This document shows positions 1 through 64,000 of a stretch of DNA of 64,000 nt, piece after piece. The DNA is from Candidatus Melainabacteria bacterium (GTDB lineage: Bacteria; Cyanobacteriota; Vampirovibrionia; 2-02-FULL-35-15). Where the stretch lies: positions 58,523 through 122,522 of the forward strand of contig JACPSL010000025.1 of the NCBI GenBank assembly GCA_016193285.1, given 5' to 3'. A program made the position numbers and the translations under genes. Under the pieces are notes generated by a model, which had not been told where the DNA came from, searched no databases, and worked only from the letters and a program-made list of their open reading frames with translations. Numbering within the stretch: position 1 is the stretch's first letter; every line of letters begins with the position of its first letter.

Positions 1-1142
1 TAAAAGCAACTAGTGAAATTAAAACAAAACCAACTCAACATGGTGTTGAAATTTTAAGAGGAAAAGGTGTTCAACCAGACATTTTAGTTTGTAGGACTGA
101 AAAAACAATTCCAAAAGCTATTAAAGAAAAGTTATCACTTTACACAGATGTTCCAATTGAATCTGTAATTGAGTGCAAGGATCAAAAATCAATATACGAG
201 GTTCCTCTTGCTCTTGAAAAAGAAGGCTTAGCTGAAAGAATCCTAGATAAACTTTGCCTTGTAAGTAGTCCTCCTGATTTAAACAGCTGGCAAGAACTTG
301 TAAATAAGCTTAAAAAGCCAGAAGGAGTTAATGGGAAAAAATTAATTAAAATTGCAATTGTTGGAAAATATGTAAGATTATCAGATTCATATATTAGTGT
401 TGTAGAAGCTATTAATCATGCTAGTGCACATGTAGGTATAGAAACTGAAATAAGATGGGTTTTGTCAGATGATTTGGATAACACTACAGATCTAAAAGAT
501 TTGTTTAGTGATATTGAAGGAGTTATTGTGCCAGGAGGATTTGGAGACAGAGGTATTGAAGGAAAAATAAATGCAATTAAATATGCAAGAGAAAATAAAT
601 TACCTTATTTAGGACTTTGTTTAGGAATGCAATGTGCTGTAATCGAGTTTGCAAGAAATGTATGTGGTTTAACAGGAGCAAATAGCACTGAGTTTGCACC
701 AGATACTTTACATCCAGTAATAGATTTAATGCCTGATCAAGAAAGTATAACTCAAAAAGGTGGAACAATGAGGCTAGGAAAGTATCCTTGCGTTTTATTA
801 CCAGGTTCAAAATCTAAAACTGTATACAGTGAGGATAATGAAATAATTTATGAAAGGCACAGACACAGGTACGAACTAAATAATTTTTATCGTGAAAGGC
901 TTAATTTAGGAGGAATGACATTTGCAGGTATTTCTCCTGACAATACTTTAGTTGAACTAATCGAATTAAAAAACCACCCATGGTTTGTAGGTAGTCAATT
1001 TCATCCAGAGTTTAAATCTCGTCCTGAAAAACCACATCCATTATTCTTAGGATTTATAAAAACAATTTTAGGATTGCCACTGGAAAAAGCAGTCAGCAAT
1101 CAGCAATCAGCAATTAGCTCTCAGCAGTCAGCTAAGAGCTGA
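1..1142 (+). CDS. pyrG: CTP synthase, C-terminal glutamine amidotransferase portion (5' end lies outside the window)
   Basis: The frame is open from the window edge and continuous with ORF 462..1142. GATase type-1 motifs (GLCLGMQ, HPEF) are present. The upstream translation reads KTKPTQH...CRTE, typical of CTP synthase. Confidence 0.9.
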   Translation, partial: KATSEIKTKPTQHGVEILRGKGVQPDILVCRTEKTIPKAIKEKLSLYTDVPIESVIECKDQKSIYEVPLALEKEGLAERILDKLCLVSSPPDLNSWQELVNKLKKPEGVNGKKLIKIAIVGKYVRLSDSYISVVEAINHASAHVGIETEIRWVLSDDLDNTTDLKDLFSDIEGVIVPGGFGDRGIEGKINAIKYARENKLPYLGLCLGMQCAVIEFARNVCGLTGANSTEFAPDTLHPVIDLMPDQESITQKGGTMRLGKYPCVLLPGSKSKTVYSEDNEIIYERHRHRYELNNFYRERLNLGGMTFAGISPDNTLVELIELKNHPWFVGSQFHPEFKSRPEKPHPLFLGFIKTILGLPLEKAVSNQQSAISSQQSAKS

Positions 1143-1161
1143 GGATTGTTTTGAGATAATC

Positions 1162-1455
1162 TTATTCTCTTAATAGATTTTCTATTGTCAGTGCTATTGC
1201 TTGAAACTTACTTACATATCTTGAAAGCCCATCACTTATTGTTTCTTTATCTTCTTCAGATGGATCAATATTTTTAAGTTTTATTTCATATAGTTCAAGC
1301 AAGTGTCTGTCAGTATCTAGTTCAACCTGATATCGATACAATACCATCAAAATTTCTTTGCTAATGTTTTGATTTTTAACTTCATTTTCAAGTAAATTCC
1401 AGAGGTAATTCCAACCTGCTTTTGCACGTTCTAATCTCACTTTTAAATCATTCAA
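1162..1455 (-). CDS. hypothetical protein (may be the 3' part of a single gene together with 1448..1660)
   Basis: The ORF fills an intergenic space and is coiled-coil-like. It overlaps the next ORF by 8 nt in another frame, so a frameshift or two small genes are both possible. Confidence 0.3.
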   Translation of the reverse strand: MNDLKVRLERAKAGWNYLWNLLENEVKNQNISKEILMVLYRYQVELDTDRHLLELYEIKLKNIDPSEEDKETISDGLSRYVSKFQAIALTIENLLRE

Positions 1456-1660
1456 ACTTTTTAATCACTTCTCGAAGTTGTTTTCTTATACCACGTAACT
1501 CACTAATATGTTTTTCCGATTCTTCAATAAATTGTTTTTCTTTATCAGTTAAAGAATCTTTATTCTTGTCATCAACAAGAAACTTTATTATTATAAGCTT
1601 CTCAATTTTATTTAATTGAGAAGCTTCTTGAATTAGACGGTTTAGTTTATCTTGGTTCAT
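1448..1660 (-). CDS. hypothetical protein
   Basis: ORF only, lysine/glutamate-rich and helical. Confidence 0.3.
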   Translation of the reverse strand: MNQDKLNRLIQEASQLNKIEKLIIIKFLVDDKNKDSLTDKEKQFIEESEKHISELRGIRKQLREVIKKFE

Positions 1661-1667
1661 ATGAAAA

Positions 1668-2273
1668 TTATATAATCCCTTTTGTAGATCTTGATCCTTT
1701 AATTCTTAAATCAATTTGTTTTGCCTGGTCAAATGCAATTGCAAAAGCCTTAAAGGCTGCTTCAATAATGTGATGTGAATTAGCTCCAGCAATTTGTCTA
1801 AGGTGCAGTGTAAATGGTGCATTAAATGCTAATGCTTTCCAAAACTCAAGATTTAATTCAAGTTCAAAATCATTTATTTTTTCTTTATTAAACTTTAAAT
1901 CATAATAAATAAACGGTCTTGTACAAAGATCTAAAACACATTCAATACATGCTTCATCTAAAGGCACTTTAGTATTTGCATAACGAACTATTCCTTGTCT
2001 ATCATCTAATGCTTCTTTTATAGCCATTCCTAAAACAATACCTACATCTTCTACCGTATGATGTGCATCTATTTCTAAATCTCCACTTGCACTTAAGTCA
2101 AGATCAATAAAGCTATGTTTTTTAAACTGATTTAACATATGATCAAAGAAAGGTATTCCTGTAGCAATTACACCGCTACCATTACCATCAATGTTTAATT
2201 TACAACTTATACTTGTTTCATTTGTTTTGCGTTCTATTTTTGATGTTCTTTTGTTTGTAATTTTTTCTTGCAT
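1668..2273 (-). CDS. hisB: imidazoleglycerol-phosphate dehydratase
   Basis: IGPD signature regions (GIPFFDHML, DAHHTVEDVGI, HHIIEAAFKA) in a 201-aa protein. Confidence 0.9.
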   Translation of the reverse strand: MQEKITNKRTSKIERKTNETSISCKLNIDGNGSGVIATGIPFFDHMLNQFKKHSFIDLDLSASGDLEIDAHHTVEDVGIVLGMAIKEALDDRQGIVRYANTKVPLDEACIECVLDLCTRPFIYYDLKFNKEKINDFELELNLEFWKALAFNAPFTLHLRQIAGANSHHIIEAAFKAFAIAFDQAKQIDLRIKGSRSTKGII

Positions 2274-2295
2274 ATGATAAATTATACCCTAGCTC

Positions 2296-3393
2296 ATGCA
2301 AGATAAATCCTTTTTAATGATCCCTGGCCCTACACCTGTTCCTGAAACAGTACTTGTAGAACTTGCAAAACATCCAATAGGACACAGATCAAAAGAGTTT
2401 TCTGATATTTTTATATCTTGTGTCAATGATTTAAAGTGGCTTGGAAAAACAAAAGACTCAGATGCATTTATTTACACTGCAAGTGGTACTGGTGCAATGG
2501 AAGCAGCAATTGCAAATGTAATTTCACCAGGCACTAAAGTTTTATCTTTAGTAATTGGGATTTTTGGAAAAAGATTTAGTCAAATAGCACAAGCTTTTGG
2601 GGCAAGCGTTGAAATGATGACAGTAGAACCAGGTAAAGTTATTAATTCAAAACTTTTAGAAGAAAAATTAATTCAAGATAAAAATAAAGAAATTAAAGTT
2701 ATAACAGTTACACATAGTGAAACATCTACAGGTGCAGCTAATGATTTAGAAACAATTTCAAAAATTGTAAAAAATCATGGTGCCTTGTTAATTGTTGATG
2801 CAGTAACAAGTCTTGGTTGCATGAATGTAGAAATTGATAATTGGGGCTTGGACATTGTAATTTCTGGATCACAAAAAGGCTTTATGATTCCACCAGGGCT
2901 AAGTTTTATTTATGTAAGTCCAAAAGCTTGGGAATATTACAAAAATTCCAAGAGCCCAAAATTTTATTTTGATTTTGGAAAACATAAAAAATCTTTAGAT
3001 GAACAAACAACACCATTTACTCCAAATGTTTCATTTGTTTGTGCATTAAAAAAATCATTTGAAATAATGAAAAAAGAAGGTTTAGAAAATATTATTAAAA
3101 GACATGATGGGTTAAAAACTAGACTAAGAGCTGGACTTAAAGAACTTAATTTAAAACTTCTTACTGAAGATAAAGATTCTAGTGCAGCAATTACAGCAAT
3201 TTATCCACCAAATAGAGTTTTAGTCCCAGACATAAGAGCTGCCTACAAAAAAGATTGGGATATTACTGTTGCAAATGGGCAGGACACTCTTAAAGATAAA
3301 ATCTTTCGTATTGGACATTTAGGGTTTATTAGTGACAGGGATATTGAGATGACATTGGCTGTGACAGAAAAAGTGTTTAAGAAACTTATGTAA
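2296..3393 (+). CDS. class V aminotransferase (serine--pyruvate / alanine--glyoxylate aminotransferase-like)
   Basis: PLP fold-type I class V pattern (SGSQKG lysine motif), 365 aa. Confidence 0.8.
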   Translation: MQDKSFLMIPGPTPVPETVLVELAKHPIGHRSKEFSDIFISCVNDLKWLGKTKDSDAFIYTASGTGAMEAAIANVISPGTKVLSLVIGIFGKRFSQIAQAFGASVEMMTVEPGKVINSKLLEEKLIQDKNKEIKVITVTHSETSTGAANDLETISKIVKNHGALLIVDAVTSLGCMNVEIDNWGLDIVISGSQKGFMIPPGLSFIYVSPKAWEYYKNSKSPKFYFDFGKHKKSLDEQTTPFTPNVSFVCALKKSFEIMKKEGLENIIKRHDGLKTRLRAGLKELNLKLLTEDKDSSAAITAIYPPNRVLVPDIRAAYKKDWDITVANGQDTLKDKIFRIGHLGFISDRDIEMTLAVTEKVFKKLM

Positions 3394-4315
3394 TCCTCGG
3401 GTCAATTTTCTTATACAAAAAATCAATTACTACATTTAACGTAGTTAAAATAAATGAAAAAACAATTGCAGTTCCTGTAATTAAAAAATAATCCCTGTTA
3501 GTAAATGCAGTAACAAAATATCTTCCTATGCCAGGAATTGCAAAAAGATACTCAACTACAAATGAGCCTGTAATTAAAATTGCAATTATTGGACCTAAAA
3601 TTGTGATTAAAGAAATTAAACAATTTTTAAATGCATGCTTAAAAATAATCTTATGTATTGGAAGTCCTTTTGCTAATGCTGTTTTTATGTATTCTTCTCC
3701 AAATTGTTCAAGCATTTGAGATCTAACTATTCTTGCAATGTAAGCCATTGGCAAAAAAGAAAGTGTGATAACAGGCAAAATCATATGTAGTGGGCTTTCC
3801 CATAAAGCAACAGGTAAAACTTTTAGCTTTAATCCAAATATGTTTATTAAAATTGCTCCTATTAAAAAATTAGGTAAAGAGATTCCAAGAAGAACTAGAA
3901 GTAGCAAGATCACATTGTTCTTGAAATATGCAGACATAACCCCAATAATTATTCCAAGTGGTATTGAAATTACTAGTGCAAGAAAACCTAAAGTAAAAGA
4001 TACAGGCATTGCTGAAAATAAAATCTCACTTACAGATCTGTTTACATATTTTAATGATGGTCCAAGATCACCTTTAAATAAAGAAGAAATATACATAAGG
4101 TATTGGATATAAACAGGTTTATTTAAATTATATTTTGCTTCTAAGTTTGCAATTGTTTCTGGTGGCAAACTTTTATTTCCAACAAATGGACTTCCTGGTA
4201 CAAGATAAAGTAATAAAAATGTAATTGATGCAACTAAAAAAGTTGTTAAAAAGATTTTTGCTATACCAAAGAATAAAGTTCTCACGCAGTCATCCCAATT
4301 ATATATTTTTGCCAA
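3386..4315 (-). CDS. ABC transporter permease, Opp/Dpp (peptide/nickel) family
   Basis: Six predicted TM segments and a permease architecture with an EAA-like loop region, 309 aa. Confidence 0.7.
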   Translation of the reverse strand: MAKIYNWDDCVRTLFFGIAKIFLTTFLVASITFLLLYLVPGSPFVGNKSLPPETIANLEAKYNLNKPVYIQYLMYISSLFKGDLGPSLKYVNRSVSEILFSAMPVSFTLGFLALVISIPLGIIIGVMSAYFKNNVILLLLVLLGISLPNFLIGAILINIFGLKLKVLPVALWESPLHMILPVITLSFLPMAYIARIVRSQMLEQFGEEYIKTALAKGLPIHKIIFKHAFKNCLISLITILGPIIAILITGSFVVEYLFAIPGIGRYFVTAFTNRDYFLITGTAIVFSFILTTLNVVIDFLYKKIDPRIT

Positions 4316-4800
4316 TTTGGAAAAACAGATACTGCAAGTCTTTTTGCTTCAAAATACAAATGGCCATATGGAGTTCTTGGATGTTTTAAAAGATGCATAC
4401 CAACTTCTTTTGGCGTGCGATCTCCTTTTTTTACATTACACTTTTGACAAGAAGCCACAACATTTTCCCAAGAATCATTGCCACCTCGGCTTCTAGGAAT
4501 TACATGATCTATTGTTAAGTCACTTGTTTTGGCTCCACAGTATTGACAAGAGAATTGATCTCTGTACATTAAATTTTTTCGTGTTAACGGGATTTCTTTA
4601 TGTGGCACACTTATGTACTTTCTTAGCCTTATTACACTAGGAATGTGAAAGTTAGGATATATTACTTTCCCATTATGTTCTATTTGTTCAGCTTTCCCTT
4701 TGAAAATTAAAATTACTGCTCTTTTCCAATTACAAATATTCAATGGTTCGTATGATGCATTTAAAACTAAAACTCTACTTTTAGAATTAGAATCACTCAT
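4282..4800 (-). CDS. HNH endonuclease family protein
   Basis: HNH motif CQYCG...DHVIPRSRGGNDSWENVVASCQKCN. It overlaps the permease 3' end by 34 nt. Confidence 0.8.
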   Translation of the reverse strand: MSDSNSKSRVLVLNASYEPLNICNWKRAVILIFKGKAEQIEHNGKVIYPNFHIPSVIRLRKYISVPHKEIPLTRKNLMYRDQFSCQYCGAKTSDLTIDHVIPRSRGGNDSWENVVASCQKCNVKKGDRTPKEVGMHLLKHPRTPYGHLYFEAKRLAVSVFPNWQKYIIGMTA

Positions 4801-4959
4801 GGTTAGTATTTTATTTTATACTTAATATTCCCTTTTTATACATAGCACAAAACAAAGTAAGGTTAAAAACCTTGTTTTTTTACTGTTTTCAATGTATTTT
4901 TTAGTTTTTCTATCTTCTAACAAGATATAATTTTATAGGTAAACGAAAAAAAATTAAAC

Positions 4960-6393
4960 ATGAGTATTAAAGAAGCATGTGGGGTTTTTGGTATAGTTGC
5001 TCCTGGTGAAGAAGTTGCCAGGCTTACATTTTTTAGTCTTTATGCTCTACAACACAGAGGACAAGAGAGTTGTGGGATAGCAACTTTTGATAACAAAGAT
5101 GTTTACCTTCATAAAAATATTGGAGTAGTTAGTCAGGTATTTGATGAAAATGTTTTAGCAAAGTTAAAAGGAGATATAGCTATTGGGCATACAAGATACT
5201 CAACAACTGGATCAAACAATATTTATAATGCCCAGCCAATTCTAGTAAGCTACCAAAACACAAAAATTGTTCTTGCACATAATGGTAATTTAGTAAATGC
5301 AACACATTTAAGAAATTTTTTACTCAATGAAGGTTACACATTTGAATCTACAACTGATAGTGAGGTAATGGTAAAACTAATTCTTTATGAACTTAAGAAT
5401 GAAAACAATTTAAAAATAGCAATAAGTAAGATCTTTCAAAATTGTAAAGGTGCATTTTCAGTTGTTATTGGTACAAATGATTATTTAATTGGTGTTAGAG
5501 ATCCTGATGGTATTAGGCCCTTATGTCTTGGAATTACAAGTAATGGGCATCATGTCATTGCATCAGAAAGCTGTGCCTTAGACATTTTAGGTGCAACATT
5601 TATTAGAGATATAGCTCCTGGTGAGATTGTGTATATTAGTAAAAATCAAAATATTGAATCAAGCTTGCTTGTACAAGAAATTAAACCTCATCATTGTATA
5701 TTTGAGCTAATTTATTTTTCAAGACCAGATAGTATTTTTAAAGGTTTAAGTATTTATCATTTCAGGACTGAATTAGGAAGACAACTTGCCAAGGAAGCAC
5801 CTGTAGATGCTGACTATGTGATTTCTGTGCCTGATTCAGGTACTCCTGCTGCAATTGGGTTTGCAGAAGAATCAAAGTTACCATTTACAGAAGCATTAAT
5901 AAAAAACAGATACATTGGGAGAACATTTATTCAACCATCACAAATGTTAAGAGAGCTTGGCATAAGATTAAAGCTAAATCCACTAAGGGACATAATTGCA
6001 GGCAAAAAAATTGTAGTAGTAGATGATTCAATTGTTAGAGGAAATACTTCAAGAAAAATTGTTGCTTTACTAAGAGATTCAGGTGCTAAAAAAGTTCATA
6101 TGAGAATAAGCTCTCCTCCAGTACAATGGCCTTGTTTTTATGGAATTGATATAGATTCACGCGATCAATTAATTGCAGCTAAAAGCAAGTCTTTAACTGA
6201 TGTAACAAAATTCATTGGAGCAGACAGTTTAGAATATATAAGTCATAAAGGAATGATAAAAGCAACTGGATTGCAAAGAGAAGTATTTTGTACTGCTTGT
6301 TTTAGTGGTGAGTATCCTATAGAAATCCCACAAGAATTAGAAGGTGCAAAGTTTAGATATGAAAATTACGAAAAGCAACAATTAACTAAATGA
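4960..6393 (+). CDS. purF: amidophosphoribosyltransferase
   Basis: N-terminal MCG nucleophile (MSIKEACGVFGI), a PRTase motif (VVVDDSIVRGNTS), and C-terminal Cys ligands. Confidence 0.9.
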   Translation: MSIKEACGVFGIVAPGEEVARLTFFSLYALQHRGQESCGIATFDNKDVYLHKNIGVVSQVFDENVLAKLKGDIAIGHTRYSTTGSNNIYNAQPILVSYQNTKIVLAHNGNLVNATHLRNFLLNEGYTFESTTDSEVMVKLILYELKNENNLKIAISKIFQNCKGAFSVVIGTNDYLIGVRDPDGIRPLCLGITSNGHHVIASESCALDILGATFIRDIAPGEIVYISKNQNIESSLLVQEIKPHHCIFELIYFSRPDSIFKGLSIYHFRTELGRQLAKEAPVDADYVISVPDSGTPAAIGFAEESKLPFTEALIKNRYIGRTFIQPSQMLRELGIRLKLNPLRDIIAGKKIVVVDDSIVRGNTSRKIVALLRDSGAKKVHMRISSPPVQWPCFYGIDIDSRDQLIAAKSKSLTDVTKFIGADSLEYISHKGMIKATGLQREVFCTACFSGEYPIEIPQELEGAKFRYENYEKQQLTK

Positions 6394-6812
6394 ACGAGCA
6401 AAATAAAAACATAAAGTCATTAAGGTCTTATCGTACAATAAGATCAATTCAAAGTTTAAAGTTAAAAAAAGACACAAAGATAAATCGTGTTCATGTGCTT
6501 TTAGATCTTTATCAGTGTGATGATAAAGCACTTGCAAAAGCAAGTTTATTAGAGCAAAAAGTAAAAAAAATTCTTGAAGAATTTAAATTAGAACCTAAAA
6601 TCCAAACCTTTTATCAATTTCAACCGTTTGGTGTTACTGCTATTGTTTGTGCTGATGGTATACAATTTACAGTTCATACATGGCCTGAATACAGATCTGC
6701 TGCTATTGATTTGTATTCTTTTGAACTAAGAAGAACTGCTACTCAAATTTGCAATGAACTAAAGTCTATGTTTAAATCTGGTGAATATGAGATGAAGGTA
6801 AGAAGAAGGTAA
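6390..6812 (+). CDS. speH: S-adenosylmethionine decarboxylase proenzyme (small SpeH type)
   Basis: Self-processing and active-site region ...FTVHTWPEY... in a 140-aa protein, overlapping the purF stop. Confidence 0.7.
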   Translation: MNEQNKNIKSLRSYRTIRSIQSLKLKKDTKINRVHVLLDLYQCDDKALAKASLLEQKVKKILEEFKLEPKIQTFYQFQPFGVTAIVCADGIQFTVHTWPEYRSAAIDLYSFELRRTATQICNELKSMFKSGEYEMKVRRR

Positions 6813-6824
6813 AGCAAAAACCTT

Positions 6825-7322
6825 ATGTTTTACGAACCAATCCTTAAAGAACTTAGTGAAGCTAGGATAAAATATTTAGTAATAGGTGGAGTAGCAATTA
6901 ACTTTCATGGTTACAAAAGGCCTACTCATGATCTTGACCTTCTTATTTTACTGAATGAGGAAAATATAAATAAATTTGCGGTTGTAATGAGAAAATTACA
7001 TTTTAAGCCAAGAGTACCAGTTGAGATTGAAGAAATAGCTGATAAGGCAAAGAGGGAAAAGTGGATCAATGAAAAAAATATGAAAGTATTTTCTTTATAT
7101 AATACAGACAATGAAATAGATATAGTTGATGTAATGATTCTTGATTATTTAAATTTTGAAGAGGCTTATAAAAATAGGAAAATTATTAAAATTAAAAATT
7201 TTGAAATCCCGATTGTCTCAATACCTGACCTAACCAAATTAAAGCAAATTGCTGGAAGACCACGTGATTTAATTGACATTAAAGTTTTATCTGAAATGGA
7301 GGATATTACTTATGAGAGCTAA
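6825..7322 (+). CDS. nucleotidyltransferase-fold protein (Pol-beta superfamily; possible toxin-type NTase)
   Basis: GG(x)n...DLDLLI motif, i.e. hG[GS] followed by DxD, characteristic of minimal NTases. Confidence 0.5.
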   Translation: MFYEPILKELSEARIKYLVIGGVAINFHGYKRPTHDLDLLILLNEENINKFAVVMRKLHFKPRVPVEIEEIADKAKREKWINEKNMKVFSLYNTDNEIDIVDVMILDYLNFEEAYKNRKIIKIKNFEIPIVSIPDLTKLKQIAGRPRDLIDIKVLSEMEDITYES

Positions 7323-7488
7323 CTCAGGTGATGATGACTTTATTGATGTAGAACACTTAAAAAGATACATGGATTTATCTCCAGAGAAAAAGCTAGAAAT
7401 ATTAGAAGAAATGAGAGATTTCTTTTGGGTATCTATGCCTGAAGAATCAAAAAAGGTTTGGGAAAAACTTAAAGAAAAAGGCTGGTAA
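7312..7488 (+). CDS. small helical protein translationally coupled to the NTase (ATGA overlap)
   Basis: An internal Met of ORF 7273..7488 (MRANSGDDDF...) overlaps the NTase stop. It is acidic and helical. Confidence 0.3.
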   Translation: MRANSGDDDFIDVEHLKRYMDLSPEKKLEILEEMRDFFWVSMPEESKKVWEKLKEKGW

Positions 7489-7989
7489 TCATGCATTTGC
7501 TTTAGCTATAGCACTGTCAAGATCTTTTTCAAAGGTAAACAGTCTATTCAGGCTAGTTATTTCAAATACTTCATAGATGTTAGGAATTATATTACAAAGT
7601 ATTAACTTATGTCCACCATCTTTAGCTTTTTTATTTAGAGTAATAAATTTCCCAAAAATAGCAGAACTCATATAGTCTACCTCTTGAAAATTTAAAACTA
7701 ATGTTCTTTTACCAGTACTAGGTACTCCATCTTGGGATGGAGGAATGAGAGGAATAAGAGGCAAATACTTATCCATGATATGAAATAGTTGCTCACCTAT
7801 TATTTGAATATTTTGTTTATCTTTTATTATTGCATCTTGCAAAGTTACAATTAATGCATTACCTTCTATGGGTCCAATTTCTAGTCTTTTTCTTTGGTTT
7901 CGGTAAGGAAGATCATCTGGGAAGTTAACTGGCGCATGTTGTATACAGATAGTAGGACTAAGTAGTGATGGTGTTCTTTGAACTCGCAT
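7489..7989 (-). CDS. STAS-domain protein (anti-sigma-factor-antagonist-like) with an N-terminal extension
   Basis: The C-terminal ~100 aa match the STAS pattern (LVLNFQEVDYMSSAIFGKF...ILCNI...VFEITSL). Confidence 0.55.
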   Translation of the reverse strand: MRVQRTPSLLSPTICIQHAPVNFPDDLPYRNQRKRLEIGPIEGNALIVTLQDAIIKDKQNIQIIGEQLFHIMDKYLPLIPLIPPSQDGVPSTGKRTLVLNFQEVDYMSSAIFGKFITLNKKAKDGGHKLILCNIIPNIYEVFEITSLNRLFTFEKDLDSAIAKANA

Positions 7990-8083
7990 ATTAATTTTTT
8001 CCTTCTTAAAAAATATTTTTTAATTGGATTTAGTTTAACAGGATTAAAAATATTTTCAAATACGTATTTTGTATAAATTAATT

Positions 8084-9346
8084 TTAAATTCTTCTAAGTG
8101 CTAATACTGTGTTATGTCCTCCAAATCCTAAAGCGGATACTAATGCAATATTTACTTTTTGTTCTCTTGCTTTATTTGGTACATAGTCTAAATCACACTC
8201 AGGATCAGGGGTTTGGTAATTAATTGTTGGGGTGATAATTCCATGCCCTATTGTTAAAACGGTTGCAGCAGCTCCAAGTGGACCAGCAGCACCAATTAAA
8301 TGGCCAGTCATAGATTTTGAACTTGTAACAGCAAGCTTTTTAGCATGTTCACCAAATACTTTTTTAATAGCAAGTGTTTCCCTACTATCATTTAAAGGAG
8401 TTGATGTACCATGTGCATGAATGTAGTCTACATCTTCAAGCTTAATTCTTGCATCTTTAATAGCTTCAAGCATTGCACGTGCACTACCATCTCCTGTTTC
8501 ATGTGGAGCAGTAATATGTGAAGCATCACAAGTAGCACCACCACTTATAATTTCAGCATAGATTTTAGCACCCCTTTTTTTTGCATGTTCTAGTTCTTCA
8601 AATACAAATACTACTGATCCTTCACCCATTACAAAACCATCTCTTTCTTTACTAAAAGGGCAAGATGCCATTTCCGGAGAACAATTTCTTTTTGAAAGTG
8701 CACCCATGTTACTAAAAGATGCCATGCTTACTGGGTTTATTGTAGCTTCAGTTCCACCTGTGATAACTACATCTGCTTTGTTTAATCTAATCCAGTTTAA
8801 TGCATCTAGCATAGAATCAAGTCCGCTAGCACAAGCAGTAGAATCAGATTTCGCTCTGCCTTTTAATCCCCATAATATACCGATATAACCCGAAGGTGCA
8901 TTTGGCATAAGTCTTATAATTGTTCTTACACCAATTTTTTTTTGTCCTTCAGTTATTAAAATGGTTTGATCATTACAGGTGGTGTTTATACCACCAATAC
9001 CAGTTCCAACAAATACAGCAACTCTCTCAGTATTTAATTTTGAAAAATTAATTAATGAATCTTCAATTGCAAGCTTACTTGCTACAACAGCAAACTGAGT
9101 AACTTTATCCATATCTTTTTGTAATGTTTTTAAAAGTTTTGGATCAGTAAAGTAATTTTCTAAATAAAAATTTTTAATTTCACCTGCAATTTTTATATCA
9201 ACTTTTTCCCAATCTTTATTTTCACTAGTACTAATCCTAGAAACACCACTTTTGCCTGATTTCAGACTTTCCCAAAAATCAACTTTTCCTATACCTACAG
9301 AAGTTACAGGGCCAATTCCAGTTATTACAACTCTTTTGTGTTGCAT
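8084..9346 (-). CDS. fabF: 3-oxoacyl-[acyl-carrier-protein] synthase II
   Basis: KAS II active-site regions (DSACASG Cys; HAHGTSTPLND and GHLIGAAG His motifs), 420 aa. Confidence 0.9.
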   Translation of the reverse strand: MQHKRVVITGIGPVTSVGIGKVDFWESLKSGKSGVSRISTSENKDWEKVDIKIAGEIKNFYLENYFTDPKLLKTLQKDMDKVTQFAVVASKLAIEDSLINFSKLNTERVAVFVGTGIGGINTTCNDQTILITEGQKKIGVRTIIRLMPNAPSGYIGILWGLKGRAKSDSTACASGLDSMLDALNWIRLNKADVVITGGTEATINPVSMASFSNMGALSKRNCSPEMASCPFSKERDGFVMGEGSVVFVFEELEHAKKRGAKIYAEIISGGATCDASHITAPHETGDGSARAMLEAIKDARIKLEDVDYIHAHGTSTPLNDSRETLAIKKVFGEHAKKLAVTSSKSMTGHLIGAAGPLGAAATVLTIGHGIITPTINYQTPDPECDLDYVPNKAREQKVNIALVSALGFGGHNTVLALRRI

Positions 9347-9378
9347 AGATTTCTATTTAGTTAGCAAAACATCTTTTA

Positions 9379-10110
9379 TTATACAGAAAGCTGGTTTTTG
9401 TGTAAGGCTTCGTTTGTTATGTCTCTAAGTATATTAGGTTTCTTTGCTAAGCTTTCTATGCCATGTCGCAGGGCATATAAAACTGCTTGAGTACGGTCGC
9501 TGACATTGAGTTTAGTAAATATATTGTTAACGTGTGTTTTTACAGTTGATTCACTAATAAATAATAGTTTAGCAATTTGTTTGTAATTTACTCCTTGTGT
9601 TAAAGAATGAAGTACTTCAGTCTCTCTTGCAGTAAGAAGCTCTAGCAAGTCTTTGTTTGACAATGTTTCTACTTTATGTGTTTGCAAAATTGTTCTTAGC
9701 TCAAGTGTTGTTTTCCCACATAAAAACAGTTGTTCTTTTTTTAATTGTTTCATTGCAAGTTCTGTTGACTCTAAAAAATTCTCACCCCATATAAGTGCAT
9801 CAGCTCCGCTTGTTAAATAGTTTAAAATTTTTGGTTTGTCATTTTCATTAATTATTATAGTTACTTTTGTATTTGGTAATAATTTCTTTGCTTTAACAAG
9901 AACTTCTGATAGCTCAATTACTCCTGGCAATGCTGAGGATATAAATAAAAAATTTGGTTTTGTGTTTTCTAATTCTAAGAGCAGACTTTCTTTTGTGTTT
10001 ATAGTAGATCGATTGCTTATTTGGATTTTTAAATTGTTGAAAAATCTGTATAAGTTTTCATGATTTAAAGATACATTTAATGCAATTAGGGCTGTACGTA
10101 AATCTTGCAT
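9379..10110 (-). CDS. LuxR/NarL-family transcriptional regulator
   Basis: C-terminal LuxR helix-turn-helix (LTARETEVLHSLTQGVNYKQIAKLLFISESTVKTHVNNIFTKL); the N-terminal part is receiver-like. Confidence 0.7.
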   Translation of the reverse strand: MQDLRTALIALNVSLNHENLYRFFNNLKIQISNRSTINTKESLLLELENTKPNFLFISSALPGVIELSEVLVKAKKLLPNTKVTIIINENDKPKILNYLTSGADALIWGENFLESTELAMKQLKKEQLFLCGKTTLELRTILQTHKVETLSNKDLLELLTARETEVLHSLTQGVNYKQIAKLLFISESTVKTHVNNIFTKLNVSDRTQAVLYALRHGIESLAKKPNILRDITNEALHKNQLSV

Positions 10111-10229
10111 AGTCTTGTTCTCCTTGTTATAGATATATTTTGCTTACTCTAATGTTTTAGGCAAAATAAAGGGTTTGCTATCAGGGGAAGCCCTAGCTAA
10201 ACATGCAGTATGGTTAAATTTGTTAAAGG

Positions 10230-10844
10230 TTGTTAAAATCAAACACTCGAAAATTAAATTTAATTAATCTTCCAAATATTATTTTTTGTGTTTTTCTACT
10301 TTTTCATACTTTAAGTACTCTAGGTATAGGTTTTAAGGAAGAGCAATCAAGAAGCAATATTAAAGCTAAAATTAACTACCTTGAGAATCCTAACAAGCCT
10401 GATTTTTTTACTAGCACAGAAAAAAACAACTATATAGAATTAGGTAACTTAACCACTCTACAAGGAACATGGTCAGGATCATTTGCTTTAGATAAAAGTT
10501 CTATTATTTGGGAAAATCATGGAACTGTAAAAAAGAATGTTTATGATTTAATTAAATTTGGCTCTTATAATATCCTTTTTAATTTTTATACCCATGACAA
10601 CAAATTGTCAGATTTAAAAATATTGCAAGATGAAATTAAATATGGTTTTGTAAATGTAGAAGTTTTTAATAAAAGTCAAATTAATTACTGGACCAAGGCC
10701 ACAAGCTTAGACTGGAATGAAATAGTTAGAGGTAAGATTTTCAGAATAAATGATAATGAACTTTTTACAATATTTCAAACAACAGTATATGAAAACAAGA
10801 TTCCTATTTACGCATTTCGTGGTGAAGCAATTCTTTCTAGGTAA
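10230..10844 (+). CDS. hypothetical secreted/membrane-anchored protein
   Basis: N-terminal hydrophobic signal-like segment; no recognisable motif. Confidence 0.35.
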   Translation: MLKSNTRKLNLINLPNIIFCVFLLFHTLSTLGIGFKEEQSRSNIKAKINYLENPNKPDFFTSTEKNNYIELGNLTTLQGTWSGSFALDKSSIIWENHGTVKKNVYDLIKFGSYNILFNFYTHDNKLSDLKILQDEIKYGFVNVEVFNKSQINYWTKATSLDWNEIVRGKIFRINDNELFTIFQTTVYENKIPIYAFRGEAILSR

Positions 10845-10930
10845 CTTCTAAGGTAACTAGATCGTAATATACGTTATAATATATAGTTCGCATCATTTTT
10901 TTAAAGTAAGGAAGGTAAGTATAAAAAAAC

Positions 10931-12028
10931 ATGACAGATAAAATGGCAGAATTCGAGAGGCTTTTAAAAGAAGGGAGTTATGAATTTAAGGTTCAACAAG
11001 GAGATATAGTAAAAGGAAAAATTATTTTTTTAGAAAAGGACGGAGCTTTAGTTGATATTGGTGGTAAGACAGAAGCATTTTTACCATATAAAGAGTTAAC
11101 TAATAAAATTAGAAGAGTAAAAATTGAAGAACTAGTTAAAGTTGGAGAAGAACATGATTTTTATGTTCTTAGAGATGATGAGACAGAAGAAGAAAAAGTT
11201 ATTTTATCTTTAAAAAAAGTTAATCAAGCTCAAGGTTGGAATAAATTAGAAGAAGCAAAAAGAGCAAATGAAATTCTTTCAGGTACAATTGCTTCCTTTG
11301 TAAAAGGAGGAGCAATTGTTGAGTTGTTTGGAATTAAGGGTTTTATTCCAAACAGTCAATTGCGGATAAAAAATTCCCAACAAGAAAGTTTACTTGGAAG
11401 CAACATTAATGTAAAAGTATTGGAACTTGATTTTAAGAAAAATAAATTAATTTTTTCACAAAAATTAGCTATTCAAGATGAGAAAGCAGATTTAATGGAA
11501 AAAACAATTCAAAATCTTGAAGTAGGTCAGATTATAAGCGGCGAGGTTGTAAGAGTTACAGATTTTGGTGCTTTTATTGATTTGGGTGGTATTGATGGAC
11601 TGCTCCCGATTTCTGAATTTTCTTGGCAAAGGGTACATAATCCTCAAGATATTTTAAAAGTTGGTCAAGAAGTACAATTAAAAGTTTTAAAAATTGATAG
11701 AGATGTTAGTGGCAGAGTAAAAATCAGTCTTAGCTTAAAAAGAATGCAAAGCGATCCATGGAATGAATTAAGAGGAAAGATAAATGACAATGAAATTATT
11801 GAAGGAACTGTAAGTAAAGTTGCCAGCTTTGGAGTTTTTATTGAAGTTCATCCTGGTGTTGAAGGACTAGTACCACGCTCAGAAATAACAAATGAATCAG
11901 AATCCCCTAAAACAGATGATTATTTAAAAGTTGGTGACACGGTAAAAGTATTAGTTAAACGTTTTGCACCAAACGAACATAGACTTAGTCTTAGTATAAA
12001 AGATGCAAAAGATGCAAATTATCAGTGA
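10931..12028 (+). CDS. rpsA: 30S ribosomal protein S1 (short form)
   Basis: Repeated S1 RNA-binding domains (GxV/I..G.V..v.dfGaFv); the short ~365-aa form lacks the long C-terminus. Confidence 0.85.
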   Translation: MTDKMAEFERLLKEGSYEFKVQQGDIVKGKIIFLEKDGALVDIGGKTEAFLPYKELTNKIRRVKIEELVKVGEEHDFYVLRDDETEEEKVILSLKKVNQAQGWNKLEEAKRANEILSGTIASFVKGGAIVELFGIKGFIPNSQLRIKNSQQESLLGSNINVKVLELDFKKNKLIFSQKLAIQDEKADLMEKTIQNLEVGQIISGEVVRVTDFGAFIDLGGIDGLLPISEFSWQRVHNPQDILKVGQEVQLKVLKIDRDVSGRVKISLSLKRMQSDPWNELRGKINDNEIIEGTVSKVASFGVFIEVHPGVEGLVPRSEITNESESPKTDDYLKVGDTVKVLVKRFAPNEHRLSLSIKDAKDANYQ

Positions 12029-13331
12029 GAGAGATTTTGTAGTTAGAAGGTGGTCAGATTTTAAAGATTTTGATTGGTGGCTTTTAGGGTCTGTAATAGC
12101 TTTATTAATTTTTGATTTGTTTTTATTAAAAAGTGCATCAAGTGAAGCTTTTGTACTAAAACAATTTTTATTTACAATATTAGCTTTTTTCTTAGGTACT
12201 GCAGTTTTATTCATAAATATTAATTTCTGGCAAAAAATTTCTCTTTGGATCTACGTTTTTAACGTTTTCCTTTTGCTTGTAGTCTTGTTTATGGGAACTT
12301 CAGCTATGGGAGCTCAAAGGTGGATTGATTTTGGGATAGTAAAAATACAACCATCTGAAATTGCAAAAGTTGGAATCCTTATTAGTTTAGCTGCTTGGTT
12401 TTTAAAACACCCTATTAAAAACTATTTTGATATTTTAAATTCTTTTTTTATAATAGCTATTCCAGTTTTACTTATACTTAAACAACCTGATCTTGGTACT
12501 TCTCTAGTATTTATTTCAATTTATTTAGGGATGGCATTTTGGGCAGGAGCATCTGTTACACACTTATTAATTTGTGTCTCACCTGTCCTTAGCTTAATAC
12601 TAAACGCAACTGGAGACATTATTTATAGTTTTGGTACTTTTGAATTTAACAATAAAATAATTGAATTAACTGTAACAAATTCATTTCTTTTATTTATGTT
12701 GTTTTTGCTTTTATGGCTAATAATAAATTACAAAGTGTGGAGATCTCCTTGGCTTGTTTTATGGATTTCAACAATTGTCTTTCTTAATTTTATAATTGGT
12801 TTTATTAGGCCTGTTTTATGGAGCATGCTGCAACTTTATCAACAAAGAAGACTAACAATTTTTTTAAACCCTGAAAGTGATCCTCAGGGTGCTGGGTACC
12901 ATATAATACAAAGTCTTTTAGCAGTAGGGAATGGAGGACTATTTGGCTACGGCTGGCAAAATGGAAGATTAACAAGAGGAGATTATATCCCTGCTCAACA
13001 TACTGATTTTATTTTTTCTACGCTAGGCGAAGAATTTGGTTTTATTGGTGCTGTAATAGTAATTTGTTTATTTGCAATTATTTTAAGCAGGATCCTAGTA
13101 ATTGCAAAAGATTCAAACAATAAGTTTGCTAGTTTTTTAGCTATTGGAATATTTTCTTTTTTTGCCTTTCATATTTTTGTCAATATTGGAATGACTGTAG
13201 GTATTATGCCTATTACTGGTGTGCCATTACCGTTTTTAAGTTATGGCGGGACTGCATTAGTAGTTGATACTTTTAGTATATTTTTATTGCTATCAGTCTC
13301 TTGGAGAACGTTGCCTAGAAAAATATTTTAA
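12003..13331 (+). CDS. SEDS-family peptidoglycan glycosyltransferase (FtsW/RodA)
   Basis: About 10 TM helices with conserved SEDS C-terminal motifs (PLPFLSYGGTAL). The true start is probably a few codons downstream of the rpsA stop. Confidence 0.8.
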   Translation: MQKMQIISERDFVVRRWSDFKDFDWWLLGSVIALLIFDLFLLKSASSEAFVLKQFLFTILAFFLGTAVLFININFWQKISLWIYVFNVFLLLVVLFMGTSAMGAQRWIDFGIVKIQPSEIAKVGILISLAAWFLKHPIKNYFDILNSFFIIAIPVLLILKQPDLGTSLVFISIYLGMAFWAGASVTHLLICVSPVLSLILNATGDIIYSFGTFEFNNKIIELTVTNSFLLFMLFLLLWLIINYKVWRSPWLVLWISTIVFLNFIIGFIRPVLWSMLQLYQQRRLTIFLNPESDPQGAGYHIIQSLLAVGNGGLFGYGWQNGRLTRGDYIPAQHTDFIFSTLGEEFGFIGAVIVICLFAIILSRILVIAKDSNNKFASFLAIGIFSFFAFHIFVNIGMTVGIMPITGVPLPFLSYGGTALVVDTFSIFLLLSVSWRTLPRKIF

Positions 13332-13351
13332 ATTGAGTGTAAAATTAAGAT

Positions 13352-13798
13352 ATGTCTCGAAAGAAAAAGGACAGCACAGAAAGCATTCTATTACGTACTC
13401 GCAGAAGAGTAATCCTTGATTTCCCGCCAAATCAAATTCAAACACCTATTACTTACATACTAGCTAAGGAATACGATATTGCAAGCAATATTTTAAGGGC
13501 TGAGATTGCACCTGAAGAAACAGGAAAATTAGTTATGGAGATGGATGGCTTGCCTGAAAAATTAGATGAAGCAATTAAGAGGATAAAAGAATATGGAATA
13601 GAGGTTACTGAAATTGCAAGAAAAGTTACTTTTAATATGGATAAATGTACTCATTGTGGAGCTTGTATCTCTGTTTGTTTAGCAGGTGCTTTAAAGCTTG
13701 ATAAAAACTTTCATCTTGAGTTTATTGAACCAAAATGTACAGTTTGTGAAATGTGTGTAACTTCTTGTCCTGTTGGTGTAGTTAATATTGATATTTAA
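13352..13798 (+). CDS. NIL-domain / 4Fe-4S ferredoxin-domain protein
   Basis: Two CxxCxxC...CP clusters (CTHCGACISVC, CTVCEMCVTSCP) after an N-terminal NIL-like domain. Confidence 0.75.
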   Translation: MSRKKKDSTESILLRTRRRVILDFPPNQIQTPITYILAKEYDIASNILRAEIAPEETGKLVMEMDGLPEKLDEAIKRIKEYGIEVTEIARKVTFNMDKCTHCGACISVCLAGALKLDKNFHLEFIEPKCTVCEMCVTSCPVGVVNIDI

Positions 13799-13983
13799 TT
13801 TTGCTCTGTATTAGTTTGATCTGTATCATCTATATCAAAAGGATCAGCAGGATCTACAGAAATAATTGGTGTTGTAGAAGTAGTATCACTACTATTTCCA
13901 TCTTCAGCATATACACACATGCTATACGTACTTGTTGTAAATGCAATACAAAAACAAATTATAAAATTTGTGCTCTTGTTCAC
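13795..13983 (-). CDS. possible small secreted acidic protein
   Basis: Signal-peptide-like N-terminus followed by an acidic tail. The evidence is ORF only. Confidence 0.2.
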   Translation of the reverse strand: MNKSTNFIICFCIAFTTSTYSMCVYAEDGNSSDTTSTTPIISVDPADPFDIDDTDQTNTEQN

Positions 13984-14193
13984 CTTTTTTAACCCAGCTT
14001 ACAAACTACTTTTCAGCCAAAAAATGTAGCTTTAATTTAATTATCGGTAAAATATTTCCTCTCGCGGAAATTTATAGGTTTACCACTAAATAATTTTTTC
14101 TAAAAGCATTGTTTGTAGTTTATTTGTTTAAGATTAGGTAATGAACAATAGGGACAGCCTATCTGACCACTAATACAATGTATAATTATTTCT

Positions 14194-14952
14194 ATGGAAC
14201 TTACAAATGAAGAATTAAAAAGATATTCAAGGCAAATAGTACTACCTGAAATAAGCATCCAAGGTCAGCTTGCTTTACAAAAAAGTAAAGTGTTAGTAGC
14301 AGGTGCAGGAGGCTTAGGTTCTAGTGCACTGCTGTACCTTGCTAGTAGTGGCATTGGTACAATTGGTGTAATTGATTACGATAACGTAGATTTATCAAAT
14401 TTACACAGACAAGTTATTCACTACACAGATGATCTAAATAAGTCTAAGGTAATTTCAGCTAAAGAAAAAATAAATAAATTAAATCCTAATGTAAAAGTTG
14501 TTACATTTAATGAAAAATTAAGTCAAACAAATATAAAAAACATTTTAAATGATTTTGAGATTGTTATTGACGGGCTTGATAATTTTAATGATAAGTTTTT
14601 ACTAAATGATAGTTGTGTTTTATTAAATAAGAAATTAATTCATGCTGGAGTAATTGGTTTTGAAGGACAAATACTAACAATAATTCCTAAAAAGTCTGCA
14701 TGTCTTAGATGTTTTTTCCCAGATAAAATACCAGACAATTTAAGACAAAGTTGTAAAGAAATTGGTGTTTTAAGTACTTGTGTTGGTGTGTTAAGTATCA
14801 TTCAGGCAAATGAAGCAATTAAACTAATTTTAGGTATCGGAAAACCACTTACAAACAAGGTTTTAAAGTTTAATGCTTTAGATGGAACGTTTTATGAATT
14901 TAAAGTACAAGATATTAACAAAAGTTGTCCTGTTTGCAACCTAGCGACCTAA
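14194..14952 (+). CDS. moeB: ThiF/MoeB-family E1-like adenylyltransferase
   Basis: Nucleotide-binding GAGGLGS motif and C-terminal CxxC pairs (CLRC...CPVC). Confidence 0.8.
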   Translation: MELTNEELKRYSRQIVLPEISIQGQLALQKSKVLVAGAGGLGSSALLYLASSGIGTIGVIDYDNVDLSNLHRQVIHYTDDLNKSKVISAKEKINKLNPNVKVVTFNEKLSQTNIKNILNDFEIVIDGLDNFNDKFLLNDSCVLLNKKLIHAGVIGFEGQILTIIPKKSACLRCFFPDKIPDNLRQSCKEIGVLSTCVGVLSIIQANEAIKLILGIGKPLTNKVLKFNALDGTFYEFKVQDINKSCPVCNLAT

Positions 14953-15741
14953 ATGATGGTCAACATGATGATGACTTCTTTCAGGAATTAGTTTTACTAC
15001 ACTACCAGTAAGGAGTATTAATCCCAAAGTATAAATTAAAATTGCACTAATTACACCAGATGATTTTTCAATATTGCTCATTGATTTTTGTAGTAAGGAT
15101 TTTAAAAATCCTTGACTAAAAATCATGGATAATGCAACTAAACTTAATGCTATTCCAAGACCAATACTAAAAGACAAAACATATAAGAAACCATTTAACA
15201 AATTATGAAATCCGCTTACTGCTGTAGCTGTCATAAATACTGCTAATCCTCCTGTACATGGTACAAGTCCTGCAGTAAGCCCAATTAATAAAATATTTGT
15301 AATTTTTAAATTTTTAGTTAAGACTTCATGTACTGAACATTGATGTTTATGCTCATGGTGGAATAATGGCTTAATAATTCTATCCCACATAAGCCAAAGC
15401 CCAATTAAAAAAATTAGCAAACTTGCGACAAAATTAATAAAGATTTCTTTGTCAATTGGTGAAATAAATTCTAAAAATTTAAGGCCTGAAAATCCTATTA
15501 GATAAACGCTTGCAGTATGTGTAATTGAAGCAATAAGTCCAATTAAAAAAGCATCTCTTGCTTTGTTTATTTTTGTACTTAATACAAAAGTTGCAACAAG
15601 GCTTTTACCATGACCTGGCTCCATTGCATGAACCATGCCATAAAGTAGTGCCGTAAATAAGTAAAATAGATTTATATCAGGCATGAGTTGGATTTTAACA
15701 TAGAAATTGTCTCCATGATAGTATAAATAGTCATGCGGCAA
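14941..15741 (-). CDS. nickel/cobalt transporter, NicO/UreH-like membrane protein
   Basis: Polytopic membrane protein with HxxxH/EPGHGKS metal-site motifs and a His-rich loop (HHEHKH). Confidence 0.5.
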   Translation of the reverse strand: MPHDYLYYHGDNFYVKIQLMPDINLFYLFTALLYGMVHAMEPGHGKSLVATFVLSTKINKARDAFLIGLIASITHTASVYLIGFSGLKFLEFISPIDKEIFINFVASLLIFLIGLWLMWDRIIKPLFHHEHKHQCSVHEVLTKNLKITNILLIGLTAGLVPCTGGLAVFMTATAVSGFHNLLNGFLYVLSFSIGLGIALSLVALSMIFSQGFLKSLLQKSMSNIEKSSGVISAILIYTLGLILLTGSVVKLIPERSHHHVDHHLGR

Positions 15742-17109
15742 GAAAAAGATTCAATGGGCGTTTTTCAGTTACCAGATGAAGCATATTATGGTGTTCAAAC
15801 AGCAAGAGCTCTAGATAATTTCCCAATCTCAGGAATTAAAGCAGATTTAGATTTTATTTACTCAAGTATATTTATAAAAAAAGCAGCAGCAAAAGTAAAT
15901 GCTGAATTAGGCAAGATAGATAAAAAGATTTCTCTTGCTATGATTAAAGCTTGTGATGAGGTGTTAGAAGGAAAATTACTTGAAAACTTTGTTGTTGATA
16001 TTTATCAAGCTGGTGCTGGAACTTCACACAATATGAATACAAATGAAGTCTTAGCAAATCGTGCAATTGAACTATTGGGTGGTAAAAAAGGTGATTATAA
16101 AATCGTTAGTCCAAATGATCATGTTAATTGTGCCCAATCTACAAATGACTTTTTCCCAACAGCAATGAGATTAGCAGCTTTAATTAAGTCAAAAGAATTA
16201 TTAAAAGTATTAGATGAATGTTCAAAAGAGTTAGCACAAAAAGGGACTGAGTTTTTTGGTGTTATAAAAGCTGGAAGAACGCATCTTCAGGATGCAGTAC
16301 CAGTTAGATTAGGAAGAGAGTTTCAGGTTTATTCAAGAGTTTTTCATGATCATAAAATTAGATTAGAAAATGCATTATCTGAGTTGAAAATTTTAGGAAT
16401 AGGTGGAACAGCAGCAGGCACAGGTTTAAATGCTCATCCTGAATATCAGTCTAGAATTGTATCTGAACTTAGCAAGCTTAGTAATTTTGAACTCCAAGGT
16501 ACACAAGACTTAATGCTTTCAATGCAAAGCATGGCACCATTTGTTTTAGTCTCATGTACCTTGAAAAATTTTGCATTAGATCTTACAAAGATTTGTAATG
16601 ATTTACGCTTAATGGATTCAGGACCAACAACAGGACTTTCAGAAATAAAACTTCCTCCTGTACAACCAGGTTCATCAATAATGCCCGGGAAAGTAAATCC
16701 TTCAATGATTGAAATGTTAAATCAGGTTTGTTTTCAGGTTATTGGTTGTTCATGTGCTATTGAGTACTCATCCCAGGCTGGCCAATTTGAATTAAATGTA
16801 ATGATGCCAGTAATAAATTTTAATTTACTTCACAGTATAAAAGTTTTAACTAATGCTTTAAAGATATGGAATGAAAAGTGTGTTAAAGGAATTAAGGCAA
16901 ATGTAGACAGGTGTAGAAAATATGCTGAAGGCAGTGTATCAAATGCTACTGCTTTAAATCCTTTAATTGGTTACTTGCAAACAGCAGAAATAGTAAAAGA
17001 AGCAGTCTCAACCGGCAAGCCTATTAAAGACATTTGTCTTGAAAAAAAGCTCTTAGAAAAAAATAAATTAGACGAGGTGTTAAATCTTGAAAAGCAAGTA
17101 GGCTCTTGA
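15733..17109 (+). CDS. fumC: class II fumarate hydratase / aspartase-family lyase
   Basis: Fumarate-lyase signature GSSIMPGKVNP; N-terminal EKDSMG. Confidence 0.8.
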   Translation: MRQEKDSMGVFQLPDEAYYGVQTARALDNFPISGIKADLDFIYSSIFIKKAAAKVNAELGKIDKKISLAMIKACDEVLEGKLLENFVVDIYQAGAGTSHNMNTNEVLANRAIELLGGKKGDYKIVSPNDHVNCAQSTNDFFPTAMRLAALIKSKELLKVLDECSKELAQKGTEFFGVIKAGRTHLQDAVPVRLGREFQVYSRVFHDHKIRLENALSELKILGIGGTAAGTGLNAHPEYQSRIVSELSKLSNFELQGTQDLMLSMQSMAPFVLVSCTLKNFALDLTKICNDLRLMDSGPTTGLSEIKLPPVQPGSSIMPGKVNPSMIEMLNQVCFQVIGCSCAIEYSSQAGQFELNVMMPVINFNLLHSIKVLTNALKIWNEKCVKGIKANVDRCRKYAEGSVSNATALNPLIGYLQTAEIVKEAVSTGKPIKDICLEKKLLEKNKLDEVLNLEKQVGS

Positions 17110-18039
17110 ACAGTCTTTTTTAATTTGTCTTATTAATTCATCTTTTGTTGCAAACTTTTCTTCATCTCTTAGTCTTTCTACAAATTCTATTTTTAGCCTT
17201 TGATTATAAAGTTCTTTATATGGAAAATTTAAAATATGTGCTTCTACTTTTAGTTCAGCGGTTTCTTCTTTAAAGGTAGGGCAATGACCAATGTTTATGA
17301 CACATGGTAATTTTGAGGTTTCGAGGTTTTGAGGTTTCGAGGTTTTGGAACTGAGAGTAGCATATCCTGCATAAACTCCGCTAGCAGGAATTACTAGTCC
17401 ACTTGAAATCATTAAGTTTGCTGTTGGAAATCCTAGTTCTTTTCCACGTTTGAGTCCTTGAGTAATCTTGCCACTTAGTGAATAATATCTTCCAAGTAAA
17501 TTGCTAGCTATCTTGACTTGTCCTGCTAATAAATCTTTTCTAATTCTTGTACTGCTTACAGGTTCATCGTGGATGTTAACTGGAGGATTAATTTTAACAA
17601 TTATTCCAAATTTTTTACCCCATTCTTTTAATTTATCAGAATTTCCTTCTTGATTAAAACCAAACTTATGATCATATCCAATGCTAATAAATTTTGAATT
17701 AAGTGAGTCTACTAAGATTTTCGTGAAATAATCTTGGGCAGACATATGTCTTAGTTTTGAATCAAATTCAAGAGCTGAGATCGTATCTATTCCTAAATTT
17801 TTAATTAATTCAGCTCTTTCTTCAAATGTTGTAAGCAGTAGAGGTGGCTGACCTGTAATTTCAGAGTGGGGATGATTTAAAAAAGTAGCTACAACTGATG
17901 GGAAATTATTTCCTTTACTAAATTTAATTGCATTATTTATAATTTCAATATGTCCTAAATGAACTCCATCAAAAACACCAAGTGCTACACTGCTACCTTC
18001 TGGAAAAATGTTTTGCTTAATTTGTGTGTATATCTGCAT
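17080..18039 (-). CDS. ribF: bifunctional riboflavin kinase / FAD synthetase
   Basis: N-terminal FMN adenylyltransferase (GVFDGVHLGH) and C-terminal riboflavin kinase domain. It contains an in-frame 8-nt tandem repeat. Confidence 0.85.
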   Translation of the reverse strand: MQIYTQIKQNIFPEGSSVALGVFDGVHLGHIEIINNAIKFSKGNNFPSVVATFLNHPHSEITGQPPLLLTTFEERAELIKNLGIDTISALEFDSKLRHMSAQDYFTKILVDSLNSKFISIGYDHKFGFNQEGNSDKLKEWGKKFGIIVKINPPVNIHDEPVSSTRIRKDLLAGQVKIASNLLGRYYSLSGKITQGLKRGKELGFPTANLMISSGLVIPASGVYAGYATLSSKTSKPQNLETSKLPCVINIGHCPTFKEETAELKVEAHILNFPYKELYNQRLKIEFVERLRDEEKFATKDELIRQIKKDCSRAYLLFKI

Positions 18040-18108
18040 ATGTTATAAAGAATATCATGTTATGTAAGGACATGCCTTATTAAGTCCTGCATGATATAAA
18101 TAAACATA

Positions 18109-18552
18109 ATGGCAAAGCTAGTTTCAGAAGATGAAGAAATAAAATCAAGTTTAGAATTAATTTTTTTAAAAGATAAGACAGAGATTCCTTATAAAATTAT
18201 TCTTCAAAGTGCTGAAAAAAAATTAATATATGAATTAAGTCAAGAAAATAAAGGAGCTGGAGATTACGTACTTGCATTAAAACCAATAAATGAAATAGAA
18301 AATTTAATTAATGGCATTAAAAACTTTTTAAACGATAAAGAAACTAAGATGTTTGCATTTGAGCCAATAGAGCCATCATTTGAGTTTATTTTAGAAAGAG
18401 CACATAAAGGATATTCTGCAATGTGTTGGATTGATGCTGGCAATGTAATTTCAAATCATTACACCTGGGATGGGCTTGGTATAAGATTTTTTACAACTGA
18501 AAAGAATCTACTTTCTTTCGTAGAAGAATTAAGCAAGGAAAAGGAGGGATAA
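18109..18552 (+). CDS. hypothetical protein
   Basis: ORF in a conserved-gene context; no motif recognised. Confidence 0.4.
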
Positions 18553-18562
18553 ATTCCTAAAA

Positions 18563-21500
18563 ATGAAACGAAAAGATATAAAAAAGATTTTATTAATCGG
18601 TGCAGGTCCTATTGTAATAGGACAAGCATGTGAGTTTGATTATTCAGGTACTCAAGCAGCAAGAGCATTAAAAGAAGAAGGATATGAAGTCATATTAATT
18701 AATTCAAATCCAGCCACCATTATGACTGATCCTGATTTTGCAGATAAAACATATATTGAACCAATAACACCTGAATTTGTTAGAGCAATAATAGAAAAAG
18801 AAAGACCAGATGCACTGCTTTCTACAATGGGTGGTCAGACAGCTTTGAATGTTGCAGTTCAACTTTCAAAAAATGGAATACTTAAAGAATTTAATGTTGA
18901 ATTAATTGGTGCAAAATTAGAAGCAATAGAACTTGCAGAGAATAGAGAACTTTTTAAAAAAAAGATGGAGCAAATTGGGCTTCAAGTTCCAAAATCTTAT
19001 ATAGCTCGTTCAAAAATTGATGGGATTTATTTAGCAAATGAAATTGGCTATCCTTTAATTTTAAGACCTGCTTTTACCTTAGGAGGTACTGGTGGAGGAA
19101 TTGCATATAACAAAGATGAACTTGAAGAAATGCTGGAGAAAGCACTTGAAATTAGTCCTATTCATCAGGTTCTTCTTGAAGAAAGTGTTTTAGGTTGGAA
19201 AGAATATGAGTTGGAAGTAATGAGAGACTTAGCTGACAATGTTGTAATTATTTGTTCAATTGAAAATTTTGACCCGATGGGAATTCACACAGGCGATTCT
19301 ATTACTGTTGCACCAGCTCAAACATTAAGTGATAAAGAATATCAAATCTTACGTGATGCAGCTATAAAAATTATCCGGGCAGTTGGTGTAGAAACAGGCG
19401 GGAGTAATATTCAATTTGCAGTAAATCCAAAAGATGGTCGTGTAGTAGTTATAGAAATGAATCCAAGAGTTTCAAGATCAAGTGCACTTGCAAGTAAAGC
19501 TACTGGATTCCCAATTGCAAAAATTGCAGCAAAACTTTCAATAGGCCTTACTTTAGATGAGATACCTAACGATATTACAAAAACCACTTATGCAAGCTTT
19601 GAACCTGCCATTGACTATGTAGTAACTAAGATTCCTCGTTTTGCATGGGAAAAGTTTCCAAATACTGATCATACTTTAACTACACAAATGAAATCTGTAG
19701 GAGAAGTAATGGCAATTGGAAGAACTTTTATTGAATCATTCCAGAAAGCACTGCGAGGACTTGAGATAAAAATGAGCGGCTTTTATGATAAAACTTTTTT
19801 AAGTCTCTCAAATGAAGAACTTTTAAACAAACTTTGTACTCCTACTCCTTTTAGGATTAAACAACTCTTTAGTGCTTTATATAATGGATTAACTATTCAA
19901 AAAATATCTTTAGCATGTGGAATTGATGAATGGTTTCTTGCACATTTAAATGAGATTGTTTTAGAAGTTAAAAAGTTAGAAAAAGAAAATATTAATTCAA
20001 TTGATAATAAAGAAAGATTACTTTCTTTAAAAAGATTAGGATTTAGTGATAAGCAAATTGCTGAATGCATCTCAACTCAAATCCATGAAATTGATATAGC
20101 AAAATTAAGAGAAAAACATAATGTTTATCCGGTATTTAAAACAGTAGATACTTGTGCTGGTGAATTTGAATCTTATACTCCTTATTTTTATTCGACATAC
20201 GAGGAAGAAACTGAAGTTCTGCCTTCAAGTAAAAAGAAAATCATGATTTTAGGTGGAGGTCCAAATAGAATTGGTCAAGGAATTGAGTTTGATTATTGTT
20301 GTGTGCATGCATCGTTTGCACTTCATGAAGAAGGATACGAAACCATAATGATAAATTCAAATCCTGAAACAGTTTCAACTGATTACAATGTTTCAGACAG
20401 ATTATATTTTGAACCATTGACATGTGAAGATGTTTTTAATATTTACAGAACTGAAAAACCTGATGGTGTAATTGTTCAGTTTGGGGGACAGACTCCATTA
20501 AATATTGCCAAGTCACTTGAAGACAGAGGAGTAAAAATAATTGGAACACAAGTAAAAGATATTCAGCTTGCTGAAGATAGAAAACTTTTTAGTAAGGTGC
20601 TTCAAGAACTTGGCTTAAACCAACCTAAATGTGCATCAGCACATTCTGTTAATGAAGCAATAGAAATAGCAAAGAATTTAGGTTTTCCACTTTTAGTTAG
20701 ACCAAGTTTTGTTTTAGGTGGTCGTGCAATGGAAATTTTTTATAGCTTACCTGAAATGGAAAAGTTTATTGAAAAAGTTTTTGAAGTTGAACCTGAACAT
20801 CCAGTTCTAATTGATACTTTTTTAGAAAATGCTACAGAAATTGATGTGGATGCTATATCAGATGGTAAAGATGTTTTAATTTGTGGAATTATGGAGCATA
20901 TAGAAGAAGCAGGAGTACACAGTGGTGATAGTGCTTGTATTTTACCTCCACAAAACATTCCTAAAAAACAAATTCAAAATATAAAAGAAGCTACTATAAA
21001 ACTAGCTTATAAATTAAATGTAATTGGCCTTATGAATGTTCAGTATGCTATTAAAAATGATATTTTATATGTTTTGGAAGTAAATCCTAGAGGAAGCAGG
21101 ACAATTCCATTTGTGTCAAAAGCTACAGGCATACCATGGGCAAAAATGGCAAGTAAAATTATGACAGGTAAAAAAATTACAGATTTAAAACTAAGAGAAA
21201 TAATTCCCACTCATATTTCTGTTAAGGAAGTAGTTTTACCTTTTAATAAATTTCCTGGTTCAGATATTATATTAGGTCCAGAAATGAAATCCACTGGTGA
21301 AGTAATGGGAATAAGTTTTGAGTTTAGCAAGTCTTATGCAAAGTCACAAATAGCTGCTAATCAGCTTTTACCAGTAAGTGGAAATATTTTTTTAAGTGTT
21401 AATGATAAAGATAAACCAGAGATTATTCCAATTGCAAAAGAACTTTCTTGTCTTGGGCTTGGAATATATTCTACAAGCGGTACAGCAAAAGTTTTAAAAG

Positions 21501-21793
21501 AAAATAATATTTTAGTTACTGAAGTTAAAAAAGTTTATGAAGGCAGACCAAATATTTTAGATCATATTAAAAATAAAGAAATCCAGTTAATCATAAACAC
21601 TCCAATTGGCAGGGAAGCCAGAGTTGATGATACATACATTAGAAAAGCAGCAATTCAATATTCAATTCCAGTAGTAACTACAGTTAGAGGAGCAAGAGCA
21701 ACTGTAAAGGCAATTCAATCTTTAAAAAATAATGTTGTTGATGTAAAACCTTTGCAGGAGTATTATAGGACATCACCTGTTGTTCGCTCGTAG
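18563..21793 (+). CDS. carB: carbamoyl-phosphate synthase large subunit
   Basis: 1076 aa with duplicated ATP-grasp halves, an oligomerisation domain and an MGS-like domain. Confidence 0.95.
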
Positions 21794-22648
21794 AGACGCA
21801 CGGCCGTGCGTCTCTATTATCAATGCATTTTTCATAATAATTATTGGTGCAACATCTTTCCCAAGCCAGATATTTAATGATTCTGCACCCTGATTAACAA
21901 GCATTTCAACTCCATTTAATGTTTTTAAATCAAGAGATTTTGCATATTGTAATAATTTTGTCTTTGGTGGGTTGTAAATAATATCATAGACAAATGCATC
22001 GCTAGGTAAATATTGTAAATCTTTTTTTGTGACCAAACACTGATCAATATTTGGGTACATGCCAACTGGAGTAGTGTTTACAAGCATAAATGTATTTGAA
22101 AGATTAATATTTGATACTAAATCAACTTGGATTTTTGTGCTTTTGTTTTTTGATTCTAGAAAATTTTTAAATCTTTCTAACTTATCTTTATTCCTTCCAT
22201 AAATATTAATTTGTGAAACATTATTTAAAAGAAGTGCCATTGCACATGCATGAGCTGCCCCACCGCATCCAAGGATTGCAACATTTTTACCAGCTATATT
22301 TTTTCTAATGCTTATGGGCATTGCATCCCAAAAACCACTTGCATCAGTATTATCACCAATAGTTTTTCCGTCATCATTAAAAGTTACAGTGTTTACTGCT
22401 CCTATTTCTTTAGCTCTGTCTGTTAATTCATCAAGGAGTGGGATAATATTTATTTTATGAGGGATAGTAACATTTACTCCTCTTACTTTTTCTTTTTTTA
22501 ATTCCTTTAAAAGATTTTCTAACTCTTCAGGCTTTACTTCATACACTTTATATTCTCCATTTATATTTAAATGTTGAAAAGCAGCATCATATATTATTGT
22601 TGATAATGAAGGAGTATTAGAAAATTTTATTATTCCTAATTTTAACAT
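21773..22648 (-). CDS. aroE: shikimate dehydrogenase
   Basis: NADP-binding GCGGAAHA motif and N-terminal shikimate-binding region; 291 aa. The C-terminal 8 codons read through the palindrome. Confidence 0.8.
21795..21818. terminator. perfect GC-rich palindrome (AGAGACGCAC-GGCC-GTGCGTCTCT) at the convergent carB/aroE 3' ends
   Basis: Seen directly: a 10-bp stem with a GGCC loop. It lies inside the overlap of the two convergent reading frames and has no strong U-tract. Confidence 0.45.
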
Positions 22649-24117
22649 GAAAGTGCTTTTCTAACTTCTTCCCTGTCATCAAAGTGGATTGTTTTATCTT
22701 TTAAGATTTGATAATCTTCATGTCCTTTACCTGCAAAAACAATAACATCATTTTTATTTGCTTTTTTGATTGCAATTTGAATGGCATTTCTTCTATCAAC
22801 TTCAACAATAACATTTGAAGTATTTTTAATGCCACTTAGTATGTCACTTATTATTTGTTTTGGATCTTCTGAACGTGGATTATCTGAGGTAACCACTATG
22901 AGATCAGCTAACTCTTCAGCAATTTTTCCCATCTTAGGACGTTTTGTTGGATCACGATCACCACCACATCCAAAGACACAGATAAGTTTATTTCCATTTT
23001 TTGTCATTGATCTTGCAGCTCTTAAAATATTTTCAAGCCCATCTGGAGTATGTGCATAGTCAACAATGCATGCTGGTGAGTCATTATTTTGAATAATTTG
23101 AAATCTGCCAGGAATTTCTTTAGCAGAAGAAATTGCATTTATAATTTTTTCAATATTAATTCCTTCTGCATGAGACACACTTATACTAGCTAGAATGTTA
23201 TAAACATTAAACATTCCGTTTAAGTTAGATTTTACTTTGTACTTACCACTTGGTGAAATTAAAACAAATGAGAGCTCATTTGAATTAAAATTAATTTCTT
23301 TTGCCTGAAAATCAGCATTGTTTTTAACCCCATAACTAAAAAGTTTTACCTCTTTATTTAAAACTTTTTCAAATTCACTAGATAAATTTTCATCTTTGTT
23401 TATAATTGCATATTTTTTATCCCAAGTAGAATTATTTATCGTTTCAAAAAGTTTTCTTTTTGCTTTAAAGTATTCATCCATTGTTAAATGAAAATCTAAA
23501 TGATCTTGAGTAACATTTGTAAGTACTGCACCAGTAAAATTACACTCATTTACACGATGAAGGCTTAGTGCATGTGAACTAACTTCCATAGCAAGGTGTG
23601 TAAAGCCTTTACTTACTAGCTCTCTTAATTGTTTGTGAAGTTCAGGTGCTTGAGGTGTTGTATGCTTTGCATCATAATAATTTAAGTTTGTAGACTCCTT
23701 GGTTCCAAGTGTTCCAATAATTGCAGTTTTAAGATTATTTTTTTCAAAGATATGTTGAATTAAATGTGTCGTAGTAGTTTTACCATTGGTTCCTGTTACC
23801 CCTATAATTCTTATTTTTTTAGAAGGTTCATCATAAAACTTGTTTGCAAGCTTAGCAATTGAAAGCTGAGTGTCTTCAACATAAATTATAGGCAGATTAG
23901 AATTAACTTTTTTACTAGCTAAGATTGCCTTAGCACCTTTTTTTTCTACTTGTTTTATAAAATTATGCCCATCGTTTTTTTCACCAATTAAGCAAACAAA
24001 GATATCACCAGATTTTATCTCTTGTGAGTTATAGGAGATGCCTGTAATTAAGGTATCATTATTTATGTCTTCCCCCAGATAATTTGCTATGTCTTTTATT
24101 GTTAGTTGATAACTCAT
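22642..24117 (-). CDS. murE: UDP-N-acetylmuramoyl-L-alanyl-D-glutamate--2,6-diaminopimelate ligase
   Basis: Mur ligase motifs (GVTGTNGKTTTT P-loop, DNPR DAP-specificity motif). The ORF track extends to 24255, but the likely start is MSYQL at 24117. Confidence 0.85.
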   Translation of the reverse strand: MSYQLTIKDIANYLGEDINNDTLITGISYNSQEIKSGDIFVCLIGEKNDGHNFIKQVEKKGAKAILASKKVNSNLPIIYVEDTQLSIAKLANKFYDEPSKKIRIIGVTGTNGKTTTTHLIQHIFEKNNLKTAIIGTLGTKESTNLNYYDAKHTTPQAPELHKQLRELVSKGFTHLAMEVSSHALSLHRVNECNFTGAVLTNVTQDHLDFHLTMDEYFKAKRKLFETINNSTWDKKYAIINKDENLSSEFEKVLNKEVKLFSYGVKNNADFQAKEINFNSNELSFVLISPSGKYKVKSNLNGMFNVYNILASISVSHAEGINIEKIINAISSAKEIPGRFQIIQNNDSPACIVDYAHTPDGLENILRAARSMTKNGNKLICVFGCGGDRDPTKRPKMGKIAEELADLIVVTSDNPRSEDPKQIISDILSGIKNTSNVIVEVDRRNAIQIAIKKANKNDVIVFAGKGHEDYQILKDKTIHFDDREEVRKALSC

Positions 24118-24197
24118 ATTTAACCTGCCTTTAAAGATATTCAAGCTTAATTTAAACATTTTATCAAATGCTAATTTGGGGTATAATAAAGTTAACC

Positions 24198-24386
24198 ATG
24201 AGTTCAAAACAAAAAAGCAAAAAAGAGAAAGAAGAAGACTGGATTTATGATCCAATTGTTGTTAAGAATGTACTTCGTGCCAAAAAGGAAGTAGATGAAA
24301 TTTTAAAAAAGGGTGGTCACTTAACTACTATGGAGGAATTGCTAGAGAAGTTTCATAAGGAAGATGCAAAGAAAATTCAAGATTAG
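24198..24386 (+). CDS. putative antitoxin (small protein overlapping the start of a RelE/ParE-like gene)
   Basis: A 62-aa charged protein whose stop overlaps the ATG of the downstream toxin-like reading frame, the typical TA arrangement. Confidence 0.4.
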   Translation: MSSKQKSKKEKEEDWIYDPIVVKNVLRAKKEVDEILKKGGHLTTMEELLEKFHKEDAKKIQD

Positions 24387-24651
24387 CTATTCTCCAAAGG
24401 CTGAAAGAGATTTAGAGAGATTTCGTAAAAGATATTGAAAATCATATAAAGATTTTATGTCATTATTACCTGCTTTGGAGTTGGATCCCTATGGTATTGG
24501 TAAACCTTTAAAAGGTGAATTTAAGGGATTGTATTCACTTCATTTTGGAAGAAAGCCTGAATGTCGTGCAATGTATGAAATAAAAAAGGATCTGGTAATA
24601 GTTGTTATATTAAGAATCGGAACTAGAGAAAATTTTTATGATATCTTTTAA
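24364..24651 (+). pseudogene. RelE/ParE-family toxin disrupted by two frameshifts
   Basis: Three consecutive frames give MQRKFKISYSPKAERDLERFRK / DIENHIKIL / LLPALELDPYGIGKPLKGE...YEIKKDLVIVVILRIGTRENFY. Together these reconstruct a canonical RelE-like protein. Confidence 0.55.
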
Positions 24652-24653
24652 GA

Positions 24654-25337
24654 ATGAAAGAAATAATCCTAGGCAAAAGTGTGCAAGGTAGGGAAATAAA
24701 AGGTTATTCTTTTGGGGATAAAGGATCTTTTAATAAGACACTAATGATTGGTGGTATACATGGGGTTGAAATACAATCAAAAGAAATTTGTGAGTTATAT
24801 TTAAGCAAAATAAATGAAGCAAAAGATAAAAAATTTCCAAACGATTTCTATCTACTTTTAATTCCATGCTTAAATCCTGATGGTATGGCTCTTAAGATAA
24901 GAGGTAATGCAAATGGTGTTGATTTAAACAGAAACTTTCCTTCAAACACATGGGAAAGTTCTTCACTAGCTGGAAACAGTTCTTACTTTCCAGGCATAAA
25001 ACCAGCCAGCGAGCCAGAGACAAAAGTCATTGTAGATCTTTTAAATAAATATAATTTTAAAAACATTATTGCAGTTCATACAAACTATACAATTCAGTTT
25101 CCAAATCCACCAATGATAAACTACGATGGTGAGCAGTCTCGTGAGCTTGCAGAAAAACTAAGTGTAGCAACCGGGCTTATGGTACATGCAGACATTGGTT
25201 ATCCAACTCCTGGCTCTCTTGGTACATGGATAGGAAAAGATTTAAAAAAAGTTTCAGTTACTGTTGAACTTGATCACACTAAAACTACAGAAGAACTTTA
25301 TAAAAAACATGGAAGATTCTTTGAAGTAGGGTATTAA
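24654..25337 (+). CDS. M14-family zinc carboxypeptidase-like protein (murein peptide amidase MpaA-like)
   Basis: Zn ligand motifs (GGIHGVE, NPDG...NRNF, H in AVHTNY), 227 aa. Confidence 0.65.
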   Translation: MKEIILGKSVQGREIKGYSFGDKGSFNKTLMIGGIHGVEIQSKEICELYLSKINEAKDKKFPNDFYLLLIPCLNPDGMALKIRGNANGVDLNRNFPSNTWESSSLAGNSSYFPGIKPASEPETKVIVDLLNKYNFKNIIAVHTNYTIQFPNPPMINYDGEQSRELAEKLSVATGLMVHADIGYPTPGSLGTWIGKDLKKVSVTVELDHTKTTEELYKKHGRFFEVGY

Positions 25338-25341
25338 ACAA

Positions 25342-25386
25342 TTGACATTTTACCTACTCACGAGTATACTCTTTAAGAGTAGGTAA
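25342..25386 (+). promoter_or_regulatory. near-consensus sigma70-type promoter (TTGACA-17-TATACT) overlapped by a 10-bp inverted repeat (TTACCTACTC-N17-GAGTAGGTAA)
   Basis: Seen directly upstream of the ATG at 25390. Confidence 0.4.
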
Positions 25387-25389
25387 ATT

Positions 25390-26778
25390 ATGAATTTTAT
25401 AAACAGAAAAAGCGAGCTTGAAACATTAAGCAAGAAATGGGATGAAAAAAAACCTCACTTCTTTATTGTCTACGGGAAAAGAAGAGTAGGAAAAACTGAA
25501 TTAATAAAACAGTTTATTAAAAACAAAAATGGTATTTATTTCTTATCAGATAAAAGAACTGAGATTGAACAATTAAAAGAGCTAAGTAATATTATTGCTG
25601 AGCATTATAATGACTCTTTTTTAAGATCACGAGGTTTTAGCAACTGGCTTGAGATTTTTAGTTATATAAAAGAAAGAAAAAAAAAACTAATACTTGCAAT
25701 AGATGAATATCCTTATTTAATTGAAGCAAATAAAGCAATTACCTCCATATTTCAAAAAGGATGGGATGAGTATTTAAAAAACGAAAATGTTTTTTTAATT
25801 CTTTGTGGCTCAAGTATTTCTGTTATGGAATCAGAAGCATTAATCTATAAATCTCCATTATACGGAAGAAGAACAGGTCAGATTTTACTTAAACCTCTTT
25901 TATTTAAAGAAAGTGCAAAATTTTTCCCAAAAAAGAACTTCTCTGATTTTTTGTCAATTTTTACTATTACAGGTGGTATACCAGCTTACTTATTGCAAAT
26001 AGAACCTGATTTAAGTTTAAGGAAAAACATAGAAAGAAAAATATTTTCAAGAACAGAGTTCTTACATAATGAAGTAGAATTTATTTTAAAAGAAGAATTA
26101 CGAGAACCCAAAAATTACTTCGCAATATTAAAAGCTCTATCGTTTGGAAAAACCAAATTTAGTGAAGTAGCTAATGAAACAGGCTTAACGAAAAATGTTT
26201 TAACAAAATATTTGAATACTCTTGAAAGGCTTCAGTTAATTGAGAAAGAAACCCCAGTTACAGAAAAAATACCTGAAAAATCCAGAAAAGGAATTTATAA
26301 GATTTCTGATAATTTTTTTAAGTTTTATTTTCAATTTATTTATCCAAATAAAAGTTATATTGAATTAGAAAATTATTCCGAGGTAAATAGAAAGCTTGAT
26401 GAATCATTTAACATTTTAGAGTCTCAGTGCTATGAAAAAGTTTGCATGGAGCTTGTTCTTGATTTTCAGGATAAATTTTTTATTTTTGAAAGAATTGGAA
26501 GATGGTGGGAAAAAGATAATGAAATTGATATCGTGGCTACTTCATCAAGAACAAAAGAAATATTGTTTGGGGAAGTAAAATGGTCATCAAAGCAGGTAGG
26601 GACAAATATTCTTGAGGCTTTAAAATCAAAAGCAAAATTAGTAGACTGGAATATAAACAATAGAAAAGAATATTATGTCTTATTTGGCAAAAGTGGTTTT
26701 ACTCCTTCATTAATTAAGCAAGCCAGGAAAGAAAATGTGTTGCTTGTTCACCAAGACAAGGCAAAATTTAATTCTTAG
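25390..26778 (+). CDS. AAA-type ATPase of the DUF234 family (archaeal-ATPase-like)
   Basis: Walker A GKRRVGKTE, a Walker B-like LAIDEYPYL, and a C-terminal DUF234-like segment; 462 aa. Confidence 0.65.
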   Translation: MNFINRKSELETLSKKWDEKKPHFFIVYGKRRVGKTELIKQFIKNKNGIYFLSDKRTEIEQLKELSNIIAEHYNDSFLRSRGFSNWLEIFSYIKERKKKLILAIDEYPYLIEANKAITSIFQKGWDEYLKNENVFLILCGSSISVMESEALIYKSPLYGRRTGQILLKPLLFKESAKFFPKKNFSDFLSIFTITGGIPAYLLQIEPDLSLRKNIERKIFSRTEFLHNEVEFILKEELREPKNYFAILKALSFGKTKFSEVANETGLTKNVLTKYLNTLERLQLIEKETPVTEKIPEKSRKGIYKISDNFFKFYFQFIYPNKSYIELENYSEVNRKLDESFNILESQCYEKVCMELVLDFQDKFFIFERIGRWWEKDNEIDIVATSSRTKEILFGEVKWSSKQVGTNILEALKSKAKLVDWNINNRKEYYVLFGKSGFTPSLIKQARKENVLLVHQDKAKFNS

Positions 26779-26790
26779 TTGATTGTGTAA

Positions 26791-26837
26791 AAAAAACAAA
26801 AAGATTTTTTGAGGTGAGGTGAGAGTGATGGGGTAGG
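26791..26837. repeat. island repeat family A, copy 1 (AAAGATTTTTTGAGGTGAGG + G-rich tail)
   Basis: One of five imperfect copies at 26791, 27551, 28251, 29076 and 29549. Each lies immediately 3' of a minus-strand cassette. Confidence 0.7.
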
Positions 26838-26856
26838 AAATTCTTCTGTTTTTGTT

Positions 26857-27054
26857 TTAAGATGCTTTTCTAACTATTTTTATTTCTGAGACATATTTTG
26901 ATTTATCAGGGTCTTTTTTTGCTATTTTACGCAGGTAATTCATGATCCTTGTCGGATTGTTTCCAAAACGAGCAGTAAGTGCTCTACCTCTGGCTCTAGT
27001 TTCTTCAACTACGGGGTCAAACCATTTAGCATTACTTTTTTTTCTTTTTTTCAT
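26857..27054 (-). CDS. small basic protein, partner of the upstream PIN protein (family shared with 28304..28459 and 39791..39988)
   Basis: A conserved D-P-[LV]-x-E...Y core shared by three paralogs, each directly downstream of a PIN gene. Confidence 0.5.
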   Translation of the reverse strand: MKKRKKSNAKWFDPVVEETRARGRALTARFGNNPTRIMNYLRKIAKKDPDKSKYVSEIKIVRKAS

Positions 27055-27063
27055 ACACTTTAA

Positions 27064-27525
27064 TTATACCCTGAGTTCAAGTGGTGTAACAATTTCAGGG
27101 AGAAATAGACCTAATGTTGCATTTATATTTTTCATATGTATTTTCTTGTTTACGTTTGCTAGATGGGCACAGTTCCAGGTTAATAAGATATCAATTTTGT
27201 AAACTGAAGCAAATGCTAGATGCAATGCATCTCTCGTATCTTTTAATGGCATTAATTTATTCTTAAGATAGATTTCAATAATCTTATCAACTTGTTCTAT
27301 AGGATTTAATATATGGATGCCTTTTGTTAGCTTTATTGCATATATTTGATTTGGGAAATTTCCTCCTTTTAGTTCTTCTAAGACAAAATTGCTTATATAT
27401 AAATCATAAAAATGTTTTTCATTGTTCCACCATTCTCTTGTTCTCTTAATATGAACATCAAGCTCTGATCTTTCATCAACATAATAACTAAAAATAGTTG
27501 TATCTAAATAAACACTTTGTTTCAT
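27064..27525 (-). CDS. PIN-domain protein (VapC-like toxin), paralog 1
   Basis: N-terminal V-Y-L-D-T-T acidic motif and C-terminal DALHLAFASV...LLTWNCAHL region shared with the other two PIN paralogs. Confidence 0.65.
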   Translation of the reverse strand: MKQSVYLDTTIFSYYVDERSELDVHIKRTREWWNNEKHFYDLYISNFVLEELKGGNFPNQIYAIKLTKGIHILNPIEQVDKIIEIYLKNKLMPLKDTRDALHLAFASVYKIDILLTWNCAHLANVNKKIHMKNINATLGLFLPEIVTPLELRV

Positions 27526-27550
27526 AATACATTTAATTTTAGCACTCTAC

Positions 27551-27608
27551 AAACACGAGAAAGATTTTTTGAGGTGGGGTGGGAGTGGTGGGGGGTAATG
27601 GGGTGAGG
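27551..27608. repeat. island repeat family A, copy 2 (longest G-tract: GGTGGGGTGGGAGTGGTGGGGGGTAATGGGGTGAGG)
   Basis: Seen directly. Confidence 0.7.
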
Positions 27609-27623
27609 TAATTAAATAGCAAC

Positions 27624-27866
27624 CTATGCAACTCGAAAGTTTTTCCCAATCGGAATAAAATTATCTGTGTGTCCTTTTTCCAACTTATTCTTAATCTCTT
27701 CAAATTTACAAACTTGTTCGGGTGTGAAAAGAATCTCTCCACACATTTCACAAACTTCTACATAAACATCAATTAATGCTGAATTGTTTCCACCATTAAT
27801 AGTGTGGATGATCTTTTTTATTTCAATTCTATCTGAACCACACGATGGGCATTTAAAGTTTTGCAT
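27624..27866 (-). CDS. YgiT-type (MqsA-like) zinc-finger protein, putative antitoxin
   Basis: CPSCGS...(20 aa)...CEMCGE zinc ribbon in an 80-aa protein. Its start lies 2 nt after the stop of the upstream toxin-like ORF. Confidence 0.6.
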   Translation of the reverse strand: MQNFKCPSCGSDRIEIKKIIHTINGGNNSALIDVYVEVCEMCGEILFTPEQVCKFEEIKNKLEKGHTDNFIPIGKNFRVA

Positions 27867-27868
27867 TG

Positions 27869-28186
27869 TTATTTCCTTTTCTTATATTCTACCCATTTCT
27901 TTGGATTAGGCCTATAAACAGTAATTAGAATGGCTATTTGAGATCCCTTATCCAGTGCCCATACAGTATGAATAGGCTCATTTTTATTATTAAAACTTAA
28001 TACTAAACACGACGGCAGCGGCTTACTACTAGGATAGTCTTCTATTACTTCAGCATGCTTAATAGATGTTTTTATTTCAAGGATCGAAATATTGTCAGCA
28101 TCTTTTTCTTGAAGAGCATGTTGAGTAATTCTAAAATTATCTGATTGAATGGCTGACTTTAAGTCTTCAAAATTTATGAATGTATT
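27869..28186 (-). CDS. DUF4258-like toxin-family ORF with no ATG start (possible pseudogene or non-canonical start)
   Basis: Stop-to-stop ORF that is not in the supplied track. Its translation ...RITQHALQEKDADNISILEIKTSIKHAEVIEDYPSSKPLPSCLVLSFNNKNEPIHTVWALDKGSQIAILITVYRPNPKKW matches the HA...R.I...YP.DKP.PS.L.......P.H.V.A......I.ITVY.P....W pattern of this toxin family. Confidence 0.45.
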   Translation of the reverse strand, partial: NTFINFEDLKSAIQSDNFRITQHALQEKDADNISILEIKTSIKHAEVIEDYPSSKPLPSCLVLSFNNKNEPIHTVWALDKGSQIAILITVYRPNPKKWVEYKKRK

Positions 28187-28250
28187 CTACAACAAGTGAT
28201 CTAATATACATGTAACCAAAGGTTACATAAGTATTTTAATTAACATTACA

Positions 28251-28298
28251 AAAACACAAGAAAGATTTTTTGAGGTGAGGAGTAAGGGGATAGAGTGA
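28251..28298. repeat. island repeat family A, copy 3
   Basis: Seen directly. Confidence 0.7.
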
Positions 28299-28303
28299 CT
28301 TAC

Positions 28304-28459
28304 TTATGCTGTTTTCTTGCTCACTTGTTTTTTAAGTTTTGCTGCTTCTTCTCTAATATATTTTACATATTCTGAAGCAGACATCTTTTTTGTCTCTTCG
28401 TAGATTTTTCTTCTTATTTTATGTAATTCTTCAAGCGGATCTTTTTCTTTTCTTTTCAT
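28304..28459 (-). CDS. small basic protein partner of PIN paralog 2
   Basis: MKRKEKDPLEELHKIRRKIYEE... aligns with the other two partners. Using the internal Met (not the tracked start at 28507) removes the 38-nt overlap with the PIN gene. Confidence 0.5.
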   Translation of the reverse strand: MKRKEKDPLEELHKIRRKIYEETKKMSASEYVKYIREEAAKLKKQVSKKTA

Positions 28460-28469
28460 ATGATTCTCC

Positions 28470-28988
28470 TTATTGTGAAACAAATTCTCTTGGTGAAACA
28501 ATTTCAATTAAGCTATAACCTTCTCGTAAATTAATTACGTGAACACCTTTAATAGTTCTAGCTCGTACGATATGTTGAAAGTTCCATGAGACAATAAAAT
28601 CACAATGATTTAAACTAGCAACAGCAATGTGAATAGCATCATTGATAGCATTAGAAGGCATCAATCCTTCATTAGTATAAATCTTAGCTAGATTATATGA
28701 TTCATTGCTTGGAGTTAGAATCTCAGGTTGATATTTTTCAACCAATCTCAATAACTGTTTACGCCTTGTGTCATAAGCTCTATTAATTTCAACTTCAACA
28801 ACTTCTGATATACAAAGTAAATGACTTTTACTTTTACCATAAACTTCTAAAAAATCTATAGTTAGCCTGTACTCACTTCTATTGGTTTCAAGAGCTAAAT
28901 TCCATATAGAGGTATCAATATAAAGCTTTGTTTTCTTAATCATTATAATGATTATAACAGCTAGTTGTTCTGTCATGATATTCAACAA
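28470..28988 (-). CDS. PIN-domain protein (VapC-like toxin), paralog 2
   Basis: KLYIDTSIWN...DAIHIAVASL...SWNFQHIV...IEIVSPREF is close to paralog 3. The likely true start is MIKKTKLY at 28943, behind a TGnTATAAT box. Confidence 0.65.
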   Translation of the reverse strand: MLNIMTEQLAVIIIIMIKKTKLYIDTSIWNLALETNRSEYRLTIDFLEVYGKSKSHLLCISEVVEVEINRAYDTRRKQLLRLVEKYQPEILTPSNESYNLAKIYTNEGLMPSNAINDAIHIAVASLNHCDFIVSWNFQHIVRARTIKGVHVINLREGYSLIEIVSPREFVSQ

Positions 28989-29075
28989 AAAATATTTCTA
29001 AAGAAAGGAGCAAAAGAAGATCTTCTTGAACTAAATTACTACTTCGCTAGAAACTAGATGATAGAAGAACTTTCT

Positions 29076-29118
29076 AAAAAACACAAAAGATTTTTTGAGG
29101 TGAGGAGTAGGGGGATAA
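29076..29118. repeat. island repeat family A, copy 4
   Basis: Seen directly. Confidence 0.7.
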
Positions 29119-29427
29119 CACATCATCAGAGCGACACATCAAATATTAAGTCTTCATTCAAATTTTATAGATGTGACTTTTGGTTGCGTGAATTTTTAAT
29201 TCAATATGATATATTTACGAGCATGATCACTGAAGATAAAAAATATATCTCAAGTGTTTTAAAGAATTTAGGGTTCGCATTTCTAACACCTTTGGGCTCA
29301 GTTACTTTTCAATATCTGGTTCTAAAAAAGAGCTTCTTTAGTGGACACACGGCCTTATGTTCATTAGCATCATTTGTTGGTTGGTGATTATTGTTTTTAG
29401 GGTATAATTTTGTTAAGGAGAAGAAAA

Positions 29428-29547
29428 ATGATAAGTAACCTTGAAGGTTTAATAGCAGTTGGCTCAATATTAATTCCTGCAATACTTTTAACTGTATACT
29501 TCATATACGATCAAAATAAAACTAAAAAAAGAGAAAAGAAAAGTTAA
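29428..29547 (+). CDS. possible 39-aa single-TM peptide (MISNLEGLIAVGSILIPAILLTVYFIYDQNKTKKREKKS)
   Basis: Not in the supplied track (below its size cut-off). TATAAT at 29403 and AAGGAG at 29415 precede the ATG at 29428. One TM helix plus a basic tail. Confidence 0.3.
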   Translation: MISNLEGLIAVGSILIPAILLTVYFIYDQNKTKKREKKS

Positions 29548-29548
29548 A

Positions 29549-29590
29549 GAAAAACACAAAAAGATTTTTTTGGTGAGGGATGGTGGAAGG
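29549..29590. repeat. island repeat family A, copy 5
   Basis: Seen directly, immediately 3' of the five-gene minus operon. Confidence 0.7.
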
Positions 29591-29603
29591 TTATTACTAA
29601 ATT

Positions 29604-30386
29604 TTATTCTACAATAATTATTGTTTTCCCAGATGGTGAGAACTTAAATTCAATACCTTCATTTTTTCTTGACAACACTTTTCTAAGAGCAATGTCAAAG
29701 TCTTGCCAATTTTGAACATTGTTTTGCATATCATTTGTAAAATCTATTTGCTCGGCAGACTCAAATGAATAACCTAGAATGTCGTTATCCACTAGTACAC
29801 GCCTTGGTATAACTCTAATATTTCCATTTTTACTTGTAGTAACTGCATAGTGTAGGTTCCCTCTCCATGTGCCTTCTCGATGAATAATCGTAAATATTGT
29901 TTTACCTGGCTCTGATTCACCTTTTAGTTCTCTTAGTTTAGGAGTTAGCTTTCTAAGTGAGCTTACTATATCAGATGTATCAAGACCATTAATTTGATAT
30001 TCTTTTAAAGCTAAAGCAGCAGCTATCAATTCTAATACGCTTGGATCAAGGGGCGCTCTTTCATGTGTGGCGTTCTCGCAGCTTTTTAAAAATGACCAAA
30101 ATTCCTCATACCTACCATACCTATCAGCTGCGTCCTGAAAACTAATATGAATTCTTTCAAGTTCTTTTTTTGCTTCGTTTAAGTTAGTTATTTGTTCTTT
30201 TGTTTCACTAGTTGTTTCTGCTCTACTCTTGAATTTGTCAGTTGTTGACTTGCTGAATATTGTATATGAGTCAGGAGTTGGCTTTAATATTCCTGATGGT
30301 TTTGGTTTCCCTTCTTCTTTTTTCTGTGCCTGCCCAACAGCTAGTGAGGGAAGCATGTTGTGTGTCATTAATGATACTGAATACAT
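29604..30386 (-). CDS. hypothetical protein (last gene of the caspase-like operon)
   Basis: A 260-aa ORF; no motif recognised. Confidence 0.5.
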   Translation of the reverse strand: MYSVSLMTHNMLPSLAVGQAQKKEEGKPKPSGILKPTPDSYTIFSKSTTDKFKSRAETTSETKEQITNLNEAKKELERIHISFQDAADRYGRYEEFWSFLKSCENATHERAPLDPSVLELIAAALALKEYQINGLDTSDIVSSLRKLTPKLRELKGESEPGKTIFTIIHREGTWRGNLHYAVTTSKNGNIRVIPRRVLVDNDILGYSFESAEQIDFTNDMQNNVQNWQDFDIALRKVLSRKNEGIEFKFSPSGKTIIIVE

Positions 30387-30480
30387 AAAAAATCAGCTCC
30401 TAGAAATACAATGCTTGTATGCAAATAAATTTGATAATGGTACAAAACTAACAGGTTCTTTAGTTCAAAAAACTGCACAT

Positions 30481-32274
30481 TTATGCAGCAATAATTTCTT
30501 CATTAATTGTTAATCTTTGATTCAATGGATTTAAATTGTTTATTAACTTAATCTTAACTGGTTTTTTATCGGGGGGTTGTTCTGTAGAGTATTGAATCAC
30601 TTTAGCGTTTTGTTTGTATTTGCTGTAATGTGCTAACTTTTTTACAGTGTGCATAGCATGAAAAATATTTCCAAAGGATGGATTTAAAGGCTCATTTCTT
30701 ATTCTCTGGTATTTTAAAAACTTATAATACCAGGATAAATAATAGTTAAATGCTGAAGATCTATCTTCACCATCAAACCCTTTCATGCTGTGATTAACGA
30801 CTAATGCTTCTTTTGCAGTTAAGGCAGCATATGACTCTCCATCTCCTGAAGAAGAAGTAATTATCGTCACATCTTTTACAGGAAGCTGCTTATTTCCAAT
30901 CTTAAAGTTTTGCAAGCAAGCAATTATTTTATCACCTTGAATTTCAGATCTACATGAGTCTGCAATTATAACAAACTTCATGCTCTTACAAAGTGGTCCA
31001 CCATTATCATCTAAGCTTGCAATTGCTTTTGCAATCTCTTCAGACGTAATATCACTGTCTGAAGCTTTTATACATCCATTCTTATCTCCATGCATATTAT
31101 AGTGAAATATGAAGGTTGTTTTACCACTAGCTTTTGCATTGTTTGCAGCTTTTATAAATCTATCTAAGATATTTTTTTTTGTAGCTGTTAAAGCTTTTGG
31201 TAAGGAACCATCTTTAACTTGTGGTAGTTCATCCCATATCCCACGGTTTTCTACACAAACAGTAAAGTCACTAATATTAAAATTTTCTTTGTAAGTCATT
31301 CCTATTTCAGCAAGGTCGTTTTCTATCTCAACTAATTCTCCAGGCACACTTGCTAAGAAACAAGCCGTACTCCCATCTTTTGGAATGTCAATTTTATAAA
31401 AATTCTCCCAGGATAATTGTTGTCCCTTAAAATTATTAGTTTCTAATTTTATTTTTTGTTTAATAAGTTCAATTAACTCATCTTCTGTTTTTATGTTACT
31501 TAATTCTAGACAACTTAATCCAATAAAAACAGGCTCACTATTTTTACTTGTAAAGTTATTAGCTAAGATGAATTCAAACACTCTGTGTATATTTCCATCA
31601 CCATTAGATATTCCAATACATTCAAGAGGAATACCAGTATCTTCCTTAACCTTATTTAAAACTGCATCCAGATTAAAATTCTTATCATTTTCTTGAAGGA
31701 TTTCAGTGAGTGTTTTATTTAAGAATACTTGGGTTTCCTTAAATGTAACTGTTTTTTGAAGGTTATTCAAAATAGCTTTTAGTTTTTTTGCAGTAGAAAT
31801 TACTTCACTAGCATATGGTTCATATTCATATAAACTTTTTGCTTGGTTTTCAAGGATAAAGTTAGGATCTATCAGGGCTAATTTAAATGCTGCTTCTTTT
31901 CTTATTTCTCTTGCTTTTTTGCTGCCAAGAGTTTCTTCTAATTTTTTGTAGTCGGTAAATATTAATCTTGGATTTTTTTCAACAGATGCATCTATACCTT
32001 CTTTAGGTATTTTTTCTAATTCTTCTTGATTCTTCTTATTTATTTCAACAGCGTTTGTAAAAAAAACAGATTTTATGAATCTTCCAAGTAATATAAATGG
32101 TGAAAAAAGTATTTTTAGCATTTTTACGAAAGTGCTACTTTTATCTTCAAGTACTTGAACTGATTGATACTGAGAGTTATTGGATTTAGCAAGTAAGGAG
32201 TTATTATGAGAACTAACATGTTGCAGATTATTCTTGTCCTCAACTTGATTTCTAAATCTAAAGCTAATTTCCAT
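30481..32274 (-). CDS. caspase/metacaspase-like (clan CD, C14-type) cysteine protease-domain protein
   Basis: The C-terminal half has FIFHYNMHGDKNG ... (46 aa) ... FVIIADSCRSE. This is a His-Gly / Asp-Ser-Cys dyad with the spacing and flanking beta-strand pattern of metacaspases (FHYSGHG ... DSCHSG). Confidence 0.6.
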   Translation of the reverse strand: MEISFRFRNQVEDKNNLQHVSSHNNSLLAKSNNSQYQSVQVLEDKSSTFVKMLKILFSPFILLGRFIKSVFFTNAVEINKKNQEELEKIPKEGIDASVEKNPRLIFTDYKKLEETLGSKKAREIRKEAAFKLALIDPNFILENQAKSLYEYEPYASEVISTAKKLKAILNNLQKTVTFKETQVFLNKTLTEILQENDKNFNLDAVLNKVKEDTGIPLECIGISNGDGNIHRVFEFILANNFTSKNSEPVFIGLSCLELSNIKTEDELIELIKQKIKLETNNFKGQQLSWENFYKIDIPKDGSTACFLASVPGELVEIENDLAEIGMTYKENFNISDFTVCVENRGIWDELPQVKDGSLPKALTATKKNILDRFIKAANNAKASGKTTFIFHYNMHGDKNGCIKASDSDITSEEIAKAIASLDDNGGPLCKSMKFVIIADSCRSEIQGDKIIACLQNFKIGNKQLPVKDVTIITSSSGDGESYAALTAKEALVVNHSMKGFDGEDRSSAFNYYLSWYYKFLKYQRIRNEPLNPSFGNIFHAMHTVKKLAHYSKYKQNAKVIQYSTEQPPDKKPVKIKLINNLNPLNQRLTINEEIIAA

Positions 32275-32352
32275 AATTAAAAAGATATGTTTAGGATTTT
32301 TATCCTAATATTTACAAAGTAAAAAGAAATTAATTTTTGATAATTTTTATGA

Positions 32353-33378
32353 TTAAGTGTTTTGAGTAACGTAATTCCAGGTAGGTGTAAATATCTTATC
32401 CTTTATAGCATTGCCAGCAAATTGATTTAAAAGTCCACCAGCACAAATTCCAGTGCATATTGTAAGCCCAATTGCTACCCAACCTACAGGGCTTATTAAA
32501 GCAAATGCTGCAGCTATTCCAAGTCCACACAAAGCTATATTTGTCCAAGCTTCACTAGTTCGCCCACCGTGAAATTTATTAACAATGCCAGCTATTTCAA
32601 AACCTGCTCCAAGTACTGACGCAATACCACCTAACCATTTAAGAGTACCTGCAAAAAATCCTTTCCATGAAGCTCCTGTTCCATTGATCGCTCGTCCTAC
32701 CAATGTTCTAGTCGACCATAACTTTTTATCATAAGATGCCAATTTAAATGCTTTATCAGCACCCATATATTTAGCTCTTTCGAAACCACTTGCAATTCCA
32801 CCTAGTTGAGCCATATTTACAGGATGAGTAAAAGCATCTCTTGCATTAGTACCTTTAAGAGTTTGTATAATGTCGTACTTATCTAATAAGAAATCTGGAT
32901 CTTTTATATGATCTTGTATGAGTTTGCATATTTTTAAGAAGTCTTCAGCATTAGATATTTTAAAGTTGCTTGCTAGTTCTTCTAACTTTTCTTTATTATA
33001 TTTTTTGTCTTCATCAAGGTTATCATAATTATCCTGTTCAGTATTTTTTCCTAACTGATCAATTATGTTACCTATTTGAATTACATCGAGCTTTCCACCT
33101 GTTACAGTATAAAAATGTTCTGCAAGAGATCTCATTTCTCTTTTATCTCGTTCTATTTGTCCATTAAGTTCTAAGAGTCCTTGATTATCTCTGGGTATTC
33201 CAATAAGAGCTGACTGAATAGCACTTTCTCTTGCAGTATAGCTTAAGCCTTTTTTGTTTTTATATGCTTCTCTTAGTTTTGCTAATTTAGGTTCAACATC
33301 ACTACCACCATCTCCAAGAGCTGTACTTGTTCTTCTACTACTACCAGTACGTGGTACAAGTATTTTAAGTATTATCAT
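32353..33378 (-). CDS. glycine-zipper membrane protein (soluble N-domain plus C-terminal 2-3 TM Gly/Ala-zipper helices)
   Basis: C-terminus LGGIASVLGAGFEIAG...RTSEAWTNIALCGLGIAAAFALISPVGWVAIGLTICTGICAGG...KDKIF; paralogous to the C-terminal domain of 37321..38121. Confidence 0.55.
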   Translation of the reverse strand: MIILKILVPRTGSSRRTSTALGDGGSDVEPKLAKLREAYKNKKGLSYTARESAIQSALIGIPRDNQGLLELNGQIERDKREMRSLAEHFYTVTGGKLDVIQIGNIIDQLGKNTEQDNYDNLDEDKKYNKEKLEELASNFKISNAEDFLKICKLIQDHIKDPDFLLDKYDIIQTLKGTNARDAFTHPVNMAQLGGIASGFERAKYMGADKAFKLASYDKKLWSTRTLVGRAINGTGASWKGFFAGTLKWLGGIASVLGAGFEIAGIVNKFHGGRTSEAWTNIALCGLGIAAAFALISPVGWVAIGLTICTGICAGGLLNQFAGNAIKDKIFTPTWNYVTQNT

Positions 33379-33502
33379 AATATTCTCCTAAAATAATATT
33401 TTGTTATTCACTACATACAAAGCAATATGTTGTAGTTAGTTGATAGGAGATTATTGAAAGGGAGCAAGATTTATTGTTAACAAACTTATAACTAATTTGT
33501 TC

Positions 33503-35800
33503 TTATTTTTCTTTAGGATCAAATCGTCTGTCATTCACAGATATAGGTATGTTTAAATATTTATTATGTTCATTTTGAGGGACGCCAGCAGCAACAAGTG
33601 TGTTACGGTCAAATTTTTGTGTTGGATGGAGTAATTCGTGTTGTTCTTGATCGTCCTGATCCTTCTTTGTTGGAACAAGTCTTTCAATACTATCTTTTAC
33701 TAGATATGCCCAGGAGTAAGATGCTGCCCTATTTAATGATTCTGTTGGCAAAGGATAAACATGAGGTCTTCCAGCAAAAAGTTTTAATTCGTCTGTTTCT
33801 CCTTTTTCTTTACGGTGTGCTATTAATATCTTTATACAGTCTAAAAGCCTAAGAGCTGTTTTATTGTCAGGATTATTTTCATCTTTTATATTTTCATCAT
33901 TAATTTTGCTTTCATCTGGTGCTTTAAGATCTACTTTTAATGTTTCTGAAATATCTTTTAAAAGACAATCAGTTTTAACTACATATTCTTTAAAATGACT
34001 TGGTTTGTTGTTTGTATCAAGAACAGCTATTAGAATAGTACACCAATCATCTCTGTAATAAACTTTTACTCTTAAATTATTATGGTTAAATGCTGGCAAT
34101 GATTTACCTAGTACTGATCCTATTTTCTCTTCTAGTTTTTTTTCATCTGTTGTTGTTTCGTAGATATTCTCTGGCAATTTAATTGAACCTACAAATTCTT
34201 TGTCTAAATCTTTTCTTTTTTTTCTACTTAACGCAGAATCAAACGAACTTCTTAATTCCTCTCCATCTTTACCTTGAATCTCCCTTATATAGCCACTTTT
34301 TAAATCTGCCAAATCTCCTGCAAAAATAACTTTTCTACTTCTCTTCTCTTGTATTTTAAATGCTTCAAGAATATCTTGATTTGGGTCAGTAGTAGCTTTT
34401 ATAAAAACTACATGCTCAATAAATAATTTTCTTAGCTTTTCTGTTGTATCATCATTGTCATTGCTCTTTAATTTCGATTTTTCATCCTTATCTATTATTT
34501 TGGCCTTCTCTAGCTCATCTAGAAATTTATCTTTAGTAAATGTAATTGAATAAGCTTGGTAGTTTCCTGCTGCATCTTTTTTCCAGATTAGCGATTCACA
34601 GCATAGAGTCTCACTTGGAGTACCTTCACTAGTCTTAAAAGTGGAAAGTGTAATTCTGTATTCATCTTCATTAATAAACGGCGGCCTTCTATTTGGTGGA
34701 ATATTTGTAGTCGAAGATTTTGGGTAACCTTTTAAATAATCATTAACTACTGGATTATTTTTTTCAATCTTAACTTGTGAAATAGATTCTGGTCTATAGC
34801 TAGAATCTGTTGATTTTCTGTATAGATCTTCGTATGTTGTACTTTCTATAAATTTTGCACCATCTTGAGCTAGTTGTTCTTGATCATCACTAGCTACATA
34901 TGTTTTATACAATAGCTCTGTAAACCTCTGATGTCCATTTTTAAATTCAACTTCACTACCAGGAGGGCGATAACTTCTGCCTGTTGGGCTTAAAAATATT
35001 ACATTTTTAACCTTGTCCTGCTCAGATGAGTTGACAGCTAAATCCTCAAATTCCCTAGTCCCCCACAACGCAATTTTTATTTTTTTATCAGGATCAGTTG
35101 ATCCAAAATATTCAATTGTCTGTTTAGCTTTAGCTAATGGAATAATAATTTGTCTGTTTTCTTTTTTACTAGAAAAGTTTTCATCTCCTACTATGTAGTG
35201 TATATCCTTTCTGTCTACTATCCACGCTGTTACAGTCTGTAGTGTTTTACCTTCTCTATCTTTTACTTTATAAGTACCAAGACTTATAACATTTGAATCT
35301 TCTTCATGTGGAGTTTCTTTTTTGTATCGATTTATGTGTGCTAATAGATCTCTTGGGGTGTCTGTTTTTTCAAGCCTTACAATTATTTCAGGTTTAGGAG
35401 GAGAAGGTCTTGTATCTGATGGTGGAGCTGGTTTTGGAGTAGTGCTACCAGTAGAAGAGTCCTCTATCAGCTTTCCATCTTTTGACAAATTTAATAACTC
35501 TAGTACATTTTTCTTTTGCTCATTGCTTAGAGATGATTCTCCTAAATGTCTAATGTAATCAAAATAAAGATTTTGTTTTGAACTAAATTCATCTTTTGTA
35601 ATAAGAATTTGGTTAAAGTTACTAAGATGACCAATACTTAAAGCAGCTTTTAATTCTTCTGTGGTAAGTAGTCCATCTTTTTTTCCAACTACCTTACCAG
35701 AGCGATCCAGTATTCCAATTGAAAGATCAGTTTTTAATAGCTGTTGTATTTTTTCTATTCTTTGTTGTATAGAAGGAGTTGTTGTAGCAGGTGGATCCAT
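33503..35800 (-). CDS. large hypothetical protein with a Pro/Thr-rich linker
   Basis: A 765-aa ORF with a low-complexity linker (STGSTTPKPAPPSDTRPSPPKPE); no catalytic motif recognised. Confidence 0.5.
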   Translation of the reverse strand: MDPPATTTPSIQQRIEKIQQLLKTDLSIGILDRSGKVVGKKDGLLTTEELKAALSIGHLSNFNQILITKDEFSSKQNLYFDYIRHLGESSLSNEQKKNVLELLNLSKDGKLIEDSSTGSTTPKPAPPSDTRPSPPKPEIIVRLEKTDTPRDLLAHINRYKKETPHEEDSNVISLGTYKVKDREGKTLQTVTAWIVDRKDIHYIVGDENFSSKKENRQIIIPLAKAKQTIEYFGSTDPDKKIKIALWGTREFEDLAVNSSEQDKVKNVIFLSPTGRSYRPPGSEVEFKNGHQRFTELLYKTYVASDDQEQLAQDGAKFIESTTYEDLYRKSTDSSYRPESISQVKIEKNNPVVNDYLKGYPKSSTTNIPPNRRPPFINEDEYRITLSTFKTSEGTPSETLCCESLIWKKDAAGNYQAYSITFTKDKFLDELEKAKIIDKDEKSKLKSNDNDDTTEKLRKLFIEHVVFIKATTDPNQDILEAFKIQEKRSRKVIFAGDLADLKSGYIREIQGKDGEELRSSFDSALSRKKRKDLDKEFVGSIKLPENIYETTTDEKKLEEKIGSVLGKSLPAFNHNNLRVKVYYRDDWCTILIAVLDTNNKPSHFKEYVVKTDCLLKDISETLKVDLKAPDESKINDENIKDENNPDNKTALRLLDCIKILIAHRKEKGETDELKLFAGRPHVYPLPTESLNRAASYSWAYLVKDSIERLVPTKKDQDDQEQHELLHPTQKFDRNTLVAAGVPQNEHNKYLNIPISVNDRRFDPKEK

Positions 35801-35805
35801 AGTTA

Positions 35806-36933
35806 TTAATTTGTAAGTGGAACAAAATTTCTTACTCCTTTACCTTCTGTATGTTCAACTTCAGCAATACTTCCATCAATAAGATTAGTAATTGTTTTAT
35901 CACTTGCACTAATACTTAAAACTAAGTCTTGCATAAGATTCATACCTCTTTCCCTAAGTGAAATTAATTTATTATAAAAATCTTCTCCAAATCTTTCTAT
36001 GACAGAATTTTTACCGGCAGGGCGTTGAAGGTAGTCATCTTGTCCAAGAAATATAGCTTTTTTGTTTTTAATTTCGTTTGCATTTTCTCCTTTTAAAGTG
36101 AGAGCTGAAACAAAGTCAATTAATTTTTGACCTCTTAAAAATACATAGCCTTCATCTTTTTCTAATTTATCTAAGTAGTCTTGTTTATATGTTCCTCTAA
36201 ATGCAAGTCTTGTATTACGGGATGAGTCTTGGTCTGAGTACCATATTATAAAAGCAGGTTTATTTGTACCTTTTCTAATATAGTGAACTATTTTTACCTT
36301 ATTCCCAGCATCTACTGATTTGACATCTGATGGTTTAGTCCCTTCTGCAATATCAGTATCTATTGCTCTTTTTATATCATCAGGTATAGTTCCTGCTGGT
36401 GTTGCACTTGTTGATGTTACAGTATCTGCTGGTTTTATTTTCTTAATTAGATCTTCTAATTTTGTAAGTATTGCTTTTTGATCACCAGTTAAATCAGTAG
36501 CTGCTTTAAGCTTGTCAATTAAGTCAAGAAGTTTTTCTTCAGCTTCTTTATTCTTAAAACTAAAACTACCGTCCGGATTTCTAACAATTAATCTTTGTGA
36601 AATTAGTATGACTACTGGTTCCACAAAGCCCGGGAAAATTTTGCTTAAGAATTCTTTAGCTTGATTTATTTCCTCTGGAGTATAATTAAAGTCATCTGGC
36701 TCGAGAGTTTCATTTGCACCTCTTTTTGCAATTTTTTTAACTCTTTCTTGATCTACTTCATTAGTACCTCCTGCTTTGATAAAGCGATCAACATTCTTGT
36801 TCAGTTGATCATACAGTGCTCCTTGGGCAGGATTAGTCTTTTTTTCTTCTTCAATCTTATTTTGAAATTCTTTCTTACTAGTAGGTTTTCCTGCGTTAAA
36901 TAATTTACTGATTAAATCTAATGTTAAACCCAT
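35806..36933 (-). CDS. hypothetical protein (first gene of the minus-strand operon)
   Basis: A 375-aa ORF, 5 nt upstream of the next gene. Confidence 0.5.
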   Translation of the reverse strand: MGLTLDLISKLFNAGKPTSKKEFQNKIEEEKKTNPAQGALYDQLNKNVDRFIKAGGTNEVDQERVKKIAKRGANETLEPDDFNYTPEEINQAKEFLSKIFPGFVEPVVILISQRLIVRNPDGSFSFKNKEAEEKLLDLIDKLKAATDLTGDQKAILTKLEDLIKKIKPADTVTSTSATPAGTIPDDIKRAIDTDIAEGTKPSDVKSVDAGNKVKIVHYIRKGTNKPAFIIWYSDQDSSRNTRLAFRGTYKQDYLDKLEKDEGYVFLRGQKLIDFVSALTLKGENANEIKNKKAIFLGQDDYLQRPAGKNSVIERFGEDFYNKLISLRERGMNLMQDLVLSISASDKTITNLIDGSIAEVEHTEGKGVRNFVPLTN

Positions 36934-36986
36934 GACTTTCCCTCCAAATATTTATACATTTATAGAAAGGAAAATATTAATTAAAA

Positions 36987-37028
36987 TTGACAGCTAAAAA
37001 AATATTAAACTTTGTAACTTGCTGTCAA
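36987..37028. promoter_or_regulatory. inverted repeat TTGACAGC-N26-GCTGTCAA in the divergent intergenic region
   Basis: Seen directly, ~55-95 nt upstream of the minus-strand operon start. Both arms are TTGACA -35-like hexamers facing outward. Confidence 0.35.
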
Positions 37029-37320
37029 TATTCTGTTTGCACTTACTTTGTAGTATCTGAGTAAGTAGAACCTCAAGTTCTATTTATTCTTAATACAGTT
37101 CTTACTTTGAATCTTAGTAGTTTTCTATTAAGGTCTTGAAGTAAACTTATTATTAAATCAAATATTTAAGCATAATATTTCTTTAGCTTAATAAAGCTAA
37201 ATGCAATTATAGATTGGTTTTGATAAGCTTATATGTTTAAGTATTTGATCTAAGGTTACTAGTTAATTAAGGTTAAGAAGTGATTAAGTAAAATTAAGTA
37301 AGAAGTAAAATAACAAAACA

Positions 37321-38121
37321 ATGTTTATATTAATAGCAGTTGTTGGAAAAGTTTTAACGATAGCAGCAGGAACTCCACTTGTAGCTTTTAAGAAAGCATT
37401 TAATGTTTTGACTGCAAGTAAAAGTGATATTCCTAAGTTATATTTAGAGGCTGAGCAAATGGCAGGCAAAGTGGCTATTGAAAAAGGATGGTTTGAATAT
37501 TTAGGTCATCTAATAGAAAGATTAGGTTATGGTATAAGAGCACAATTAGGTTTATATGGAATTGATAAGAATGGAGCTATTAAACATTTGTCTGAACTTT
37601 CAAGTGAATTTAAAGAGAAAGGTGGTTTACTGTCTGCTCTATCTAAAGGTTATCCTAAATTTGGAGAAGCTATGAAAGCTGCTACTACAGCTATTCCTGA
37701 GCTAGGAGGAAAAGCAATATTAGGTTTTAGAGGATTGGGAGCTATGGGTTTAGGTGCTCTTGGTGCTTTAGGAGTAGGTATATTTTCAATTGGTCTTATA
37801 ATTAGTTCTTATAGAGCAATAAATGCAAAAAGTAAAACGGAATGGGCAGGACCTGTAAAAACTACTACGTGGGATAAATTAACTACTTTGGCAGGACTAG
37901 CAGGTACTGCAGGTGCTGCAGCTTTATTTATTCCAGGAGCAAGTATAGCTTCGTTTGTCTTAATACCAGCTGCAGCAATAATGGCTGCTACTGGATTTGT
38001 CATGGATAAGATTTATAGTGGAACTACTTTTTATCATATGCCTGATCAGCTACCATATCCATTGAACGATGTAGCAAGATCAGTATTTAACGTAGATAGG
38101 CATATCCCTAGAATGCAATAA
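37321..38121 (+). CDS. glycine-zipper membrane protein, paralog of the 32353..33378 C-terminus
   Basis: GLGAMGLGALGALGVGIFSIGLII...KSKTEWAG...LAGLAGTAGAAALFIPGASIASFVLIPAAAIMAATGFVMDKIY. Confidence 0.55.
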   Translation: MFILIAVVGKVLTIAAGTPLVAFKKAFNVLTASKSDIPKLYLEAEQMAGKVAIEKGWFEYLGHLIERLGYGIRAQLGLYGIDKNGAIKHLSELSSEFKEKGGLLSALSKGYPKFGEAMKAATTAIPELGGKAILGFRGLGAMGLGALGALGVGIFSIGLIISSYRAINAKSKTEWAGPVKTTTWDKLTTLAGLAGTAGAAALFIPGASIASFVLIPAAAIMAATGFVMDKIYSGTTFYHMPDQLPYPLNDVARSVFNVDRHIPRMQ

Positions 38122-38155
38122 GTTTTGCTCTTGACATTAAAGTTAAAAATGTGTT

Positions 38156-38668
38156 ATGGTTGGATTAAAACCATATTTAAGATTTAAAAAAAGGTTGATA
38201 ATAAAAATGGATGTAGTTAGTTTATATGGCTCATATGTACAAGAAATAGTAATTCCAAAGTATCAGATTAATCAAAAACTTCTGAAAATGGTAGCTGCTA
38301 ATAAGTATGAAGAAATTGCTTCTCGTGAACTACCTAAATTGCATCGTGAAGCAAACAAACTTTCATTAGACTTAAAAGAAGCAGGAGGAGATCCAAAAAA
38401 AGCAAAAAAAGTAAAAAAACAACTAAGAGCCTTAGAAGTAAGAGCAAATAAACTAAATGAAATGTTTGCAGTTGTCAGTGACGATGAATTAGCAGCTGCT
38501 AAAGTAAATCCATCTAGAAAACAAGTTGAACAAATTATAAATGCTACTGTTGAATTAAATCAGCCTACTAAAAGTGAAACCCCACAAGAAAGTGTAAAAT
38601 CCCAAGTTGGTAAAAAATTAGTACGGGACAGCATGAATAATATTAAAAACAGTCAACAAGCTGCCTAA
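38156..38668 (+). CDS. hypothetical coiled-coil, lysine-rich protein
   Basis: ORF directly downstream of the Gly-zipper gene; the true start may be the internal MDVVSLY. Confidence 0.4.
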   Translation: MVGLKPYLRFKKRLIIKMDVVSLYGSYVQEIVIPKYQINQKLLKMVAANKYEEIASRELPKLHREANKLSLDLKEAGGDPKKAKKVKKQLRALEVRANKLNEMFAVVSDDELAAAKVNPSRKQVEQIINATVELNQPTKSETPQESVKSQVGKKLVRDSMNNIKNSQQAA

Positions 38669-38689
38669 ATTAGTTAGTTAGTTGAATGT

Positions 38690-38959
38690 TTAACTTCTTA
38701 AGAGACTAATTATACGTTCTAGAATTTTAAATCTATTTTCAATAAGCATGGATATAAGATTAACTCCTGCAGTTAAATATTTCATCTGAATTGTTAATGT
38801 GCCAATAGCTTTCTGTGCAATTGCTTTAGCTGTTGCGCTTGCAGTTGGATCCACTATAATCGCGTTATTCTGTGCAAGTTGTCCTTCAATTGTATTAGCT
38901 TCAGTCGTTACCCTTCCTAATTCACTACCTAAATCTAATCCGCCTACTGCTCCTGGCAT
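38690..38959 (-). CDS. hypothetical small Ala/Gly-rich protein
   Basis: An 89-aa ORF convergent with 38156..38668. Confidence 0.3.
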   Translation of the reverse strand: MPGAVGGLDLGSELGRVTTEANTIEGQLAQNNAIIVDPTASATAKAIAQKAIGTLTIQMKYLTAGVNLISMLIENRFKILERIISLLRS

Positions 38960-39096
38960 TGCTTTTCTCCTTTAATATAAGGTTCTTAAATAGTTGCTTA
39001 CCTTCAAGTTATACAAATATATTTGCTAAAAAAATTTGATAGCAAAATTTAAAACTTAATACTCTTACTTAAAAACAAGTTAAAGAATTAAAAATA

Positions 39097-39669
39097 TTAC
39101 ACTTCTAATTTACGAGTAATATGGAAATATGAATTTTCAATTTGGGTTATCATTTCATTAAGTGTTTTATTGTCAAACTTTAAATCATTTAGTTTAATAA
39201 TCCCTTTAAATATTCCTATTTTATTTAAGTCAATTCCTTTTTCAATAATTTTTTGGGTGGGTATATTATCAGAGATAAAAAAGGAAAATTTATCATATTC
39301 AATATATAAAGGATTAATTTTTTCAAGAATGTTTTCAATGAACAAGATTATAGGAAAGTTATTACTTATACATGCATAAGATTGTGCTTTAGAACCAACT
39401 GAAAAAGCAATGTTAATTTTTCTGTCAGTAAGATACCTGTTTAAAAATACAGATCTGCAAATCGTTGAAAACTCTTCAAATAATCCAAATATTGATATGA
39501 TCCATCCAATAATTTTTGCCTCTAATTTATTTTCTTCCAGAACTTTTTTTATTTCGCTCGTGTTTTGAGCAGTAATAGTTACATCATGACCTCTTGACTT
39601 TAGTTCACTACTTAGTGCCTTTATAAAAGGAATGTGTTTAGGGTTATCAATGTCAAGCCAGATGTGCAT
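39097..39669 (-). CDS. DUF354-like protein fragment (N-terminal ~190 aa of a ~340-aa family; likely truncated)
   Basis: N-terminus MHIWLDIDNPKHIPFIKAL...LKSRGHDVTITA matches the conserved DUF354 start (MKIWIDI.N.PHV.F). A family B promoter/stub repeat sits in front of it. Confidence 0.4.
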   Translation of the reverse strand: MHIWLDIDNPKHIPFIKALSSELKSRGHDVTITAQNTSEIKKVLEENKLEAKIIGWIISIFGLFEEFSTICRSVFLNRYLTDRKINIAFSVGSKAQSYACISNNFPIILFIENILEKINPLYIEYDKFSFFISDNIPTQKIIEKGIDLNKIGIFKGIIKLNDLKFDNKTLNEMITQIENSYFHITRKLEV

Positions 39670-39727
39670 TTTTTACTTTATATTGTTTTTTTTTCATGAC
39701 TTTGACTTTATTATACCCAGTTTTTGC
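39670..39727. repeat. island repeat family B, copy 1 (promoter plus MKKKQYKVK antitoxin stub)
   Basis: The minus strand reads CTGGGTATAAT-AAAGTCAAAGTC-ATGAAAAAAAAACAATATAAAGTAAAA. The stub runs out of frame into the DUF354 ORF. Confidence 0.65.
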
Positions 39728-39790
39728 CTTGCTTTTTTATCCGCTGCTCCATAATGCTTGACAGTTTTGCTGAGTGAATCAAAGCTTAAG

Positions 39791-39988
39791 TTAACCTGCT
39801 CTTTTAAACTCACTAAAAAGTTTGTCAATATTTTTAACAGGTCTAACTTGTTTTCTTAATTTTTCGAATTCTCTTGCACCTTTACTTATATAAGCAAAGT
39901 ATTCTTTTGCATTCATGTTTTTGGTTTTTTTATAGTTTTCTCCACGGATTTTATGTAATTCTTTTAACGGATCATCATTTTTATTCAT
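39791..39988 (-). CDS. small basic protein partner of PIN paralog 3
   Basis: MNKNDDPLKELHKIRGENYKK...YFAYISKGAREF; family shared with 26857..27054 and 28304..28459. Confidence 0.5.
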   Translation of the reverse strand: MNKNDDPLKELHKIRGENYKKTKNMNAKEYFAYISKGAREFEKLRKQVRPVKNIDKLFSEFKRAG

Positions 39989-40015
39989 TGTATTTACCCC
40001 CTTATTTATTAATAT

Positions 40016-40501
40016 TTATTTTCCCAAGAATTGTCTTGGTGAAACTAATTCTATTAATGCATAACCTTCTCGTAGATTAATTATGTGTACTCCTTTGACA
40101 ACCTTTGCTTTGACTATATGCTTAAAGTTCCATGAAACAAGAAAGTCGCATTTGATTAATGATGCTATTGCAATATGCATAGCATCATCTCTATATTTAG
40201 CTGGTATTAATTTTTCACTAATGTAGGTATTTGCTAAGTTAAGTGTTTCTTCTTTATCAGGTTGAATAACTTCTGGGCTAAATGAATCAATTAATCTTGC
40301 AAGTTCATTTTTTCTTTTAGCACTTGCCCTATTCATCTCATCTTCTACAAGGTCTGAGATTAGTACTGTATAATTACTTCTCTTGTTTCTAAGCATCTTA
40401 AAAAAATCCCATGTTACTAAACAATCTGCTCTTTCTGTTTCGAGAGCAAAATTCCAGACTGAAGTATCAATATAAAGTTTTAGTGGTTTCCCCATTTTCA
40501 A
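40016..40501 (-). CDS. PIN-domain protein (VapC-like toxin), paralog 3
   Basis: LKLYIDTSVWN...DAMHIAIASL...SWNFKHIV...IELVSPRQF. Confidence 0.65.
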   Translation of the reverse strand: MKMGKPLKLYIDTSVWNFALETERADCLVTWDFFKMLRNKRSNYTVLISDLVEDEMNRASAKRKNELARLIDSFSPEVIQPDKEETLNLANTYISEKLIPAKYRDDAMHIAIASLIKCDFLVSWNFKHIVKAKVVKGVHIINLREGYALIELVSPRQFLGK

Positions 40502-40545
40502 TTTTTACTTTATATTGCTTTTTTTTCATGACCTTGACTTTGCTA
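40494..40545. repeat. island repeat family B, copy 2 (promoter plus 13-codon MKKKQYKVKIENG stub directly before the PIN start)
   Basis: Seen directly. Confidence 0.65.
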
Positions 40546-40661
40546 TCCTAAAGTATCTTAATTATATCCTCGGGGTAGATTTAAGTACAGAAGCAGGCTT
40601 TAACTCAAAGCCCATATTTACTTGCAAGAAATGTTTATCCATGGTCAATATTTCCTTAATT

Positions 40662-40934
40662 TTAAATTCTTGCATAACGACCATTGAAGACAAATCTACA
40701 AAAGAAATCCTTATAAACTACAGAATCTATTAATTCAGGGGTTAGTTCCTTATAATCTACTTCTGCACTTATACACCCTATTAATTCTTTAAGTAAGGCT
40801 TTATCTTCAGGATCCTCAAAATTTTCCTCTTCAAGAAAAATTATTATTCCTTCCTTGAAATTACTTAGATCTAAAGGTTCTAAAGGTTTTATTTCTCCAT
40901 TTTCAATTTTTACTTTATACTGTTTTTTTTTCAT
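40662..40934 (-). CDS. DUF104-type (KVKIENGEIKPLEPLDL) antitoxin-family protein
   Basis: The N-terminal consensus is typical of small antitoxins paired with PIN toxins. Confidence 0.55.
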   Translation of the reverse strand: MKKKQYKVKIENGEIKPLEPLDLSNFKEGIIIFLEEENFEDPEDKALLKELIGCISAEVDYKELTPELIDSVVYKDFFCRFVFNGRYARI

Positions 40935-40975
40935 GACTTTGATTTTATTATACCCAGTTTTTGCTTATACTTGGT
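40894..40975. repeat. island repeat family B, copy 3 (the intact promoter and 5' end of the DUF104 antitoxin gene)
   Basis: Seen directly. Confidence 0.65.
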
Positions 40976-40981
40976 TTACAA

Positions 40982-41114
40982 GGGTGACTTCCGTGAGAAA
41001 ATGATCAGTACTGTCTAAGGTGCAGTAGCAACTTAAAGGATTTAACTGGTTTATCCAGTAAATCCGATCAAGCAAGGAAGAGCGACAAACGGAAGCTTCA
41101 GCTTGTCTGAAGCT
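40982..41114 (+). ncRNA. GC-rich structured element / 5' leader ending in a perfect hairpin GCTTCAG-CTTGT-CTGAAGC 7 nt before the ATG
   Basis: GC content is well above the flanking DNA. A terminal helix CTTCCGT/ACGGAAG encloses ~100 nt. The hairpin spans 41096..41114. The minus-strand ORF across it (40965..41189) looks non-coding. Confidence 0.3.
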
Positions 41115-41121
41115 ATAAAAA

Positions 41122-41808
41122 ATGAAAGCAATTATTTTAGCTGGTGGAAAAGGTGAAAGGCTTAGTCCTCTTACAAGTAATTGTCCCAAGGGAATGATAA
41201 AAATAGAAGGTAAACCAATACTTGAATATCAAATTGAATGGTTAAAAAAGTATGGTGTCACAGAAATTATTTTTGCATGTGGGTATCTACATGAAAAAAT
41301 CAAAGAACACTTTAGAGATGGGGACAACTTTGGTATAAAGGTTTTTTATTCTGTTGAAGATGAACCTCTTGGTCGTGGTGGGGCTATTAAAAAAGCTCTC
41401 AGCATTCAGCATTCAGCATTCAGCTCTTTTTTAGTTATGAACGGTGATGTGCTTACTGAGATGAATTTAAGTTTAGCAATCAATGCTCATAACCTTGAAA
41501 AAAAAGATAAAAATATTATTGCTACAATTTGTTTGTTTCCTTATAAAAGTCCATATGGAATTGTAAGAGTAGAAAAAGATGGATTAATAAATAACTTTGA
41601 TGAAAAAGGAGCATTGCCTTATTGGCTAAATGGAGGGATTTATATTTTTGAAGCTGAAATAAAAAAATATTTACCTGACAAGGGCGATCATGAGACAACT
41701 ACTTTTCCAGAATTAGCAAGTAAAAAATTATTATATGGTTATAAATCCATTGATTTTTGGAGAGGAATTGATACTATAAAAGATTTAAACGAATTTTTAG
41801 TTACATGA
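41122..41808 (+). CDS. sugar-phosphate nucleotidyltransferase
   Basis: N-terminal ILAGGKGERLSPLT nucleotide-binding motif; 228 aa. It contains an in-frame CAGCATT x3 repeat. Confidence 0.75.
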   Translation: MKAIILAGGKGERLSPLTSNCPKGMIKIEGKPILEYQIEWLKKYGVTEIIFACGYLHEKIKEHFRDGDNFGIKVFYSVEDEPLGRGGAIKKALSIQHSAFSSFLVMNGDVLTEMNLSLAINAHNLEKKDKNIIATICLFPYKSPYGIVRVEKDGLINNFDEKGALPYWLNGGIYIFEAEIKKYLPDKGDHETTTFPELASKKLLYGYKSIDFWRGIDTIKDLNEFLVT

Positions 41809-42776
41809 AAAAAGCTTTAATCACAGGAATTACTGGACAAGATGGATCATATCTAGCAGAGTTTCTTTTAAACAAAGGATATGAAGTGCATGGAATAGTT
41901 AGAAGAGTTGCGATTGAAGATCCTGAAAATAGACTTTGGAGAATTAAACATTTGTTAGACAAGTTAATTCTTCATTCTGCTTCAATGGAAAGCTTTGCAA
42001 GTGTTTTTAATGTAGTTGATAAAGTTAAACCAGATGAATGTTATCATCTTGCAGCTCAAAGTTTTGTAAGTTATTCATTTGAAGATGAGTTTTCTACTAT
42101 TGAAACCAATGTTAATGGGACTCATTTTATGCTAGCTGCAATTAAATCAAGAACTCCTAAGTGTAAATTTTATTTTGCTGCAAGCAGTGAAATGTTCGGG
42201 AAGGTAAAAGAAACTCCTCAGAATGAGAATACGCCCTTTAATCCAAGATCTCCTTATGGCATTTCAAAAGTTACTGGTTTTCACTTAACTAGAAATTATA
42301 GAGAGGCCTATAATTTATTTGCACTCAGTGGAATACTTTTTAATCATGAATCTCCAAAAAGAGGATATGAATTTGTTACAAGAAAGGTTACAAATACTGT
42401 TGCAAAAATAAAGTTAGGCTTAGCTAAAAAATTATATTTAGGTAACCTAGATGCTAGAAGGGATTGGGGTTTTGCAGGTGATTATGTTGAAGCAATGTGG
42501 CTTATGCTGCAACAAGACAAACCAGATGATTATGTAATTGCTAGCGGGAAAAATCATTCAGTTAAGGAATTAGTAGAAATTGCATTTGATTATGTAGGGC
42601 TTAAGTGGGAAGATTATGTTGTCATTGATGAAAGATTACATAGACCCGCTGAAATTTATGACCTAAAAGGAGATTATAGTAAAGCTAGAAATAAATTTAA
42701 ATGGGAACCAAGAATGTCTTTTCAAGAACTAATAAGGAAGATGGTTGATTCAGATATTTCTTTGTTAAAGAAGTAA
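41805..42776 (+). CDS. gmd: GDP-mannose 4,6-dehydratase
   Basis: ALITGITGQDGSYLAEFLL...YEVHGIVRR, an SDR Rossmann fold, and the YGISK catalytic motif. Confidence 0.85.
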   Translation: MKKALITGITGQDGSYLAEFLLNKGYEVHGIVRRVAIEDPENRLWRIKHLLDKLILHSASMESFASVFNVVDKVKPDECYHLAAQSFVSYSFEDEFSTIETNVNGTHFMLAAIKSRTPKCKFYFAASSEMFGKVKETPQNENTPFNPRSPYGISKVTGFHLTRNYREAYNLFALSGILFNHESPKRGYEFVTRKVTNTVAKIKLGLAKKLYLGNLDARRDWGFAGDYVEAMWLMLQQDKPDDYVIASGKNHSVKELVEIAFDYVGLKWEDYVVIDERLHRPAEIYDLKGDYSKARNKFKWEPRMSFQELIRKMVDSDISLLKK

Positions 42777-42798
42777 AAAAAATTTTAATGTATTAAAA

Positions 42799-43926
42799 AT
42801 GGAAAGCAAGACAGATGTATTAATATTGCTAACAGACCTCTTTGATAAATCTGGTGGTATTCAGACATTTAACAGATGTCTTGTTAAAGCTCTTCAAGAA
42901 ATAACCCTTGATAAAAAATTAAACATTGTTGTACTTGTATTAAGTGATAATGGTAGAAGTAAAATCCAAAACTTTTATTTAAATTCAGAGTTTATTAAGT
43001 ATATTTACTGTAATGGTTCAAAGGTTAGATTTATATTTTATTTATTAGTTAATTTTTTAAAATTTTCAATAATAGTTGTAGGTCACATAAGCTTTTTACC
43101 TCTTATAGCTGTTCTAAAGATTTTTTCCTTAAGAATTAAGATATTTTTAATTATATATGGCGTAGAAGCAACAAAAAAACTTTCATTCTTATACAAATCA
43201 AGTATAGGTTGTTTAAATAAGATTTTATATATTAGTTCTTATACATTAAATAAGATGATTTCAGTAAATAATTTAAAAAGTAAATTATGCAAGATCGATC
43301 AAAATATATTTCCTTGTACCTTAGATCCTGTTTTCTATAGCAAGCTTGTCTTAAAAAATAGACAAGAATTAAATTTACCAGAAGGAAAAATAATTCTTAC
43401 TGTTTCTAGACTAGACTCAAATAATCATTACAAAAATATTGACTTATTAATTGAATCAATGAGCGAAGTTTTAAAAATAATTTCTAATGTGTTTTGTATT
43501 ATAGTTGGAGATGGCTCAGATAGAGAAAGACTAGAACAACTAACAAAAAACAAAAACTTGCAAGATAAAGTATTGTTTACAGGTGAAGTAACAAATAAAT
43601 TATTACCTTCATATTTTAACGAGTGTAATTTATTTGTTCTTCCAAGTACAGAAGAAGGTTTTGGTATTGTATTTTTAGAAGCTATGTATTTTAGTAAGCT
43701 AGTTATAGGAGCTAGAGCTGGTGCAGTTCCTGAAGTAATAGATGATGGAATAACAGGGCTTTTAGTAGAACCAAATAATACAAGTGATTTAACAAAATGT
43801 ATTATTAAAGCTCTAAGTGATAAATCTCTTCAGGATAAGATTGGCACTAGTGGAAAAAAGAAATTAGAAAATATTTATTCTTTTGAGACTTATAAGCAAA
43901 GATTGAGAAAAATATTATGCCTTTAA
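42799..43926 (+). CDS. glycosyltransferase, GT4-like (family 1)
   Basis: C-terminal EEGFGIVFLEAM...G.PV motif. Confidence 0.7.
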   Translation: MESKTDVLILLTDLFDKSGGIQTFNRCLVKALQEITLDKKLNIVVLVLSDNGRSKIQNFYLNSEFIKYIYCNGSKVRFIFYLLVNFLKFSIIVVGHISFLPLIAVLKIFSLRIKIFLIIYGVEATKKLSFLYKSSIGCLNKILYISSYTLNKMISVNNLKSKLCKIDQNIFPCTLDPVFYSKLVLKNRQELNLPEGKIILTVSRLDSNNHYKNIDLLIESMSEVLKIISNVFCIIVGDGSDRERLEQLTKNKNLQDKVLFTGEVTNKLLPSYFNECNLFVLPSTEEGFGIVFLEAMYFSKLVIGARAGAVPEVIDDGITGLLVEPNNTSDLTKCIIKALSDKSLQDKIGTSGKKKLENIYSFETYKQRLRKILCL

Positions 43927-45122
43927 ATCAAAATAGTTCTAAATATAAAATTGCAGCTTTACTTTCTCATCCTATTCAATATCAAGCTCCTTTTTTTAAG
44001 ACTATTTCAAAATGTCATCAAATTAATTTAAAAGTTTTTTTTTGTTCTGGGTGGGGCCTTGAAGAATACAAAGATGAGGGATTTGGGCAAAGCTTTAAAT
44101 GGAATATTCCACTTCTTGAAGGTTATAAGTCGGAGTTTTTAAAAAATATAAGTCCATGTCCAAATGTTTCTAATTTTTTTGGTTTAGTTAATCCAGATAT
44201 TATAAAAAAAATCAAAGAAGAAAAATACGATGCACTTTGGATACATGGGTGGAATAGTTTTACTAACTGGATTGCAGTTTATACTGCAAGCTCATTAGGA
44301 ATCCCGGTGTTACTTCGTAGTGAAACTAATTTACTCCCTAAATTACCACAATTTAAAAAAACTATAAAAAAAATAATACTAAAGAACTTTTTTAATAAGG
44401 TTTCTAGCTTCTTAGCAATAGGAAAATATAATACTGAGTTTTATGAATCTTATGAAATTCCAAGAGAAAAAATATTTCTTGTGCCATATTCTGTAGATAA
44501 TGAGTTTTTTGTTTCAAAAGCTAAAGAACTCCAATTTAAAAAAATTGAACTAAGAAAAAAATATAACCTGCCACTTGGTGTTCCTGTAATTTTATTTTCA
44601 GGTAAATTAATAGATAGAAAAAATCCAATGGGTTTACTTAAAGCATATGAAGGTATATCAACAAAGAATAATTCAGCCTTAGTTTTTATAGGCGATGGTT
44701 GCCTAAAAAGCAAACTTAAAGACTTTACTAGAAAATATAATATTAAAAATGTATATTTTCTAGGTTTTAAGAATCAAACAGAGCTGCCAGAATTTTATGC
44801 TTTAGCAGATATTTTTGTTTTACCTTCAGAACATGAGCCATGGGGACTAGTTGTCAATGAGGCAATGTGTTTTAAACTACCTGTTGTTGTAAGTAATCAG
44901 GTAGGAGCTATAGGTGACTTAGTTAAAGATGGTATAAATGGGTTTATTTATCCTTGTAGAAATACTCCAGAATTATTAAAAAAGTTAAATTTGTTGGTTT
45001 CTAATAGTGATCTTAGAGAAAAATTTGGACAAGAGTCTTATAACATTATTAAAAACTGGTCTTATGAAGAAGGAGTAAAAGGGATTTTAAGTTGCATGGG
45101 ATTTATTAATGAAAGATTTTAG
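43917..45122 (+). CDS. glycosyltransferase, GT4-like
   Basis: EHEPWGLVVNEAMCFKLPVVVS motif. Confidence 0.7.
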   Translation: MPLNQNSSKYKIAALLSHPIQYQAPFFKTISKCHQINLKVFFCSGWGLEEYKDEGFGQSFKWNIPLLEGYKSEFLKNISPCPNVSNFFGLVNPDIIKKIKEEKYDALWIHGWNSFTNWIAVYTASSLGIPVLLRSETNLLPKLPQFKKTIKKIILKNFFNKVSSFLAIGKYNTEFYESYEIPREKIFLVPYSVDNEFFVSKAKELQFKKIELRKKYNLPLGVPVILFSGKLIDRKNPMGLLKAYEGISTKNNSALVFIGDGCLKSKLKDFTRKYNIKNVYFLGFKNQTELPEFYALADIFVLPSEHEPWGLVVNEAMCFKLPVVVSNQVGAIGDLVKDGINGFIYPCRNTPELLKKLNLLVSNSDLREKFGQESYNIIKNWSYEEGVKGILSCMGFINERF

Positions 45123-45951
45123 TAAAGTACAAATAGAACAAGTAAAAGATTTTTGGGATGAAAGTCCCTGCAATATTCACCATTCAAAAGAAGAAATCGG
45201 AACAAAAAAATATTTTGATGAAGTTGAATTTAGGAAATATTTTGTTGAACCACACATACTTAAATTTGCTGAATTTGAAAGATGGAGAGGAAAAAAGGTC
45301 CTTGAAATTGGCTGTGGAATTGGCACTGATACTGTTAGCTTTGCACGTAATGGTGCAAGGGTAACTGTTGTTGAACTTTCTAGTAAATCTATTGATATAG
45401 CAAAGATGCGTGCTAAGACCTATGGTTTGGAAAATAAAATTCAATTTTACTCGGGTGATGCTGAAAAGCTAAGTAGTTTTTTACCAAATGAGAAGTTTGA
45501 TTTAGTTTACTCATTTGGAGTAATACATCATACCCCACACCCAGAAAATGTAATAAAAGAAATAAAAAGCTTTGTTCACAGTAAAAGCATTATAAAAATT
45601 ATGGTTTATAACCGGTTTTCATGGAAAGCATTGTGGATATTTTTAAAATATGGGAAAGGAATTAACTTTAATTTTAAAAAGTTAATTGCAAGTCACTCTG
45701 AAGCTCAGGAAGATTGTCCTGTTACCTATACTTATACAAAAGGTGAAATAAAGAAAATGTTAGAAAGCTTTAATTTTAAGGTAGTTGATATAAAAATAGA
45801 ACATATTTTTCCTTATAACATCTCTGATTATGTGAACTATAAATATACTAAAGTTTGGTATTTTAGGATTTTACCTGATTGGTTATTTAAGTTTTTAGAA
45901 AAAAAATTGGGTTGGCATTTGTGTGTTACTGCAGTTCCAAATGAAAAATAA
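45109..45951 (+). CDS. class I SAM-dependent methyltransferase
   Basis: VLEIGCGIGTD motif I. Confidence 0.7.
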   Translation: MKDFSKVQIEQVKDFWDESPCNIHHSKEEIGTKKYFDEVEFRKYFVEPHILKFAEFERWRGKKVLEIGCGIGTDTVSFARNGARVTVVELSSKSIDIAKMRAKTYGLENKIQFYSGDAEKLSSFLPNEKFDLVYSFGVIHHTPHPENVIKEIKSFVHSKSIIKIMVYNRFSWKALWIFLKYGKGINFNFKKLIASHSEAQEDCPVTYTYTKGEIKKMLESFNFKVVDIKIEHIFPYNISDYVNYKYTKVWYFRILPDWLFKFLEKKLGWHLCVTAVPNEK

Positions 45952-47269
45952 AAAGCTAAAAATATCGATATTTGGTCTTGGTAAGCTTGGAGTACCTTTT
46001 GTTGCAAGTTTTATATCAAAAGGTTTTAAGGTTATTGGAGTAGATCTAGACAAAAGTAAGGTAACTAATTTAAAAAAACTAAAATCACCTGTTTATGAGC
46101 CTGGTGTTCAAAAATTACTAAATAAATATGGAAAAAATCTTATAGTTACACGAGATGGAATAAAAGCAGTCAAAGAGACAGATGTAACATTTGTTATAGT
46201 AGCTACTCCAAGTGAAAGCAGTGGTAATTTTTCAAATAAGTATGTTTTAGATACATGTAAGAAAATTGCTGTAGGATTAAAAGAAAAAAAATCTTATCAT
46301 ATTGTATGTGTCACCAGCACTATTATGCCCGGGACAATGAGCTCATTAGTGAAACCCTGCTTAGAAAATATAAGCAAGAAAATAGTAACTAAGGATTTTG
46401 GGTTATGTTACAATCCTGAGTTTATTGCACTTGGAAGTGTTATTAACGATTTTTTAAATCCTGATTTTATTTTAATTGGTGAATCTGATCCTAAAGCTGG
46501 TAAAAAAATTGAATCTATTTATAACCAAGTTTGTAATAATAAGCCTAAAGTTGTAAGGATGAATTTTATAAATGCAGAATTAACAAAGCTTGCATTAAAT
46601 ACTTACATTACAACTAAAATCAGCTTTGCTAATATGCTTGCAAGAATTTGTGAAAAATTAAAAGATGCAAATGTAGATATAATTACAAACGCATTAGGCT
46701 ATGATAGCCGTATTGGGGGTAATTATTTAAAAGGTGCTATTAGCTATGGTGGTCCATGTTTTCCAAGAGATAATATTGCTTTAACAACATTTGCAAAAAA
46801 AATAAGAGCTCCTGTTCATATTGCAGAAACTACTGATAAGTTTAACCTCTGGCAAGTCAAATATTTAAAAGATGTTATAGAAAAATTTCTTCCTGAGTCA
46901 GGTACTATTGGCATTATAGGTTTGACTTATAAACTTAATACAAATGTTGTTGAAAAAGCTTTTGGCTTTTTGCTTTTTAAAATGTTAAAAGCTTTAAAAA
47001 AGAAAACTATTGTTTATGATAGAGTTGGTTTTGAAAATTTAAAATATGCTCTTTTAAGTAAAAAAAATTTTGCTAAATCTTATTCTGAATGTATTAAAAA
47101 ATCAGATGTAGTAGTTATAACGACTCCAGATAAAAACTTAAATGCTATACCAAAGAGTACCTGGTCACATAAAAACAAATCTCGGGTAGTAATAGACTGC
47201 TGGCGAGTTTTAAAAAATTTTAAAACCTTACAAGAAATTAACTATATCCCTTTAGGAATAGGTAAATGA
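45923..47269 (+). CDS. ugd: UDP-glucose / nucleotide-sugar 6-dehydrogenase
   Basis: N-terminal ISIFGLGKLGVPFVA NAD motif and a central GGPCFPRD catalytic Cys region. Confidence 0.8.
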   Translation: MLLQFQMKNKKLKISIFGLGKLGVPFVASFISKGFKVIGVDLDKSKVTNLKKLKSPVYEPGVQKLLNKYGKNLIVTRDGIKAVKETDVTFVIVATPSESSGNFSNKYVLDTCKKIAVGLKEKKSYHIVCVTSTIMPGTMSSLVKPCLENISKKIVTKDFGLCYNPEFIALGSVINDFLNPDFILIGESDPKAGKKIESIYNQVCNNKPKVVRMNFINAELTKLALNTYITTKISFANMLARICEKLKDANVDIITNALGYDSRIGGNYLKGAISYGGPCFPRDNIALTTFAKKIRAPVHIAETTDKFNLWQVKYLKDVIEKFLPESGTIGIIGLTYKLNTNVVEKAFGFLLFKMLKALKKKTIVYDRVGFENLKYALLSKKNFAKSYSECIKKSDVVVITTPDKNLNAIPKSTWSHKNKSRVVIDCWRVLKNFKTLQEINYIPLGIGK

Positions 47270-48804
47270 TTACTATCTTTACTACCTGTAAACCTTTTGA
47301 AGGACATATTGGAGTTATACAGCGTAATGCAATTAAGAGTTGGACCTTATTACAGCCAAGGCCAGAAATTGTTATTTTTGGTAATGATAAAGGAGTAAAT
47401 GATATTTGTCTAGAAATGGATTTAAAACATATACCAGATATTGTATGTAATGAATATGGAACACCGCTCTTGAATAATTTATTTAATAACGCACAACAAA
47501 TTTCAAAGAATGATTTACTTTGTTATATAAATGCAGACATTATTTTAATGAGTGATTTTATGAAAATGATTAAAAGAGTTCAAACTTTAACCAGGAAAAA
47601 AGTAATTGTTGCAAGGAGATGGGATGCAGATATTAAAGAAGAATTAAACTTTAAAGATGTAAACTGGGAACAAACTCTAGAAGAATATGTAAGAAAAAAT
47701 GGAAAGCTTCAGATTGGCGGGTATGATTACTTTATTTTTTTTAAGGGCTTTTATCAAAACATTCCACCTTTTGCCATAGGAAAAAATTATTGGGATGACT
47801 GGCTTGGTTGGAATGCTCGTAAAAAAGGAGCAATTCTTATAAATGCAACAAACATTACAATGGCTATACATCAAAATCATAAATCAACTGCTACTAATAT
47901 AAAGTTAAGTAATAATAAAGAGCAAGAAATAAAAAATAACTGGAAATTGACTGGAAGATGGTTTTATTTTTTTCACAAATCCTTACCGACTCATATTATT
48001 GATTCTAAAAATATTTATAAAAGTCCATGGATTGATTATTTTATACATCTTTATTACAGAGTTCTAGCTTATCTTGTTCAGTCTATTTCTAAGATAAAAA
48101 AAATTCCTAAGATTCAGCGCCTTAAGAAACCTGATATTTACAATGAAAACTCTGTCCTTAAAAGTTTTAACGAATGTGAGTTAGCATTTCAAAAAGTTAA
48201 AGAGTTAGGACTTCCTCCTTACTCTTCTACTGCTTCTACTTTTGAGAAAAACTGGGATGGTCTTATTGCTCTTAGCTGTATATTAAATAGAACTAATCAA
48301 GCTAGTTTTATTCTTGATGCAGGAAGTGTTTTGGATTCTATGGTTTTACCTTGGTTGTCTCTTTATGGATATAAAAACCTTTTTGGGATTAATTTAGAAT
48401 TTAAAAAACTTATAAAAAGAGGTCCAATAATTTATAAGCATGGTGATATAAAAAATACCAACTTTCAAAGTAACAGTTTTGACGCCATCGTTTGTCAAAG
48501 TGTTATAGAACACGGCATAGATATAAATTTATACTTTAAAGAGATGTCTCGCATACTTAAGCCTGGTGGAATAATAATTACTTCTACTGATTACTATCCA
48601 ACTTTAATTGATACTAAAGACAAGGTTGCATTTGGAGTTCCTGTTCATATTTTTACTAGAAGTGAGATATTAAACATGTTCAATATTGCAAGTAACTATA
48701 ACTTGCATTTGACTAGTAAAATTGAAATGGAATGTGAACAAAAACCTATTAATTGGCTAGGACTTAACTATACTTTCATAATATTTACTTTGATTAAAAA
48801 ATAG
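47266..48804 (+). CDS. two-domain protein: N-terminal glycosyltransferase-like region plus C-terminal methyltransferase (type 11)
   Basis: C-terminal LDAGSVLD...FDAIVCQSVIEH...LKPGGIII. Confidence 0.5.
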   Translation: MITIFTTCKPFEGHIGVIQRNAIKSWTLLQPRPEIVIFGNDKGVNDICLEMDLKHIPDIVCNEYGTPLLNNLFNNAQQISKNDLLCYINADIILMSDFMKMIKRVQTLTRKKVIVARRWDADIKEELNFKDVNWEQTLEEYVRKNGKLQIGGYDYFIFFKGFYQNIPPFAIGKNYWDDWLGWNARKKGAILINATNITMAIHQNHKSTATNIKLSNNKEQEIKNNWKLTGRWFYFFHKSLPTHIIDSKNIYKSPWIDYFIHLYYRVLAYLVQSISKIKKIPKIQRLKKPDIYNENSVLKSFNECELAFQKVKELGLPPYSSTASTFEKNWDGLIALSCILNRTNQASFILDAGSVLDSMVLPWLSLYGYKNLFGINLEFKKLIKRGPIIYKHGDIKNTNFQSNSFDAIVCQSVIEHGIDINLYFKEMSRILKPGGIIITSTDYYPTLIDTKDKVAFGVPVHIFTRSEILNMFNIASNYNLHLTSKIEMECEQKPINWLGLNYTFIIFTLIKK

Positions 48805-48815
48805 GTATAAATTTA

Positions 48816-50282
48816 GTGTCAAGCATAAACAGTACAAACTTACAAACGAACCTACTTAGAAGAGTTATTAAGAATACATTGTGGATGTTTAATAGCTCTT
48901 TCTTTGTAAGAGTTATTAATTTAATTAAAGGAATTATTTTAGTTAGGTTCTTAATTCCAGATGATTTTGGTTTATTTGGATTATCAATAATTGTTATTGG
49001 TTTGACTGAACTTTTTAGTGATGTTGGAGCAGGGACTTCTTTAATTTACAGAAAAGATGATACAGAAGAAAGAAAAGAAAAAGATGAAGAATTTATTAGT
49101 ACTGCTTTTTGGCTTAATTTAATTATTAGTACGTTTTTTGTTTTAGCCATTGTATTTTTATCACCAGTTATTAGCAGATTTTATAGTAGAGCTGATCTTA
49201 TACCAGTTCTTATAGTTTTAGCCTTAGCTCTTTGGTTTCAAACCAATGTAAATATTCAAAAGAACCTGTTAAGAAGAAATTTAAAATTTAAATCTATTTC
49301 AATTATTGAAGTTATTGTTAGCATTACATCATTTTTAGTGGCTATATATTTTGCTATTAATAATTATGGAGTATGGGCTTTAGTTTTATCTAATTTAACA
49401 GGAAACATATTAAATGCAATTTTAATTTGTTTGGTTTCTAAATGGTATCCTAAAAGATTAGTTTCTAAAAAGTGCTTAGAAGAACTTCTCCCATTTAGTA
49501 AAGGTTTTCTTGGACAAGCTATTACATGGTACTTAGTTTTTAATATGGGTAATTTAATCATAGGAAAACTTCTTGGCATGAGTAATCTTGGTTTATATAC
49601 AATTGCTTATAATTATGCTTTGCTTGCAGTAACAATGATTGCAAATCCTCTTGGCAATGTTGCTTTCCCAGAATTAGGAAAATTAAAGTTTGATACTAAA
49701 GAATTTTGGGATTCTTTTTATGGGCTTAGTAAATTGTTTGTTGGCAGCATTACACCAATTGCTTGTACTATGTTTGTAATAGCTCCTGATATTTTTCCAT
49801 TACTTTTTGGTGAAAAATGGAATGATGCAGTAATGCCTTTTCAGATACTTGTTGTTTATGGAATGGTACGTTGCATATGGATAGATCCTTTTTCTGCATC
49901 TGGGAAATTTAACTTAAGCTTTAAGCTTGGAATTGTAACATTGTTTTTTAGTGTTTTAGGAATTTTTATTGGTGCTAATTTTGGAATCATTGGTGTTGCT
50001 ACATCAGTACTTTTTATTTTAGGTAGTTCACATTTAGTTGCTTTATATTTAGTTTCTAAATCAGGTCATAGAGTTCTTACAGGCTTACTAGGTGCAGCTC
50101 CATATTTTGTTTTAGCATTTTTTATATCTATTATTACTTTTTTTGTACGTAATTATTTTATGTTTTATATATCTAGCAGAAGAGAGCTATTAGTTTTAGT
50201 TTCAGTATTTACAGTTTTGATTATTTATCTCTTAATTTATAGAAAAAACTTTATGAAAATTATTTTATCTATATCAAAATGA
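48816..50282 (+). CDS. polysaccharide flippase (Wzx / MOP superfamily)
   Basis: About 12-14 TM helices, 488 aa. Confidence 0.7.
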   Translation: MSSINSTNLQTNLLRRVIKNTLWMFNSSFFVRVINLIKGIILVRFLIPDDFGLFGLSIIVIGLTELFSDVGAGTSLIYRKDDTEERKEKDEEFISTAFWLNLIISTFFVLAIVFLSPVISRFYSRADLIPVLIVLALALWFQTNVNIQKNLLRRNLKFKSISIIEVIVSITSFLVAIYFAINNYGVWALVLSNLTGNILNAILICLVSKWYPKRLVSKKCLEELLPFSKGFLGQAITWYLVFNMGNLIIGKLLGMSNLGLYTIAYNYALLAVTMIANPLGNVAFPELGKLKFDTKEFWDSFYGLSKLFVGSITPIACTMFVIAPDIFPLLFGEKWNDAVMPFQILVVYGMVRCIWIDPFSASGKFNLSFKLGIVTLFFSVLGIFIGANFGIIGVATSVLFILGSSHLVALYLVSKSGHRVLTGLLGAAPYFVLAFFISIITFFVRNYFMFYISSRRELLVLVSVFTVLIIYLLIYRKNFMKIILSISK

Positions 50283-51445
50283 AAGTAACAATTGCTTGTA
50301 TAGGGAAGTTTCATGCTTTTTATTTAGCAGAAGAGCTAGATAAGCATGGATACTTACATAAATTAATAACGACTTATTACAGTAAGAAACAAAATAGTTA
50401 TCTAAGACTTAGAAATGATCTGGAAAATATAGATCCTTCAAAAGTTGTGGCAAATGTTCTCCCAGCCTTAGTTGGTAGTGGGCTTGGCAGACTTCCTTAT
50501 ATTGGGCAGTTGGATAACTGGAATTATTATGCAGCTTGTTTATTTGAGTTATGGGCTAAAAAACAAATTGATAACTGTGACATTATGGTTGCTTGGGCTG
50601 ATACAGCATTAAGTACTCTTAAAGTGGGAAAAAGTCATGGTGCTGTAACTGTTGTAGAAAGAGGTTCTTCACATATTCTTTTTCAAAAAAAAATCTTAGA
50701 AGAAGAATATGAAAAGTATGGCATAAAGACTAAACCAGTGGATGAACGAATAGTTGAAAAAGAATTAGTAGAATATGAAGAAGCAGATTATATTTCTGTA
50801 CCTTCGAGCTTTGCAAAACAAACATATATTGAACGGGGTATTAATCCAAGTAAGATAATTCAAATACCTTACGGAGTAGATTTATCAGTTTTTAAACCAA
50901 TACAAAAAGATGATGATATTTTTCGTGTAATTTTTGTCGGTAACCTAAGCATTAGAAAAGGTGTTCACTATCTTCTTGAAGCATTTTCAAGTTTAAAATT
51001 AAAAAATTCAGAACTTGTGCTTGCAGGCACTTTAACTCCTGAAGTTAAACCTTTTTTAAACTTATATAAAGATGGTTTTAAGTATATTGGAAGATTACCT
51101 CAAAAAGAACTTTATAAGTACTTTTCAAAATCTTCGGTGTTTGTTTTACCTTCTCTTGAAGAAGGTTTAGCATTAACTATTCTTCAAGCAATGGCATGTG
51201 GTTTGCCTATAATTTGTTCTACTAATACAGGCGCACTAGATATTGTTAATGACAGTATAGACGGTTTTATCATACCAATAAGAGATATAGAAACAATTCA
51301 AGAAAAGCTTTTATACCTCTATGAAAATAAAGAGGTTTGTAAAAAGATGGGAGCATCTGCTTTAAAAAAGGTACATCAATCTTTTACCTGGAATAATTAT
51401 GGAGATAAGATGATTGAAAGTTATAAAAAGATATTAAAAAAATGA
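50279..51445 (+). CDS. glycosyltransferase, GT4-like
   Basis: EEGLALTILQAMACGLPIICS motif. Confidence 0.7.
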   Translation: MKVTIACIGKFHAFYLAEELDKHGYLHKLITTYYSKKQNSYLRLRNDLENIDPSKVVANVLPALVGSGLGRLPYIGQLDNWNYYAACLFELWAKKQIDNCDIMVAWADTALSTLKVGKSHGAVTVVERGSSHILFQKKILEEEYEKYGIKTKPVDERIVEKELVEYEEADYISVPSSFAKQTYIERGINPSKIIQIPYGVDLSVFKPIQKDDDIFRVIFVGNLSIRKGVHYLLEAFSSLKLKNSELVLAGTLTPEVKPFLNLYKDGFKYIGRLPQKELYKYFSKSSVFVLPSLEEGLALTILQAMACGLPIICSTNTGALDIVNDSIDGFIIPIRDIETIQEKLLYLYENKEVCKKMGASALKKVHQSFTWNNYGDKMIESYKKILKK

Positions 51446-52623
51446 AATCACAAATGAAGCTATTAGTTATATCTTCAGAATTTCCTTCTATGTTTGGAGG
51501 TGTCTCAGACTATACTTTTTATTTAAGTAAAGCTTTTGCAAGTAAGGATATAAAAGTTTTTGTTCTTACTTCGGACAATAAAGGTGTAAAAGTATGTGAT
51601 TTTTGTAAAGTGCTGCCATTAATTAATAAATGGAATATTTTTAACTTACCAAAGATCTTTTCTGTTATTAAAGAGTTTAATCCTGATATTGTCAGCTTTC
51701 AGTATGTGCCGTATGGCTATAACAATTTTGGTATTCCTCTATGGATTATTCTTTTTTCTACTTTAATTATTTTAAAGAGAATTAATTTAATTACAACCTA
51801 TCATGAGATAGCAATTAAACTGGATTATAATCCTAAGAGTTTTTTCATTTCAATTTTACAGCGCCTTATTGCATTTATCCTGGCATTAGCATCAATAAAG
51901 ATCATTGTTACCATTGAATATTCTAAAAGACTTCTTTTTCCTTTTAAGAAAAAAATCATTAAGATACCAGCAGGAAGTATTGTCTTTCCTGTTTTAGTTT
52001 CTGAGAGTAAAAAAAAAGAATTAAGAAAAAAGCTTTCTTTAAAAAGTGAAATAGTAGTCTCTACTTTTGGGACAATTGCATCTTATAGAAAGTATGATGT
52101 TTTACTAATGGCTATTAAAAAAGTCTCAGAAGAAAATCAATCACTTTTTATTAAGCTTATTTTTATAGGTAAAGTTGATAAACATCAAGAAAATATTTTA
52201 GAAGGTTTAATAAACAACTTAAATTTAAACTCATCTGTTTATTTTACCGGGTACCTAACGCCTGAAGAGGTTTATAAATATCTAAGTATTTCAGATATTT
52301 TTGTTTCTTTAAGTACAGATGATAGAGGTGGTACAGGTATCAAAAGTAGTTCTGTTGCTGCTGCATTTGCCAGTGGATTACCAGTTATAGGTACTAAAGG
52401 ACTATTAACTGATGATTTTTTTATAGAAGAGGAAAATATTTATTTTGCAAAGTCTCTTACTATAAGAGATGTTGCAGATGCACTCGTGAAAGTAATTTAT
52501 GATAAAGACTTAAGAATTAAAATATCAAATGGTGCTAAAGATACTTACATGAAGAAGTTAACATGGAATAATATAGCTAGTGAGTATATTAAAGTCTTTA
52601 AAAGATTTGAGATTACACAATGA
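51442..52623 (+). CDS. glycosyltransferase, GT4-like
   Basis: Architecture and a C-terminal GT-B region. Confidence 0.6.
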   Translation: MKSQMKLLVISSEFPSMFGGVSDYTFYLSKAFASKDIKVFVLTSDNKGVKVCDFCKVLPLINKWNIFNLPKIFSVIKEFNPDIVSFQYVPYGYNNFGIPLWIILFSTLIILKRINLITTYHEIAIKLDYNPKSFFISILQRLIAFILALASIKIIVTIEYSKRLLFPFKKKIIKIPAGSIVFPVLVSESKKKELRKKLSLKSEIVVSTFGTIASYRKYDVLLMAIKKVSEENQSLFIKLIFIGKVDKHQENILEGLINNLNLNSSVYFTGYLTPEEVYKYLSISDIFVSLSTDDRGGTGIKSSSVAAAFASGLPVIGTKGLLTDDFFIEEENIYFAKSLTIRDVADALVKVIYDKDLRIKISNGAKDTYMKKLTWNNIASEYIKVFKRFEITQ

Positions 52624-54098
52624 AAAACTTAAAGATTGCAATTAGGGAAAAAAATGTTTTTGTAAAAATTGGTTTTTTAGTAGTTGTTCTTCTTTTAGCA
52701 TATATGTTTAGTTTAATGAGCATTTATGGCATCTCTTCAGAATATTTTACGCCAGTAATTATTTTATTAATCCTGGTGTTGTCATTTTTAAACTGGCGTA
52801 AAGCAACATTGTTTCTTATAATTTGGGTTTTATTTTCAGGTGCAGTAAGAAAATGGGTTCTTCCAGAATTAGCTGATGTTGTTTTCTTTTTTAATCATAT
52901 AATTTTAATAGGAATTTATGCTGGATATTTTAATGAGCAATTAAGAACTCGTTCCTTGATTATTTTTAAGCATCCTATGAATATTTTTCTTTTATTTTTT
53001 TTTATATGGGGGGTGGCTTGTTCAATTAACCCCCGTTCTCCAAGCATATTCATTGGACTACTTGGAGTTGTACTCCATTTTTTTTATATCCCTTTAATTT
53101 TTATAATTCCTTATATTTTTAATACAAAAGAAGAATTATTTAAAGTACTTAGGATTTTTGTATATTTTTCATTTCCTATACTAATCTTAGGAGTGATTCA
53201 ATTTTTCAGCCCACTTGAAAGTCCTATTAATAAATATGTAGCTGAATCTGATGTAGTCCCTATGGGTAATTTTCCTAGAATTTCTTCTACTTTTCCTTTT
53301 ATTTCTGGTTATGCGACTTACCTACATATTTTAAGTTTAGTTTTAATTTATTTTATAAGTTTAAAGAACATACCAAATAGTCAGATGATTATATATTATT
53401 TGCTGCTTGCTTTGTCAATTTTAAATCTTTTTATGACAGGCTCAAGAAGTGGAATGTTTATAAGTATATTTTCTGGTGTCTTATACCTAGCTATTTCCGG
53501 AGCTTTAAATGCTGATAATTTAAAAAGATATTTATTTAGGTTTATTATAGCTGGTGGTATATTTTTCTTAATTGCTACTTCGCCTCTGGGAAGTCATGCA
53601 ATTAATGCTTTTATATCTAGGTTTGATGAGTCAGATGAAATTGTTAGAAGAGTTACTGATATTTATACAATCCCCTTAGATTATTTAAAAGAAAGTGGGG
53701 TTTATGGATTTGGTATTGGTGGTACTTACCAAGGCTCTTTTAGCCTTCTTAAAACTTTAAAGGTTGCAAAGAGAGATTTAGGAGTAGCAATGAATGTTGA
53801 AGAAGAACCTCTTAGAATTCTACTTGAGATAGGTCTTTTTGGTTTTATTATGGTTTATTTAATAAGATTTTTAATGGTTAAGTATTTTTGGGAATTATAT
53901 TTAAAACTACAGGATGAAGATATAAAACACTTTGCTCTTGCTTGTACTCTTTATTTATTTCCTTTTTTTATTAATATCCATAGACTTGTATTTGATCAAA
54001 CAGCACATTTATTTTATTGGTTTACAGTAGGATTTTTATTTCTTTTACCAAGGTTAGACAAGAAAAATATAGCTAGTGATAAAAAAGCCTTAATATGA
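52620..54098 (+). CDS. O-antigen polymerase/ligase-like polytopic membrane protein (Wzy-like)
   Basis: At least 10 TM helices, a large periplasmic loop, and a position next to the flippase. Confidence 0.55.
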   Translation: MKNLKIAIREKNVFVKIGFLVVVLLLAYMFSLMSIYGISSEYFTPVIILLILVLSFLNWRKATLFLIIWVLFSGAVRKWVLPELADVVFFFNHIILIGIYAGYFNEQLRTRSLIIFKHPMNIFLLFFFIWGVACSINPRSPSIFIGLLGVVLHFFYIPLIFIIPYIFNTKEELFKVLRIFVYFSFPILILGVIQFFSPLESPINKYVAESDVVPMGNFPRISSTFPFISGYATYLHILSLVLIYFISLKNIPNSQMIIYYLLLALSILNLFMTGSRSGMFISIFSGVLYLAISGALNADNLKRYLFRFIIAGGIFFLIATSPLGSHAINAFISRFDESDEIVRRVTDIYTIPLDYLKESGVYGFGIGGTYQGSFSLLKTLKVAKRDLGVAMNVEEEPLRILLEIGLFGFIMVYLIRFLMVKYFWELYLKLQDEDIKHFALACTLYLFPFFINIHRLVFDQTAHLFYWFTVGFLFLLPRLDKKNIASDKKALI

Positions 54099-55246
54099 AA
54101 GTTCTTCACATATCTCCTTCTTATTTTCCCGCCTTTCAGCATGGCGGAGTAGTTGAATCAGTTCATTTATTAAATAAGACTCTTGTAAGAGCTGGCATAA
54201 CTCTTGATGTTATTACTACAGATAAAACTAGCTACCGTTGTAATCTTGATGGAGTAAACATTAAATGTTTTCCATATTATTTTTATAAGCACTATAATTT
54301 CTCGCCACAATTATTTTTTTCTGTACTTAATGAAGTAAAAAAATATGATCTTGTTCATATTACAGCATTTTGGAATTTCCCGGTTTTAGCAGGAAGTGTT
54401 TCTAGTCTCTTGTATAAAAAACCATATATTATTTCACCCAGAGGTGTTTTATATGAAGAAGCAATAAATATAAAATCTAAAAGAATAAAAAAACTTTATT
54501 ATTATCTTATTGCTAAACATTATTTAAAATTTGCTAGTGCTGTTCATTACACATCAGAAGATGAAAGGGATAACATTTCAAGCTTATTTAGGATCAATAA
54601 TAAATCCTTGGTAATACCCAATGGTCTTGATTTAGATCAATACAAGACATTACCACCAGCAGGTACTTTTAAAAGTAAGTATCCGGTTTTAAAAGATAAA
54701 AGATATATTTTGTTTCTAGGCAGGATTCATAAAAAGAAAGGATTAGATATTTTAGTTGATGCATTTAAAGATTTAATAAATTTTGACAATGATTTGTCCT
54801 TAGTAATTGCTGGTCCTGATAATGGAGGATATGAAAAGTTTATAAAAGCAAAATTAAATAATTATGGATTAAGTAAAAAAGTTTTATTTACAGGTTTAAT
54901 TAGAGGTAAAGAAAAGCTAGCTGCTTTTGTTGATGCTAATTTATTTATTCTTTCTTCTTATTCTGAAAATTTTGGCATGAGTGTTATTGAAGCAATGGCA
55001 TGTGGAACGCCGGTAATTGTATCTAACAAAGTAGGAATTTATAAAGATATTCAAGATGCAAATGCCGGCTATGTTGTTACAACTAATGCTAATAGTGTTG
55101 CTAGTGGTATAAAAAAACTATTAAGTGATAATGCTTTATGTACTGTGCTTTCAACAAATGGTAAAAAATTATTGAAAGATAAGTATGATATTGAAATGGT
55201 TTCTAAAATGATGATAAATGCATATGAGGATATTATGAAAAGATGA
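54095..55246 (+). CDS. glycosyltransferase, GT4-like
   Basis: ENFGMSVIEAMACGTPVIVS motif. Confidence 0.7.
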   Translation: MKVLHISPSYFPAFQHGGVVESVHLLNKTLVRAGITLDVITTDKTSYRCNLDGVNIKCFPYYFYKHYNFSPQLFFSVLNEVKKYDLVHITAFWNFPVLAGSVSSLLYKKPYIISPRGVLYEEAINIKSKRIKKLYYYLIAKHYLKFASAVHYTSEDERDNISSLFRINNKSLVIPNGLDLDQYKTLPPAGTFKSKYPVLKDKRYILFLGRIHKKKGLDILVDAFKDLINFDNDLSLVIAGPDNGGYEKFIKAKLNNYGLSKKVLFTGLIRGKEKLAAFVDANLFILSSYSENFGMSVIEAMACGTPVIVSNKVGIYKDIQDANAGYVVTTNANSVASGIKKLLSDNALCTVLSTNGKKLLKDKYDIEMVSKMMINAYEDIMKR

Positions 55247-56088
55247 AACTTCCAATATCAGTAATTGTTTTAACCTTTAATGAAGAAAAAAATATTGAGG
55301 CTTGTTTAAAAAGTGTAAAAGATTTTGTAGAAGAGATATTTGTTGTTGATTCATTTTCAACTGATAAAACATTAGGGATTGTAAAGAAATATACAAATAA
55401 TATTTTTCAACATGAATTTAAAAACTATGGAAAACAAAGAAACTGGGCGCTAAAAAATTTACCAATTAAAACAAGATGGGTGCTGAATCTAGATGCGGAT
55501 CATAGATGTACAAATGAATTAAAAAAAGAAGTTGCTAAATTATTTGCAAGTAATGAAGTTAATAATTGGGATGGTTTTTTAATTTCCAGAAAAACAATAT
55601 TTATGGGAAAGTGGATAAAGCATGGAGGGCATTATCCTGTCTATCAGCCAATTTTATTTAAATTAAGTCATGGGTCTTGTGAAGAACACAGATATAATCA
55701 ACATCTGTATGTTAAAGGAAAAGTAAAAAAAATCAAAGGTGATATTGAAGATATTGTTTCAGATGATTTAGCTAGTTTTACTTTTAGGCATAACAGATGG
55801 TCAACAGATGATGCTATTGATCAATTATTAGGTGAAGATCAAGTAAATAGCAAAACAGGTGTAAAGCAAAACTTATTTGGAAATCCAATGGAAAGAAGGA
55901 GATTCTTTAGAAGTATTTATATGCATATGCCACTTCTTGTTAAGCCTTTTATTTATTTTTTTTATAGATATTTTATTAAACTTGGTTTTTTGGATGGAAA
56001 AGAAGGGATTATATTCCATACATTGCAAGGGTTTTGGTATCAGTTTTTAGTAGATGCCAAGATTTATGAGCAAAAAATAAAGAGGTAA
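55243..56088 (+). CDS. glycosyltransferase family 2
   Basis: ISVIVLTFNEEKNI...DADH (DxD) motif. Confidence 0.7.
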   Translation: MKLPISVIVLTFNEEKNIEACLKSVKDFVEEIFVVDSFSTDKTLGIVKKYTNNIFQHEFKNYGKQRNWALKNLPIKTRWVLNLDADHRCTNELKKEVAKLFASNEVNNWDGFLISRKTIFMGKWIKHGGHYPVYQPILFKLSHGSCEEHRYNQHLYVKGKVKKIKGDIEDIVSDDLASFTFRHNRWSTDDAIDQLLGEDQVNSKTGVKQNLFGNPMERRRFFRSIYMHMPLLVKPFIYFFYRYFIKLGFLDGKEGIIFHTLQGFWYQFLVDAKIYEQKIKR

Positions 56089-56092
56089 AAAT

Positions 56093-57979
56093 ATGTGTGG
56101 AATTGTAGGGATTATAGGTTCGTCTACTATAGAAAGTGATTTTAATGAAATTACTGATCTCTTACAACATAGAGGTCCGGATGATAGAGGAACAGTAGTT
56201 TTAGACAAAAAAGTTTTTTTAGGACACAGAAGACTTTCAGTAATTGATTTAAGCTTAAATGCTAGACAGCCCATGTCTAATGAAGATAAGAGTATCTGGA
56301 TTACATATAATGGGGAAGTTTATAATTTTCTAGAACTTCGCAGGAACTTGCAAGATATTGGTTGTAAGTTTAAATCAAAATCTGATACTGAAGTAATACT
56401 TAAGCTTTATGAAACAAAAGGAGAAAGTTGTGTAAATGATTTAAATGGAATGTTTGCATTTGCAGTTTATGATAGCAGGAAAAATCAAATTTTTATTGCG
56501 CGTGATAGGCTTGGAATAAAACCTTTATACTATGCAAATTACAATGGAAACCTAGTCTTTGCTTCAGAAATTAAAGCAATTCTTGCTACAAATCTTATCC
56601 CAAAAGAAATAAACTGGCAGTCTGTTTATAATTATTTTTCATTTTCATTTGTGCCAAATCCAGCTACTGCATTTAAAAATATTAAACAACTTCCTCCAGC
56701 ACATTATCTTACTTTTAATTTAGTAAAAAATGAATTAAATATTCAAAAATATTGGGAGCCATTTAGTGAAATAAAAAATAATTATAGTTATTTTGAACTA
56801 AAAGAAAGACTTAGGTTTTATTTAGAAGATTCAGTTAAAATGCAGCTTGTAAGCGATGTTCCACTAGGTGTATTTTTAAGTGGGGGGATTGACTCAACCA
56901 TATTAGCAGCCTTAGCTACAAAACATTCTTTAAAAAAACTTAAAACATTTACTGTTACTTTTCCTCAGGAAGAATTAGTTCAATATGATGAAAGTAAAAG
57001 AGCTAAGTATGTAAGTGAATTTTTTAACTCAGAACATTTAGAACTTCCTGTTGAGTCTACTAAGTCTGAAGAAATCACTGAACTTATTTCTTGTTTTGAT
57101 CAACCTTTTGGAAATCCTACTTTTTATCTTTCATATTTAATATCAAAATTAACTAAGGAGCATGTAACAGTTACATTAACTGGTGTTGGTGGAGATGAAT
57201 TGTTTGGCGGGTATTCAAGATACAAAGTTTTAAGATTTGCAAAATTAATAAATTCTTTTCCTGATTTATTTACTAATGTTGCTTTAAAGATGTGTGATTT
57301 GATTCCACGAGAAAAATTTAGTCCCTTACTTAGAAGAATGAAATTATTGTTTTCTAGCTTTGGCTCATCTTTTTCCAAGCAGTATATGATGTGGTCTTAT
57401 TATTTTAGTGATTTAGAAAAAAGCAAGCTGTTCCTTCCATCTTTTTCCCAAAATAAGATAATTAAACCCTCAATAAGTTTAATAAATAACTATTTAAATC
57501 ATTCTAAAGATTTAAATGTAATAAATTCTATTGAATATCTTGATTTAAATATGTTTCTTGTGGATAACTTGCTTGAGTATACTGATAAAACTACAATGGC
57601 TTTTGGGCTTGAAAGCAGGGTTCCATTTTTAGATCATAGAATTGTTGAATTAAGTCTTGCAATTCCAGGAAAATATAAAGTTAGTAGTTTAAATTCAAAA
57701 ATTATTTTAAAAGATACTTTTTCAGACTTGTTACCTTCTTCAATAAAAAAAATGCCAAAGAAAGGTTTTTCTGCTCCAATATATATTTGGATTGAAAAAT
57801 ATTTTGATTTTTATTTTGAAAAAATACTTTCAAAAAGCTACCTGGATAAACAAGGGATCATAAACTGGGATTATGTGCAAGCTTTAAGAAGAGAACACAA
57901 GTGTAAAAAAGATGATAACTCTATGAAACTCTTTAGTATAATTATGTTTGATGTTTGGTATAAGAAATATTTTAGTTAG
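56093..57979 (+). CDS. asnB: asparagine synthase (glutamine-hydrolysing)
   Basis: MCGIVGI N-terminal nucleophile and SGGIDS PP-loop. Confidence 0.85.
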   Translation: MCGIVGIIGSSTIESDFNEITDLLQHRGPDDRGTVVLDKKVFLGHRRLSVIDLSLNARQPMSNEDKSIWITYNGEVYNFLELRRNLQDIGCKFKSKSDTEVILKLYETKGESCVNDLNGMFAFAVYDSRKNQIFIARDRLGIKPLYYANYNGNLVFASEIKAILATNLIPKEINWQSVYNYFSFSFVPNPATAFKNIKQLPPAHYLTFNLVKNELNIQKYWEPFSEIKNNYSYFELKERLRFYLEDSVKMQLVSDVPLGVFLSGGIDSTILAALATKHSLKKLKTFTVTFPQEELVQYDESKRAKYVSEFFNSEHLELPVESTKSEEITELISCFDQPFGNPTFYLSYLISKLTKEHVTVTLTGVGGDELFGGYSRYKVLRFAKLINSFPDLFTNVALKMCDLIPREKFSPLLRRMKLLFSSFGSSFSKQYMMWSYYFSDLEKSKLFLPSFSQNKIIKPSISLINNYLNHSKDLNVINSIEYLDLNMFLVDNLLEYTDKTTMAFGLESRVPFLDHRIVELSLAIPGKYKVSSLNSKIILKDTFSDLLPSSIKKMPKKGFSAPIYIWIEKYFDFYFEKILSKSYLDKQGIINWDYVQALRREHKCKKDDNSMKLFSIIMFDVWYKKYFS

Positions 57980-58012
57980 ATAATCTACATTAGAGGGAAT
58001 ATAAAATAGTAA

Positions 58013-59083
58013 ATGTTAAAGGCTGTAATTGTTGGTTGTGGATCTATAGCTAATAAAAAGCACATAGGTGCATTTTTAAAATTAAAAGGCTTAGTAGAGT
58101 TAGTTGCTGTTTGTGACTTAGATGAAGAATCAGCAAGGAGAACAGCTAGTAAATTTAAAATAAAAAGTTATTATACAAATCTACAAGAAATGATTTCCAA
58201 GGAAGCACCTGACATTGTTGATATTTGTACATCACCACAAACACATGCACAACTTGTAGTTCAATCATTAGAAGGAGGAAGTAATGTTATTGTTGAAAAA
58301 CCAGTTGCCTTAACAGTAAAAGATTGTGATCTAATGATAGAAACATCTTTAAGATGTAAAAGGAAGTTGGGTGTAATTCATAACCAACTATTTAATCCTG
58401 CTATTAAAGCTGCACAGAAACTTTTAAATGAAGGTGAAATTGGTACATTCCTTGGAATGGAAATCTTTCTTTCTACTCCAAGAAATTGTATGGTTTCAGT
58501 AAAGGATCATTGGGCTCATAAATTATCTGGTGGAATCTTTAATGAAACAAGTCCTCATAGTGTGTACTTAGCAAATGCTTTTCTTGAGCATATATATGAT
58601 GTAAATATTTCTAGTAAGAAAATTTTTAGCCAATATCCTTGGTCTAGTTCAGAAGATTTTAGAATAATATTAAATGCTGAAAATGGAATATGTTCTATAA
58701 CTCAAATATTTGGCAGCAACCAGTGGGCTGCAGATGTTAGTTTATTTGGTACAAAAGGCATATTAAAAATTGATCTTCAAACCAAATCAGTTTTTAAATA
58801 TGATAGAAAGACTCTAAGTGTATTTCCATTAGGATTGTCAGTGTTAAAAGATATTTTTCAAAGCTTTAAATTAATTTTAAGTAACTGTTTAAAATATTTA
58901 TTTTTCAGAAATTTAGATGCACATGAAATCGCTATTAAAGAATTTGTTGAGTGTGTAATAAATAATAAACCTTTTCTTGTTGACATTAGAGATGCTAGAG
59001 AAACTGTAAGACTAATAGAGATGCTTGTTAAAAAATTGGAGGATAAAAAACAATTTGAAGTATCATCTAGGCAACGTTCGTGA
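58013..59083 (+). CDS. Gfo/Idh/MocA-family oxidoreductase
   Basis: N-terminal Rossmann fold VIVGCGSIANKKH. Confidence 0.7.
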   Translation: MLKAVIVGCGSIANKKHIGAFLKLKGLVELVAVCDLDEESARRTASKFKIKSYYTNLQEMISKEAPDIVDICTSPQTHAQLVVQSLEGGSNVIVEKPVALTVKDCDLMIETSLRCKRKLGVIHNQLFNPAIKAAQKLLNEGEIGTFLGMEIFLSTPRNCMVSVKDHWAHKLSGGIFNETSPHSVYLANAFLEHIYDVNISSKKIFSQYPWSSSEDFRIILNAENGICSITQIFGSNQWAADVSLFGTKGILKIDLQTKSVFKYDRKTLSVFPLGLSVLKDIFQSFKLILSNCLKYLFFRNLDAHEIAIKEFVECVINNKPFLVDIRDARETVRLIEMLVKKLEDKKQFEVSSRQRS

Positions 59084-60807
59084 TTATTTTAGGAGTAAAT
59101 GCATATCACAGTGATTCATCAGCTTGTCTTTTAATTGATGGAAAGATAGTTAATGCAATAGAAGAAGAAAGATTTAAACGAATAAAACACTGGGCTGGCC
59201 TACCAATACAATCAATTTCATGGTGTTTAGCAAATGCAAATCTTACTATTCAAGATGTTGACTACATTGCAATTTCTAGAAATCCACTTGCTCATATACA
59301 CAAAAAAGTTTTTCGTACTTTAACTAATTTATCAATGCATAAGTTTATAAGATCAAGGTTTGAAAATATAATCCATCTAAGTAATATTAAAAGTGAAATA
59401 GCTAAAGGATTAAATATTCATGAGTCTTTAATAAAAGCAAAAATTCAAAATATTGAACATCATATAGCACACATTGCTAGTGCTTTTTATGTATCTCCAT
59501 TTGAAGAAGCTGCTTGTTTGTCTGTTGATGGATTTGGTGATTTTGTAAGTACTATGAGAGGATTAGCTACTAGTAATAAAATTAAAATATTTGACTTTGT
59601 AGAATATCCGCACTCGCTTGGAATATTTTATAGTGCACTGACTCAATATCTTGGCTTTTGGGAATATGGAGATGAGTATAAAGTAATGGGATTATCAGCA
59701 TATGGTGAACCTGTTTATTTAAATGAAATGAGAGAAATCGTTAAATTACAAAGTAACGGACTTTTTAAGCTAGATACTTCTTTTTTTACTCATGATAAAG
59801 AAGGTGTAGAAATGTTTTGGAATAATGAAAAACCAGTAATTGGGAAATTATTTTCAGATAAGTTAATTAAAACTTTTGGTGAAGCAAGAAAAGAAGATAT
59901 TGCAGCTTCACTTCAAGCTATGTATGAAGAAGCATTTTTTCATTTGCTTAATGATACTTATAAAAAAACTAAAGTGGATACAGTTGTTTTAGCTGGAGGT
60001 TGTCTCCAAAACTCTCTTGCAAATGGAAAAATTTATAAAAGAACTCCTTTTAAGAAAGTATATATTCCGCCAGCATCTTATGATGCTGGTACTGCTATTG
60101 GTGCAGGGATGGTAGCTTGGAATAAAAGAGGTAATACCCTAAAAAGATTTGAAATGAAACATTCATACTTTGGCCCATCTTTTAGTGAAGAAGAAATTGA
60201 GTTTGAGATTGAAAAAGTACGCAGTGAGCTAAATAAATCAGGTTTTATAGTTAAGTTTATAGCTAGTGAAGATGTTTTATGTAATAAAGTTGCTAAGCAT
60301 ATTGCAAGTGGAATGATAGTTGGCTGGTTTCAAGGAAAAACTGAATGGGGACCACGAGCATTAGGCAATAGAAGTATACTTGTTGATCCAAGAAAAAAAG
60401 AAATGAAAGAAATATTAAATGAAAGAATAAAAAGAAGAGAGTGGTTTCGACCTTTTGCTGCGTCAATAATTGAAGAAAAAGCAAGAGAGTGGTTTGACTA
60501 CTATGAGCCGGTACCATTTATGGAGAAGGTATATTACATAAAAAAAACCAAACAAGATTTAATACCAGCAGTTTGTCACATTGATGGAACAGGAAGACTA
60601 CAAACAGTTTCTTATAATTTGAATCCAAGGTATTACAAGCTTATTAAAGGATTTGATGAATTAACAGGAATCCCAATTCTTTTGAATACCTCGTTTAATG
60701 ATAATGAACCTATTGTCAATTCACCTAATGAAGCTTTAAGATGTTTTTTAGCTACAAAAATGGATGTTTTAGTATTAGAAAATTTTTTAATATCTAGTAA
60801 TGAATAA
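59080..60807 (+). CDS. carbamoyltransferase (NodU/CmcH family)
   Basis: N-terminal ILGVNAYHSDSSACLL and a conserved C-terminal domain; 575 aa. Confidence 0.75.
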   Translation: MIILGVNAYHSDSSACLLIDGKIVNAIEEERFKRIKHWAGLPIQSISWCLANANLTIQDVDYIAISRNPLAHIHKKVFRTLTNLSMHKFIRSRFENIIHLSNIKSEIAKGLNIHESLIKAKIQNIEHHIAHIASAFYVSPFEEAACLSVDGFGDFVSTMRGLATSNKIKIFDFVEYPHSLGIFYSALTQYLGFWEYGDEYKVMGLSAYGEPVYLNEMREIVKLQSNGLFKLDTSFFTHDKEGVEMFWNNEKPVIGKLFSDKLIKTFGEARKEDIAASLQAMYEEAFFHLLNDTYKKTKVDTVVLAGGCLQNSLANGKIYKRTPFKKVYIPPASYDAGTAIGAGMVAWNKRGNTLKRFEMKHSYFGPSFSEEEIEFEIEKVRSELNKSGFIVKFIASEDVLCNKVAKHIASGMIVGWFQGKTEWGPRALGNRSILVDPRKKEMKEILNERIKRREWFRPFAASIIEEKAREWFDYYEPVPFMEKVYYIKKTKQDLIPAVCHIDGTGRLQTVSYNLNPRYYKLIKGFDELTGIPILLNTSFNDNEPIVNSPNEALRCFLATKMDVLVLENFLISSNE

Positions 60808-61825
60808 TATTGATTGGAAAAAACAAAGTGTTTTAGTTACAGGAGGTGCTTCCTTTATTGGCTCTAATTTAGTTGATGCCTTAATTACAAGAGGTGCATC
60901 AGTACGTGTTGTTGATGACCTGTCAAGTGGAAAGCTAGAAAATATTCAAGAACATATTACAAATAAAAAAGTTGAATTTATAAATGGTGATCTAAGAGAG
61001 CAAGATATTTTAAAAAAGTCCTTTAAAGATATGGATATTGTTTTCCATTTGGCAGCAGATCATGGGGGTAGAGGTTATGTAGACTTACATCAAGCTGGTC
61101 CAGCTTCAAATTTATTTCTTGATGGCCTTGTTTTTTATGAGGCTGTTAAAGAAAAAGTCCATAAAGTTATTTATGCTTCTAGTGGTTGTGTTTATCCAAA
61201 TTATATTCAGTCTGATGTTACAAAAGAAATTTATTTAACTGAGGATAAAGTTGGTCCTCCTTATGATGCTGACAATATGTACGGCTGGGCAAAACTAATG
61301 GGTGAATTAACTTTAAAAGCATATTATAAAGAATATGGCTTAAAAGCTGCTTCTTGTCGGTATTTTACAGTGTACGGCCAACGTGGTGTAGAGAATCATG
61401 CACTTCTTGCAATGATTGCTAGAGCATTTATTAAGCAGGATCCATTTGAGGTTTGGGGTGATGGTAATCAAATCCGCAACTGGACATATATAGATGATAT
61501 TGTAAGTGGTACGATTTTAGCTTGTGAAAAAATAAATGATGGTACAGCTATAAATTTAGGCACTATGGAAAGAAACCGAGTTATAGATGCAGTAAATATT
61601 ATTCTTGAATATACTAAGCATAAGCCAAAAATAAAATTTAAACCAGATATGCCAACAGGGCCATTAAATCGTGTAGCTGATAATTCATTAGCAAAAAAGA
61701 TTTTAAGCTGGCAACCAAAGATAATGTTACAAGAAGGATTGAAAAAGACTATTGACTGGTATTTTTCTACAAGAAATAAAAATAAAGTAGCAAGCAATCT
61801 AGAAGCTATATTAACTACGCGCTAA
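60800..61825 (+). CDS. NAD-dependent epimerase/dehydratase (UDP-glucuronate decarboxylase-like)
   Basis: VLVTGGASFIGSNLVDAL and a YxxxK-type SDR core. It shares the operon with ugd. Confidence 0.7.
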   Translation: MNNIDWKKQSVLVTGGASFIGSNLVDALITRGASVRVVDDLSSGKLENIQEHITNKKVEFINGDLREQDILKKSFKDMDIVFHLAADHGGRGYVDLHQAGPASNLFLDGLVFYEAVKEKVHKVIYASSGCVYPNYIQSDVTKEIYLTEDKVGPPYDADNMYGWAKLMGELTLKAYYKEYGLKAASCRYFTVYGQRGVENHALLAMIARAFIKQDPFEVWGDGNQIRNWTYIDDIVSGTILACEKINDGTAINLGTMERNRVIDAVNIILEYTKHKPKIKFKPDMPTGPLNRVADNSLAKKILSWQPKIMLQEGLKKTIDWYFSTRNKNKVASNLEAILTTR

Positions 61826-61830
61826 CTGCT

Positions 61831-63048
61831 ATGAACATCTTATTTTTTAATCGTACTTTTAGTTCTAATACTGATGCTACTGGTCAATTTTTACTAGAAC
61901 TTTGTGAAGACTTAGTTAGTTATGGTAACCACGTTACAGTTGTAACTAGTTCATTAAGTCATTTAGATGCTCCTTTAATTAGGTTTTATTTAAAAAAAGA
62001 GAATTATAAATCAATTGAAGTTATTAGAGGATATGGGACTAAACTTCCCAAAAATATATTGCTTTTTCGTCTTATAAATCTTGCTACTTATTTTATTCTT
62101 GCTTTTTTAGGAGGACTATTAGTAAAAAAAAGACCAGATATTATTGTTGCTACAACAGATCCCCCGCTATTAGGTTTATTAGGTATATTTTTTTCTAAGT
62201 TATATAAAGCAAAGTTTGTTTATTCTTGTAAGGACATCTATCCAGAAATAGGGATAATAACTGGTAAGTTAAAAGATCCTTTCTTGAATTTTTTGCTTGA
62301 AAAAGTAAACTTGTTGTCTTTTAAAAGTGCAAACAAAATCGTTTCTCTTGGAGAAGATATGAAAAAAATTCTTATAAAGAAAGGTATAGATGAAGAAAAA
62401 ATTGCTGTAATGCATGACTGGGCAGATACTAAAAATCTTTATCCTGTTTTGCCTGAAAATAATCCTTTTAGACTTAAATATAATTTACAGAATTTCTTTA
62501 CAGTTATGTACTCAGGAAACATTGGTTTAACACAAGCTTTAGAAAAAGTAATTGATGTGGCTGTTTTTTTAAAGGATAAAAATGAAATTAAGTTTATTTT
62601 TATTGGTGATGGTGTTAATAAAGCAAGTCTCCAAAGAAAAGTAAGCAATCTTAAACTTAATAATGTAATTTTTCTATCATATCAGTCTGGAGAAGAGCTT
62701 AAATATTCTTTAAGTGCACCTGACATTCATTTAATTCCATGTCTTAAAGGTTTAACAGGAGTTATTGTTCCAAGTAAAATCTATGGAATTATTTCTTGTG
62801 GTAAGCCATTTATAGCATGGGTAGATGATGAATCAGAAATTAGTAAAATTGCAAAAGAATATAATTGTGGAATTGTTGTTCCACCAGAAGATGTAAATGC
62901 TATGACTTGTGCAATTGAATGGTCGCAAAGACATAAAGAAAGATTATGTGAAATGGGACAAAATGGCAGGGAAACTGCAATTAAATATTTTGACAGAAAG
63001 ATTAGTACTAGTAAGTTTAATGAACTACTTTTAAAACTCCAGGAATAA
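61831..63048 (+). CDS. glycosyltransferase, GT4-like
   Basis: GT-B C-terminal domain pattern. Confidence 0.6.
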   Translation: MNILFFNRTFSSNTDATGQFLLELCEDLVSYGNHVTVVTSSLSHLDAPLIRFYLKKENYKSIEVIRGYGTKLPKNILLFRLINLATYFILAFLGGLLVKKRPDIIVATTDPPLLGLLGIFFSKLYKAKFVYSCKDIYPEIGIITGKLKDPFLNFLLEKVNLLSFKSANKIVSLGEDMKKILIKKGIDEEKIAVMHDWADTKNLYPVLPENNPFRLKYNLQNFFTVMYSGNIGLTQALEKVIDVAVFLKDKNEIKFIFIGDGVNKASLQRKVSNLKLNNVIFLSYQSGEELKYSLSAPDIHLIPCLKGLTGVIVPSKIYGIISCGKPFIAWVDDESEISKIAKEYNCGIVVPPEDVNAMTCAIEWSQRHKERLCEMGQNGRETAIKYFDRKISTSKFNELLLKLQE

Positions 63049-63090
63049 TAGCAAGTTTAAGAACTGGCAAAGTAGTCAAGGGTTGTCCTT

Positions 63091-64000
63091 TTACAACTTT
63101 TCTCGTGAAAATAGCTTGAGATAATCGCGATAAATAAATCTTTGGTAACGACTTCGACCAGTTATCTCATGTAATATTTCAGCTTTTGTAAACTTTTCTA
63201 TAAGTGAACTGATATTTCCCCTAGAAAACAGTCCAGAAAATTTACCAACTAATTTAGCATCTACAATTGGACTAGAATAAAGCTTATTTAAAAGAGCTAA
63301 AGCTGTTTTAGCGTTTCTGCCAAAGGTTGATACCTTTTTCATATGTTCTTCTCTAAGCCTTGAAATTTTTAGCGCTGTTTCCACTGCTTCGTTTGAAACT
63401 ATTTTTACTCCCTCAAGGAAATATTTTAACCAGCTGCTCACACCATCTTTGGCTCTGTATTCATTTAACTTGTTGTAATAATCTGTTCTATATTTATTAA
63501 AATAATCAGAAAGATATAATAAAGGTTTGTTTAATATATTCTCATTAATAAGATATAGTGTAATCAATAACCTTCCTATCCTTCCATTGCCATCTAAAAA
63601 TGGATGGATAGTTTCAAATTGAGCATGTATTATTCCTGTTTTAATTAACTCTGGTAATCCATGACTTTTGTCATGGATAAATTTTTCTAAATCATTTAAT
63701 GCTTTTTGCATTTCAGGTACTGTAGGAGGTACAAAAATCGCTGTTTGCAATGTTGCTCCTCCAATCCAGTTTTGGCTTCTTCGAAATTCTCCTGGTAATT
63801 TATGATGTCCTCTAACTCCATGTAGAAGTTCTTTATGAATTTCTTTTATTAGTCTAAGTGATAGGGGCAAACTTTTTAATCTTTTTATCCCATAATTCAT
63901 TGCTTTTACATAATTTTTAACTTCACCAACATCAGAAGGAGGTTTTTCATCTTCTAATTTTGCTTCAGCTTTAATTAAATCTATTAAGGTAGCTTGTGTT
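63091..64000 (-). CDS. Fic-family protein (5' end lies outside the window)
   Basis: Fic motif HPFLDGNGRIGR. The frame stays open to the window edge upstream of the tracked Met. Confidence 0.8.
   Translation of the reverse strand, partial: TQATLIDLIKAEAKLEDEKPPSDVGEVKNYVKAMNYGIKRLKSLPLSLRLIKEIHKELLHGVRGHHKLPGEFRRSQNWIGGATLQTAIFVPPTVPEMQKALNDLEKFIHDKSHGLPELIKTGIIHAQFETIHPFLDGNGRIGRLLITLYLINENILNKPLLYLSDYFNKYRTDYYNKLNEYRAKDGVSSWLKYFLEGVKIVSNEAVETALKISRLREEHMKKVSTFGRNAKTALALLNKLYSSPIVDAKLVGKFSGLFSRGNISSLIEKFTKAEILHEITGRSRYQRFIYRDYLKLFSREKL

Follow-up and report, generated by a model that had tools for sequence, protein, structure and literature searches.

The short repeats that separate the accessory genes of this locus appear to be leftover copies of the 3′ coding end (~45 bases) of the neighboring M14 peptidase gene, and the array was probably grown from such pseudo-3′-ends by serial homology-guided insertion with long target duplication. 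The whole 64-kb stretch of DNA analyzed here (the window) contains six direct copies of this gene end, one functional (c0) and five orphaned (c1 to c5). They bound five unrelated cassettes (A to E), namely an ATPase gene, a PIN-type toxin–antitoxin (TA) pair, a DUF4258/MqsA-like TA pair, a second PIN-type TA pair, and small membrane ORFs. Together these form a 4.3-kb insertion with the M14 gene on one side and convergent downstream genes on the other. Insertion with long target duplication is known for restriction-modification (RM) units; here, it would concern TA cassettes in a tandem array. The features of the locus are as follows.

24654–25337, + strand: M14/MpaA-like zinc carboxypeptidase gene, the putative target, with its 3′ end as repeat template (Pfam Peptidase_M14, E 6e-25)
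25289–25337, + strand: copy 0, functional M14 3′ end, reading ..EELYKKHGRFFEVGY* (repeat finding, Smith–Waterman)
25338–26784, + strand: cassette A, promoter-like site 25342–25370 and ATPase_2/DUF234 gene 25390–26778 (Pfam ATPase_2 1e-32, DUF234 3e-22)
26785–26835, + strand: copy 1, putative pseudo-3′-end, reading KKTKRFFEVR* (repeat finding, alignment)
26857–27544, − strand: cassette B, PIN toxin 27064–27525, small partner 26857–27054 and extended −10 TGCTAAAAT at 27536–27544 (Pfam PIN)
27545–27615, + strand: copy 2, putative pseudo-3′-end with an expanded G-rich tail, the sole copy with a G4 motif (repeat finding, alignment)
27624–28228, − strand: cassette C, DUF4258 gene 27869–28186, YgiT/MqsA-type zinc-finger protein 27624–27866 and operator-like palindrome 28210–28228 (Pfam, NCBIfam)
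28246–28298, + strand: copy 3, putative pseudo-3′-end, reading ..ERFFEVRSKGIE* (alignment, Smith–Waterman)
28304–28943, − strand: cassette D, PIN toxin 28470–28943 and small partner 28304–28459 (Pfam PIN)
29061–29120, + strand: copy 4, putative pseudo-3′-end with the longest M14-gene homology, reading IEELSKKHKRFFEVRS.. (repeat finding, alignment)
29121–29548, + strand: cassette E, two small membrane-type ORFs at 29223–29387 and 29429–29547 (ORFs only)
29544–29590, + strand: copy 5, the most decayed putative pseudo-3′-end, with indels (repeat finding, alignment)
29604–30386, − strand: gene that begins the flanking minus-strand block and marks the inserted array's right border (ORF)

Repeat copies and the M14 gene end

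Five repeats in the same orientation had been reported in the preliminary description, and these are real. The core AAAGATTTTTTGAGGTGAGG occurs on the + strand at 26800, 27560, 28261 and 29086 with 0–1 mismatch, against a chance expectation of 0.05 matches, and none of 100 dinucleotide shuffles reached four; the fifth copy (~29550–29578) differs from the core by indels and was recovered by repeat finding. Further copies of the core were absent from both strands of the 64-kb window. The count of five was nevertheless incomplete, since a more diverged copy (c0) lies within the 3′ end of the + strand M14 gene and the interval between c0 and c1 holds the + strand ATPase_2/DUF234 gene. Likewise, the layout of one repeat per minus-strand cassette stands as one repeat per junction, but + strand ORFs are present in the ~430-bp unit enclosed by copies 4 and 5. 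Between copy 5 and the stop codon of the convergent flanking gene there are 14 nt. The arrangement is no assembly artefact, because the same contig was obtained from three samples and a 123 kb NCBI MAG contig has the same M14 and PIN proteins.

The M14 protein has 64 homologues in Melainabacteria (57–79% identity), which share the conserved C-terminus ..ELYKKHGxxFEVG... The + frame of every repeat copy reads ..[KR]FFEV.. (..KKH.RFFEV..) with a stop soon after, which corresponds to this C-terminus, and when c1–c5 are aligned to M14 gene ends from the window and from five further species, all fall in register. In pairwise comparison, c0 and c4 are 85% identical across 39 nt with a Smith–Waterman score of 50, and c3 scores 35 against the M14 end, while the shuffle maximum was 24 in both cases. 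Recognizable homology to the M14 end spans 29–57 nt per copy in the window; its left boundary varies among the copies, with c4 reaching ~13 nt further. The c0 copy supplies the M14 gene with an in-frame end and stop, so that the target gene is intact, and two residues follow FEV in the window protein versus four or five in 57 of 63 homologues.

The orphaned copies c1–c5 appear to descend from one ancestral pseudo-end, because the 19-nt core is identical in c1, c3 and c4 despite unrelated cargo, and because c1, c3, c4 and c5 have in common an AGG (Arg) codon that is present in none of 63 functional homologues. Set apart from them is the functional end c0, which shows 7 differences over 29 nt. 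A mosaic is hinted at by the left flanks, where c2 resembles c3, and by the tails, which pair c1 with c2 and c3 with c4.

Cassettes and related loci

The cassettes measure 0.43–1.45 kb, three of the five are TA pairs, and none contains a mobility family in Pfam or NCBIfam. The gene content proposed initially for the two PIN pairs and the DUF4258/zinc-finger pair agrees with both databases. Cassettes A and E lie on the + strand and B–D on the − strand, with their own promoter-like sites or operator. The promoter-like site of cassette A is TTGACA-17-TATACT (11 of 12 matches), and the extended −10 and short leader of cassette B are common to the window and the related locus L108. In cassette C, the DUF4258 gene (Pfam 2e-20) is without a canonical start codon, and the zinc finger reaches 31.2 bits against a cut-off of 20.2 for NCBIfam YgiT_finger. 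The PIN proteins of cassettes B and D, when both were read, proved to be only distant relatives, and cassette D is thus no recent duplicate of B. The cassette E ORFs have no family match in Pfam or NCBIfam. Elsewhere in the window, a second array at 39662–40964 has a duplicated gene start of 66 nt at its borders.

The genes upstream of M14 are syntenic in six relatives. The 4.3-kb block is missing in five relatives (L003, L009, L012, L103 and L105), where other genes follow M14 and a single M14 end is present with no pseudo-ends; these are other species whose M14 is 71–77% identical, and the comparison of cassette turnover is therefore one between species. The view of the repeats as cassette boundaries holds, with the block between them being accessory DNA that relatives lack. 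In L105 and L103, a convergent minus-strand gene lies 5–60 nt from the M14 stop; in L003, a TA pair follows M14 without flanking duplication; and cassette A is absent from the M14 loci of the relatives. Tandem M14 ends without inserts were found in no relative compared, and no core array was found in 185,579 species-representative genomes or in IMG/VR.

Homologues of the PIN and antitoxin genes of cassette B (79–85% identity) occur in L107, L108 and L113, and their flanks differ by genome. In L107, an 80%-identical pair lies immediately 3′ of M14 and is flanked by a 47-nt direct repeat (91% identity) of L107's own M14 end, both copies of which encode ..KKHSKFFEVGVL[Y/N]*. The distal copy overlaps the stop of a convergent gene and is therefore the original end. 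The L107 cargo is oriented opposite to that of the window, homology to the window is limited to the two genes, and 17 of 20 bases at the right junction agree between the end of the antitoxin and M14. In L113, the same PIN cargo lies at the end of a different gene (DUF3326) and is flanked by a 266-nt repeat, the first 60 nt of which are nearly identical (58/60) and the remainder ~65% identical and still in frame; the insert thus brought a diverged surrogate tail and left the native tail as an orphan ORF. In L108, the PIN cassette lies in a defence island with no flanking duplication. Neither the L108 nor the L107 cassette has the repeat element of the window at its 3′ end.

Alternative explanations

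The preliminary description had offered a 3′ UTR or RNA-processing signal of the minus-strand cassettes as one reading of the repeats, which align instead as + strand copies of the upstream M14 3′ coding end. It is highly improbable that they act as a 3′ UTR, as a signal for RNA processing or termination, or as an insulator between TA operons in the form of a C-rich (rut-like) or G-quadruplex element. Copies 1–3 and 5 do end 6–22 nt from minus-strand stop codons, a proximity that arises because the cassettes are compact; the element is C-rich on the minus-strand transcript with a T-rich run after it, part of c2 falls at the expected −35/UP region of the cassette B promoter, and c2 contains a canonical G4 motif (27576–27603). 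However, this motif is present in one of the six copies only, and the + strand coding end accounts for the sequence base by base, including the G-rich tail, which is decayed coding sequence (GAG-GTn-GGn-GTn) rather than the G-quadruplex first suggested. DNA folds of both strands at all five junctions gave no common hairpin, with fold energies matching shuffled controls (z −0.7 to +0.6) unless an unrelated operator palindrome or flanks were included; no terminator-like site was found at any copy and no Rfam family matched the repeats. The earlier judgment that the repeats are neither CRISPR nor intrinsic terminators and have no attC-like palindrome is borne out. Furthermore, copies 0 and 4 precede + strand genes, and the PIN cassettes of L108 and L107 do without the element. 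A purely local origin, in which the M14 end was tandemly duplicated by slippage or unequal crossing-over and genes then landed by chance between the copies, or gene conversion homogenized them, is very unlikely as well. It would agree with the descent of c1–c5 from one pseudo-end, and short A-runs and T-runs in the core could favor slippage, but five independent chance insertions would be required, each exactly between copies, in a lineage whose compared relatives have no tandem M14 ends free of inserts. It also leaves unexplained both L107, with one cassette between exactly two flanking copies, and L113, with its diverged surrogate tail and sharp 60-nt identity block.

A site-specific cassette array served in trans is rather unlikely, despite several points in its favor. 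In that case the core AAAGATTTTTTGAGGTG would serve as an att-like site for a tyrosine or serine recombinase with its gene elsewhere in the genome. The cassettes would be integrase-less mini-elements that each bring along an attP-like version of the M14 end, and their tandem accretion would resemble that at tRNA-gene islands, CIMEs, tycheposon remnants and integron CALINs. One site per cassette in a single orientation, the identical 19-nt core, and the derived AGG codon that functional genes lack are consistent with such an array, mosaic flanks and tails fit crossovers inside the core, and elements targeting tRNA genes are documented to integrate serially, push older ones inward and leave partial target copies. 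On the other hand, no integrase, resolvase or transposase family, including Phage_integrase, was found in the 64-kb window, although a recombinase could be encoded outside it; the core has no dyad symmetry and there is no inverted repeat within or between copies. The left homology boundaries are unequal, and the core array recurs in neither the species-representative genomes nor IMG/VR. Elsewhere, the PIN cargo is flanked by duplications particular to the host: the 266-nt one lies at a different gene, and the 47-nt one encloses the cargo in inverted orientation relative to the repeat. These differences, together with the lack of an integrase in the 64 kb, speak against the integron-like system initially considered.

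Probable insertion with long target duplication and its implications

For RM units, target duplications of 30–400 bp accompany insertion; a start or stop codon frequently falls inside them, and the target gene remains intact (PMC2853133). Such insertions have no mobility genes, a variable duplication length, and single-copy empty sites in comparison genomes (Nobusato et al. 2000; Furuta, Abe & Kobayashi 2010, PMC2853133). The present cassettes resemble them as small addiction-type units without mobility genes, flanked by direct duplications of host sequence >30 bp whose length varies between events (29–57, 47 and 266 nt). The features by which Furuta et al. (2010) recognized RM insertions are all found here, namely an insert under 20 kb, a duplication >30 bp, a repeat that spans the stop codon with the target gene intact, and a single-copy empty site, the last in other species only. 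In contrast to the RM insertions, TA and further small accessory genes make up the cargo here, a single gene end bears five stacked insertions in a six-copy array, and the diverged surrogate tail of the L113 insert points to homology-guided joining, which was not established for RM units; no TA example of insertion with long target duplication came up when the literature was searched.

At tRNA/tmRNA-gene islands, CIMEs and tycheposon arrays, partial copies of the target 3′ end lie between units, newer units push older ones inward, and the element restores the gene end (bioRxiv 10.1101/2020.12.28.424599). Direct partial copies of the target 3′ end also separate the units here, but no integrase or remnant lies in or near the array (64 kb), the units are only 0.43–1.45 kb, the target is protein-coding, and the PIN cargo has, from genome to genome, a repeat of another sequence, length and target gene. 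The array shares with integron and CALIN arrays one repeat per cassette in the same orientation, a TA-rich content and a cassette size of 0.5–1.5 kb, but has no attC hairpin, no R′/R″ core motifs and no intI, and both strands carry cassettes, which have promoters of their own; its repeat copies the coding end of a neighboring gene. An attC site is an imperfect palindrome (R″-L″...L′-R′) that folds as a single-strand hairpin, and integron cassettes are mostly promoterless and co-oriented behind Pc; CALIN arrays can be without intI, so that its absence alone is no exclusion. Xer/dif-type modules (pdif; a 28-bp site with inverted 11-bp arms and a 6-bp spacer) were rejected, since there is no inverted repeat and the copies are direct, not alternating.

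In the favored model, in which insertions with long target duplication followed one another, each cassette on arrival would have joined inside the conserved gene-end block (..AAAAAACAY...AGATTYTTTGARGT..). The M14 gene would have retained a usable tail ending in a stop codon or gained one, and every insertion would have left one extra copy of the block behind. The joining was probably guided by gene-end homology, because L113 combines a diverged surrogate tail with a 60-nt identity block and the L107 junction matches at 17 of 20 bases. It may have occurred by Campbell-type single crossover of a circular cassette bearing a surrogate gene tail, or by one-sided homologous anchoring with a microhomology join, and it would draw on general recombination and repair functions without calling on a dedicated site-specific recombinase. 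Homology-facilitated illegitimate recombination and Campbell-type integration proceed from one anchor or single crossover in a short shared block, with microhomology at the other junction, and would yield the observed duplicated block and imported diverged tail. The blocks here, of 20–60 nt, are however short for RecA; at 20–35 nt, homology blocks lie close to or under the length that RecA usually needs to recombine efficiently. These pathways are laboratory-defined and not known from Melainabacteria. A difficulty for the serial model is that a “newest next to the gene” order predicts neither the common origin of c1–c5 nor c0 as the outlier. It would need the M14 allele to have been replaced later, orphan copies to have taken insertions, or the cassettes to bear a conserved site, the last being the outcome that a site-specific system would give. 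The orphan copies would be scars that offer short homology for later loss, duplication or exchange of cassettes.

For annotation, the locus is a warning that short conserved intergenic repeats beside TA genes can be orphaned gene ends and not regulatory or att elements. The movement of TA modules and further small genes of addiction or defence in the absence of transposases and integrases is a long-standing, poorly resolved problem, for which this locus would preserve a record of five successive events at a single site. The related loci add that the duplicated block is host-derived, of variable length, and in one case joined to an imported diverged gene tail, which makes the homology-guided route directly testable. 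Tentatively, conserved end blocks of housekeeping genes could act as docking sites of a recombinase-independent, integron-like platform for small self-promoted TA and defence cassettes with surrogate tails. Recombination between the flanking duplicates would excise such cassettes, which would pass to other genomes, enter the orthologous gene end there through homology, and build up tandem arrays. Such a platform may be general in these bacteria, because the PIN cassette is found at two genes in three genomes and a second array is present in the window.

The repeat as a gene end

In the window, which has a G+C content of ~30%, the core AAAGATTTTTTGAGGTGAGG yields four matches with zero or one mismatch, all on the + strand, against a chance expectation of 0.05 matches in shuffles, and a fifth copy, altered by indels, is located at ~29550; the same-orientation repeats noticed in the preliminary description are thus real. 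No further similar sequence was found on either strand of the 64-kb window except a sixth, weaker member of the family, detected by a repeat search at 25297-25343, which is the 3' end of the + strand gene for an M14 (MpaA-like) carboxypeptidase. This functional end is here called c0, and the five orphaned copies downstream of it c1-c5.

24654-25337, + strand: M14 gene; its end, c0, reads EELYKKHGRFFEVGY, then stop
26800, + strand: core of c1; + frame reading KKTKRFFEVR, then stop
27560, + strand: core of c2; + frame reading ending in RERFFEVGWEWWGVMG, then stop
28261, + strand: core of c3; + frame reading ending in QERFFEVRSKGIE, then stop
29086, + strand: core of c4; + frame reading beginning with IEELSKKHKRFFEVRS

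In the window-wide repeat search, 25289-25327 and 29063-29101 were 85% identical across 39 nt, and Smith-Waterman alignment with the terminal 60 nt of M14 as query scored 50 for c4, 35 for c3 and 26-27 for c1 and c2, against a shuffle maximum of 24. The M14 protein is a 100% match to a protein annotated in a Candidatus Melainabacteria MAG, and its homologues (n = 64, 57-79% identity) share the C-terminal pattern ELYKKHGxxFEVG[VI]xx followed by stop. In a DNA alignment, c1-c5 fall into register with the 3' ends of the M14 genes from the window and five other species, and the G-rich tail resolves into the codons GAG GTn GGn GTn and onward to the stop, decayed via frameshifts, A-to-G changes and small expansions. 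The element is therefore a + strand pseudo-3'-end of the M14 gene, and does not belong to the minus-strand cassettes whose 3' ends it was earlier taken to mark.

Among 185,579 species-representative genomes, which do not include the source genome, the core gave six single exact matches in unrelated taxa (Pelagibacteraceae and Paludibacter included), as expected by chance, and no array; the exact core had no match in IMG/VR. A search of a metagenome collection with an M14 profile was dominated by distant M14 proteins of at most 44% identity and gave no usable relatives.

The attC-like and G-quadruplex features considered in the preliminary description were not borne out. Folds of each junction on both single strands revealed no common hairpin and were no better than shuffles, save where an unrelated palindrome was included, which rejects a hairpin of the attC or terminator type; a terminator scan found no terminator-like site at any copy, and an Rfam scan of the window found no family. 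A canonical G4 motif occurs only in c2, and a conserved G-quadruplex was accordingly rejected. The c2 tail differs from the c1 tail chiefly by A-to-G changes and extra G runs (GTGAGGTGAGAGTGATGGGG versus GTGGGGTGGGAGTGGTGGGGGG; window 27560-27615), which give rise to the sole G4 motif of the 64-kb window. No integrase, resolvase or transposase family was detected across the window by direct Pfam scans, together with precomputed Pfam lists for 10-53 kb, and a tRNA-targeting island is ruled out because no tRNA or tmRNA gene was found in the window.

Cassettes and their surroundings

The six copies bound five units in a block of 4.27 kb (25338-29603), lettered from the M14 gene outward.

Cassette A: ATPase_2/DUF234, preceded by a strong promoter-like site of its own straight after the M14 stop
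Cassette B: PIN pair
Cassette C: DUF4258/MqsA-like pair, preceded by an operator-like palindrome
Cassette D: PIN pair
Cassette E: small membrane ORFs

The gene content reported earlier was confirmed for the two PIN toxins, each with a small partner ORF behind it, and for DUF4258 and its zinc-finger partner of the YgiT/MqsA type; the unit of ~430 bp that separates c4 from c5 is not the minus-strand cassette it was taken for, as its small ORFs lie on the + strand. The PIN proteins of cassettes B and D, read by eye, are only distantly related, and the cargo is thus far more diverged than the repeats. The window contig was assembled from three samples and a 123-kb NCBI MAG contig has the same proteins, so the array is no assembly artefact.

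Genes upstream of M14 (ThiF, NicO, fumarase, FAD synthetase, CPSase, shikimate dehydrogenase and Mur ligase) are syntenic in six related genomes. Downstream of M14, the comparison loci L105 and L103 carry a convergent minus-strand gene 5 nt and 60 nt past the stop, respectively, L012 and L009 carry other genes, and L003 carries an MNT/HEPN pair. None of these five relatives has the window cassette genes or an M14 pseudo-end, and the 4.27-kb block is therefore an insertion relative to these other species.

Within the cassettes, no ATG, GTG or TTG start follows the upstream stop in the DUF4258 frame (27869-28186, minus strand; Pfam E 2e-20), which is either translated from an unusual start (ATA or ATT, for instance) or a pseudogene. 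Upstream of this pair, 28210-28228 is a perfect palindrome, ATGTAACC-AAA-GGTTACAT, resembling the published MqsA operator type, and the similar palindrome TGTAACC-GTA-GGTTACA precedes a PIN pair in the comparison locus L107 (~9326-9342). The promoters of the L107 cassette and of cassette C aligned with a score of 29, equal to the shuffle maximum and driven by the similar palindromes, so that promoter homology is borderline only. An extended -10 (TGCTAAAAT) with a very short leader is common to a window PIN cassette (27526-27544, minus strand) and the locus L108 (4225-4244); its position only ~10 nt before the ATG in two genomes suggests a leaderless or near-leaderless toxin-first operon.

Other accessory genes surround the array. 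Directly upstream of M14, a small protein and ParE-like toxin pair (24168-24651) is kept in L012, L103 and L105 (54-84% identity) and absent from L009 and L003, the latter having a GIY-YIG gene nearby; the pair is older and more stable than the downstream array. From M14 to a cluster of a conserved 190-aa gene and an NTP-transferase, ~10-14 kb of large hypothetical proteins, with tandem paralogues in L103, show almost no conservation between related genomes. Compared over 29604-39000 of the window and downstream of M14 in L003, L012, L103, L105 and L107, this stretch is a hypervariable region with conserved flanking genes. The otherwise AT-rich genomes L012 and L003 contain GC-rich dispersed repeats, 91-94% identical (e.g., beginning GGCTTGCCCCAGGGATAGC), which may be miniature mobile elements, one seemingly within the HEPN/MNT pair after M14 in L003.

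L012, 10712-10759 and 13369-13416; 1349-1391 and 2397-2439: GC-rich dispersed repeats
L003, ~11030-11180: GC-rich dispersed repeats

A second repeat-bounded array consists of three copies (76-92%) of a 66-nt unit on the minus strand, in which a TATAAT promoter is joined to the opening 10-13 codons (MKKKQYKVKIEN) of a small gene that is antitoxin-like and that we read by eye as probably DUF104-like, family searches being without match.

39662-39727, 40494-40559 and 40899-40964, minus strand: copies of the 66-nt unit
40016-40501 and 39791-39988: PIN and partner pair related to cassette D, fused to one copy
39097-39669: conserved 190-aa gene, directly preceded by one copy

One copy heads a 90-aa ORF with, by eye, an apparent PIN remnant, and the unit is absent upstream of the 190-aa gene in relatives. 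Two more small accessory insertions of the window, a gene for an HNH endonuclease and one for an AbiEii-type toxin, lie amid housekeeping genes (4282-4800 and 6825-7322).

The same cargo at other gene ends

Homologues of the cassette B PIN protein at 76-85% identity occur in other metagenomes, and in two other genomes gene-end duplications surround the same cargo. In L107, a further Melainabacteria genome with an M14 of 75% identity, a PIN and partner pair lies straight after M14, between the two copies of a 47-nt direct repeat (91%) that represents the M14 end of L107 itself; both copies encode a terminus of KKHSKFFEVGVL followed by Y or N and stop, and the distal copy overlaps the stop of a convergent gene and is therefore the original M14 end. 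The L107 cargo is oriented opposite to that of the window, its homology to the window (79%) is limited to the two genes, and at the right junction the antitoxin end matches M14 sequence at 17 of 20 bases.

In L113, the same PIN cargo adjoins the end of another gene, DUF3326, with a 266-nt direct repeat on both sides, of which the first 60 nt are nearly identical (58/60) and the other ~210 nt stay in frame at ~65% identity (overall dN/dS ~0.5). The insert thus starts with a diverged homologue of the DUF3326 gene's own tail, which a pure staggered-cut target-site duplication, ruled out here, cannot yield, and which argues for a join guided by homology to the gene. The native DUF3326 tail is a 97-codon orphan that is still an open frame (L113 3599-3892, 4883-5165); it shares 4 nt with the end of a convergent gene for an Xer-like recombinase, which is located after priA. 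This recombinase gene is not part of the duplicated unit and has the look of a housekeeping gene. In L108, the PIN cargo lies in a defence island with no flanking repeat. Taken together, these loci indicate that the duplicated block is host-derived, variable in length (~30-60 nt near identity) and tied to neither one target gene nor one cargo orientation.

Route of insertion

Insertion with long target duplication has been described for restriction-modification (RM) units, where mobility genes are lacking, the duplications exceed 30 bp and vary in length, and the mechanism is unknown; these duplications frequently include a stop or start codon and thereby leave the target gene intact (PMC2853133). 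The window fits this pattern (no mobility genes, duplications >30 bp of variable length, target gene intact), and extends it with five events stacked on one another and with cargo that includes TA genes. Serial site-specific integration at tRNA genes likewise produces such stacks, in which the older units come to lie further from the target.

The chief evidence against a homology-guided route comes from the copies themselves. The 19-nt core is identical in c1, c3 and c4 and differs by one base in c2; an AGG codon is common to c1, c3, c4 and c5 and found in 0/63 functional homologues; and c0 is the outlier among the copies, with an unusually short tail of two residues after FEV versus four or five in 57/63 homologues. 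The orphan copies thus derive from one ancestral pseudo-end, which needs insertions into orphan copies, exchange among arrays in a population, a later M14 allele replacement or a conserved site borne by the cassettes; a few bases hint at a mosaic of left flanks and tails among them. Because of this shared ancestor, a dedicated recombinase acting on a conserved site keeps about a quarter of the probability, against which stand the lack of an integrase in the window, a core without symmetry, boundaries that vary and the results from L107 and L113. For the same reasons, a homology-guided route is favoured, which could proceed by Campbell-type integration of circles carrying a surrogate gene tail or, alternatively, by one-sided homologous anchoring and a microhomology join. 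We infer the order of events and the homologous guidance of the joins, as well as any part that the copies may still play as substrates of recombination. The array itself is best read as the orphaned-gene-end scars of serial cassette insertion, and would represent gene mobility of a known but mechanistically unsolved kind.

Follow-up and report, generated by a model that had tools for sequence, protein, structure and literature searches.

VapC-like PIN genes followed by genes for small basic proteins: candidate toxin-first toxin–antitoxin modules in a Candidatus Melainabacteria bacterium and in other bacterial phyla

Three modules, each consisting of a gene encoding a PIN-domain protein and a small open reading frame (ORF) encoding a basic protein, are present in the window, i.e., the whole 64,000-nt stretch of Candidatus Melainabacteria DNA analysed here. 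A check of the window ORFs confirmed all six genes (three PIN and three small), all of which are located on the minus strand. The first module contains PIN1 (27064–27525; 153 aa), a divergent member of a VapC-like PIN family, and small1 (26857–27054; 65 aa, pI 10.9), which occupies the place of the partner gene and shows only marginal homology to the partner family. The second module contains PIN2 (28470–28943), also a VapC-like PIN gene, and small2 (28304–28459; 51 aa from ATG), encoding a basic, predicted helical partner; the third contains the VapC-like gene PIN3 (40016–40495) and small3 (39791–39988), encoding a basic partner of 65 aa. As the sequence-only reading of this DNA had described, a small ORF thus follows each PIN gene on the same strand, at distances of 9 nt (small1), 10 nt (small2), and 27 nt (small3) from the PIN stop codon, and the sequence motifs quoted there were found in the PIN proteins. 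The longest ORFs of PIN2 (28470–28988) and PIN3 (40016–40501) start with TTG, at 28988 and 40501, respectively; based on homology, the PIN2 start is likely the ATG at 28943 (MIKKTKLYIDTS, 157 aa), and PIN3 likely starts at the ATG at 40495 (MGKPLKLYIDTS, 159 aa), which yields a protein equal in length to an orthologue (P0011). The sequence GGAG precedes small2 and GGGGG precedes small3, and three assemblies from this organism have the small1 ORF annotated as a gene. A candidate internal promoter for small1 (TTGTTA-18-TATAAT; 27092–27063) was rejected, since promoter-like sites (13) showed no excess over shuffled sequence (12.3).

By sequence comparison, PIN1, PIN2, and PIN3 are assigned to one large family (4135 clusters). 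A PIN profile of this family, built without window sequences, matched only these three among the 1081 stop-to-stop ORFs of the window, with scores of 203 bits for both PIN2 and PIN3 and 81 bits for PIN1. PIN2 and PIN3 share 52% identity, and PIN1 presented 29–33% identity (E-values of 1e-20 to 1e-22) to the PIN proteins of three loci (L071, L014, and L003). The Pfam PIN profile (PF01850) matched PIN1 (31.0 bits) and PIN2 (26.4 bits) above its cut-off of 23.6 bits and PIN3 (15.9 bits) below it; all 16 family members scanned matched this profile at E-values of up to 1. The AlphaFold2 model of PIN3 (mean pLDDT of 92.7) has a VapC-type PIN fold, and its best Foldseek matches in the PDB were the VapC chains of M. 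tuberculosis VapBC11, Salmonella VapBC, and the F plasmid (probability 1.00; TM-scores of 0.53–0.69); solved VapCs show a sequence identity of only 12–16% to the PIN proteins, and the PIN family profile found no relative among PDB sequences. Among 63 PIN sequences, D10, E53, and D104 are invariant; together with the VapC fold, these residues make the PIN look competent, which favors the toxin–antitoxin reading. After strand 4, an invariant Asn123, with His126 downstream, replaces the fourth acidic residue; PIN1 has kept all four residues (Asp, Glu, Asp, and Asn). The invariant Asn is a difference from VapBC systems and a point against the toxin–antitoxin reading. A tblastn search of 50,697 phage records with PIN3 yielded no match.

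The small proteins of the window are all basic (pI 9.9–10.9), and the sequence-only reading had placed them in one family. This holds for small2 and small3, which share 47% identity and matched a partner-family profile built without window sequences (E-values of 8.7e-14 and 9.9e-14, respectively), but not for small1, which lacks the core motif quoted for the family. Against the same profile, small1 scored 2.9 bits, no more than its own shuffled versions can reach (95th percentile 4.2 bits; 99th percentile 6.3 bits); against a broader profile, it scored 6.7 bits, above the 99th percentile (5.1 bits) and below the maximum (10.5 bits) of 2000 shuffles. We thus do not treat small1 as a significant homologue, and assign it to the family by its position, its size, its charge, and an alignment that is colinear but weak; this lack of significant similarity to the partner family counts against the toxin–antitoxin interpretation. 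The partner family comprises at least 2334 clusters at 50% identity. Its members are named "hypothetical" in the sources, and a "hypothetical protein" from a Candidatus Melainabacteria MAG matches small3 with 100% identity.

Searches of the small proteins against Pfam, a check that had been proposed along with the sequence-only reading, as well as NCBIfam and the PADLOC models of known anti-phage defence systems matched no family; searches against PHROGs gave chance-level matches only, and the partner-family profile found no relative among PDB sequences. The AlphaFold2 model of small3 shows three helices (pLDDT of 85.4), and the partner of 45–70 aa is predicted to form a basic helical hairpin, for which no fold match was found. 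None of the ribbon-helix-helix (RHH), AbrB, Phd/YefM, or HTH DNA-binding families in Pfam and NCBIfam was detected in 55 partner sequences. This bears on one alternative, i.e., that the small protein is a divergent RHH antitoxin of the VapB/CopG type that has moved downstream, making each module an ordinary VapBC operon with reversed gene order. In many members, two helices are indeed joined by a turn resembling G-x-[ST], a feature linked to RHH proteins, and one partner encoded in Leptospira (WP_000044296.1) has been labelled an RHH antitoxin (PMC12457778). However, no RHH profile matched the partner sequences, even with WP_000044296.1 scanned to an E-value of 10, and no strand-helix-helix fold was found; we therefore set this identity aside and consider a displaced VapB distinctly improbable.

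The pairing itself was assessed in a gene-neighbourhood sample of 80 PIN-seeded loci from many phyla, picked via PIN motifs, 76 of which were assessable. A profile-confirmed small ORF was located directly downstream of the PIN gene, on the same strand, at 66 of the 76; these account for 66 of the 68 profile matches found among 3374 small ORFs in the PIN-seeded loci. The nine remaining unfused loci have a small ORF at this position that is divergent, and at one locus (L039) the PIN and the small protein form a single in-frame fused ORF, although an error in assembly could account for this one case. Tandem-duplicated partners were also seen, still located after a PIN gene; the fusion and the tandem partners are compatible with physical binding of the partner to a PIN dimer. 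When look-ups were instead seeded with the small protein, all five cases with upstream DNA had a gene of 152–159 aa directly upstream, overlapping by 8–20 nt, and three of the five were confirmed by BLASTP as family PINs (E-values of 4e-22 to 3e-28). Co-occurrence of the homologues in other genomes, on which the sequence-only reading had staked its proposal, is thus seen at essentially every assessable locus. The two genes are also tightly coupled, with the small ORF overlapping the PIN stop codon in 63 of 68 profile matches (usually by 8–20 nt and most commonly by 14, 11, 17, or 8 nt). Pairwise identities of PINs and of their partners were correlated (Mantel r = 0.81; maximum of 999 permutations, 0.29), with r = 0.41 for pairs with a PIN identity below 50%. 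PIN and partner thus appear, from their sequences, to be inherited or to co-evolve as a unit, which is a point in favor of the toxin–antitoxin reading.

Four loci (L029, L042, L050, and L070) contained an interrupted PIN gene together with an intact small gene, while an intact PIN gene lacking the small ORF was found at none of the assessable loci. Loss of the PIN gene with retention of the small gene at decaying loci is the order expected for a toxin and its antidote rather than for an enzyme and its helper. This asymmetry involves four loci only, in a sample picked via PIN motifs. Under a different explanation, the small protein would assist the PIN as a positive partner, i.e., an RNA-binding or specificity subunit that delivers substrate to it, and the pair would serve RNA processing or defence. 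The charges of the two proteins would suit such a role, with a median pI of 5.0 for the PIN, which is unusually acidic, and of 9.8 for the strongly basic partner, as would the absence of any known antitoxin or DNA-binding domain from the small protein, and translational coupling and one fusion would suit any obligate heterocomplex. Many antitoxins are acidic; the basic charge of the partner therefore counts against the toxin–antitoxin reading and would fit a helper that binds RNA just as well. The decay pattern argues against a positive partner, however, and so does a genomic setting (patchy spread, multiple copies, adjacency to toxin–antitoxin and rep genes) that is typical of addiction modules and not of housekeeping nucleases. 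Overall, we regard a positive partner as rather unlikely.

Regarding this setting, the module has a wide but patchy distribution, with representatives in Bacteroidota, Nitrospirota, Omnitrophota, Bacillota, Verrucomicrobiota, Planctomycetota, and Spirochaetota. Several copies may occur in one MAG (L046 and L050; L033 and L076), and the three window copies adjoin other toxin–antitoxin genes. On the Leptospira plasmids pLiSL47 and pLiSL20, a PIN/partner pair is located immediately 3′ of the replication-initiation (rep) gene. Multiple copies, toxin–antitoxin gene neighbors, patchy occurrence across phyla, and siting next to rep on plasmids are typical of selfish modules. A 17-nt core of the repeat flanking the cassettes gave only single matches per contig in a metagenome scan, consistent with chance.

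Two of the window modules have a same-strand gene upstream of the PIN gene, a DUF104/AF2212-like gene upstream of PIN3 (40662–40934) and a gene encoding a YgiT zinc-finger protein upstream of PIN1 (27624–27866), and a three-component arrangement, an idea raised in the sequence-only reading, would also require such a gene. PIN2 has no such upstream gene, however, and no upstream gene is conserved across the 80 loci; the three-component idea is therefore not supported. Moreover, orthologous pairs of PIN3 in other Melainabacteria are located after an HD-domain gene or after the genes for ribosomal proteins L11 and L1, without DUF104. Both upstream genes have partners of their own: the YgiT protein pairs with a DUF4258 toxin in a toxin-first cassette (27624–28186), and the DUF104 gene beside PIN3 belongs to a separate, decayed module with its own PIN remnant. 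We thus consider a role for a third gene extremely unlikely.

Taken with the conserved PIN-then-small order and a partner without any database match, the comparative evidence agrees with the other suggestion made from the sequence, namely a family of PIN proteins and antitoxins that has escaped annotation. Our preferred reading, to which we assign a probability of roughly 0.6, is that each module is a two-gene, toxin-first, type II-like toxin–antitoxin operon. Besides the conserved pairing, the tight coupling, and the absence of a conserved third gene, this reading is favored by the opposite charges of PIN and partner, their correlated divergence, the rep-adjacent pair on Leptospira plasmids, and the four loci in which only the PIN gene is broken. 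The first gene would encode an acidic VapC-like PIN nuclease, probably a Mg2+/Mn2+-dependent endoribonuclease, with catalysis predicted to involve Asp10, Glu53, and Asp104, and with the invariant Asn123 at the site where a fourth acidic residue is usual in VapCs. The second gene would encode the helical hairpin, translated in coupling with the PIN or right after it. We infer that the PIN is toxic through an RNA target and that the small protein neutralises it, with indirect support from coupling, correlated divergence, complementary charge, and the one fusion; the partner may bind the acidic PIN directly and block the active site, with a conserved Arg in helix 1 as a candidate to enter the acidic pocket, by analogy to the Arg residues of VapB and FitA. 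The pair would transfer between genomes as a unit and could serve as an addiction or stabilisation module. A point against this reading is that no DNA-binding domain is recognisable in the partner, so that the autoregulation usual for antitoxins would lack an explanation.

The proposed modules share their toxin fold with VapBC systems (e.g., M. tuberculosis VapBC11, Shigella and Salmonella VapBC, and FitAB), and likewise form small, patchy, multicopy two-gene operons that can be plasmid-borne. However, the gene order is reversed, with the conserved partner downstream and no conserved gene upstream, and the partner is a hairpin of 45–70 aa rather than a protein with an RHH, AbrB, Phd, or HTH domain. 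In contrast, HigBA, MqsRA, HicAB, and BrnTA resemble the PIN modules in having the toxin gene first, the antitoxin gene second, and close coupling between them, and the neighboring DUF4258/YgiT cassette has the same order; the toxins of these systems are unrelated, with RelE-like, HicA, or BrnT folds instead of PIN, and the small protein has none of the DNA-binding domains (HTH, RHH, or zinc-finger) seen in their antitoxins. Short, all-helical antitoxins that neutralise by toxin binding alone are represented by PaaA2 (paaR2-paaA2-parE2) and epsilon (omega-epsilon-zeta), where a third gene encodes a repressor; the PIN module has no conserved third gene, and no sequence or fold similarity to these antitoxins was found. 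In the NetFlax study, PIN/VapC-like toxins neutralised by small partners listed as "None known" are described from Bacteroidota and Balneolota, and the M. gotjawali pair PIN_D128:SpnP1_D153 (WP_096349837.1 and WP_157750404.1) was validated in E. coli (Ernits et al. 2023, PMC10440598). The D153:D128 pair and the other D128 pairs covered here are antitoxin-first ("AT"), and D128 is annotated as DUF4411/PIN_VapC (PMC10440598). In the present family, the PIN gene always comes first, and its PINs gave no DUF4411 match. NetFlax also includes toxin-first D59 pairs, for example with the M90 partner. No characterised PIN toxin–antitoxin system with a downstream antitoxin was found in the literature searched.

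Few toxin families are as abundant as the PIN/VapC toxins, many of which seem to be partnerless. If the toxin–antitoxin reading is correct, a conserved downstream partner would make one large group of "solo" PINs complete modules, annotation pipelines would gain a partner profile, and the PIN toxin–antitoxin repertoire would gain a toxin-first architecture; an antitoxin lacking a recognisable DNA-binding domain would also raise the question of how the operon is regulated. A broader proposition, which we regard as evenly balanced, is that the partner represents a large antitoxin family without recognisable relatives, spread over many phyla, that neutralises an acidic VapC-like PIN from a downstream, coupled gene and without a DNA-binding domain; a sizeable share of "solo" PINs would then belong to complete toxin-first modules, some of which may stabilise plasmids, as in pathogenic Leptospira. 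The rep-adjacent pair is found on plasmids of both L. interrogans and L. kirschneri and, if the module functions as proposed, would offer a direct test of plasmid stability in a pathogen.

The three modules, each a gene for a VapC-like PIN protein followed by a gene for a small basic protein (the partner), comprise six ORFs on the minus strand of a window that derives from a Candidatus Melainabacteria MAG and has a G+C content of ~30%: PIN1 (27064–27525) is followed by small1 (26857–27054), PIN2 (28470–28943; longest ORF to 28988) by small2 (28304–28459), and PIN3 (40016–40495; longest ORF to 40501) by small3 (39791–39988). Gaps of 9, 10, and 27 nt, respectively, separate the PIN stop codons from the small gene starts, in agreement with the toxin-first, same-strand order described in the sequence-only reading; GGAG precedes the small2 start and GGGGG the small3 start. 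The alignment of PIN1, PIN2, and PIN3 has 33 invariant columns, among which the PIN motifs quoted in that reading are present, and a PIN profile built from database relatives only picked exactly these three of the 1081 stop-to-stop ORFs in the window (203, 203, and 81 bits). The claim that the small proteins form one family held for small2 and small3, which are 47% identical and were both matched at ~1e-13 by a profile of the small proteins from which window sequences had been left out; small3 is also 100% identical to NCBI “hypothetical protein HYY52_05690”. The claim was not confirmed for small1, which scored 2.9 bits with the same profile (shuffles of its own sequence: 6.3 at the 99th percentile, maximum 12.1) and 6.7 bits with a broader profile (shuffles: 5.1 at the 99th percentile, maximum 10.5); its alignment to the family is colinear (K-FD-V ... 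Y-L-K-K) and not significant, and small1 is a partner by positional equivalence only.

Pfam PIN scores were weak (31, 26, and 16 bits for PIN1, PIN2, and PIN3; cut-off 23.6), and the PIN family comprises 4135 clusters at 90% identity (E up to 1e-3). A search by sequence profile found no PDB relative. AlphaFold2 modelled PIN3 with high confidence (pLDDT 92.7), and the PDB entries that match the model best are VapC toxins (VapC11, Salmonella VapC, and F-plasmid VapC; 12–16% identity). In PIN3 numbering, counted from MGKPL, residues D10, E53, and D104 are invariant in 63 family PINs, as are T11, S47, H107, W122, and N123; H126 is 98% conserved. N123 occupies the position of the usual VapC acidic residue after strand 4, a position described by Matelska et al. 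as “almost always invariant” (PMC5499597); N123 is a real departure from the VapC pattern.

The Pfam search suggested for the small proteins in the sequence-only reading matched no family; NCBIfam and PADLOC likewise gave no match, PHROG gave no meaningful match, and a profile search found no PDB relative. In the small3 model (pLDDT 85.4), two helices form a hairpin and a third follows (residues 7–22, 27–47, and 52–64). When 1.84 billion representatives were searched exhaustively with HMMER, 2334 clusters fell in the small family (E up to 1e-3); nearly all of the best 150 are stand-alone proteins of 45–90 aa, and a few (96–169 aa) carry a tandemly duplicated domain. Source databases name nearly all of the small proteins “hypothetical protein”, the sole exception being one JGI entry (PurS component).

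Gene neighbourhoods were surveyed at the best 80 of at least 567 tblastn-confirmed PIN loci, obtained by scanning a single genome from each GTDB species for a pattern; four of the 80 were not assessable because the DNA ends too near the PIN gene. An ORF of 45–70 aa lies immediately downstream of the PIN gene, on the same strand, in nearly all 80 loci. When all six frames were scanned with a small-protein profile built from sequences outside these loci, 68 of 3374 small ORFs matched, 66 of them directly after the PIN gene; nine of the 80 loci have a divergent small ORF at the same place. The core in the surveyed loci reads [FW]D.V...R.[IW][RK]...(8–10 residues)...[ML][ST]..E....[YF]. As 63 of the 68 matches overlap the PIN stop codon (most commonly by 14, 11, 17, or 8 nt), the arrangement indicates translational coupling of the small gene to the PIN gene. 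In a Lachnospiraceae MAG, the PIN and small protein are fused in frame (L039, 2998–3648), and at locus L027 two tandem small genes (3449–3628 and 3664–3846) follow one PIN gene. In the opposite direction, look-ups seeded with small proteins led to a 152–159 aa gene directly upstream (overlap 8–20 nt) in all five cases that had upstream DNA, and the three checked by BLASTP were family PINs; some single proteins (P0249, P0250, P0253, P0256, and P0271) contain two copies of the small domain, and P0253 was confirmed to follow a family PIN. In close Melainabacteria orthologues the same pair is located after an HD-domain gene or after the genes for ribosomal proteins L11 and L1; the pair thus relocates as a two-gene unit. 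The gene pair itself is real, widespread, and tightly conserved.

The three-component arrangement raised in the sequence-only reading was rejected, because no upstream gene is conserved, either in the 80 loci, where upstream neighbours are mutually unrelated and often on the opposite strand, or at the close Melainabacteria orthologues. PIN2 has no co-directional upstream gene. The protein upstream of PIN1, an 80-aa YgiT-type zinc-finger protein (27624–27866, minus strand; MqsA N-terminal-like, without the HTH half), was rejected as a third component since it belongs to a cassette with the preceding DUF4258 toxin-like ORF (27869–28186, minus strand; 73 bits); these two form a second kind of toxin-first module. 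The DUF4258 ORF has no ATG, GTG, or TTG upstream of its domain, and its start has possibly been lost or is non-canonical. The DUF104/AF2212-like gene (90 aa) upstream of PIN3 was rejected because it is followed by its own PIN-like remnant, a 43-aa ORF (40562–40934 for both, minus strand). On our own inspection this ORF (...ILTMDKHF...) resembles the C-terminal end of a classical VapC; the fragment had no Pfam match. DUF104 and the 43-aa ORF seem to be the decayed remains of an antitoxin-first PIN module adjoining the intact toxin-first PIN3 module.

Pairwise identities of PINs and partners are correlated (Mantel r = 0.81; maximum of 999 permutations, 0.29). Median pI is 5.0 for the PINs and 9.8 for the partners. 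At four loci (L029, L042, L050, and L070) a stop codon or frameshift breaks the PIN frame and the downstream small gene is intact; the reverse, an intact PIN without a small ORF, was seen in no assessable locus of the 80. In Leptospira, the pair lies directly downstream of a replication-initiation gene on L. interrogans pLiSL47 (L087, 1489–2134) and L. kirschneri pLiSL20 (L088, 1489–2116); the two genes overlap by 8 nt, PGAP names them “VapC family toxin” or “hypothetical” and then “hypothetical”, and the partners contain the family core. The window modules also lie among other toxin-antitoxin genes, namely DUF4258/YgiT, DUF104 with its PIN remnant, and a 64-aa ParE-like toxin preceded by a 72-aa ORF (24168–24651, plus strand; weak precomputed Pfam match). 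Together, the correlated identities, opposite charge, plasmid siting, asymmetric decay, and toxin-antitoxin neighbours favour reading the pair as a putative selfish, toxin-first toxin-antitoxin module, with the small proteins as an uncharacterised family of antitoxins that would bind and inhibit the PINs. Less probably, the small protein may be basic and RNA-binding in order to assist an acidic nuclease. The conserved pairing and the lack of a family match for the partner agree with the earlier suggestion of a PIN/antitoxin family not annotated as such.

In the toxin-antitoxin field, swapped partners and new antitoxins are to be expected; what is notable here is the family's size, its lack of annotation, the absence of a DNA-binding domain from the partner, and the occurrence on Leptospira plasmids. 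The modules share a VapC-like PIN toxin with VapBC, but differ in their reversed gene order and in having a partner without a DNA-binding domain. The same Leptospira proteins have been reported from a serovar Hardjo-specific chromosomal island of L. interrogans, with the partner labelled a ribbon-helix-helix antitoxin in one table (PMC12457778), a label that failed both a sequence test and a fold test (fold from a monomer model). NetFlax validated PIN toxins whose small antitoxins have no known domain (PMC10440598); the pairs legible in its supplement are antitoxin-first, with a toxin annotated DUF4411/PIN, and differ from the present family in both respects, although the present pair may still be identical to one validated there. 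In the literature searched, none of the characterised PIN toxin-antitoxin systems had its antitoxin downstream.

Two direct repeats accompany the modules. A 47-nt repeat (26785–26831, 27545–27591, 28246–28292, and 29071–29117), whose core CACCTCAAAAAATCTTT (minus strand) occurs in four exact copies versus 0.06 expected, flanks each of three toxin-first cassettes in a row (PIN2-small2, DUF4258-YgiT, and PIN1-small1). The repeat and cassettes look like a cassette array; no recombinase gene adjoins them, and when metagenomes were scanned for the core, no contig had more than a single match, consistent with chance. A 66-nt repeat (39662–39727, 40494–40559, and 40899–40964; 76–92% identity) contains a TATAAT-like box together with the opening ~14 codons of the DUF104 gene (MKKKQYKVKIENGE); its copies lie at the head of that gene, over the PIN3 start in a different frame, and at the head of a truncated DUF354 gene of which the first half is left (39097–39669, minus strand). 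Absence of this repeat from the orthologous PIN loci L212 and L214 points to local duplication or recombination flanking the PIN3-small3 cassette. Another mobile or defence-type gene, besides the DUF354 and ParE-like genes, encodes an AbiEii-like nucleotidyltransferase (6825–7322, plus strand). The block between the toxin-antitoxin clusters (29604–38959) could be a variable island; seven of its eight genes (89–765 aa) have no Pfam match, and it includes a caspase-domain (Peptidase_C14) protein of 597 aa (30481–32274).

What the first reader, a model, noticed from the sequence alone, without database searches (positions are those of the whole stretch)
27624..28186. MqsRA-like pair: DUF4258-family toxin ORF without an ATG start, coupled to a YgiT-type zinc-finger protein
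The supplied ORF track misses a 105-codon stop-to-stop minus-strand frame (27869..28186). Its translation (…HALQEKDADNISILEIK…EDYPSSKPLPSCLVLSF…PIHTVWALDKGSQIAILITVYRPNPKKW) matches the conserved pattern of the DUF4258 toxin family. It ends 2 nt before the start of an 80-aa CxxC…CxxC YgiT/MqsA-like zinc-ribbon protein. There is no ATG, GTG or TTG after the upstream in-frame stop. The toxin is therefore either translated from a rare start (ATA/ATT) or was inactivated by start-codon loss while the antitoxin was retained.
Basis: partly seen in the sequence, partly recalled or inferred. Interest (0 to 1): 0.5.

Follow-up and report, generated by a model that had tools for sequence, protein, structure and literature searches.

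The report
MqsRA-like toxin pair, ATA start
This is a real but ordinary toxin-antitoxin-type gene pair, already annotated in GenBank, whose only odd feature is that the toxin gene begins with ATA where its relatives have ATG, GTG or TTG, so the toxin is probably made only in trace amounts or not at all.

Summary
The minus-strand frame 28186..27869 is open for 105 codons and has no ATG, GTG or TTG. It is a full-length DUF4258 protein (Pfam 73.4 bits, cutoff 25). It ends 2 nt before an 80-aa YgiT-type zinc-finger gene (TIGR03831 31.2 bits, cutoff 20.2).

The pairing is conserved in 54 of 59 clusters from 143 related loci. Met1 of relatives aligns exactly with ATA at 28177..28175, one G-to-A change from ATG. 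The five closest orthologous loci checked have ATG or GTG there. Four independent assemblies carry ATA, and NCBI already annotates the gene from that codon (MBI2996171.1).

The toxin ORF shows no other decay. Toxins of this family use GTG or TTG far more often than their antitoxins (17/59 versus 2/54 clusters).

Best reading: a recently attenuated or disarmed toxin whose antitoxin keeps its own AAGGA and ATG. A selected ultra-weak start is not excluded. A conserved upstream palindrome is a new lead.

This is a new member of a known kind, of modest interest.

The parts
27869..28177 (-). DUF4258 toxin gene: 102 codons from ATA (28177..28175) to the TAA stop (27871..27869)
28175..28177 (-). ATA codon at the position of the family's initiator Met; the only plausible start
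   Evidence: Codon table. The orthologous loci examined at the DNA level have ATG or GTG at this aligned position: L005, L007, L009, L085, L086 and L087 ATG; L006 and L012 GTG. ATA is present in four independent assemblies.
27869..28186 (-).
27624..27866 (-). 80-aa YgiT-type zinc-ribbon antitoxin candidate (CxxC at residues 6-9 and 39-42), no HTH domain
27874..27878 (-). AAGGA Shine-Dalgarno-like motif, 7 nt before the antitoxin ATG, inside the last toxin codons
   Evidence: Read from the sequence. The same KKRK-coding AAAAGGAAA is present in orthologs L005 and L007.
28184..28189 (-). TAGAAT, a -10-like hexamer exactly 6 nt before the ATA. It aligns with TGAGAAAAT or TGAGAGAAT in orthologs. 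It is a possible (extended) -10 of a leaderless transcript; alternatively a weak SD-like GAGA.
   Evidence: Conserved position in the window, L005, L006, L007 and L085. TATAAT-like hexamers peak at 6-7 nt before ATG for other window genes. The function is inferred, not shown.
28210..28228 (.). Perfect palindrome ATGTAACC-TTT-GGTTACAT, 51 to 33 nt upstream of the ATA; candidate operator
   Evidence: The same TGTAAC(C/T)-N3-GGTTACA is found upstream of the toxin in L007, L087, L009 and L086, and in L085 with 1 mismatch. The loop sequence varies freely.
28259..28277 (-). C-rich repeat core CACCTCAAAAAATCTTTCT upstream of the module. It is one of four copies that bracket three toxin-antitoxin cassettes.
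27558..27576 (-). Next copy of the same repeat, immediately downstream of the antitoxin gene

Best explanation
A two-gene, type II toxin-antitoxin-style module lies on the minus strand.

Gene 1 encodes a 102-residue DUF4258 protein. It has a RelE/MqsR-like (BECR) fold, so it is presumably an RNA-cleaving toxin that uses the invariant His20, His70, Tyr88 and Arg89.

Gene 2 starts 2 nt later. It encodes an 80-residue zinc-ribbon protein equivalent to the toxin-binding N-terminal domain of MqsA. It presumably neutralises the toxin by direct binding. It has no DNA-binding HTH domain.

In this genome the toxin's initiator codon is ATA, a derived one-base (G to A) change from the ATG seen in close orthologs. 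The expected consequence is that toxin synthesis drops to a trace. In E. coli AUA gives 0.02-3% of AUG. The drop would probably be larger if the mRNA is leaderless, as the TAGAAT 6 nt upstream suggests. The antitoxin is still made from its own AAGGA and ATG.

The locus is therefore a recently attenuated or disarmed module, either an early step of toxin decay or a tolerated hypomorph. It is not a conserved regulatory design.

Shown here: family membership, folds, gene linkage, the ATA at the Met1 position, its derived state, and the lack of other lesions. Inferred: RNase activity, neutralisation by binding, the size of the translational drop, and the leaderless transcript.
For: - Profile hits pass the cutoffs.
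- A toxin followed by a CxxC partner is conserved in 54 of 59 clusters, from bacterial phyla and archaea.
- Met1 of all homologs aligns with the ATA.
- The orthologous loci examined at the DNA level have ATG or GTG there. Of 59 clusters only this one has a near-cognate codon as its majority state, so ATA is not conserved.
- Toxin decay is common in the family. There are frameshifts in L059 and L160, and remnants in L021, L076, L079, L081 and L084. L149 combines an ATT 'start' with loss of the invariant Tyr88.
- The antitoxin has an independent AAGGA plus ATG.
- AUA initiates at 0.02-3% of AUG in E. coli (bioRxiv 10.1101/063800).
- ATA is identical in four assemblies, so it is not an assembly error.
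Against: - The toxin ORF is completely intact. All 9 invariant and 10 nearly invariant residues are kept. It has only one private change at conserved columns (Y75L), which is no more than its relatives have. If this is decay, it is very recent.
- ATA is among the best non-canonical initiators.
- The family shows a significant bias to weak starts on the toxin: 17 GTG/TTG of 59 clusters, against 2 of 54 for the antitoxins, p = 7e-5. A selected weak start is therefore plausible.
- NCBI's pipeline accepted ATA as the start.
- No expression data exist for this organism.
Confidence: 0.5

Rival explanations
1. ATA is a working start codon maintained by selection. The toxin is made at a very low but functional level, which sets a safe toxin:antitoxin ratio in an operon where the toxin gene comes first. 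This would be the extreme of a family-wide tendency to put weak start codons on the toxin.
For: - The ORF is intact and no conserved residue is lost.
- Toxins of this family use GTG or TTG in 17 of 59 clusters, against 2 of 54 for the paired antitoxins.
- The closest genome representative from Melainabacteria (L012) and ortholog L006 already use GTG.
- ATA is fixed in four samples.
- Near-cognate AUA gives measurable initiation in E. coli.
- Type II modules are known to rely on translational control to keep antitoxin above toxin (PMC5535158).
- NCBI annotates the CDS from ATA.
Against: - None of the other 58 clusters has a near-cognate start as its usual state.
- The one other case (L149, ATT) also lost the invariant Tyr88, which looks like decay.
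- There is no recognisable strong SD before the ATA to compensate.
- If the transcript is leaderless, a 5'-terminal AUG is normally required (my own knowledge of E. coli leaderless mRNAs, not tested here).
Confidence: 0.33
2. The toxin is expressed by a recoding or coupling route from the upstream 14-codon ORF (ATG 28211, MYIRSLVVEYIHKF, stop TGA 28169..28167). One route is a prfB-like +1 shift at UUU UGA into the toxin frame. The other is termination-reinitiation at the nearby ATA.
For: The small ORF starts with ATG and ends in TTT TGA, overlapping toxin codons 3-4. A +1 slip on TTTT would enter the toxin frame at Glu4 (read).
Against: - The small ORF is not conserved. It is 2 codons long in L007 and absent in L085, L087 and L009.
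- There is no SD before its ATG and no SD-like stimulator before the slip site.
- Its ATG lies in the 3' arm of the palindrome.
- Relatives have no N-terminal extension.
Confidence: 0.03
3. The ATA is a sequencing, assembly or consensus artefact, and the real genome has ATG.
For: It is a single-base difference in a metagenome-assembled genome.
Against: An identical 721-bp stretch including the ATA is found in four assemblies from four sequencing runs (SRR12113418, SRR12113425, SRR12113426, SRR12113428). The only NCBI record of this protein is consistent with the same frame.
Confidence: 0.02
4. The pair is not a toxin-antitoxin system at all. The DUF4258 protein and its zinc-ribbon partner would have another joint role, for example a regulated RNase or an RNA-binding complex without addiction or defence behaviour.
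For: I found no experimental test of a small DUF4258 plus zinc-ribbon pair. DUF4258 is listed with unknown activity and no references in PMC11980606. There is no PADLOC hit.
Against: - The fold is that of MqsR, BrnT and RelE toxins and the partner's fold is that of the MqsA N-domain.
- DUF4258-MqsA fusions are reported.
- The gene pair is spread patchily across distant phyla and archaea and is often decayed.
- It sits between two PIN modules in a small island.
- All of this is typical of type II toxin-antitoxin modules.
Confidence: 0.1

Closest known systems
E. coli MqsR/MqsA (YgiU/YgiT) type II toxin-antitoxin system
   Different: Sequence identity is about 10%. There is no MqsR_toxin Pfam hit. 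The MqsA models score below cutoff. The antitoxin is 80 aa and lacks the C-terminal HTH domain that MqsA uses to bind DNA. The MqsA site is AACCT-N3-AGGTT (PMC4894380); here it is AACC-N3-GGTT, so the half-sites are 2 bp closer. The conserved residues (His, His, Tyr, Arg) differ from those I recall for MqsR (not tested).
Synechocystis Slr1421 (DUF4258) with the downstream small ORF ncr1610-sORF1
   Same: It is a DUF4258 protein, noted as a structural homolog of MqsR. A small protein gene follows it and overlaps its stop, and that protein is proposed as the antitoxin (bioRxiv 10.64898/2025.12.20.695498). The gene order is the same and the lineage (Cyanobacteria/Melainabacteria) is related.
   Different: I did not compare the sequences, so it is unknown whether that 71-aa protein is a YgiT-type zinc ribbon. 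No unusual start codon is reported there. Like the present pair, it has not been tested for toxicity.
DUF4258 family as catalogued among RelE/ParE (BECR) toxins, including DUF4258-MqsA fusions
   Same: It is the same Pfam family (PF14076) and has the same type of partner. PMC11980606 lists about 6K members, unknown activity, and 17 DUF4258-MqsA fusion proteins.
   Different: That survey lists the gene order as A/T. In all 54 clusters seen here the toxin comes first. Here the two proteins are separate and the partner has no HTH.
BrnT/BrnA and RelE-type toxins
   Different: The antitoxin classes differ (RHH or HTH proteins instead of a zinc ribbon). There is no sequence-level relationship.
Genes with established near-cognate starts, such as infC (AUU) in E. 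coli
   Same: An AUH codon sits at the initiator position of an otherwise normal gene, with low intrinsic initiation efficiency.
   Different: From my own knowledge, the infC AUU is conserved and has a known autoregulatory role through IF3. Here the ATA is confined to one lineage and no use or regulation has been shown.

Membership tests
Pfam DUF4258 (PF14076) | Profile score above the gathering threshold over the whole domain | tested here: met
   73.4 bits against 25, E = 1.8e-20, model positions 1-71 of 71.
Pfam DUF4258 (PF14076) | Conserved residues of the close subfamily (His20, Cys57, Leu58, His70, TVYRP 86-90) | tested here: met
   All 9 invariant and 10 nearly invariant columns of a 38-sequence alignment are kept. 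There is one private change, Y75L.
YgiT-type zinc finger (TIGR03831) | Profile score above the cutoff, and two CxxC motifs | tested here: met
   31.2 bits against 20.2. CPSC at residues 6-9 and CEMC at residues 39-42.
MqsA antitoxin family (TIGR03830 / PF15731) | Full-length profile match | tested here: not met
   TIGR03830 scores 25.9 bits against 61.8. PF15731 scores 18.4 bits against 30. Only model positions 1 to about 60 are matched.
MqsA antitoxin family (TIGR03830 / PF15731) | [quoted passage not shown] | tested here: not met
   The protein is 80 aa. The model has a beta hairpin, one helix and a beta hairpin, with no HTH. All 54 partner clusters are short, about 71-91 aa.
MqsA antitoxin family (TIGR03830 / PF15731) | Fold of the zinc-binding N-terminal domain | tested here: met
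MqsR toxin family (PF15723) | Sequence profile match | tested here: not met
   MqsR_toxin is not among the Pfam hits at E up to 1. There is no PDB sequence match.
MqsR toxin family (PF15723) | MqsR/RelE-like fold | tested here: met
Type II toxin-antitoxin system | Two small adjacent co-oriented genes whose linkage is conserved across lineages | tested here: met
   The gap is 2 nt here and typically -4 to +2 nt elsewhere. A CxxC partner is found in 54 of 59 clusters.
Type II toxin-antitoxin system | The toxin arrests growth and the antitoxin neutralises it by binding | not testable with these tools
   I found no experimental data for this subfamily.
Type II toxin-antitoxin system | Autoregulation through an operator in the promoter | tested here: inconclusive
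   A conserved palindrome TGTAAC(C/T)-N3-GGTTACA lies upstream in 6 orthologous locus types. No DNA-binding domain was identified in either protein.
Gene with a functional non-canonical start codon | The non-canonical codon is conserved among orthologs | tested here: not met
   Orthologs have ATG or GTG. Only 1 of 59 clusters has an AUH codon as its usual state.
Gene with a functional non-canonical start codon | Evidence of initiation at that codon (ribosome profiling or N-terminal peptide) | not testable with these tools
   No expression data are available for this uncultured Melainabacteria MAG.
Pseudogene (decayed toxin) | Disabling lesions other than the start codon (frameshift, internal stop, loss of invariant residues, excess private substitutions) | tested here: not met
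   The frame is open across all 102 codons. Invariant residues are kept. The count of private changes is not an outlier.

The most novel reading that the evidence does not exclude
The ATA is a selected, ultra-weak (possibly leaderless-context) initiator. It would be the extreme of a systematic rule in toxin-first DUF4258/zinc-ribbon modules, in which the toxin:antitoxin ratio is set by start-codon choice. Toxins use GTG, TTG or AUH in about 30% of clusters, while their antitoxins use ATG in about 96%. In addition, these HTH-less modules would be autoregulated through the conserved TGTAAC(C/T)-N3-GGTTACA palindrome by a DNA-binding mode not yet described for YgiT-type zinc-ribbon proteins or their toxin complexes.
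Probability: 0.25. Interest if true: 0.5.

Novelty: new member of a known kind. Interest (0 to 1): 0.3.

Why it matters
For annotation: gene finders limited to ATG, GTG and TTG silently drop an intact, conserved toxin gene. The four Logan assemblies missed it, while NCBI's pipeline kept it. The antitoxin then looks like an orphan.

For biology: the case is a clean natural example of a toxin whose only lesion is the start codon. It could be used to ask whether toxin-first modules tune or disarm the toxin at the level of initiation.

The family-wide excess of weak start codons on the toxin, and the conserved palindrome upstream of modules whose antitoxin lacks any known DNA-binding domain, are small but testable leads. 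They concern an uncharacterised and widespread DUF4258/zinc-ribbon family. None of this changes current understanding if the ATA is simply a recent inactivating mutation.

Tried and rejected
- **Closer strains carrying ATG.** I looked for them in GTDB species genomes and JGI metagenomes. Nothing closer than 57% identity turned up there. The closest relatives, at about 70%, came only from ENA and Logan contigs. The age of the ATA therefore could not be bracketed.
- **The NCBI contig.** An exact look-up of the NCBI protein found no gene record, so I could not read the NCBI contig itself.
- **Upstream small ORF with +1 frameshift or reinitiation.** Rejected as the main route because the small ORF is not conserved.
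- **Downstream ATT or CTG codons as starts.** Rejected because they would delete helix 1 or more.
- **The palindrome as an RNA element or terminator.** The scan flags it on the plus strand. Its arms are conserved in sequence with a free loop and no covariation, the surrounding RNA fold is not better than shuffles (z = -0.31), and there is no Rfam hit. A DNA operator is therefore favoured but unproven.
- **Sequence-level links to solved structures.** None found for either protein.
- **Known defence-system models.** No PADLOC hit.
- **A sigma-70 consensus scan.** It did not call a promoter for the toxin. The -10-like/leaderless idea rests on cross-ortholog conservation only.
- **Genome scan with the wide alignment.** The first scan with the 38-sequence alignment failed for lack of a conserved stretch and was repeated with the 11 closest sequences.

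Full report
**1. The observation**

On the minus strand, the frame from 28186 to 27872 has 105 sense codons. It is bounded by TAG (28189..28187) and TAA (27871..27869) and contains no ATG, GTG or TTG. It therefore does not appear in a canonical-start ORF list.

It is the only start-less frame of at least 80 codons in the 64-kb window that does not look like an antisense shadow. Only this frame was searched against profiles.

Two nucleotides after its stop begins an 80-codon ORF (27866..27624) with CPSC and CEMC motifs. All coordinates in the finding are right.

**2. What the two proteins are**

The start-less frame matches Pfam DUF4258 end to end: 73.4 bits against a gathering score of 25, E = 1.8e-20. 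The 80-aa protein passes NCBIfam TIGR03831, the YgiT-type zinc finger (31.2 bits against 20.2). It fails the full-length MqsA models: TIGR03830 scores 25.9 against 61.8, and PF15731 scores 18.4 against 30. Only their N-terminal 60 positions are matched.

A database search found 38 homologs of the toxin. All are about 102-110 aa except a few more distant ones. The closest is a GenBank protein, MBI2996171.1, 'DUF4258 domain-containing protein [Candidatus Melainabacteria bacterium]'. It is identical to the window frame except for M at the first position. The antitoxin is identical to the adjacent accession MBI2996170.1, 'YgiT-type zinc finger protein'. GenBank therefore already annotates both genes, and the toxin is annotated from the ATA.

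**3. Fold-level test of 'MqsRA-like'**

- **Sequence level.** Neither family has a solved structure detectable by sequence.

The pair therefore resembles MqsR/MqsA in architecture and fold. It is not a member of those sequence families, and the antitoxin lacks MqsA's HTH DNA-binding domain.

The literature agrees. DUF4258 is catalogued as a BECR/RelE-superfamily toxin family of unknown activity, with 17 DUF4258-MqsA fusions (PMC11980606). Synechocystis Slr1421 (DUF4258) was recently noted as an MqsR structural homolog followed by a small translated ORF proposed as its antitoxin (bioRxiv 10.64898/2025.12.20.695498). I found no experimental test of toxicity for this type of pair.

**4. Conservation of the module**

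I collected loci from ENA and Logan contigs, 74 loci from GTDB species genomes and 80 loci from JGI metagenomes. Of these, 143 had a usable toxin N-terminus, and they form 59 clusters at about 70% identity.

- In 54 of the 59 clusters a CxxC...CxxC ORF follows the toxin, and the partners examined were 71-91 aa.
- In the loci examined the partner usually overlaps the toxin stop by 4 nt or follows it after 2 nt.
- Hosts range from Melainabacteria and Cyanobacteria to Chloroflexota, Desulfobacterota, Planctomycetota, Bacteroidota and Lachnospiraceae. They also include two archaeal MAGs.
- Decayed copies occur. L059 and L160 have frameshifts. L021, L076, L079, L081 and L084 are C-terminal remnants.
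- In the window the module sits between two PIN-domain cassettes.

Patchy distribution, tight linkage and frequent decay are the usual signature of type II toxin-antitoxin modules.

**5. The start codon**

In every alignment, Met1 of the homologs (consensus M-[DN]-[LIF]-E-x-L-K) falls exactly on ATA at 28177..28175.

The orthologous loci examined at the DNA level have these codons there:

| Codon | Loci |
|---|---|
| ATG | L005, L007, L009, L085, L086, L087 |
| GTG | L006, L012 |

ATA is thus a derived single G-to-A change at the third position. It is not an assembly artefact, because four assemblies from four runs share an identical 721-bp stretch that includes it. The gene calls on those assemblies all skip the toxin.

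No in-frame alternative exists. A stop lies three codons upstream. The next AUH or CUG codons would remove helix 1 or more.

**6. Functional weak start, or inactivation?**

Evidence against old decay:
- The ORF is intact.
- All 9 invariant and 10 nearly invariant residues of a 38-sequence alignment are kept.
- The protein has one private change at otherwise conserved columns (Y75L). Its ten closest relatives have 0-3.

Evidence for attenuation as a theme in the family:
- Among the 59 clusters, the toxin can start with ATG in 40, with only GTG or TTG in 17, with ATA in 1 (this one), and is unresolved in 1.
- The paired antitoxins use ATG in 52 clusters and GTG in 2 (Fisher p = 7e-5; smaller set).

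Evidence against a conserved ATA design:
- No other cluster has a near-cognate start as its usual state.
- The single other case, L149, has ATT at Met1 behind a good AGGAG. It has also lost the invariant Tyr88 (TVCRP), which looks like decay.

In E. coli AUA supports 0.02-3% of AUG-level initiation (bioRxiv 10.1101/063800). Even a 'lost' start therefore leaves a trace of product, and the two readings shade into each other.

I weight them at 0.50 for recent attenuation or disarming, and 0.33 for a selected working start.

**7. Regulatory anatomy (inferred)**

- **Possible promoter.** Exactly 6 nt before the start codon, the window has TAGAAT. Orthologs L005, L006, L007 and L085 have TGAGAAAAT or TGAGAGAAT at the same place. 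This fits an (extended) -10 element that would put the transcription start on the first base of the start codon, giving a leaderless mRNA. Several other genes in the window have TATAAT-like hexamers 6-7 nt before their ATG, and few have Shine-Dalgarno motifs. The consensus promoter scan did not call this site, and a weak SD-like GAGA is an alternative reading. If the mRNA is leaderless, AUA should be an especially poor start (my knowledge of E. coli leaderless mRNAs; not tested).
- **Antitoxin translation.** The antitoxin has its own AAGGA 7 nt before its ATG, inside the conserved KKRK codons of the toxin. It can therefore be made independently.
- **Palindrome.** Further upstream lies the perfect palindrome ATGTAACC-TTT-GGTTACAT (28210..28228). 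The same TGTAAC(C/T)-N3-GGTTACA recurs 50-77 nt upstream of the toxin in L007, L087, L009 and L086, and in L085 with one mismatch. The arms are conserved in sequence and the loop varies freely. It is absent in L005 and L006. This looks like an operator. The MqsA site is AACCT-N3-AGGTT (PMC4894380), which has a similar core but different spacing. Nothing in either protein is a recognisable DNA-binding domain, so what binds it is unexplained. As RNA the region is not unusually structured (z = -0.31) and matches no Rfam family.

**8. Rejected alternatives**

- A 14-codon upstream ORF (ATG 28211 to TGA 28167) ends in UUU UGA, where a +1 slip would enter the toxin frame. It is not conserved in orthologs, and it has no SD or stimulator.
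- Sequencing error is excluded.
- A non-toxin-antitoxin function cannot be formally excluded without experiments, but it is disfavoured by the fold, the partner, the distribution and the genomic context.

**9. Verdict**

It describes a new member of a known, if experimentally uncharacterised, kind: a toxin-first DUF4258/YgiT-zinc-ribbon module. The pair is already annotated in GenBank.

The ATA start is a genuine oddity of modest interest. The family-wide weak-start bias on the toxin and the conserved palindrome in HTH-less modules are the most useful leads.

Noticed in passing
window 26798-26816, 27558-27576, 28259-28277, 29084-29102 (minus strand): Four same-strand copies of a C-rich repeat bracket three small cassettes. 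The core is CACCTCAAAAAATCTTT, preceded by CCCC..ACT. The cassettes are PIN plus a small ORF, DUF4258 plus YgiT, and PIN plus a small ORF. Four matches were found against 0.09 expected by chance. There is no Rfam match. The repeat could be a shared terminator/promoter unit or a cassette boundary.
   Followed up: partly
window 28470-28988 and 28307-28459; 27064-27525 and 26857-27054 (minus strand): There are two PIN-domain genes (Pfam 26.4 and 31.0 bits). Each is followed by a small ORF (51 and 65 aa) with no Pfam hit. These are presumably toxin-first PIN modules with unclassified antitoxins. Together with the nearby ParE-like, caspase-like and DUF234 ATPase genes they form a small toxin/defence island.
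   Followed up: partly
L149:135-458 (JGI contig Ga0126375_10041782): This is a second DUF4258 gene with a near-cognate codon (ATT) at the Met1 position. It has a good AGGAG 9 nt upstream and an intact antitoxin. However, the invariant Tyr88 is replaced by Cys (TVCRP), which suggests a decaying toxin.
   Followed up: partly
L059 (Crocosphaera sp. XPORK-15E), L160, L021, L076, L079, L081, L084: These are frameshifted or truncated DUF4258 toxin genes next to apparently intact zinc-ribbon partners, or bare C-terminal remnants. Toxin decay is frequent in this family.
   Followed up: partly
143 related loci (L001-L167), 59 clusters: Toxin genes of this family use GTG or TTG in 17 of 59 clusters. Their downstream antitoxins use a non-ATG start in only 2 of 54 (Fisher p = 7e-5). 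This is a family-wide bias to weak initiation on the toxin.
   Followed up: yes
window gene starts at 14194 (+), 2273 (-), 58013 (+) and others: TATAAT-like hexamers lie 6-7 nt before the ATG of several genes. Shine-Dalgarno motifs are scarce (about 14 of 55 long ORFs). Leaderless mRNAs may be common in this 30% GC Melainabacteria genome.
   Followed up: partly
L005:200-260 and L007:1-50: The two orthologous loci share a conserved upstream stretch (ggaaaacaattcaggctKgagaatccggagttttatta) containing a second small palindrome (AATCCGGAgTT). It is absent from the window. Its meaning is unknown.
   Followed up: no

Follow-up and report, generated by a model that had tools for sequence, protein, structure and literature searches.

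A caspase-fold protease gene within a hypervariable island of putative membrane proteins in Melainabacteria

Protease-licensed pore formation is an established defence logic, described for bacterial gasdermins with a caspase-like protease (bioRxiv 10.1101/2021.06.07.447441) and for Pepco and EACC1 modules (PMC12642450). Known antibacterial toxins with a Gly-zipper module at the C-terminus include the T7SS LXG effector TelE (PMC10434224) and the CDI ionophoric toxins (PMC11630599). Enzymes of clan CD include the metacaspases and orthocaspases (MEROPS C14) as well as legumain and GPI8 (C13). Gly-zipper_Omp/SlyB-Pcp proteins are short outer-membrane lipoproteins with a signal peptide and a lipobox, and the Gly-zipper_Omp type is typical of envelope lipoproteins. 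Here we describe a locus that resembles each of these in part, found in a 64,000-nt stretch of a Candidatus Melainabacteria contig (JACPSL010000025.1, positions 58,523 to 122,522; hereafter the window). As in the gasdermin, Pepco and EACC1 systems, a caspase-fold cysteine protease (g597) adjoins small to medium-sized, potentially membrane-inserting proteins in a variable island; unlike in those systems, there is no gasdermin, no match to a defence model and no fused or adjacent sensor, and the pairing is not conserved in the other genomes examined. The C-terminal Gly-rich hydrophobic module, the lack of Sec signals and, in related genomes, diversifying paralogues in tandem that share an N-terminal motif recall TelE and the CDI toxins, but the island has no LXG, WXG100, CdiA or secretion genes and no recognisable immunity partner, and its Gly-rich end is the conserved one. 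The reading that we prefer, and to which we give an even chance of being right, has two layers: a clade-specific hypervariable membrane-protein island, and a single-gene insertion of g597.

Table 1 Features of the locus, with positions in the window (aa, residues of the protein concerned).
Feature	Position	Strand	Remarks
47-nt repeat, last of 5 copies	29544..29590	+	Begins 14 nt past the g260 stop
g260, ORFan	29604..30386	-	Leader-like N-terminal motif; no family match (Pfam, NCBIfam)
g260 leader-like motif AVGQAQKKEEGKPK	aa 16-29, nt 30300-30341	-	Common to island proteins of related MAGs
Terminator-like hairpin and T-run	30472..30489	-	Overlaps the g597 stop codon
g597, clan-CD cysteine protease (caspase/metacaspase/legumain fold)	30481..32274	-	Unnamed family
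g597 caspase-fold domain	aa 300-577, nt 30544-31377	-	
g597 catalytic Cys motif DSCRSE (Cys441)	30943..30960	-	Right after strand 433-439
g597 catalytic His motif HYNMHG (His395-Gly396)	31087..31104	-	Right after strand 387-394
g597 helical domain	aa 85-299, nt 31378-32022	-	
g597 hydrophobic/amphipathic helix	aa 49-72, nt 32059-32130	-	Preceded by a disordered N-terminus
g341, famA member	32353..33378	-	Hydropathy; famA similarity
g341 C-terminal Gly/Ala-rich hydrophobic hairpin	aa 242-333, nt 32380-32655	-	Hydropathy
g765, large soluble ORFan	33503..35800	-	No family match
g375, soluble ORFan	35806..36933	-	First gene of the minus-strand cluster; no Pfam/NCBIfam match
Divergent intergenic region	36986..37029	.	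9-nt inverted repeat ATTGACAGC … GCTGTCAAT, upstream of g375
g266, Gly/Ala-rich multi-helix membrane protein	37321..38121	+	Hydropathy; famC similarity
g170, Lys-rich ORFan, probably coiled-coil	38156..38668	+	Position only
g89, small ORFan	38690..38959	-	Position
DUF354-like gene, 190 aa	39097..39669	-	Pfam DUF354 2e-6; conserved right-hand island boundary

Five minus-strand ORFs form the cluster (5'->3' order g375-g765-g341-g597-g260; 375, 765, 341, 597 and 260 aa; gaps of 5, 124, 78 and 94 nt), and g266 (266 aa) runs divergently from it. The locus lies on the chromosome between housekeeping genes, its GC is an even 0.30-0.32, and searches there gave no sign of a tRNA, an RNA family or a phage. 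Searches with Pfam, NCBIfam, PADLOC and PHROGs revealed no NTPase, nuclease or housekeeping signature in the cluster proteins, and no defence, phage or gasdermin model is matched by the locus proteins. That nothing here resembles a gasdermin, as had been stated earlier, agrees with the lack of a Pfam or PADLOC gasdermin match in the eight neighbouring proteins; PADLOC 2023, in which, as in the other libraries used, no dedicated Pepco, EACC1 or CATASP models were seen, likewise gave no match for the neighbours. The preliminary description of the site as a TA-rich, hypervariable and repeat-bounded island was borne out. PIN toxin-antitoxin cassettes stand on either side of the locus, which other TA cassettes also flank. 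A 47-nt repeat is present in five copies at 26785-29590 (four core matches, where chance would give 0.05), each standing after a minus-strand cassette, and a 66-nt repeat occurs in three copies at 39662-40964. On one side the island meets the DUF354-like gene at the edge of a 20-kb surface-polysaccharide cluster and on the other an M14 peptidase and murC; the DUF354-like gene shares 39-41% identity with equally short genes in the related genomes L006 and L005 (E 1e-40).

The comparison covered 10 kb on either side in seven related genomes, in which murC served as the anchor for the equivalent site, and six contexts of related proteases. A variable cluster with homologues of g341 and g266 occupies the same chromosomal site in five related MAGs (L004, L005, L006, L007 and L009; MurC identity 71-75%), and the island is wholly absent from the murC-anchored site in L003 and L008. 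Island content is hypervariable between close relatives, with tandem paralogue arrays of four genes in L007 and five in L009 whose products have a common N-terminal motif on otherwise variable proteins. Among 34 island proteins of the relatives there are matches to EF-hand and Gly-zipper_Omp models and no peptidase of any family; Pfam found no LXG, VENN, PAAR or Rhs trafficking domain in these or in the window proteins, and the island proteins have no signal peptide, Sec signal or lipobox.

The membrane proteins g341 and g266 link the window to these relatives. The g341 protein, which has no signal peptide, matches an L006 protein (6907-7851; BLASTP 3.7e-5) and the famA profile (hhalign 94%, E 1e-7). 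One famA member (312 aa, L007) passes the Pfam Gly-zipper_Omp model (PF13488; 26.1 against 25 bits) and a second homologue matches it weakly, but famA proteins differ from lipoproteins of that type in their length of about 300 aa, in having no signal peptide and in a zipper placed at the very C-terminus, and g341 itself does not match. The Gly-rich hairpin is the conserved end of famA-type proteins, not the variable one. The g266 protein is a probable orthologue of famC in L005, L006 and L007 (hhalign 55%, P 1.2e-4, 190 columns); it is the best non-member match of the famC HMM (E 0.028), and its position and strand relative to its neighbours are those of the famC genes. The two proteins had been taken for paralogues ending in Gly/Ala-zipper helices. 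Paralogy is not supported, given a BLASTP E of about 0.7, Smith-Waterman z scores of 1.8 (global shuffles) and 0.46 (local-composition shuffles) and their separation into two families in the relatives, between which profile-profile comparison gave no similarity. As for the ends, both proteins do close with Gly/Ala-rich hydrophobic helices by hydropathy; the zipper label is weakened, with three GxxxG motifs in g341 and none in g266, and neither has a Pfam match of its own, Gly-zipper models included.

The remaining island genes are ORFans. At its N-terminus (LNKNVDRF, aa 44-51) the g375 protein resembles a degenerate EF-hand, and it is the positional counterpart of a 304-aa EF-hand protein in L006 (3879-4793; Smith-Waterman z = 3.95), the junction to the next gene being 5-6 nt in both; its AF2 single-sequence model (pLDDT 43.6) is unusable. 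The g765 protein, with an EF-hand-like stretch KDGLLTTEELKA (aa 41-52), a Pro-rich linker and no significant internal repeats, retrieved only itself from 5.8 billion proteins, and is the positional counterpart of a 656-aa EF-hand protein in L006, to which it shows no significant similarity. EF-hand models match neither g375 nor g765, whereas the L006 counterparts pass EF-hand_5. Both had been proposed as sensors or targets, and nothing sensor-like was found in either of these ORFans. By position, g170 corresponds to genes of 182-192 aa in L005, L006 and L007, and g89 to genes of 87-89 aa in L005 and L006 (on the opposite strand in L006), with no sequence similarity detected in either comparison. 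These four genes are tied to those of the relatives by position, tight junctions and short motifs, sequence tests being negative or weak. The g260 protein carries the leader-like motif of the island (form G-[VIQ]-A-x-KKEE) and no hairpin. Among 4126 ORFs outside the training set, a motif HMM trained on the relatives alone scored it highest (8.8 bits against 4.9 for the runner-up), with an E of 0.54 in this large ORF set and for a short motif defined by eye before testing. Given this leader motif at its N-terminus, g260 would be an island-type gene and not a partner of the protease.

A first alternative takes the whole for a polymorphic island of secreted toxins or effectors, in which the leader proteins would be exported by some route, their Gly-zipper hairpins would insert into competitor or host membranes, the divergent membrane protein and the small helical proteins would act as immunity factors or chaperones, and the protease would be an extra effector or a leader-processing enzyme. 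It would account for the common N-terminal motif and the tandem arrays, the lack of Sec signals, the strong differences between close relatives and the likeness to the Gly-zipper ends of TelE and the CDI toxins. We consider it unlikely, given that neither the window nor the relatives' loci contain a secretion apparatus or an LXG, WXG100, Rhs, PAAR or CdiA-type domain, that no immunity-like gene pairing can be defined, and that, opposite to what classical polymorphic toxins show, it is the hairpin, the would-be toxin portion, that is conserved.

The position between a glycosyltransferase-type DUF354-like gene, with its polysaccharide cluster, and M14 peptidase/murC would also suit a locus outside conflict, whose structural or regulatory envelope parts vary as O-antigen regions do and are matured by a membrane-anchored protease. 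This alternative could draw on the Gly-zipper_Omp-type match in L007, the EF-hand Ca-binding motifs in relatives and the signal or anchor segments in part of the protease family, but it is quite unlikely to be right: the island proteins lack signal peptides and lipoboxes, no envelope-synthesis enzymes lie within the island, and the island is dispensable because L003 and L008 do without it.

The g597 product is, as modelled, a true caspase-hemoglobinase-fold protease with its His/Cys dyad intact. It matches Pfam Peptidase_C14 (PF00656) with an E of 2.3e-5 and 24.7 bits (cut-off 21.4) over profile positions 46-175 only, and in the alignment of 42 family members H395, G396 and C441 are the sole invariant columns, with Q446 near-invariant; the caspase/metacaspase-type dyad first noticed in the fourth gene is thus upheld. 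Structure prediction, which had been suggested as a check on this gene, gave the expected fold: the AF2 model (pLDDT 81.8) has the central six-stranded, helix-flanked sheet of caspase-hemoglobinases, and the structures it resembles most are those of caspases, metacaspases, legumain and GPI8. Structural similarity of the model is as high to C13 as to C14, and no sequence match to C13 (PF01650) was obtained. With Pfam and NCBIfam, neither g597 nor the proteins encoded beside it showed a sensor domain (of STAND, TPR, SAVED, CHAT-associated or like type), and the only further domain in the model is a helical N-domain. The enzyme is probably tethered to the membrane through its N-terminal hydrophobic helix.

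The family of g597 is small and separate from C14 and C13. Only g597 passes the Pfam C14 model, marginally, and none of its 41 relatives does; one relative passes C13 (8.6e-5), and the family profile found no solved structure by sequence. Compared with C14 and C13, its members have some 200 residues of conserved helical plus small beta structure before the protease domain, and their N-termini vary between a signal or anchor, an Arg-rich amphipathic helix and a long helical extension. Signal-peptide or anchor-like segments are present in about one-quarter of the members and suggest extracytoplasmic enzymes in those cases. In all six independent contexts compared, the relatives of g597 stand solitary among housekeeping genes (an LpxB-X-UDG-ArgJ-PilO setting in two of the six), and no homologue of another window protein is detectable near them.

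This distribution bears on the preliminary description, which had built one abortive-infection or toxin system around the protease: g597 would cleave g341 and/or g266 to yield a pore-forming or membrane-disrupting effector, with g375 and g765 as sensors or targets. Such a system would fit the intact dyad and the confident caspase fold, the short gaps on one strand, the hydrophobic Gly-rich hairpins in the neighbours and the variable, TA-rich site, and it would follow the logic of known protease-licensed pore-formers. We give it a slight chance of being correct. Protease relatives that occur alone, an outcome that the preliminary description had itself named as refuting it, and protease-free islands in five related genomes contradict an operon built round a protease that activates a glycine-zipper effector, and the pairing of protease and membrane proteins is absent from all other genomes examined. 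The missing sensor domain, a PADLOC result limited to a weak generic caspase match (E 0.0045) and the signal or anchor-like N-termini in part of the family also count against it, as does g260, which belongs with the island set and leaves g597 looking inserted. A prophage structural or lysis module, raised earlier as a holin or spanin alternative, is ruled out, with only noise in PHROGs (E > 0.008), no such matches and housekeeping genes on both sides.

We therefore return to the two-layer reading. Its first layer would be an island of hypervariable content in the chromosome of a groundwater Melainabacteria (Vampirovibrionia) lineage. One strand would encode one or two soluble proteins whose N-termini are of EF-hand type (here g375 and g765), followed by one to five Sec-signal-free, leader-motif proteins that mostly end in a Gly-rich hairpin (here g341, and g260 with the leader and no hairpin), and the opposite strand would encode the Gly/Ala-rich membrane protein (g266) and two small helical proteins (g170 and g89). 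The second layer would be g597, inserted alone between g341 and g260; since g260 bears the island leader motif, the protease gene sits between two island-type genes and looks inserted. The island products may be diversifying membrane-inserting proteins for biological conflict, in the manner of a polymorphic membrane-toxin/immunity-like or defence-like set, and a conflict role is probable. The protease would act on its own substrates, or merely opportunistically on its new neighbours, and would not be the obligate trigger of a pore-former; its adjacency to the membrane proteins makes a functional link possible in this genome.

Two solitary protease genes (L085 and L088; 33% GC) might belong to the clade that carries the island, and a trans-acting relation between protease and island would then be possible in all these genomes. 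A further reading along these lines, with little chance of proving true, is that the island leader motif is the recognition or cleavage site of the g597 family, with the protease gene inside the island in this genome and elsewhere, at the LpxB-X-UDG locus, in most of the clade's genomes. If true, Vampirovibrionia would possess a new family of polymorphic, membrane-active proteins matured by a protease. It is a looser, trans-acting form of the earlier protease-activation idea.

The arms of the inverted repeat (ATTGACAGC at 36986-36994, GCTGTCAAT at 37021-37029), previously seen as a palindromic operator-like site, each contain an outward-facing TTGACA -35-like box and amount to just that; with 42 promoter-like sites observed and 46.7 expected, the region has no excess of them. 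The claim of a single operon is weakened: the genes share a strand and have short gaps, but a terminator-like hairpin overlaps the g597 stop, because of which g260 may be transcribed partly apart from the upstream genes. The total of terminator-like hairpins is no higher than in shuffled sequence, which makes this hairpin weak evidence. The orientation of g597 and its gaps of 78 and 94 nt fit co-transcription with its neighbours.

Among the nine proteins of the locus, the caspase-like protease g597 is the sole match to a curated family (Pfam Peptidase_C14, aa 364-483, E 2.3e-5, 24.7 bits with the threshold at 21.4), and in the database record (locus tags HYY52_05645-05680) it is a 'caspase family protein' and the other genes are 'hypothetical'. 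All nine are singletons in clustering at 90% identity, and word-index homology searches with g597, g765 and g341 returned the query itself as sole match. For g597, NCBIfam, PADLOC and PHROGs added nothing significant, and PADLOC and PHROGs scans of the local proteins gave weak, compositional matches only. When 1.84 billion cluster representatives were scanned exhaustively with HMMER for relatives of g597, 45 reached E <= 1e-3. The strongest has E 2e-67 and 37% identity, and the matches span residues ~100-577, far beyond the Pfam C14 domain. The only invariant columns in an alignment of 42 family members are H395, G396 and C441, which sit in the motifs 'HYxMHG' and 'ESCxSGxQ'. In an AlphaFold2 model built with this alignment (mean pLDDT 81.8, pTM 0.81; residues 85-577 confident), His395 directly follows strand 387-394 and Cys441 directly follows strand 433-439, and the top Foldseek matches in the PDB are caspase-7, -8 and -3, GPI transamidase and legumain. 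The caspase-hemoglobinase fold proposed in the preliminary description is thus borne out by the model, the placement of the dyad and the structural matches.

By structure and catalytic residues g597 belongs to clan CD (metacaspase/legumain), but by sequence its family lies outside both curated models, given that C14 is passed by g597 alone and C13 by one other member, so that 40 of the 42 are missed. Hence, g597 is a clan-CD enzyme of a rare, unnamed family or branch of the caspase/metacaspase/legumain clan. PDB sequence searches with g597 and with its family profile returned nothing relevant, and a fold search of viral structures (BFVD) found giant-virus caspases only, with no phage relatives. 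Upstream of the protease domain, aa 85-299 form a conserved helical domain and a small sheet, preceded by a disordered N-terminal stretch and a hydrophobic/amphipathic helix (aa 49-72, FVKMLKILFSPFILLGRFIKSVFF). About one quarter of family members have a signal-peptide- or anchor-like N-terminus (lipobox-like at its start in one of them); the other two types of N-terminus are an Arg-rich amphipathic helix and a long helical extension. In the cell, g597 would be membrane-tethered and active. With ~45 clusters among 1.84 billion representatives, the family is useful for annotation and helps to trace the history of caspase-fold enzymes in the sister lineage of Cyanobacteria.

The preliminary description had built a system around this protease, a view that its relatives contradict, for the protease at least. 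In all six contexts viewed from the relatives' contigs, the protease gene is a solitary one in a housekeeping neighbourhood: flanked by an ABC-F ATPase and by small ORFs/GIY-YIG (P0012), in mutually syntenic LpxB-X-…-UDG-ArgJ-PilO neighbourhoods (P0011 and P0029), in a response regulator-X-RecA region (P0016), in purC/purS … hemB/D/C (P0017), and adjoining NAGPA and glnA (P0019). A tblastn search of these six loci with the nine window proteins detected g597 alone, and when the immediate neighbours were read there was no Gly-rich membrane protein among them. A degenerate DNA pattern search for FVFHYMMHG hit one short contig only, a duplicate of a known context. The two contigs that share the LpxB-X-UDG-ArgJ-PilO neighbourhood (L085 and L088, carrying P0011 and P0029) are metagenomic and of ~33% GC, and this neighbourhood may be ancestral for the protease gene in a lineage closely related to the window's organism.

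The window itself is chromosomal DNA of ~30% GC, with composition unbroken at the five-gene locus and with no tRNA genes or Rfam families. Housekeeping genes lie to the left of the locus (purF, fabF, an S1-domain protein, ftsW/rodA, ribF, carB, aroE, murC) and a 20-kb sugar-nucleotide/polysaccharide cluster to the right. The five minus-strand ORFs lie exactly where they had first been placed, with gaps of 5, 124, 78 and 94 nt in the order g375, g765, g341, g597, g260.

Features of the locus and of the murC-anchored loci of related MAGs (L004-L007 and L009); positions refer to the window unless a locus is named
Feature	Position	Strand	Remark
g375	35806-36933	-	ORF
g765	33503-35800	-	ORF
g341	32353-33378	-	ORF
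g597	30481-32274	-	ORF
g260	29604-30386	-	ORF
g266	37321-38121	+	ORF, divergent from the five-gene cluster
g170	38156-38668	+	ORF, downstream of g266
g89	38690-38959	-	ORF, strand opposite to g266/g170
DUF354-like gene	39097-39669; L006 936-1508; L005 583-1143		190 aa
ATPase_2/DUF234 gene	25390-26778	+	462 aa
47-nt repeat, five copies	26785-26831, 27545-27591, 28246-28292, 29071-29117, 29544-29590		core AAAGATTTTTTGAGGTG[A/G]GG on + strand
66-nt repeat, three copies	39662-39727, 40494-40559, 40899-40964		5' ends (MKKKQYKVK…) of antitoxin-like genes
PIN-toxin/antitoxin pairs	28304-28988, 39791-40501		paralogous, direct orientation
MF(I/L)LQ-start genes (examples)	L007 4854-5792, 5930-6838, 6965-8095, 8230-8607
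CxxCxxCC + TPR-match gene	L005 1178-3280	-	518-700 aa
CxxCxxCC + TPR-match gene	L007 209-1765	+	518-700 aa
'YYWLPDGSLL' paralogues	L004 1866-6214, L009 270-3154, L005 5747-7030, L007 3475-4695		tandem, ~400-470 aa

The same chromosomal region was taken from seven groundwater Melainabacteria MAGs, using MurC (71-75% identity) as anchor. Five of them (L004, L005, L006, L007 and L009) carry a cluster of unknown genes, bounded by M14-peptidase/murC on one side and by a short DUF354-like gene on the other. L003 has polysaccharide genes right next to the M14 peptidase, and the arrangement in L008 is different again. Pfam scans of 34 island proteins from these relatives found EF-hand, Gly-zipper_Omp (one above threshold), CxxCxxCC and TPR matches and no peptidase, NTPase or nuclease, which is at odds with the protease as the operon's core. 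Many plus-orientation island proteins have MF(I/L)LQ-like N-termini, Pro/Gly-rich low-complexity regions and a Gly-rich hairpin at the end, and tandem paralogues occur (four in L007, five in L009). For uncultured groundwater Melainabacteria, organisms whose biology is hardly known, the comparison documents an island of leader-bearing membrane proteins rich in Gly that is hypervariable and specific to the clade. The window's DUF354-like gene is 39-41% identical to those of the relatives and matches the N-terminal half of a 349-position Pfam model; the related MAGs have it at the same short length, so this length is a conserved trait and not the result of truncation in the window.

The layout nearest to the window is that of L006. 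After DUF354-like (190 aa) and 89 aa, one strand encodes proteins of 192 aa and 248 aa, the latter a Gly-rich membrane protein; the opposite strand follows with 304 aa and 656 aa (junction of 6 nt), a Gly-zipper protein of 314 aa and one of 214 aa. A TA pair, the M14 peptidase and murC complete the series. Sequence comparison firmly assigns g341 to the island family famA, which has six members by BLAST clustering including g341 (BLASTP 3.7e-5 to the 314-aa protein; hhalign to famA 94%, E 1e-7, over the C-terminal hairpin). The divergent gene g266 is a probable orthologue of a second family, famC: it is the top non-member match of the famC HMM, aligns to famC by hhalign at P 1.2e-4 over 190 columns, and shares its position and strand. 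The supposed paralogy of g341 and g266 was tried and rejected, and their 'glycine zipper' label fits loosely: g341 has three GxxxG motifs and g266 has none, and both are Gly/Ala-rich and hydrophobic. Where L006 has its 304-aa and 656-aa genes, whose products are mutual paralogues (E 2e-12) that both pass Pfam EF-hand models, the window has the pair g375 and g765, joined just as tightly. Short EF-hand-like stretches are retained in g375 and g765 (LNKNVDRF; KDGLLTTEELKA); the Smith-Waterman z of 3.95 between g375 and its counterpart is a hint of similarity only, and g765 has no statistical similarity to its own. For g89 and g170, HMM and hhalign comparisons detect no orthology to their counterparts, a match in position only. 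Segment-wise phmmer found nothing significant for repeats within, or a domain common to, g375, g765 and g260, as suspected by eye, and a single-sequence AlphaFold2 model of g375 (pLDDT 43.6) is too low for use.

At 15-75 residues from the N-terminus, seven island proteins of the relatives have a leader-like motif in common (GIGVAPKKEEG in the L006 314-aa protein). An HMM built from these seven only has g260 residues 16-29 (AVGQAQKKEEGKPK) as its top non-training ORF. Here g260 scores 8.8 bits (E 0.54 among 4133 ORFs of all fetched DNA), and the runner-up reaches 0.3 within the window and 4.9 in the larger set, the motif being short and picked by eye. This is suggestive of g260 belonging to the island set; in relatives, further leader-bearing genes directly follow the famA gene. 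If so, the protease has, in the order g341-g597-g260, an island-type gene on either side, which gives g597 the look of a one-gene insertion into the island. A terminator-like hairpin (30472-30489) overlaps the g597 stop codon.

The TA-rich, repeat-bounded setting was recognized correctly: TA cassettes, PIN-type ones among them, stand on both sides of the locus, and so do repeats. Every 47-nt copy closely trails a minus-strand cassette (TA genes, small ORFs, g260) on its 3' side, the last beginning 14 nt after g260; core matches number 4 against 0.05 expected, and the repeat is absent from every other fetched locus. The layout looks cassette-like, perhaps attC- or terminator-like, and no integrase was seen among the ORFs scanned. 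One 66-nt copy immediately precedes the DUF354-like gene, which suggests that TA cassettes have recombined in the past, and homologous recombination between the PIN pairs, which bracket the 29.6-39.7 kb segment, could be a route to its loss or exchange. As for the proposed palindromic operator, a 9-nt inverted repeat is present whose arms are outward-facing TTGACA boxes, and promoter-like sites are not enriched.

We favor, with moderate confidence, an island of diversifying, probably conflict-related membrane-active proteins, to which the protease is a recent addition without an obligate trigger role. The famA proteins and g266 would insert into the cytoplasmic membrane through hydrophobic hairpins, with their bulk in the cytoplasm since none has a signal peptide. 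Presence/absence among close relatives, paralogue arrays, TA neighbors and the adjoining surface-polysaccharide region point to pressure to diversify, as is usual in conflict loci. A secreted polymorphic toxin/effector island is unlikely: the locus shares a C-terminal Gly-rich module with the Gly-zipper toxin TelE (PMC10434224), but is without the trafficking domains and secretion genes of such toxins. Quite doubtful is a dispensable envelope locus. The least probable reading is the protease-gated abortive-infection system first proposed. Protease-licensed pore-former modules are known from bacterial gasdermins (bioRxiv 10.1101/2021.06.07.447441) and Pepco/EACC1 (PMC12642450), and the likeness is in layout only, the window locus lacking all that defines them (conserved pairing, a protease with a sensor, a recognizable effector). 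Gasdermin and prophage-module readings were both rejected, with no matching family. Should the protease process island proteins after all, for which the chance is small, the locus would represent a new protease-licensed membrane-effector family. The original observation is therefore partly confirmed and its interpretation at most partly supported; what is new is the unnamed family within clan CD and the island peculiar to this clade, not a demonstrated new system. It is also a cautionary case, in which a gasdermin-type picture of a protease next to membrane proteins dissolves on comparing relatives.

Several features of the islands were seen in passing. The MF(I/L)LQ-like starts occur on otherwise dissimilar proteins of L004, L007 and L009, g341 and g266 start with MIILKIL and MFILIAV, and such N-termini could be a common targeting/export signal. 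A protein with a putative metal-chelating CxxCxxCC domain and a TPR match is placed between the DUF354-like and small helical genes in L005 and L007; the window and L006 are without it. The ATPase_2/DUF234 (archaeal-type AAA) gene, with the M14 peptidase on one side and the first TA cassettes on the other, adjoins a ParE-like toxin gene and may be another island passenger. A profile of the island family famB/F found nothing relevant among PDB sequences, and the tandem paralogues with Pro-rich N-termini and a conserved 'YYWLPDGSLL' have no Pfam or PDB sequence match. That motif is reminiscent of beta-hairpin cell-wall/glucan-binding repeats, and g375 has a similar local 'IVRNPDGSFSF'.
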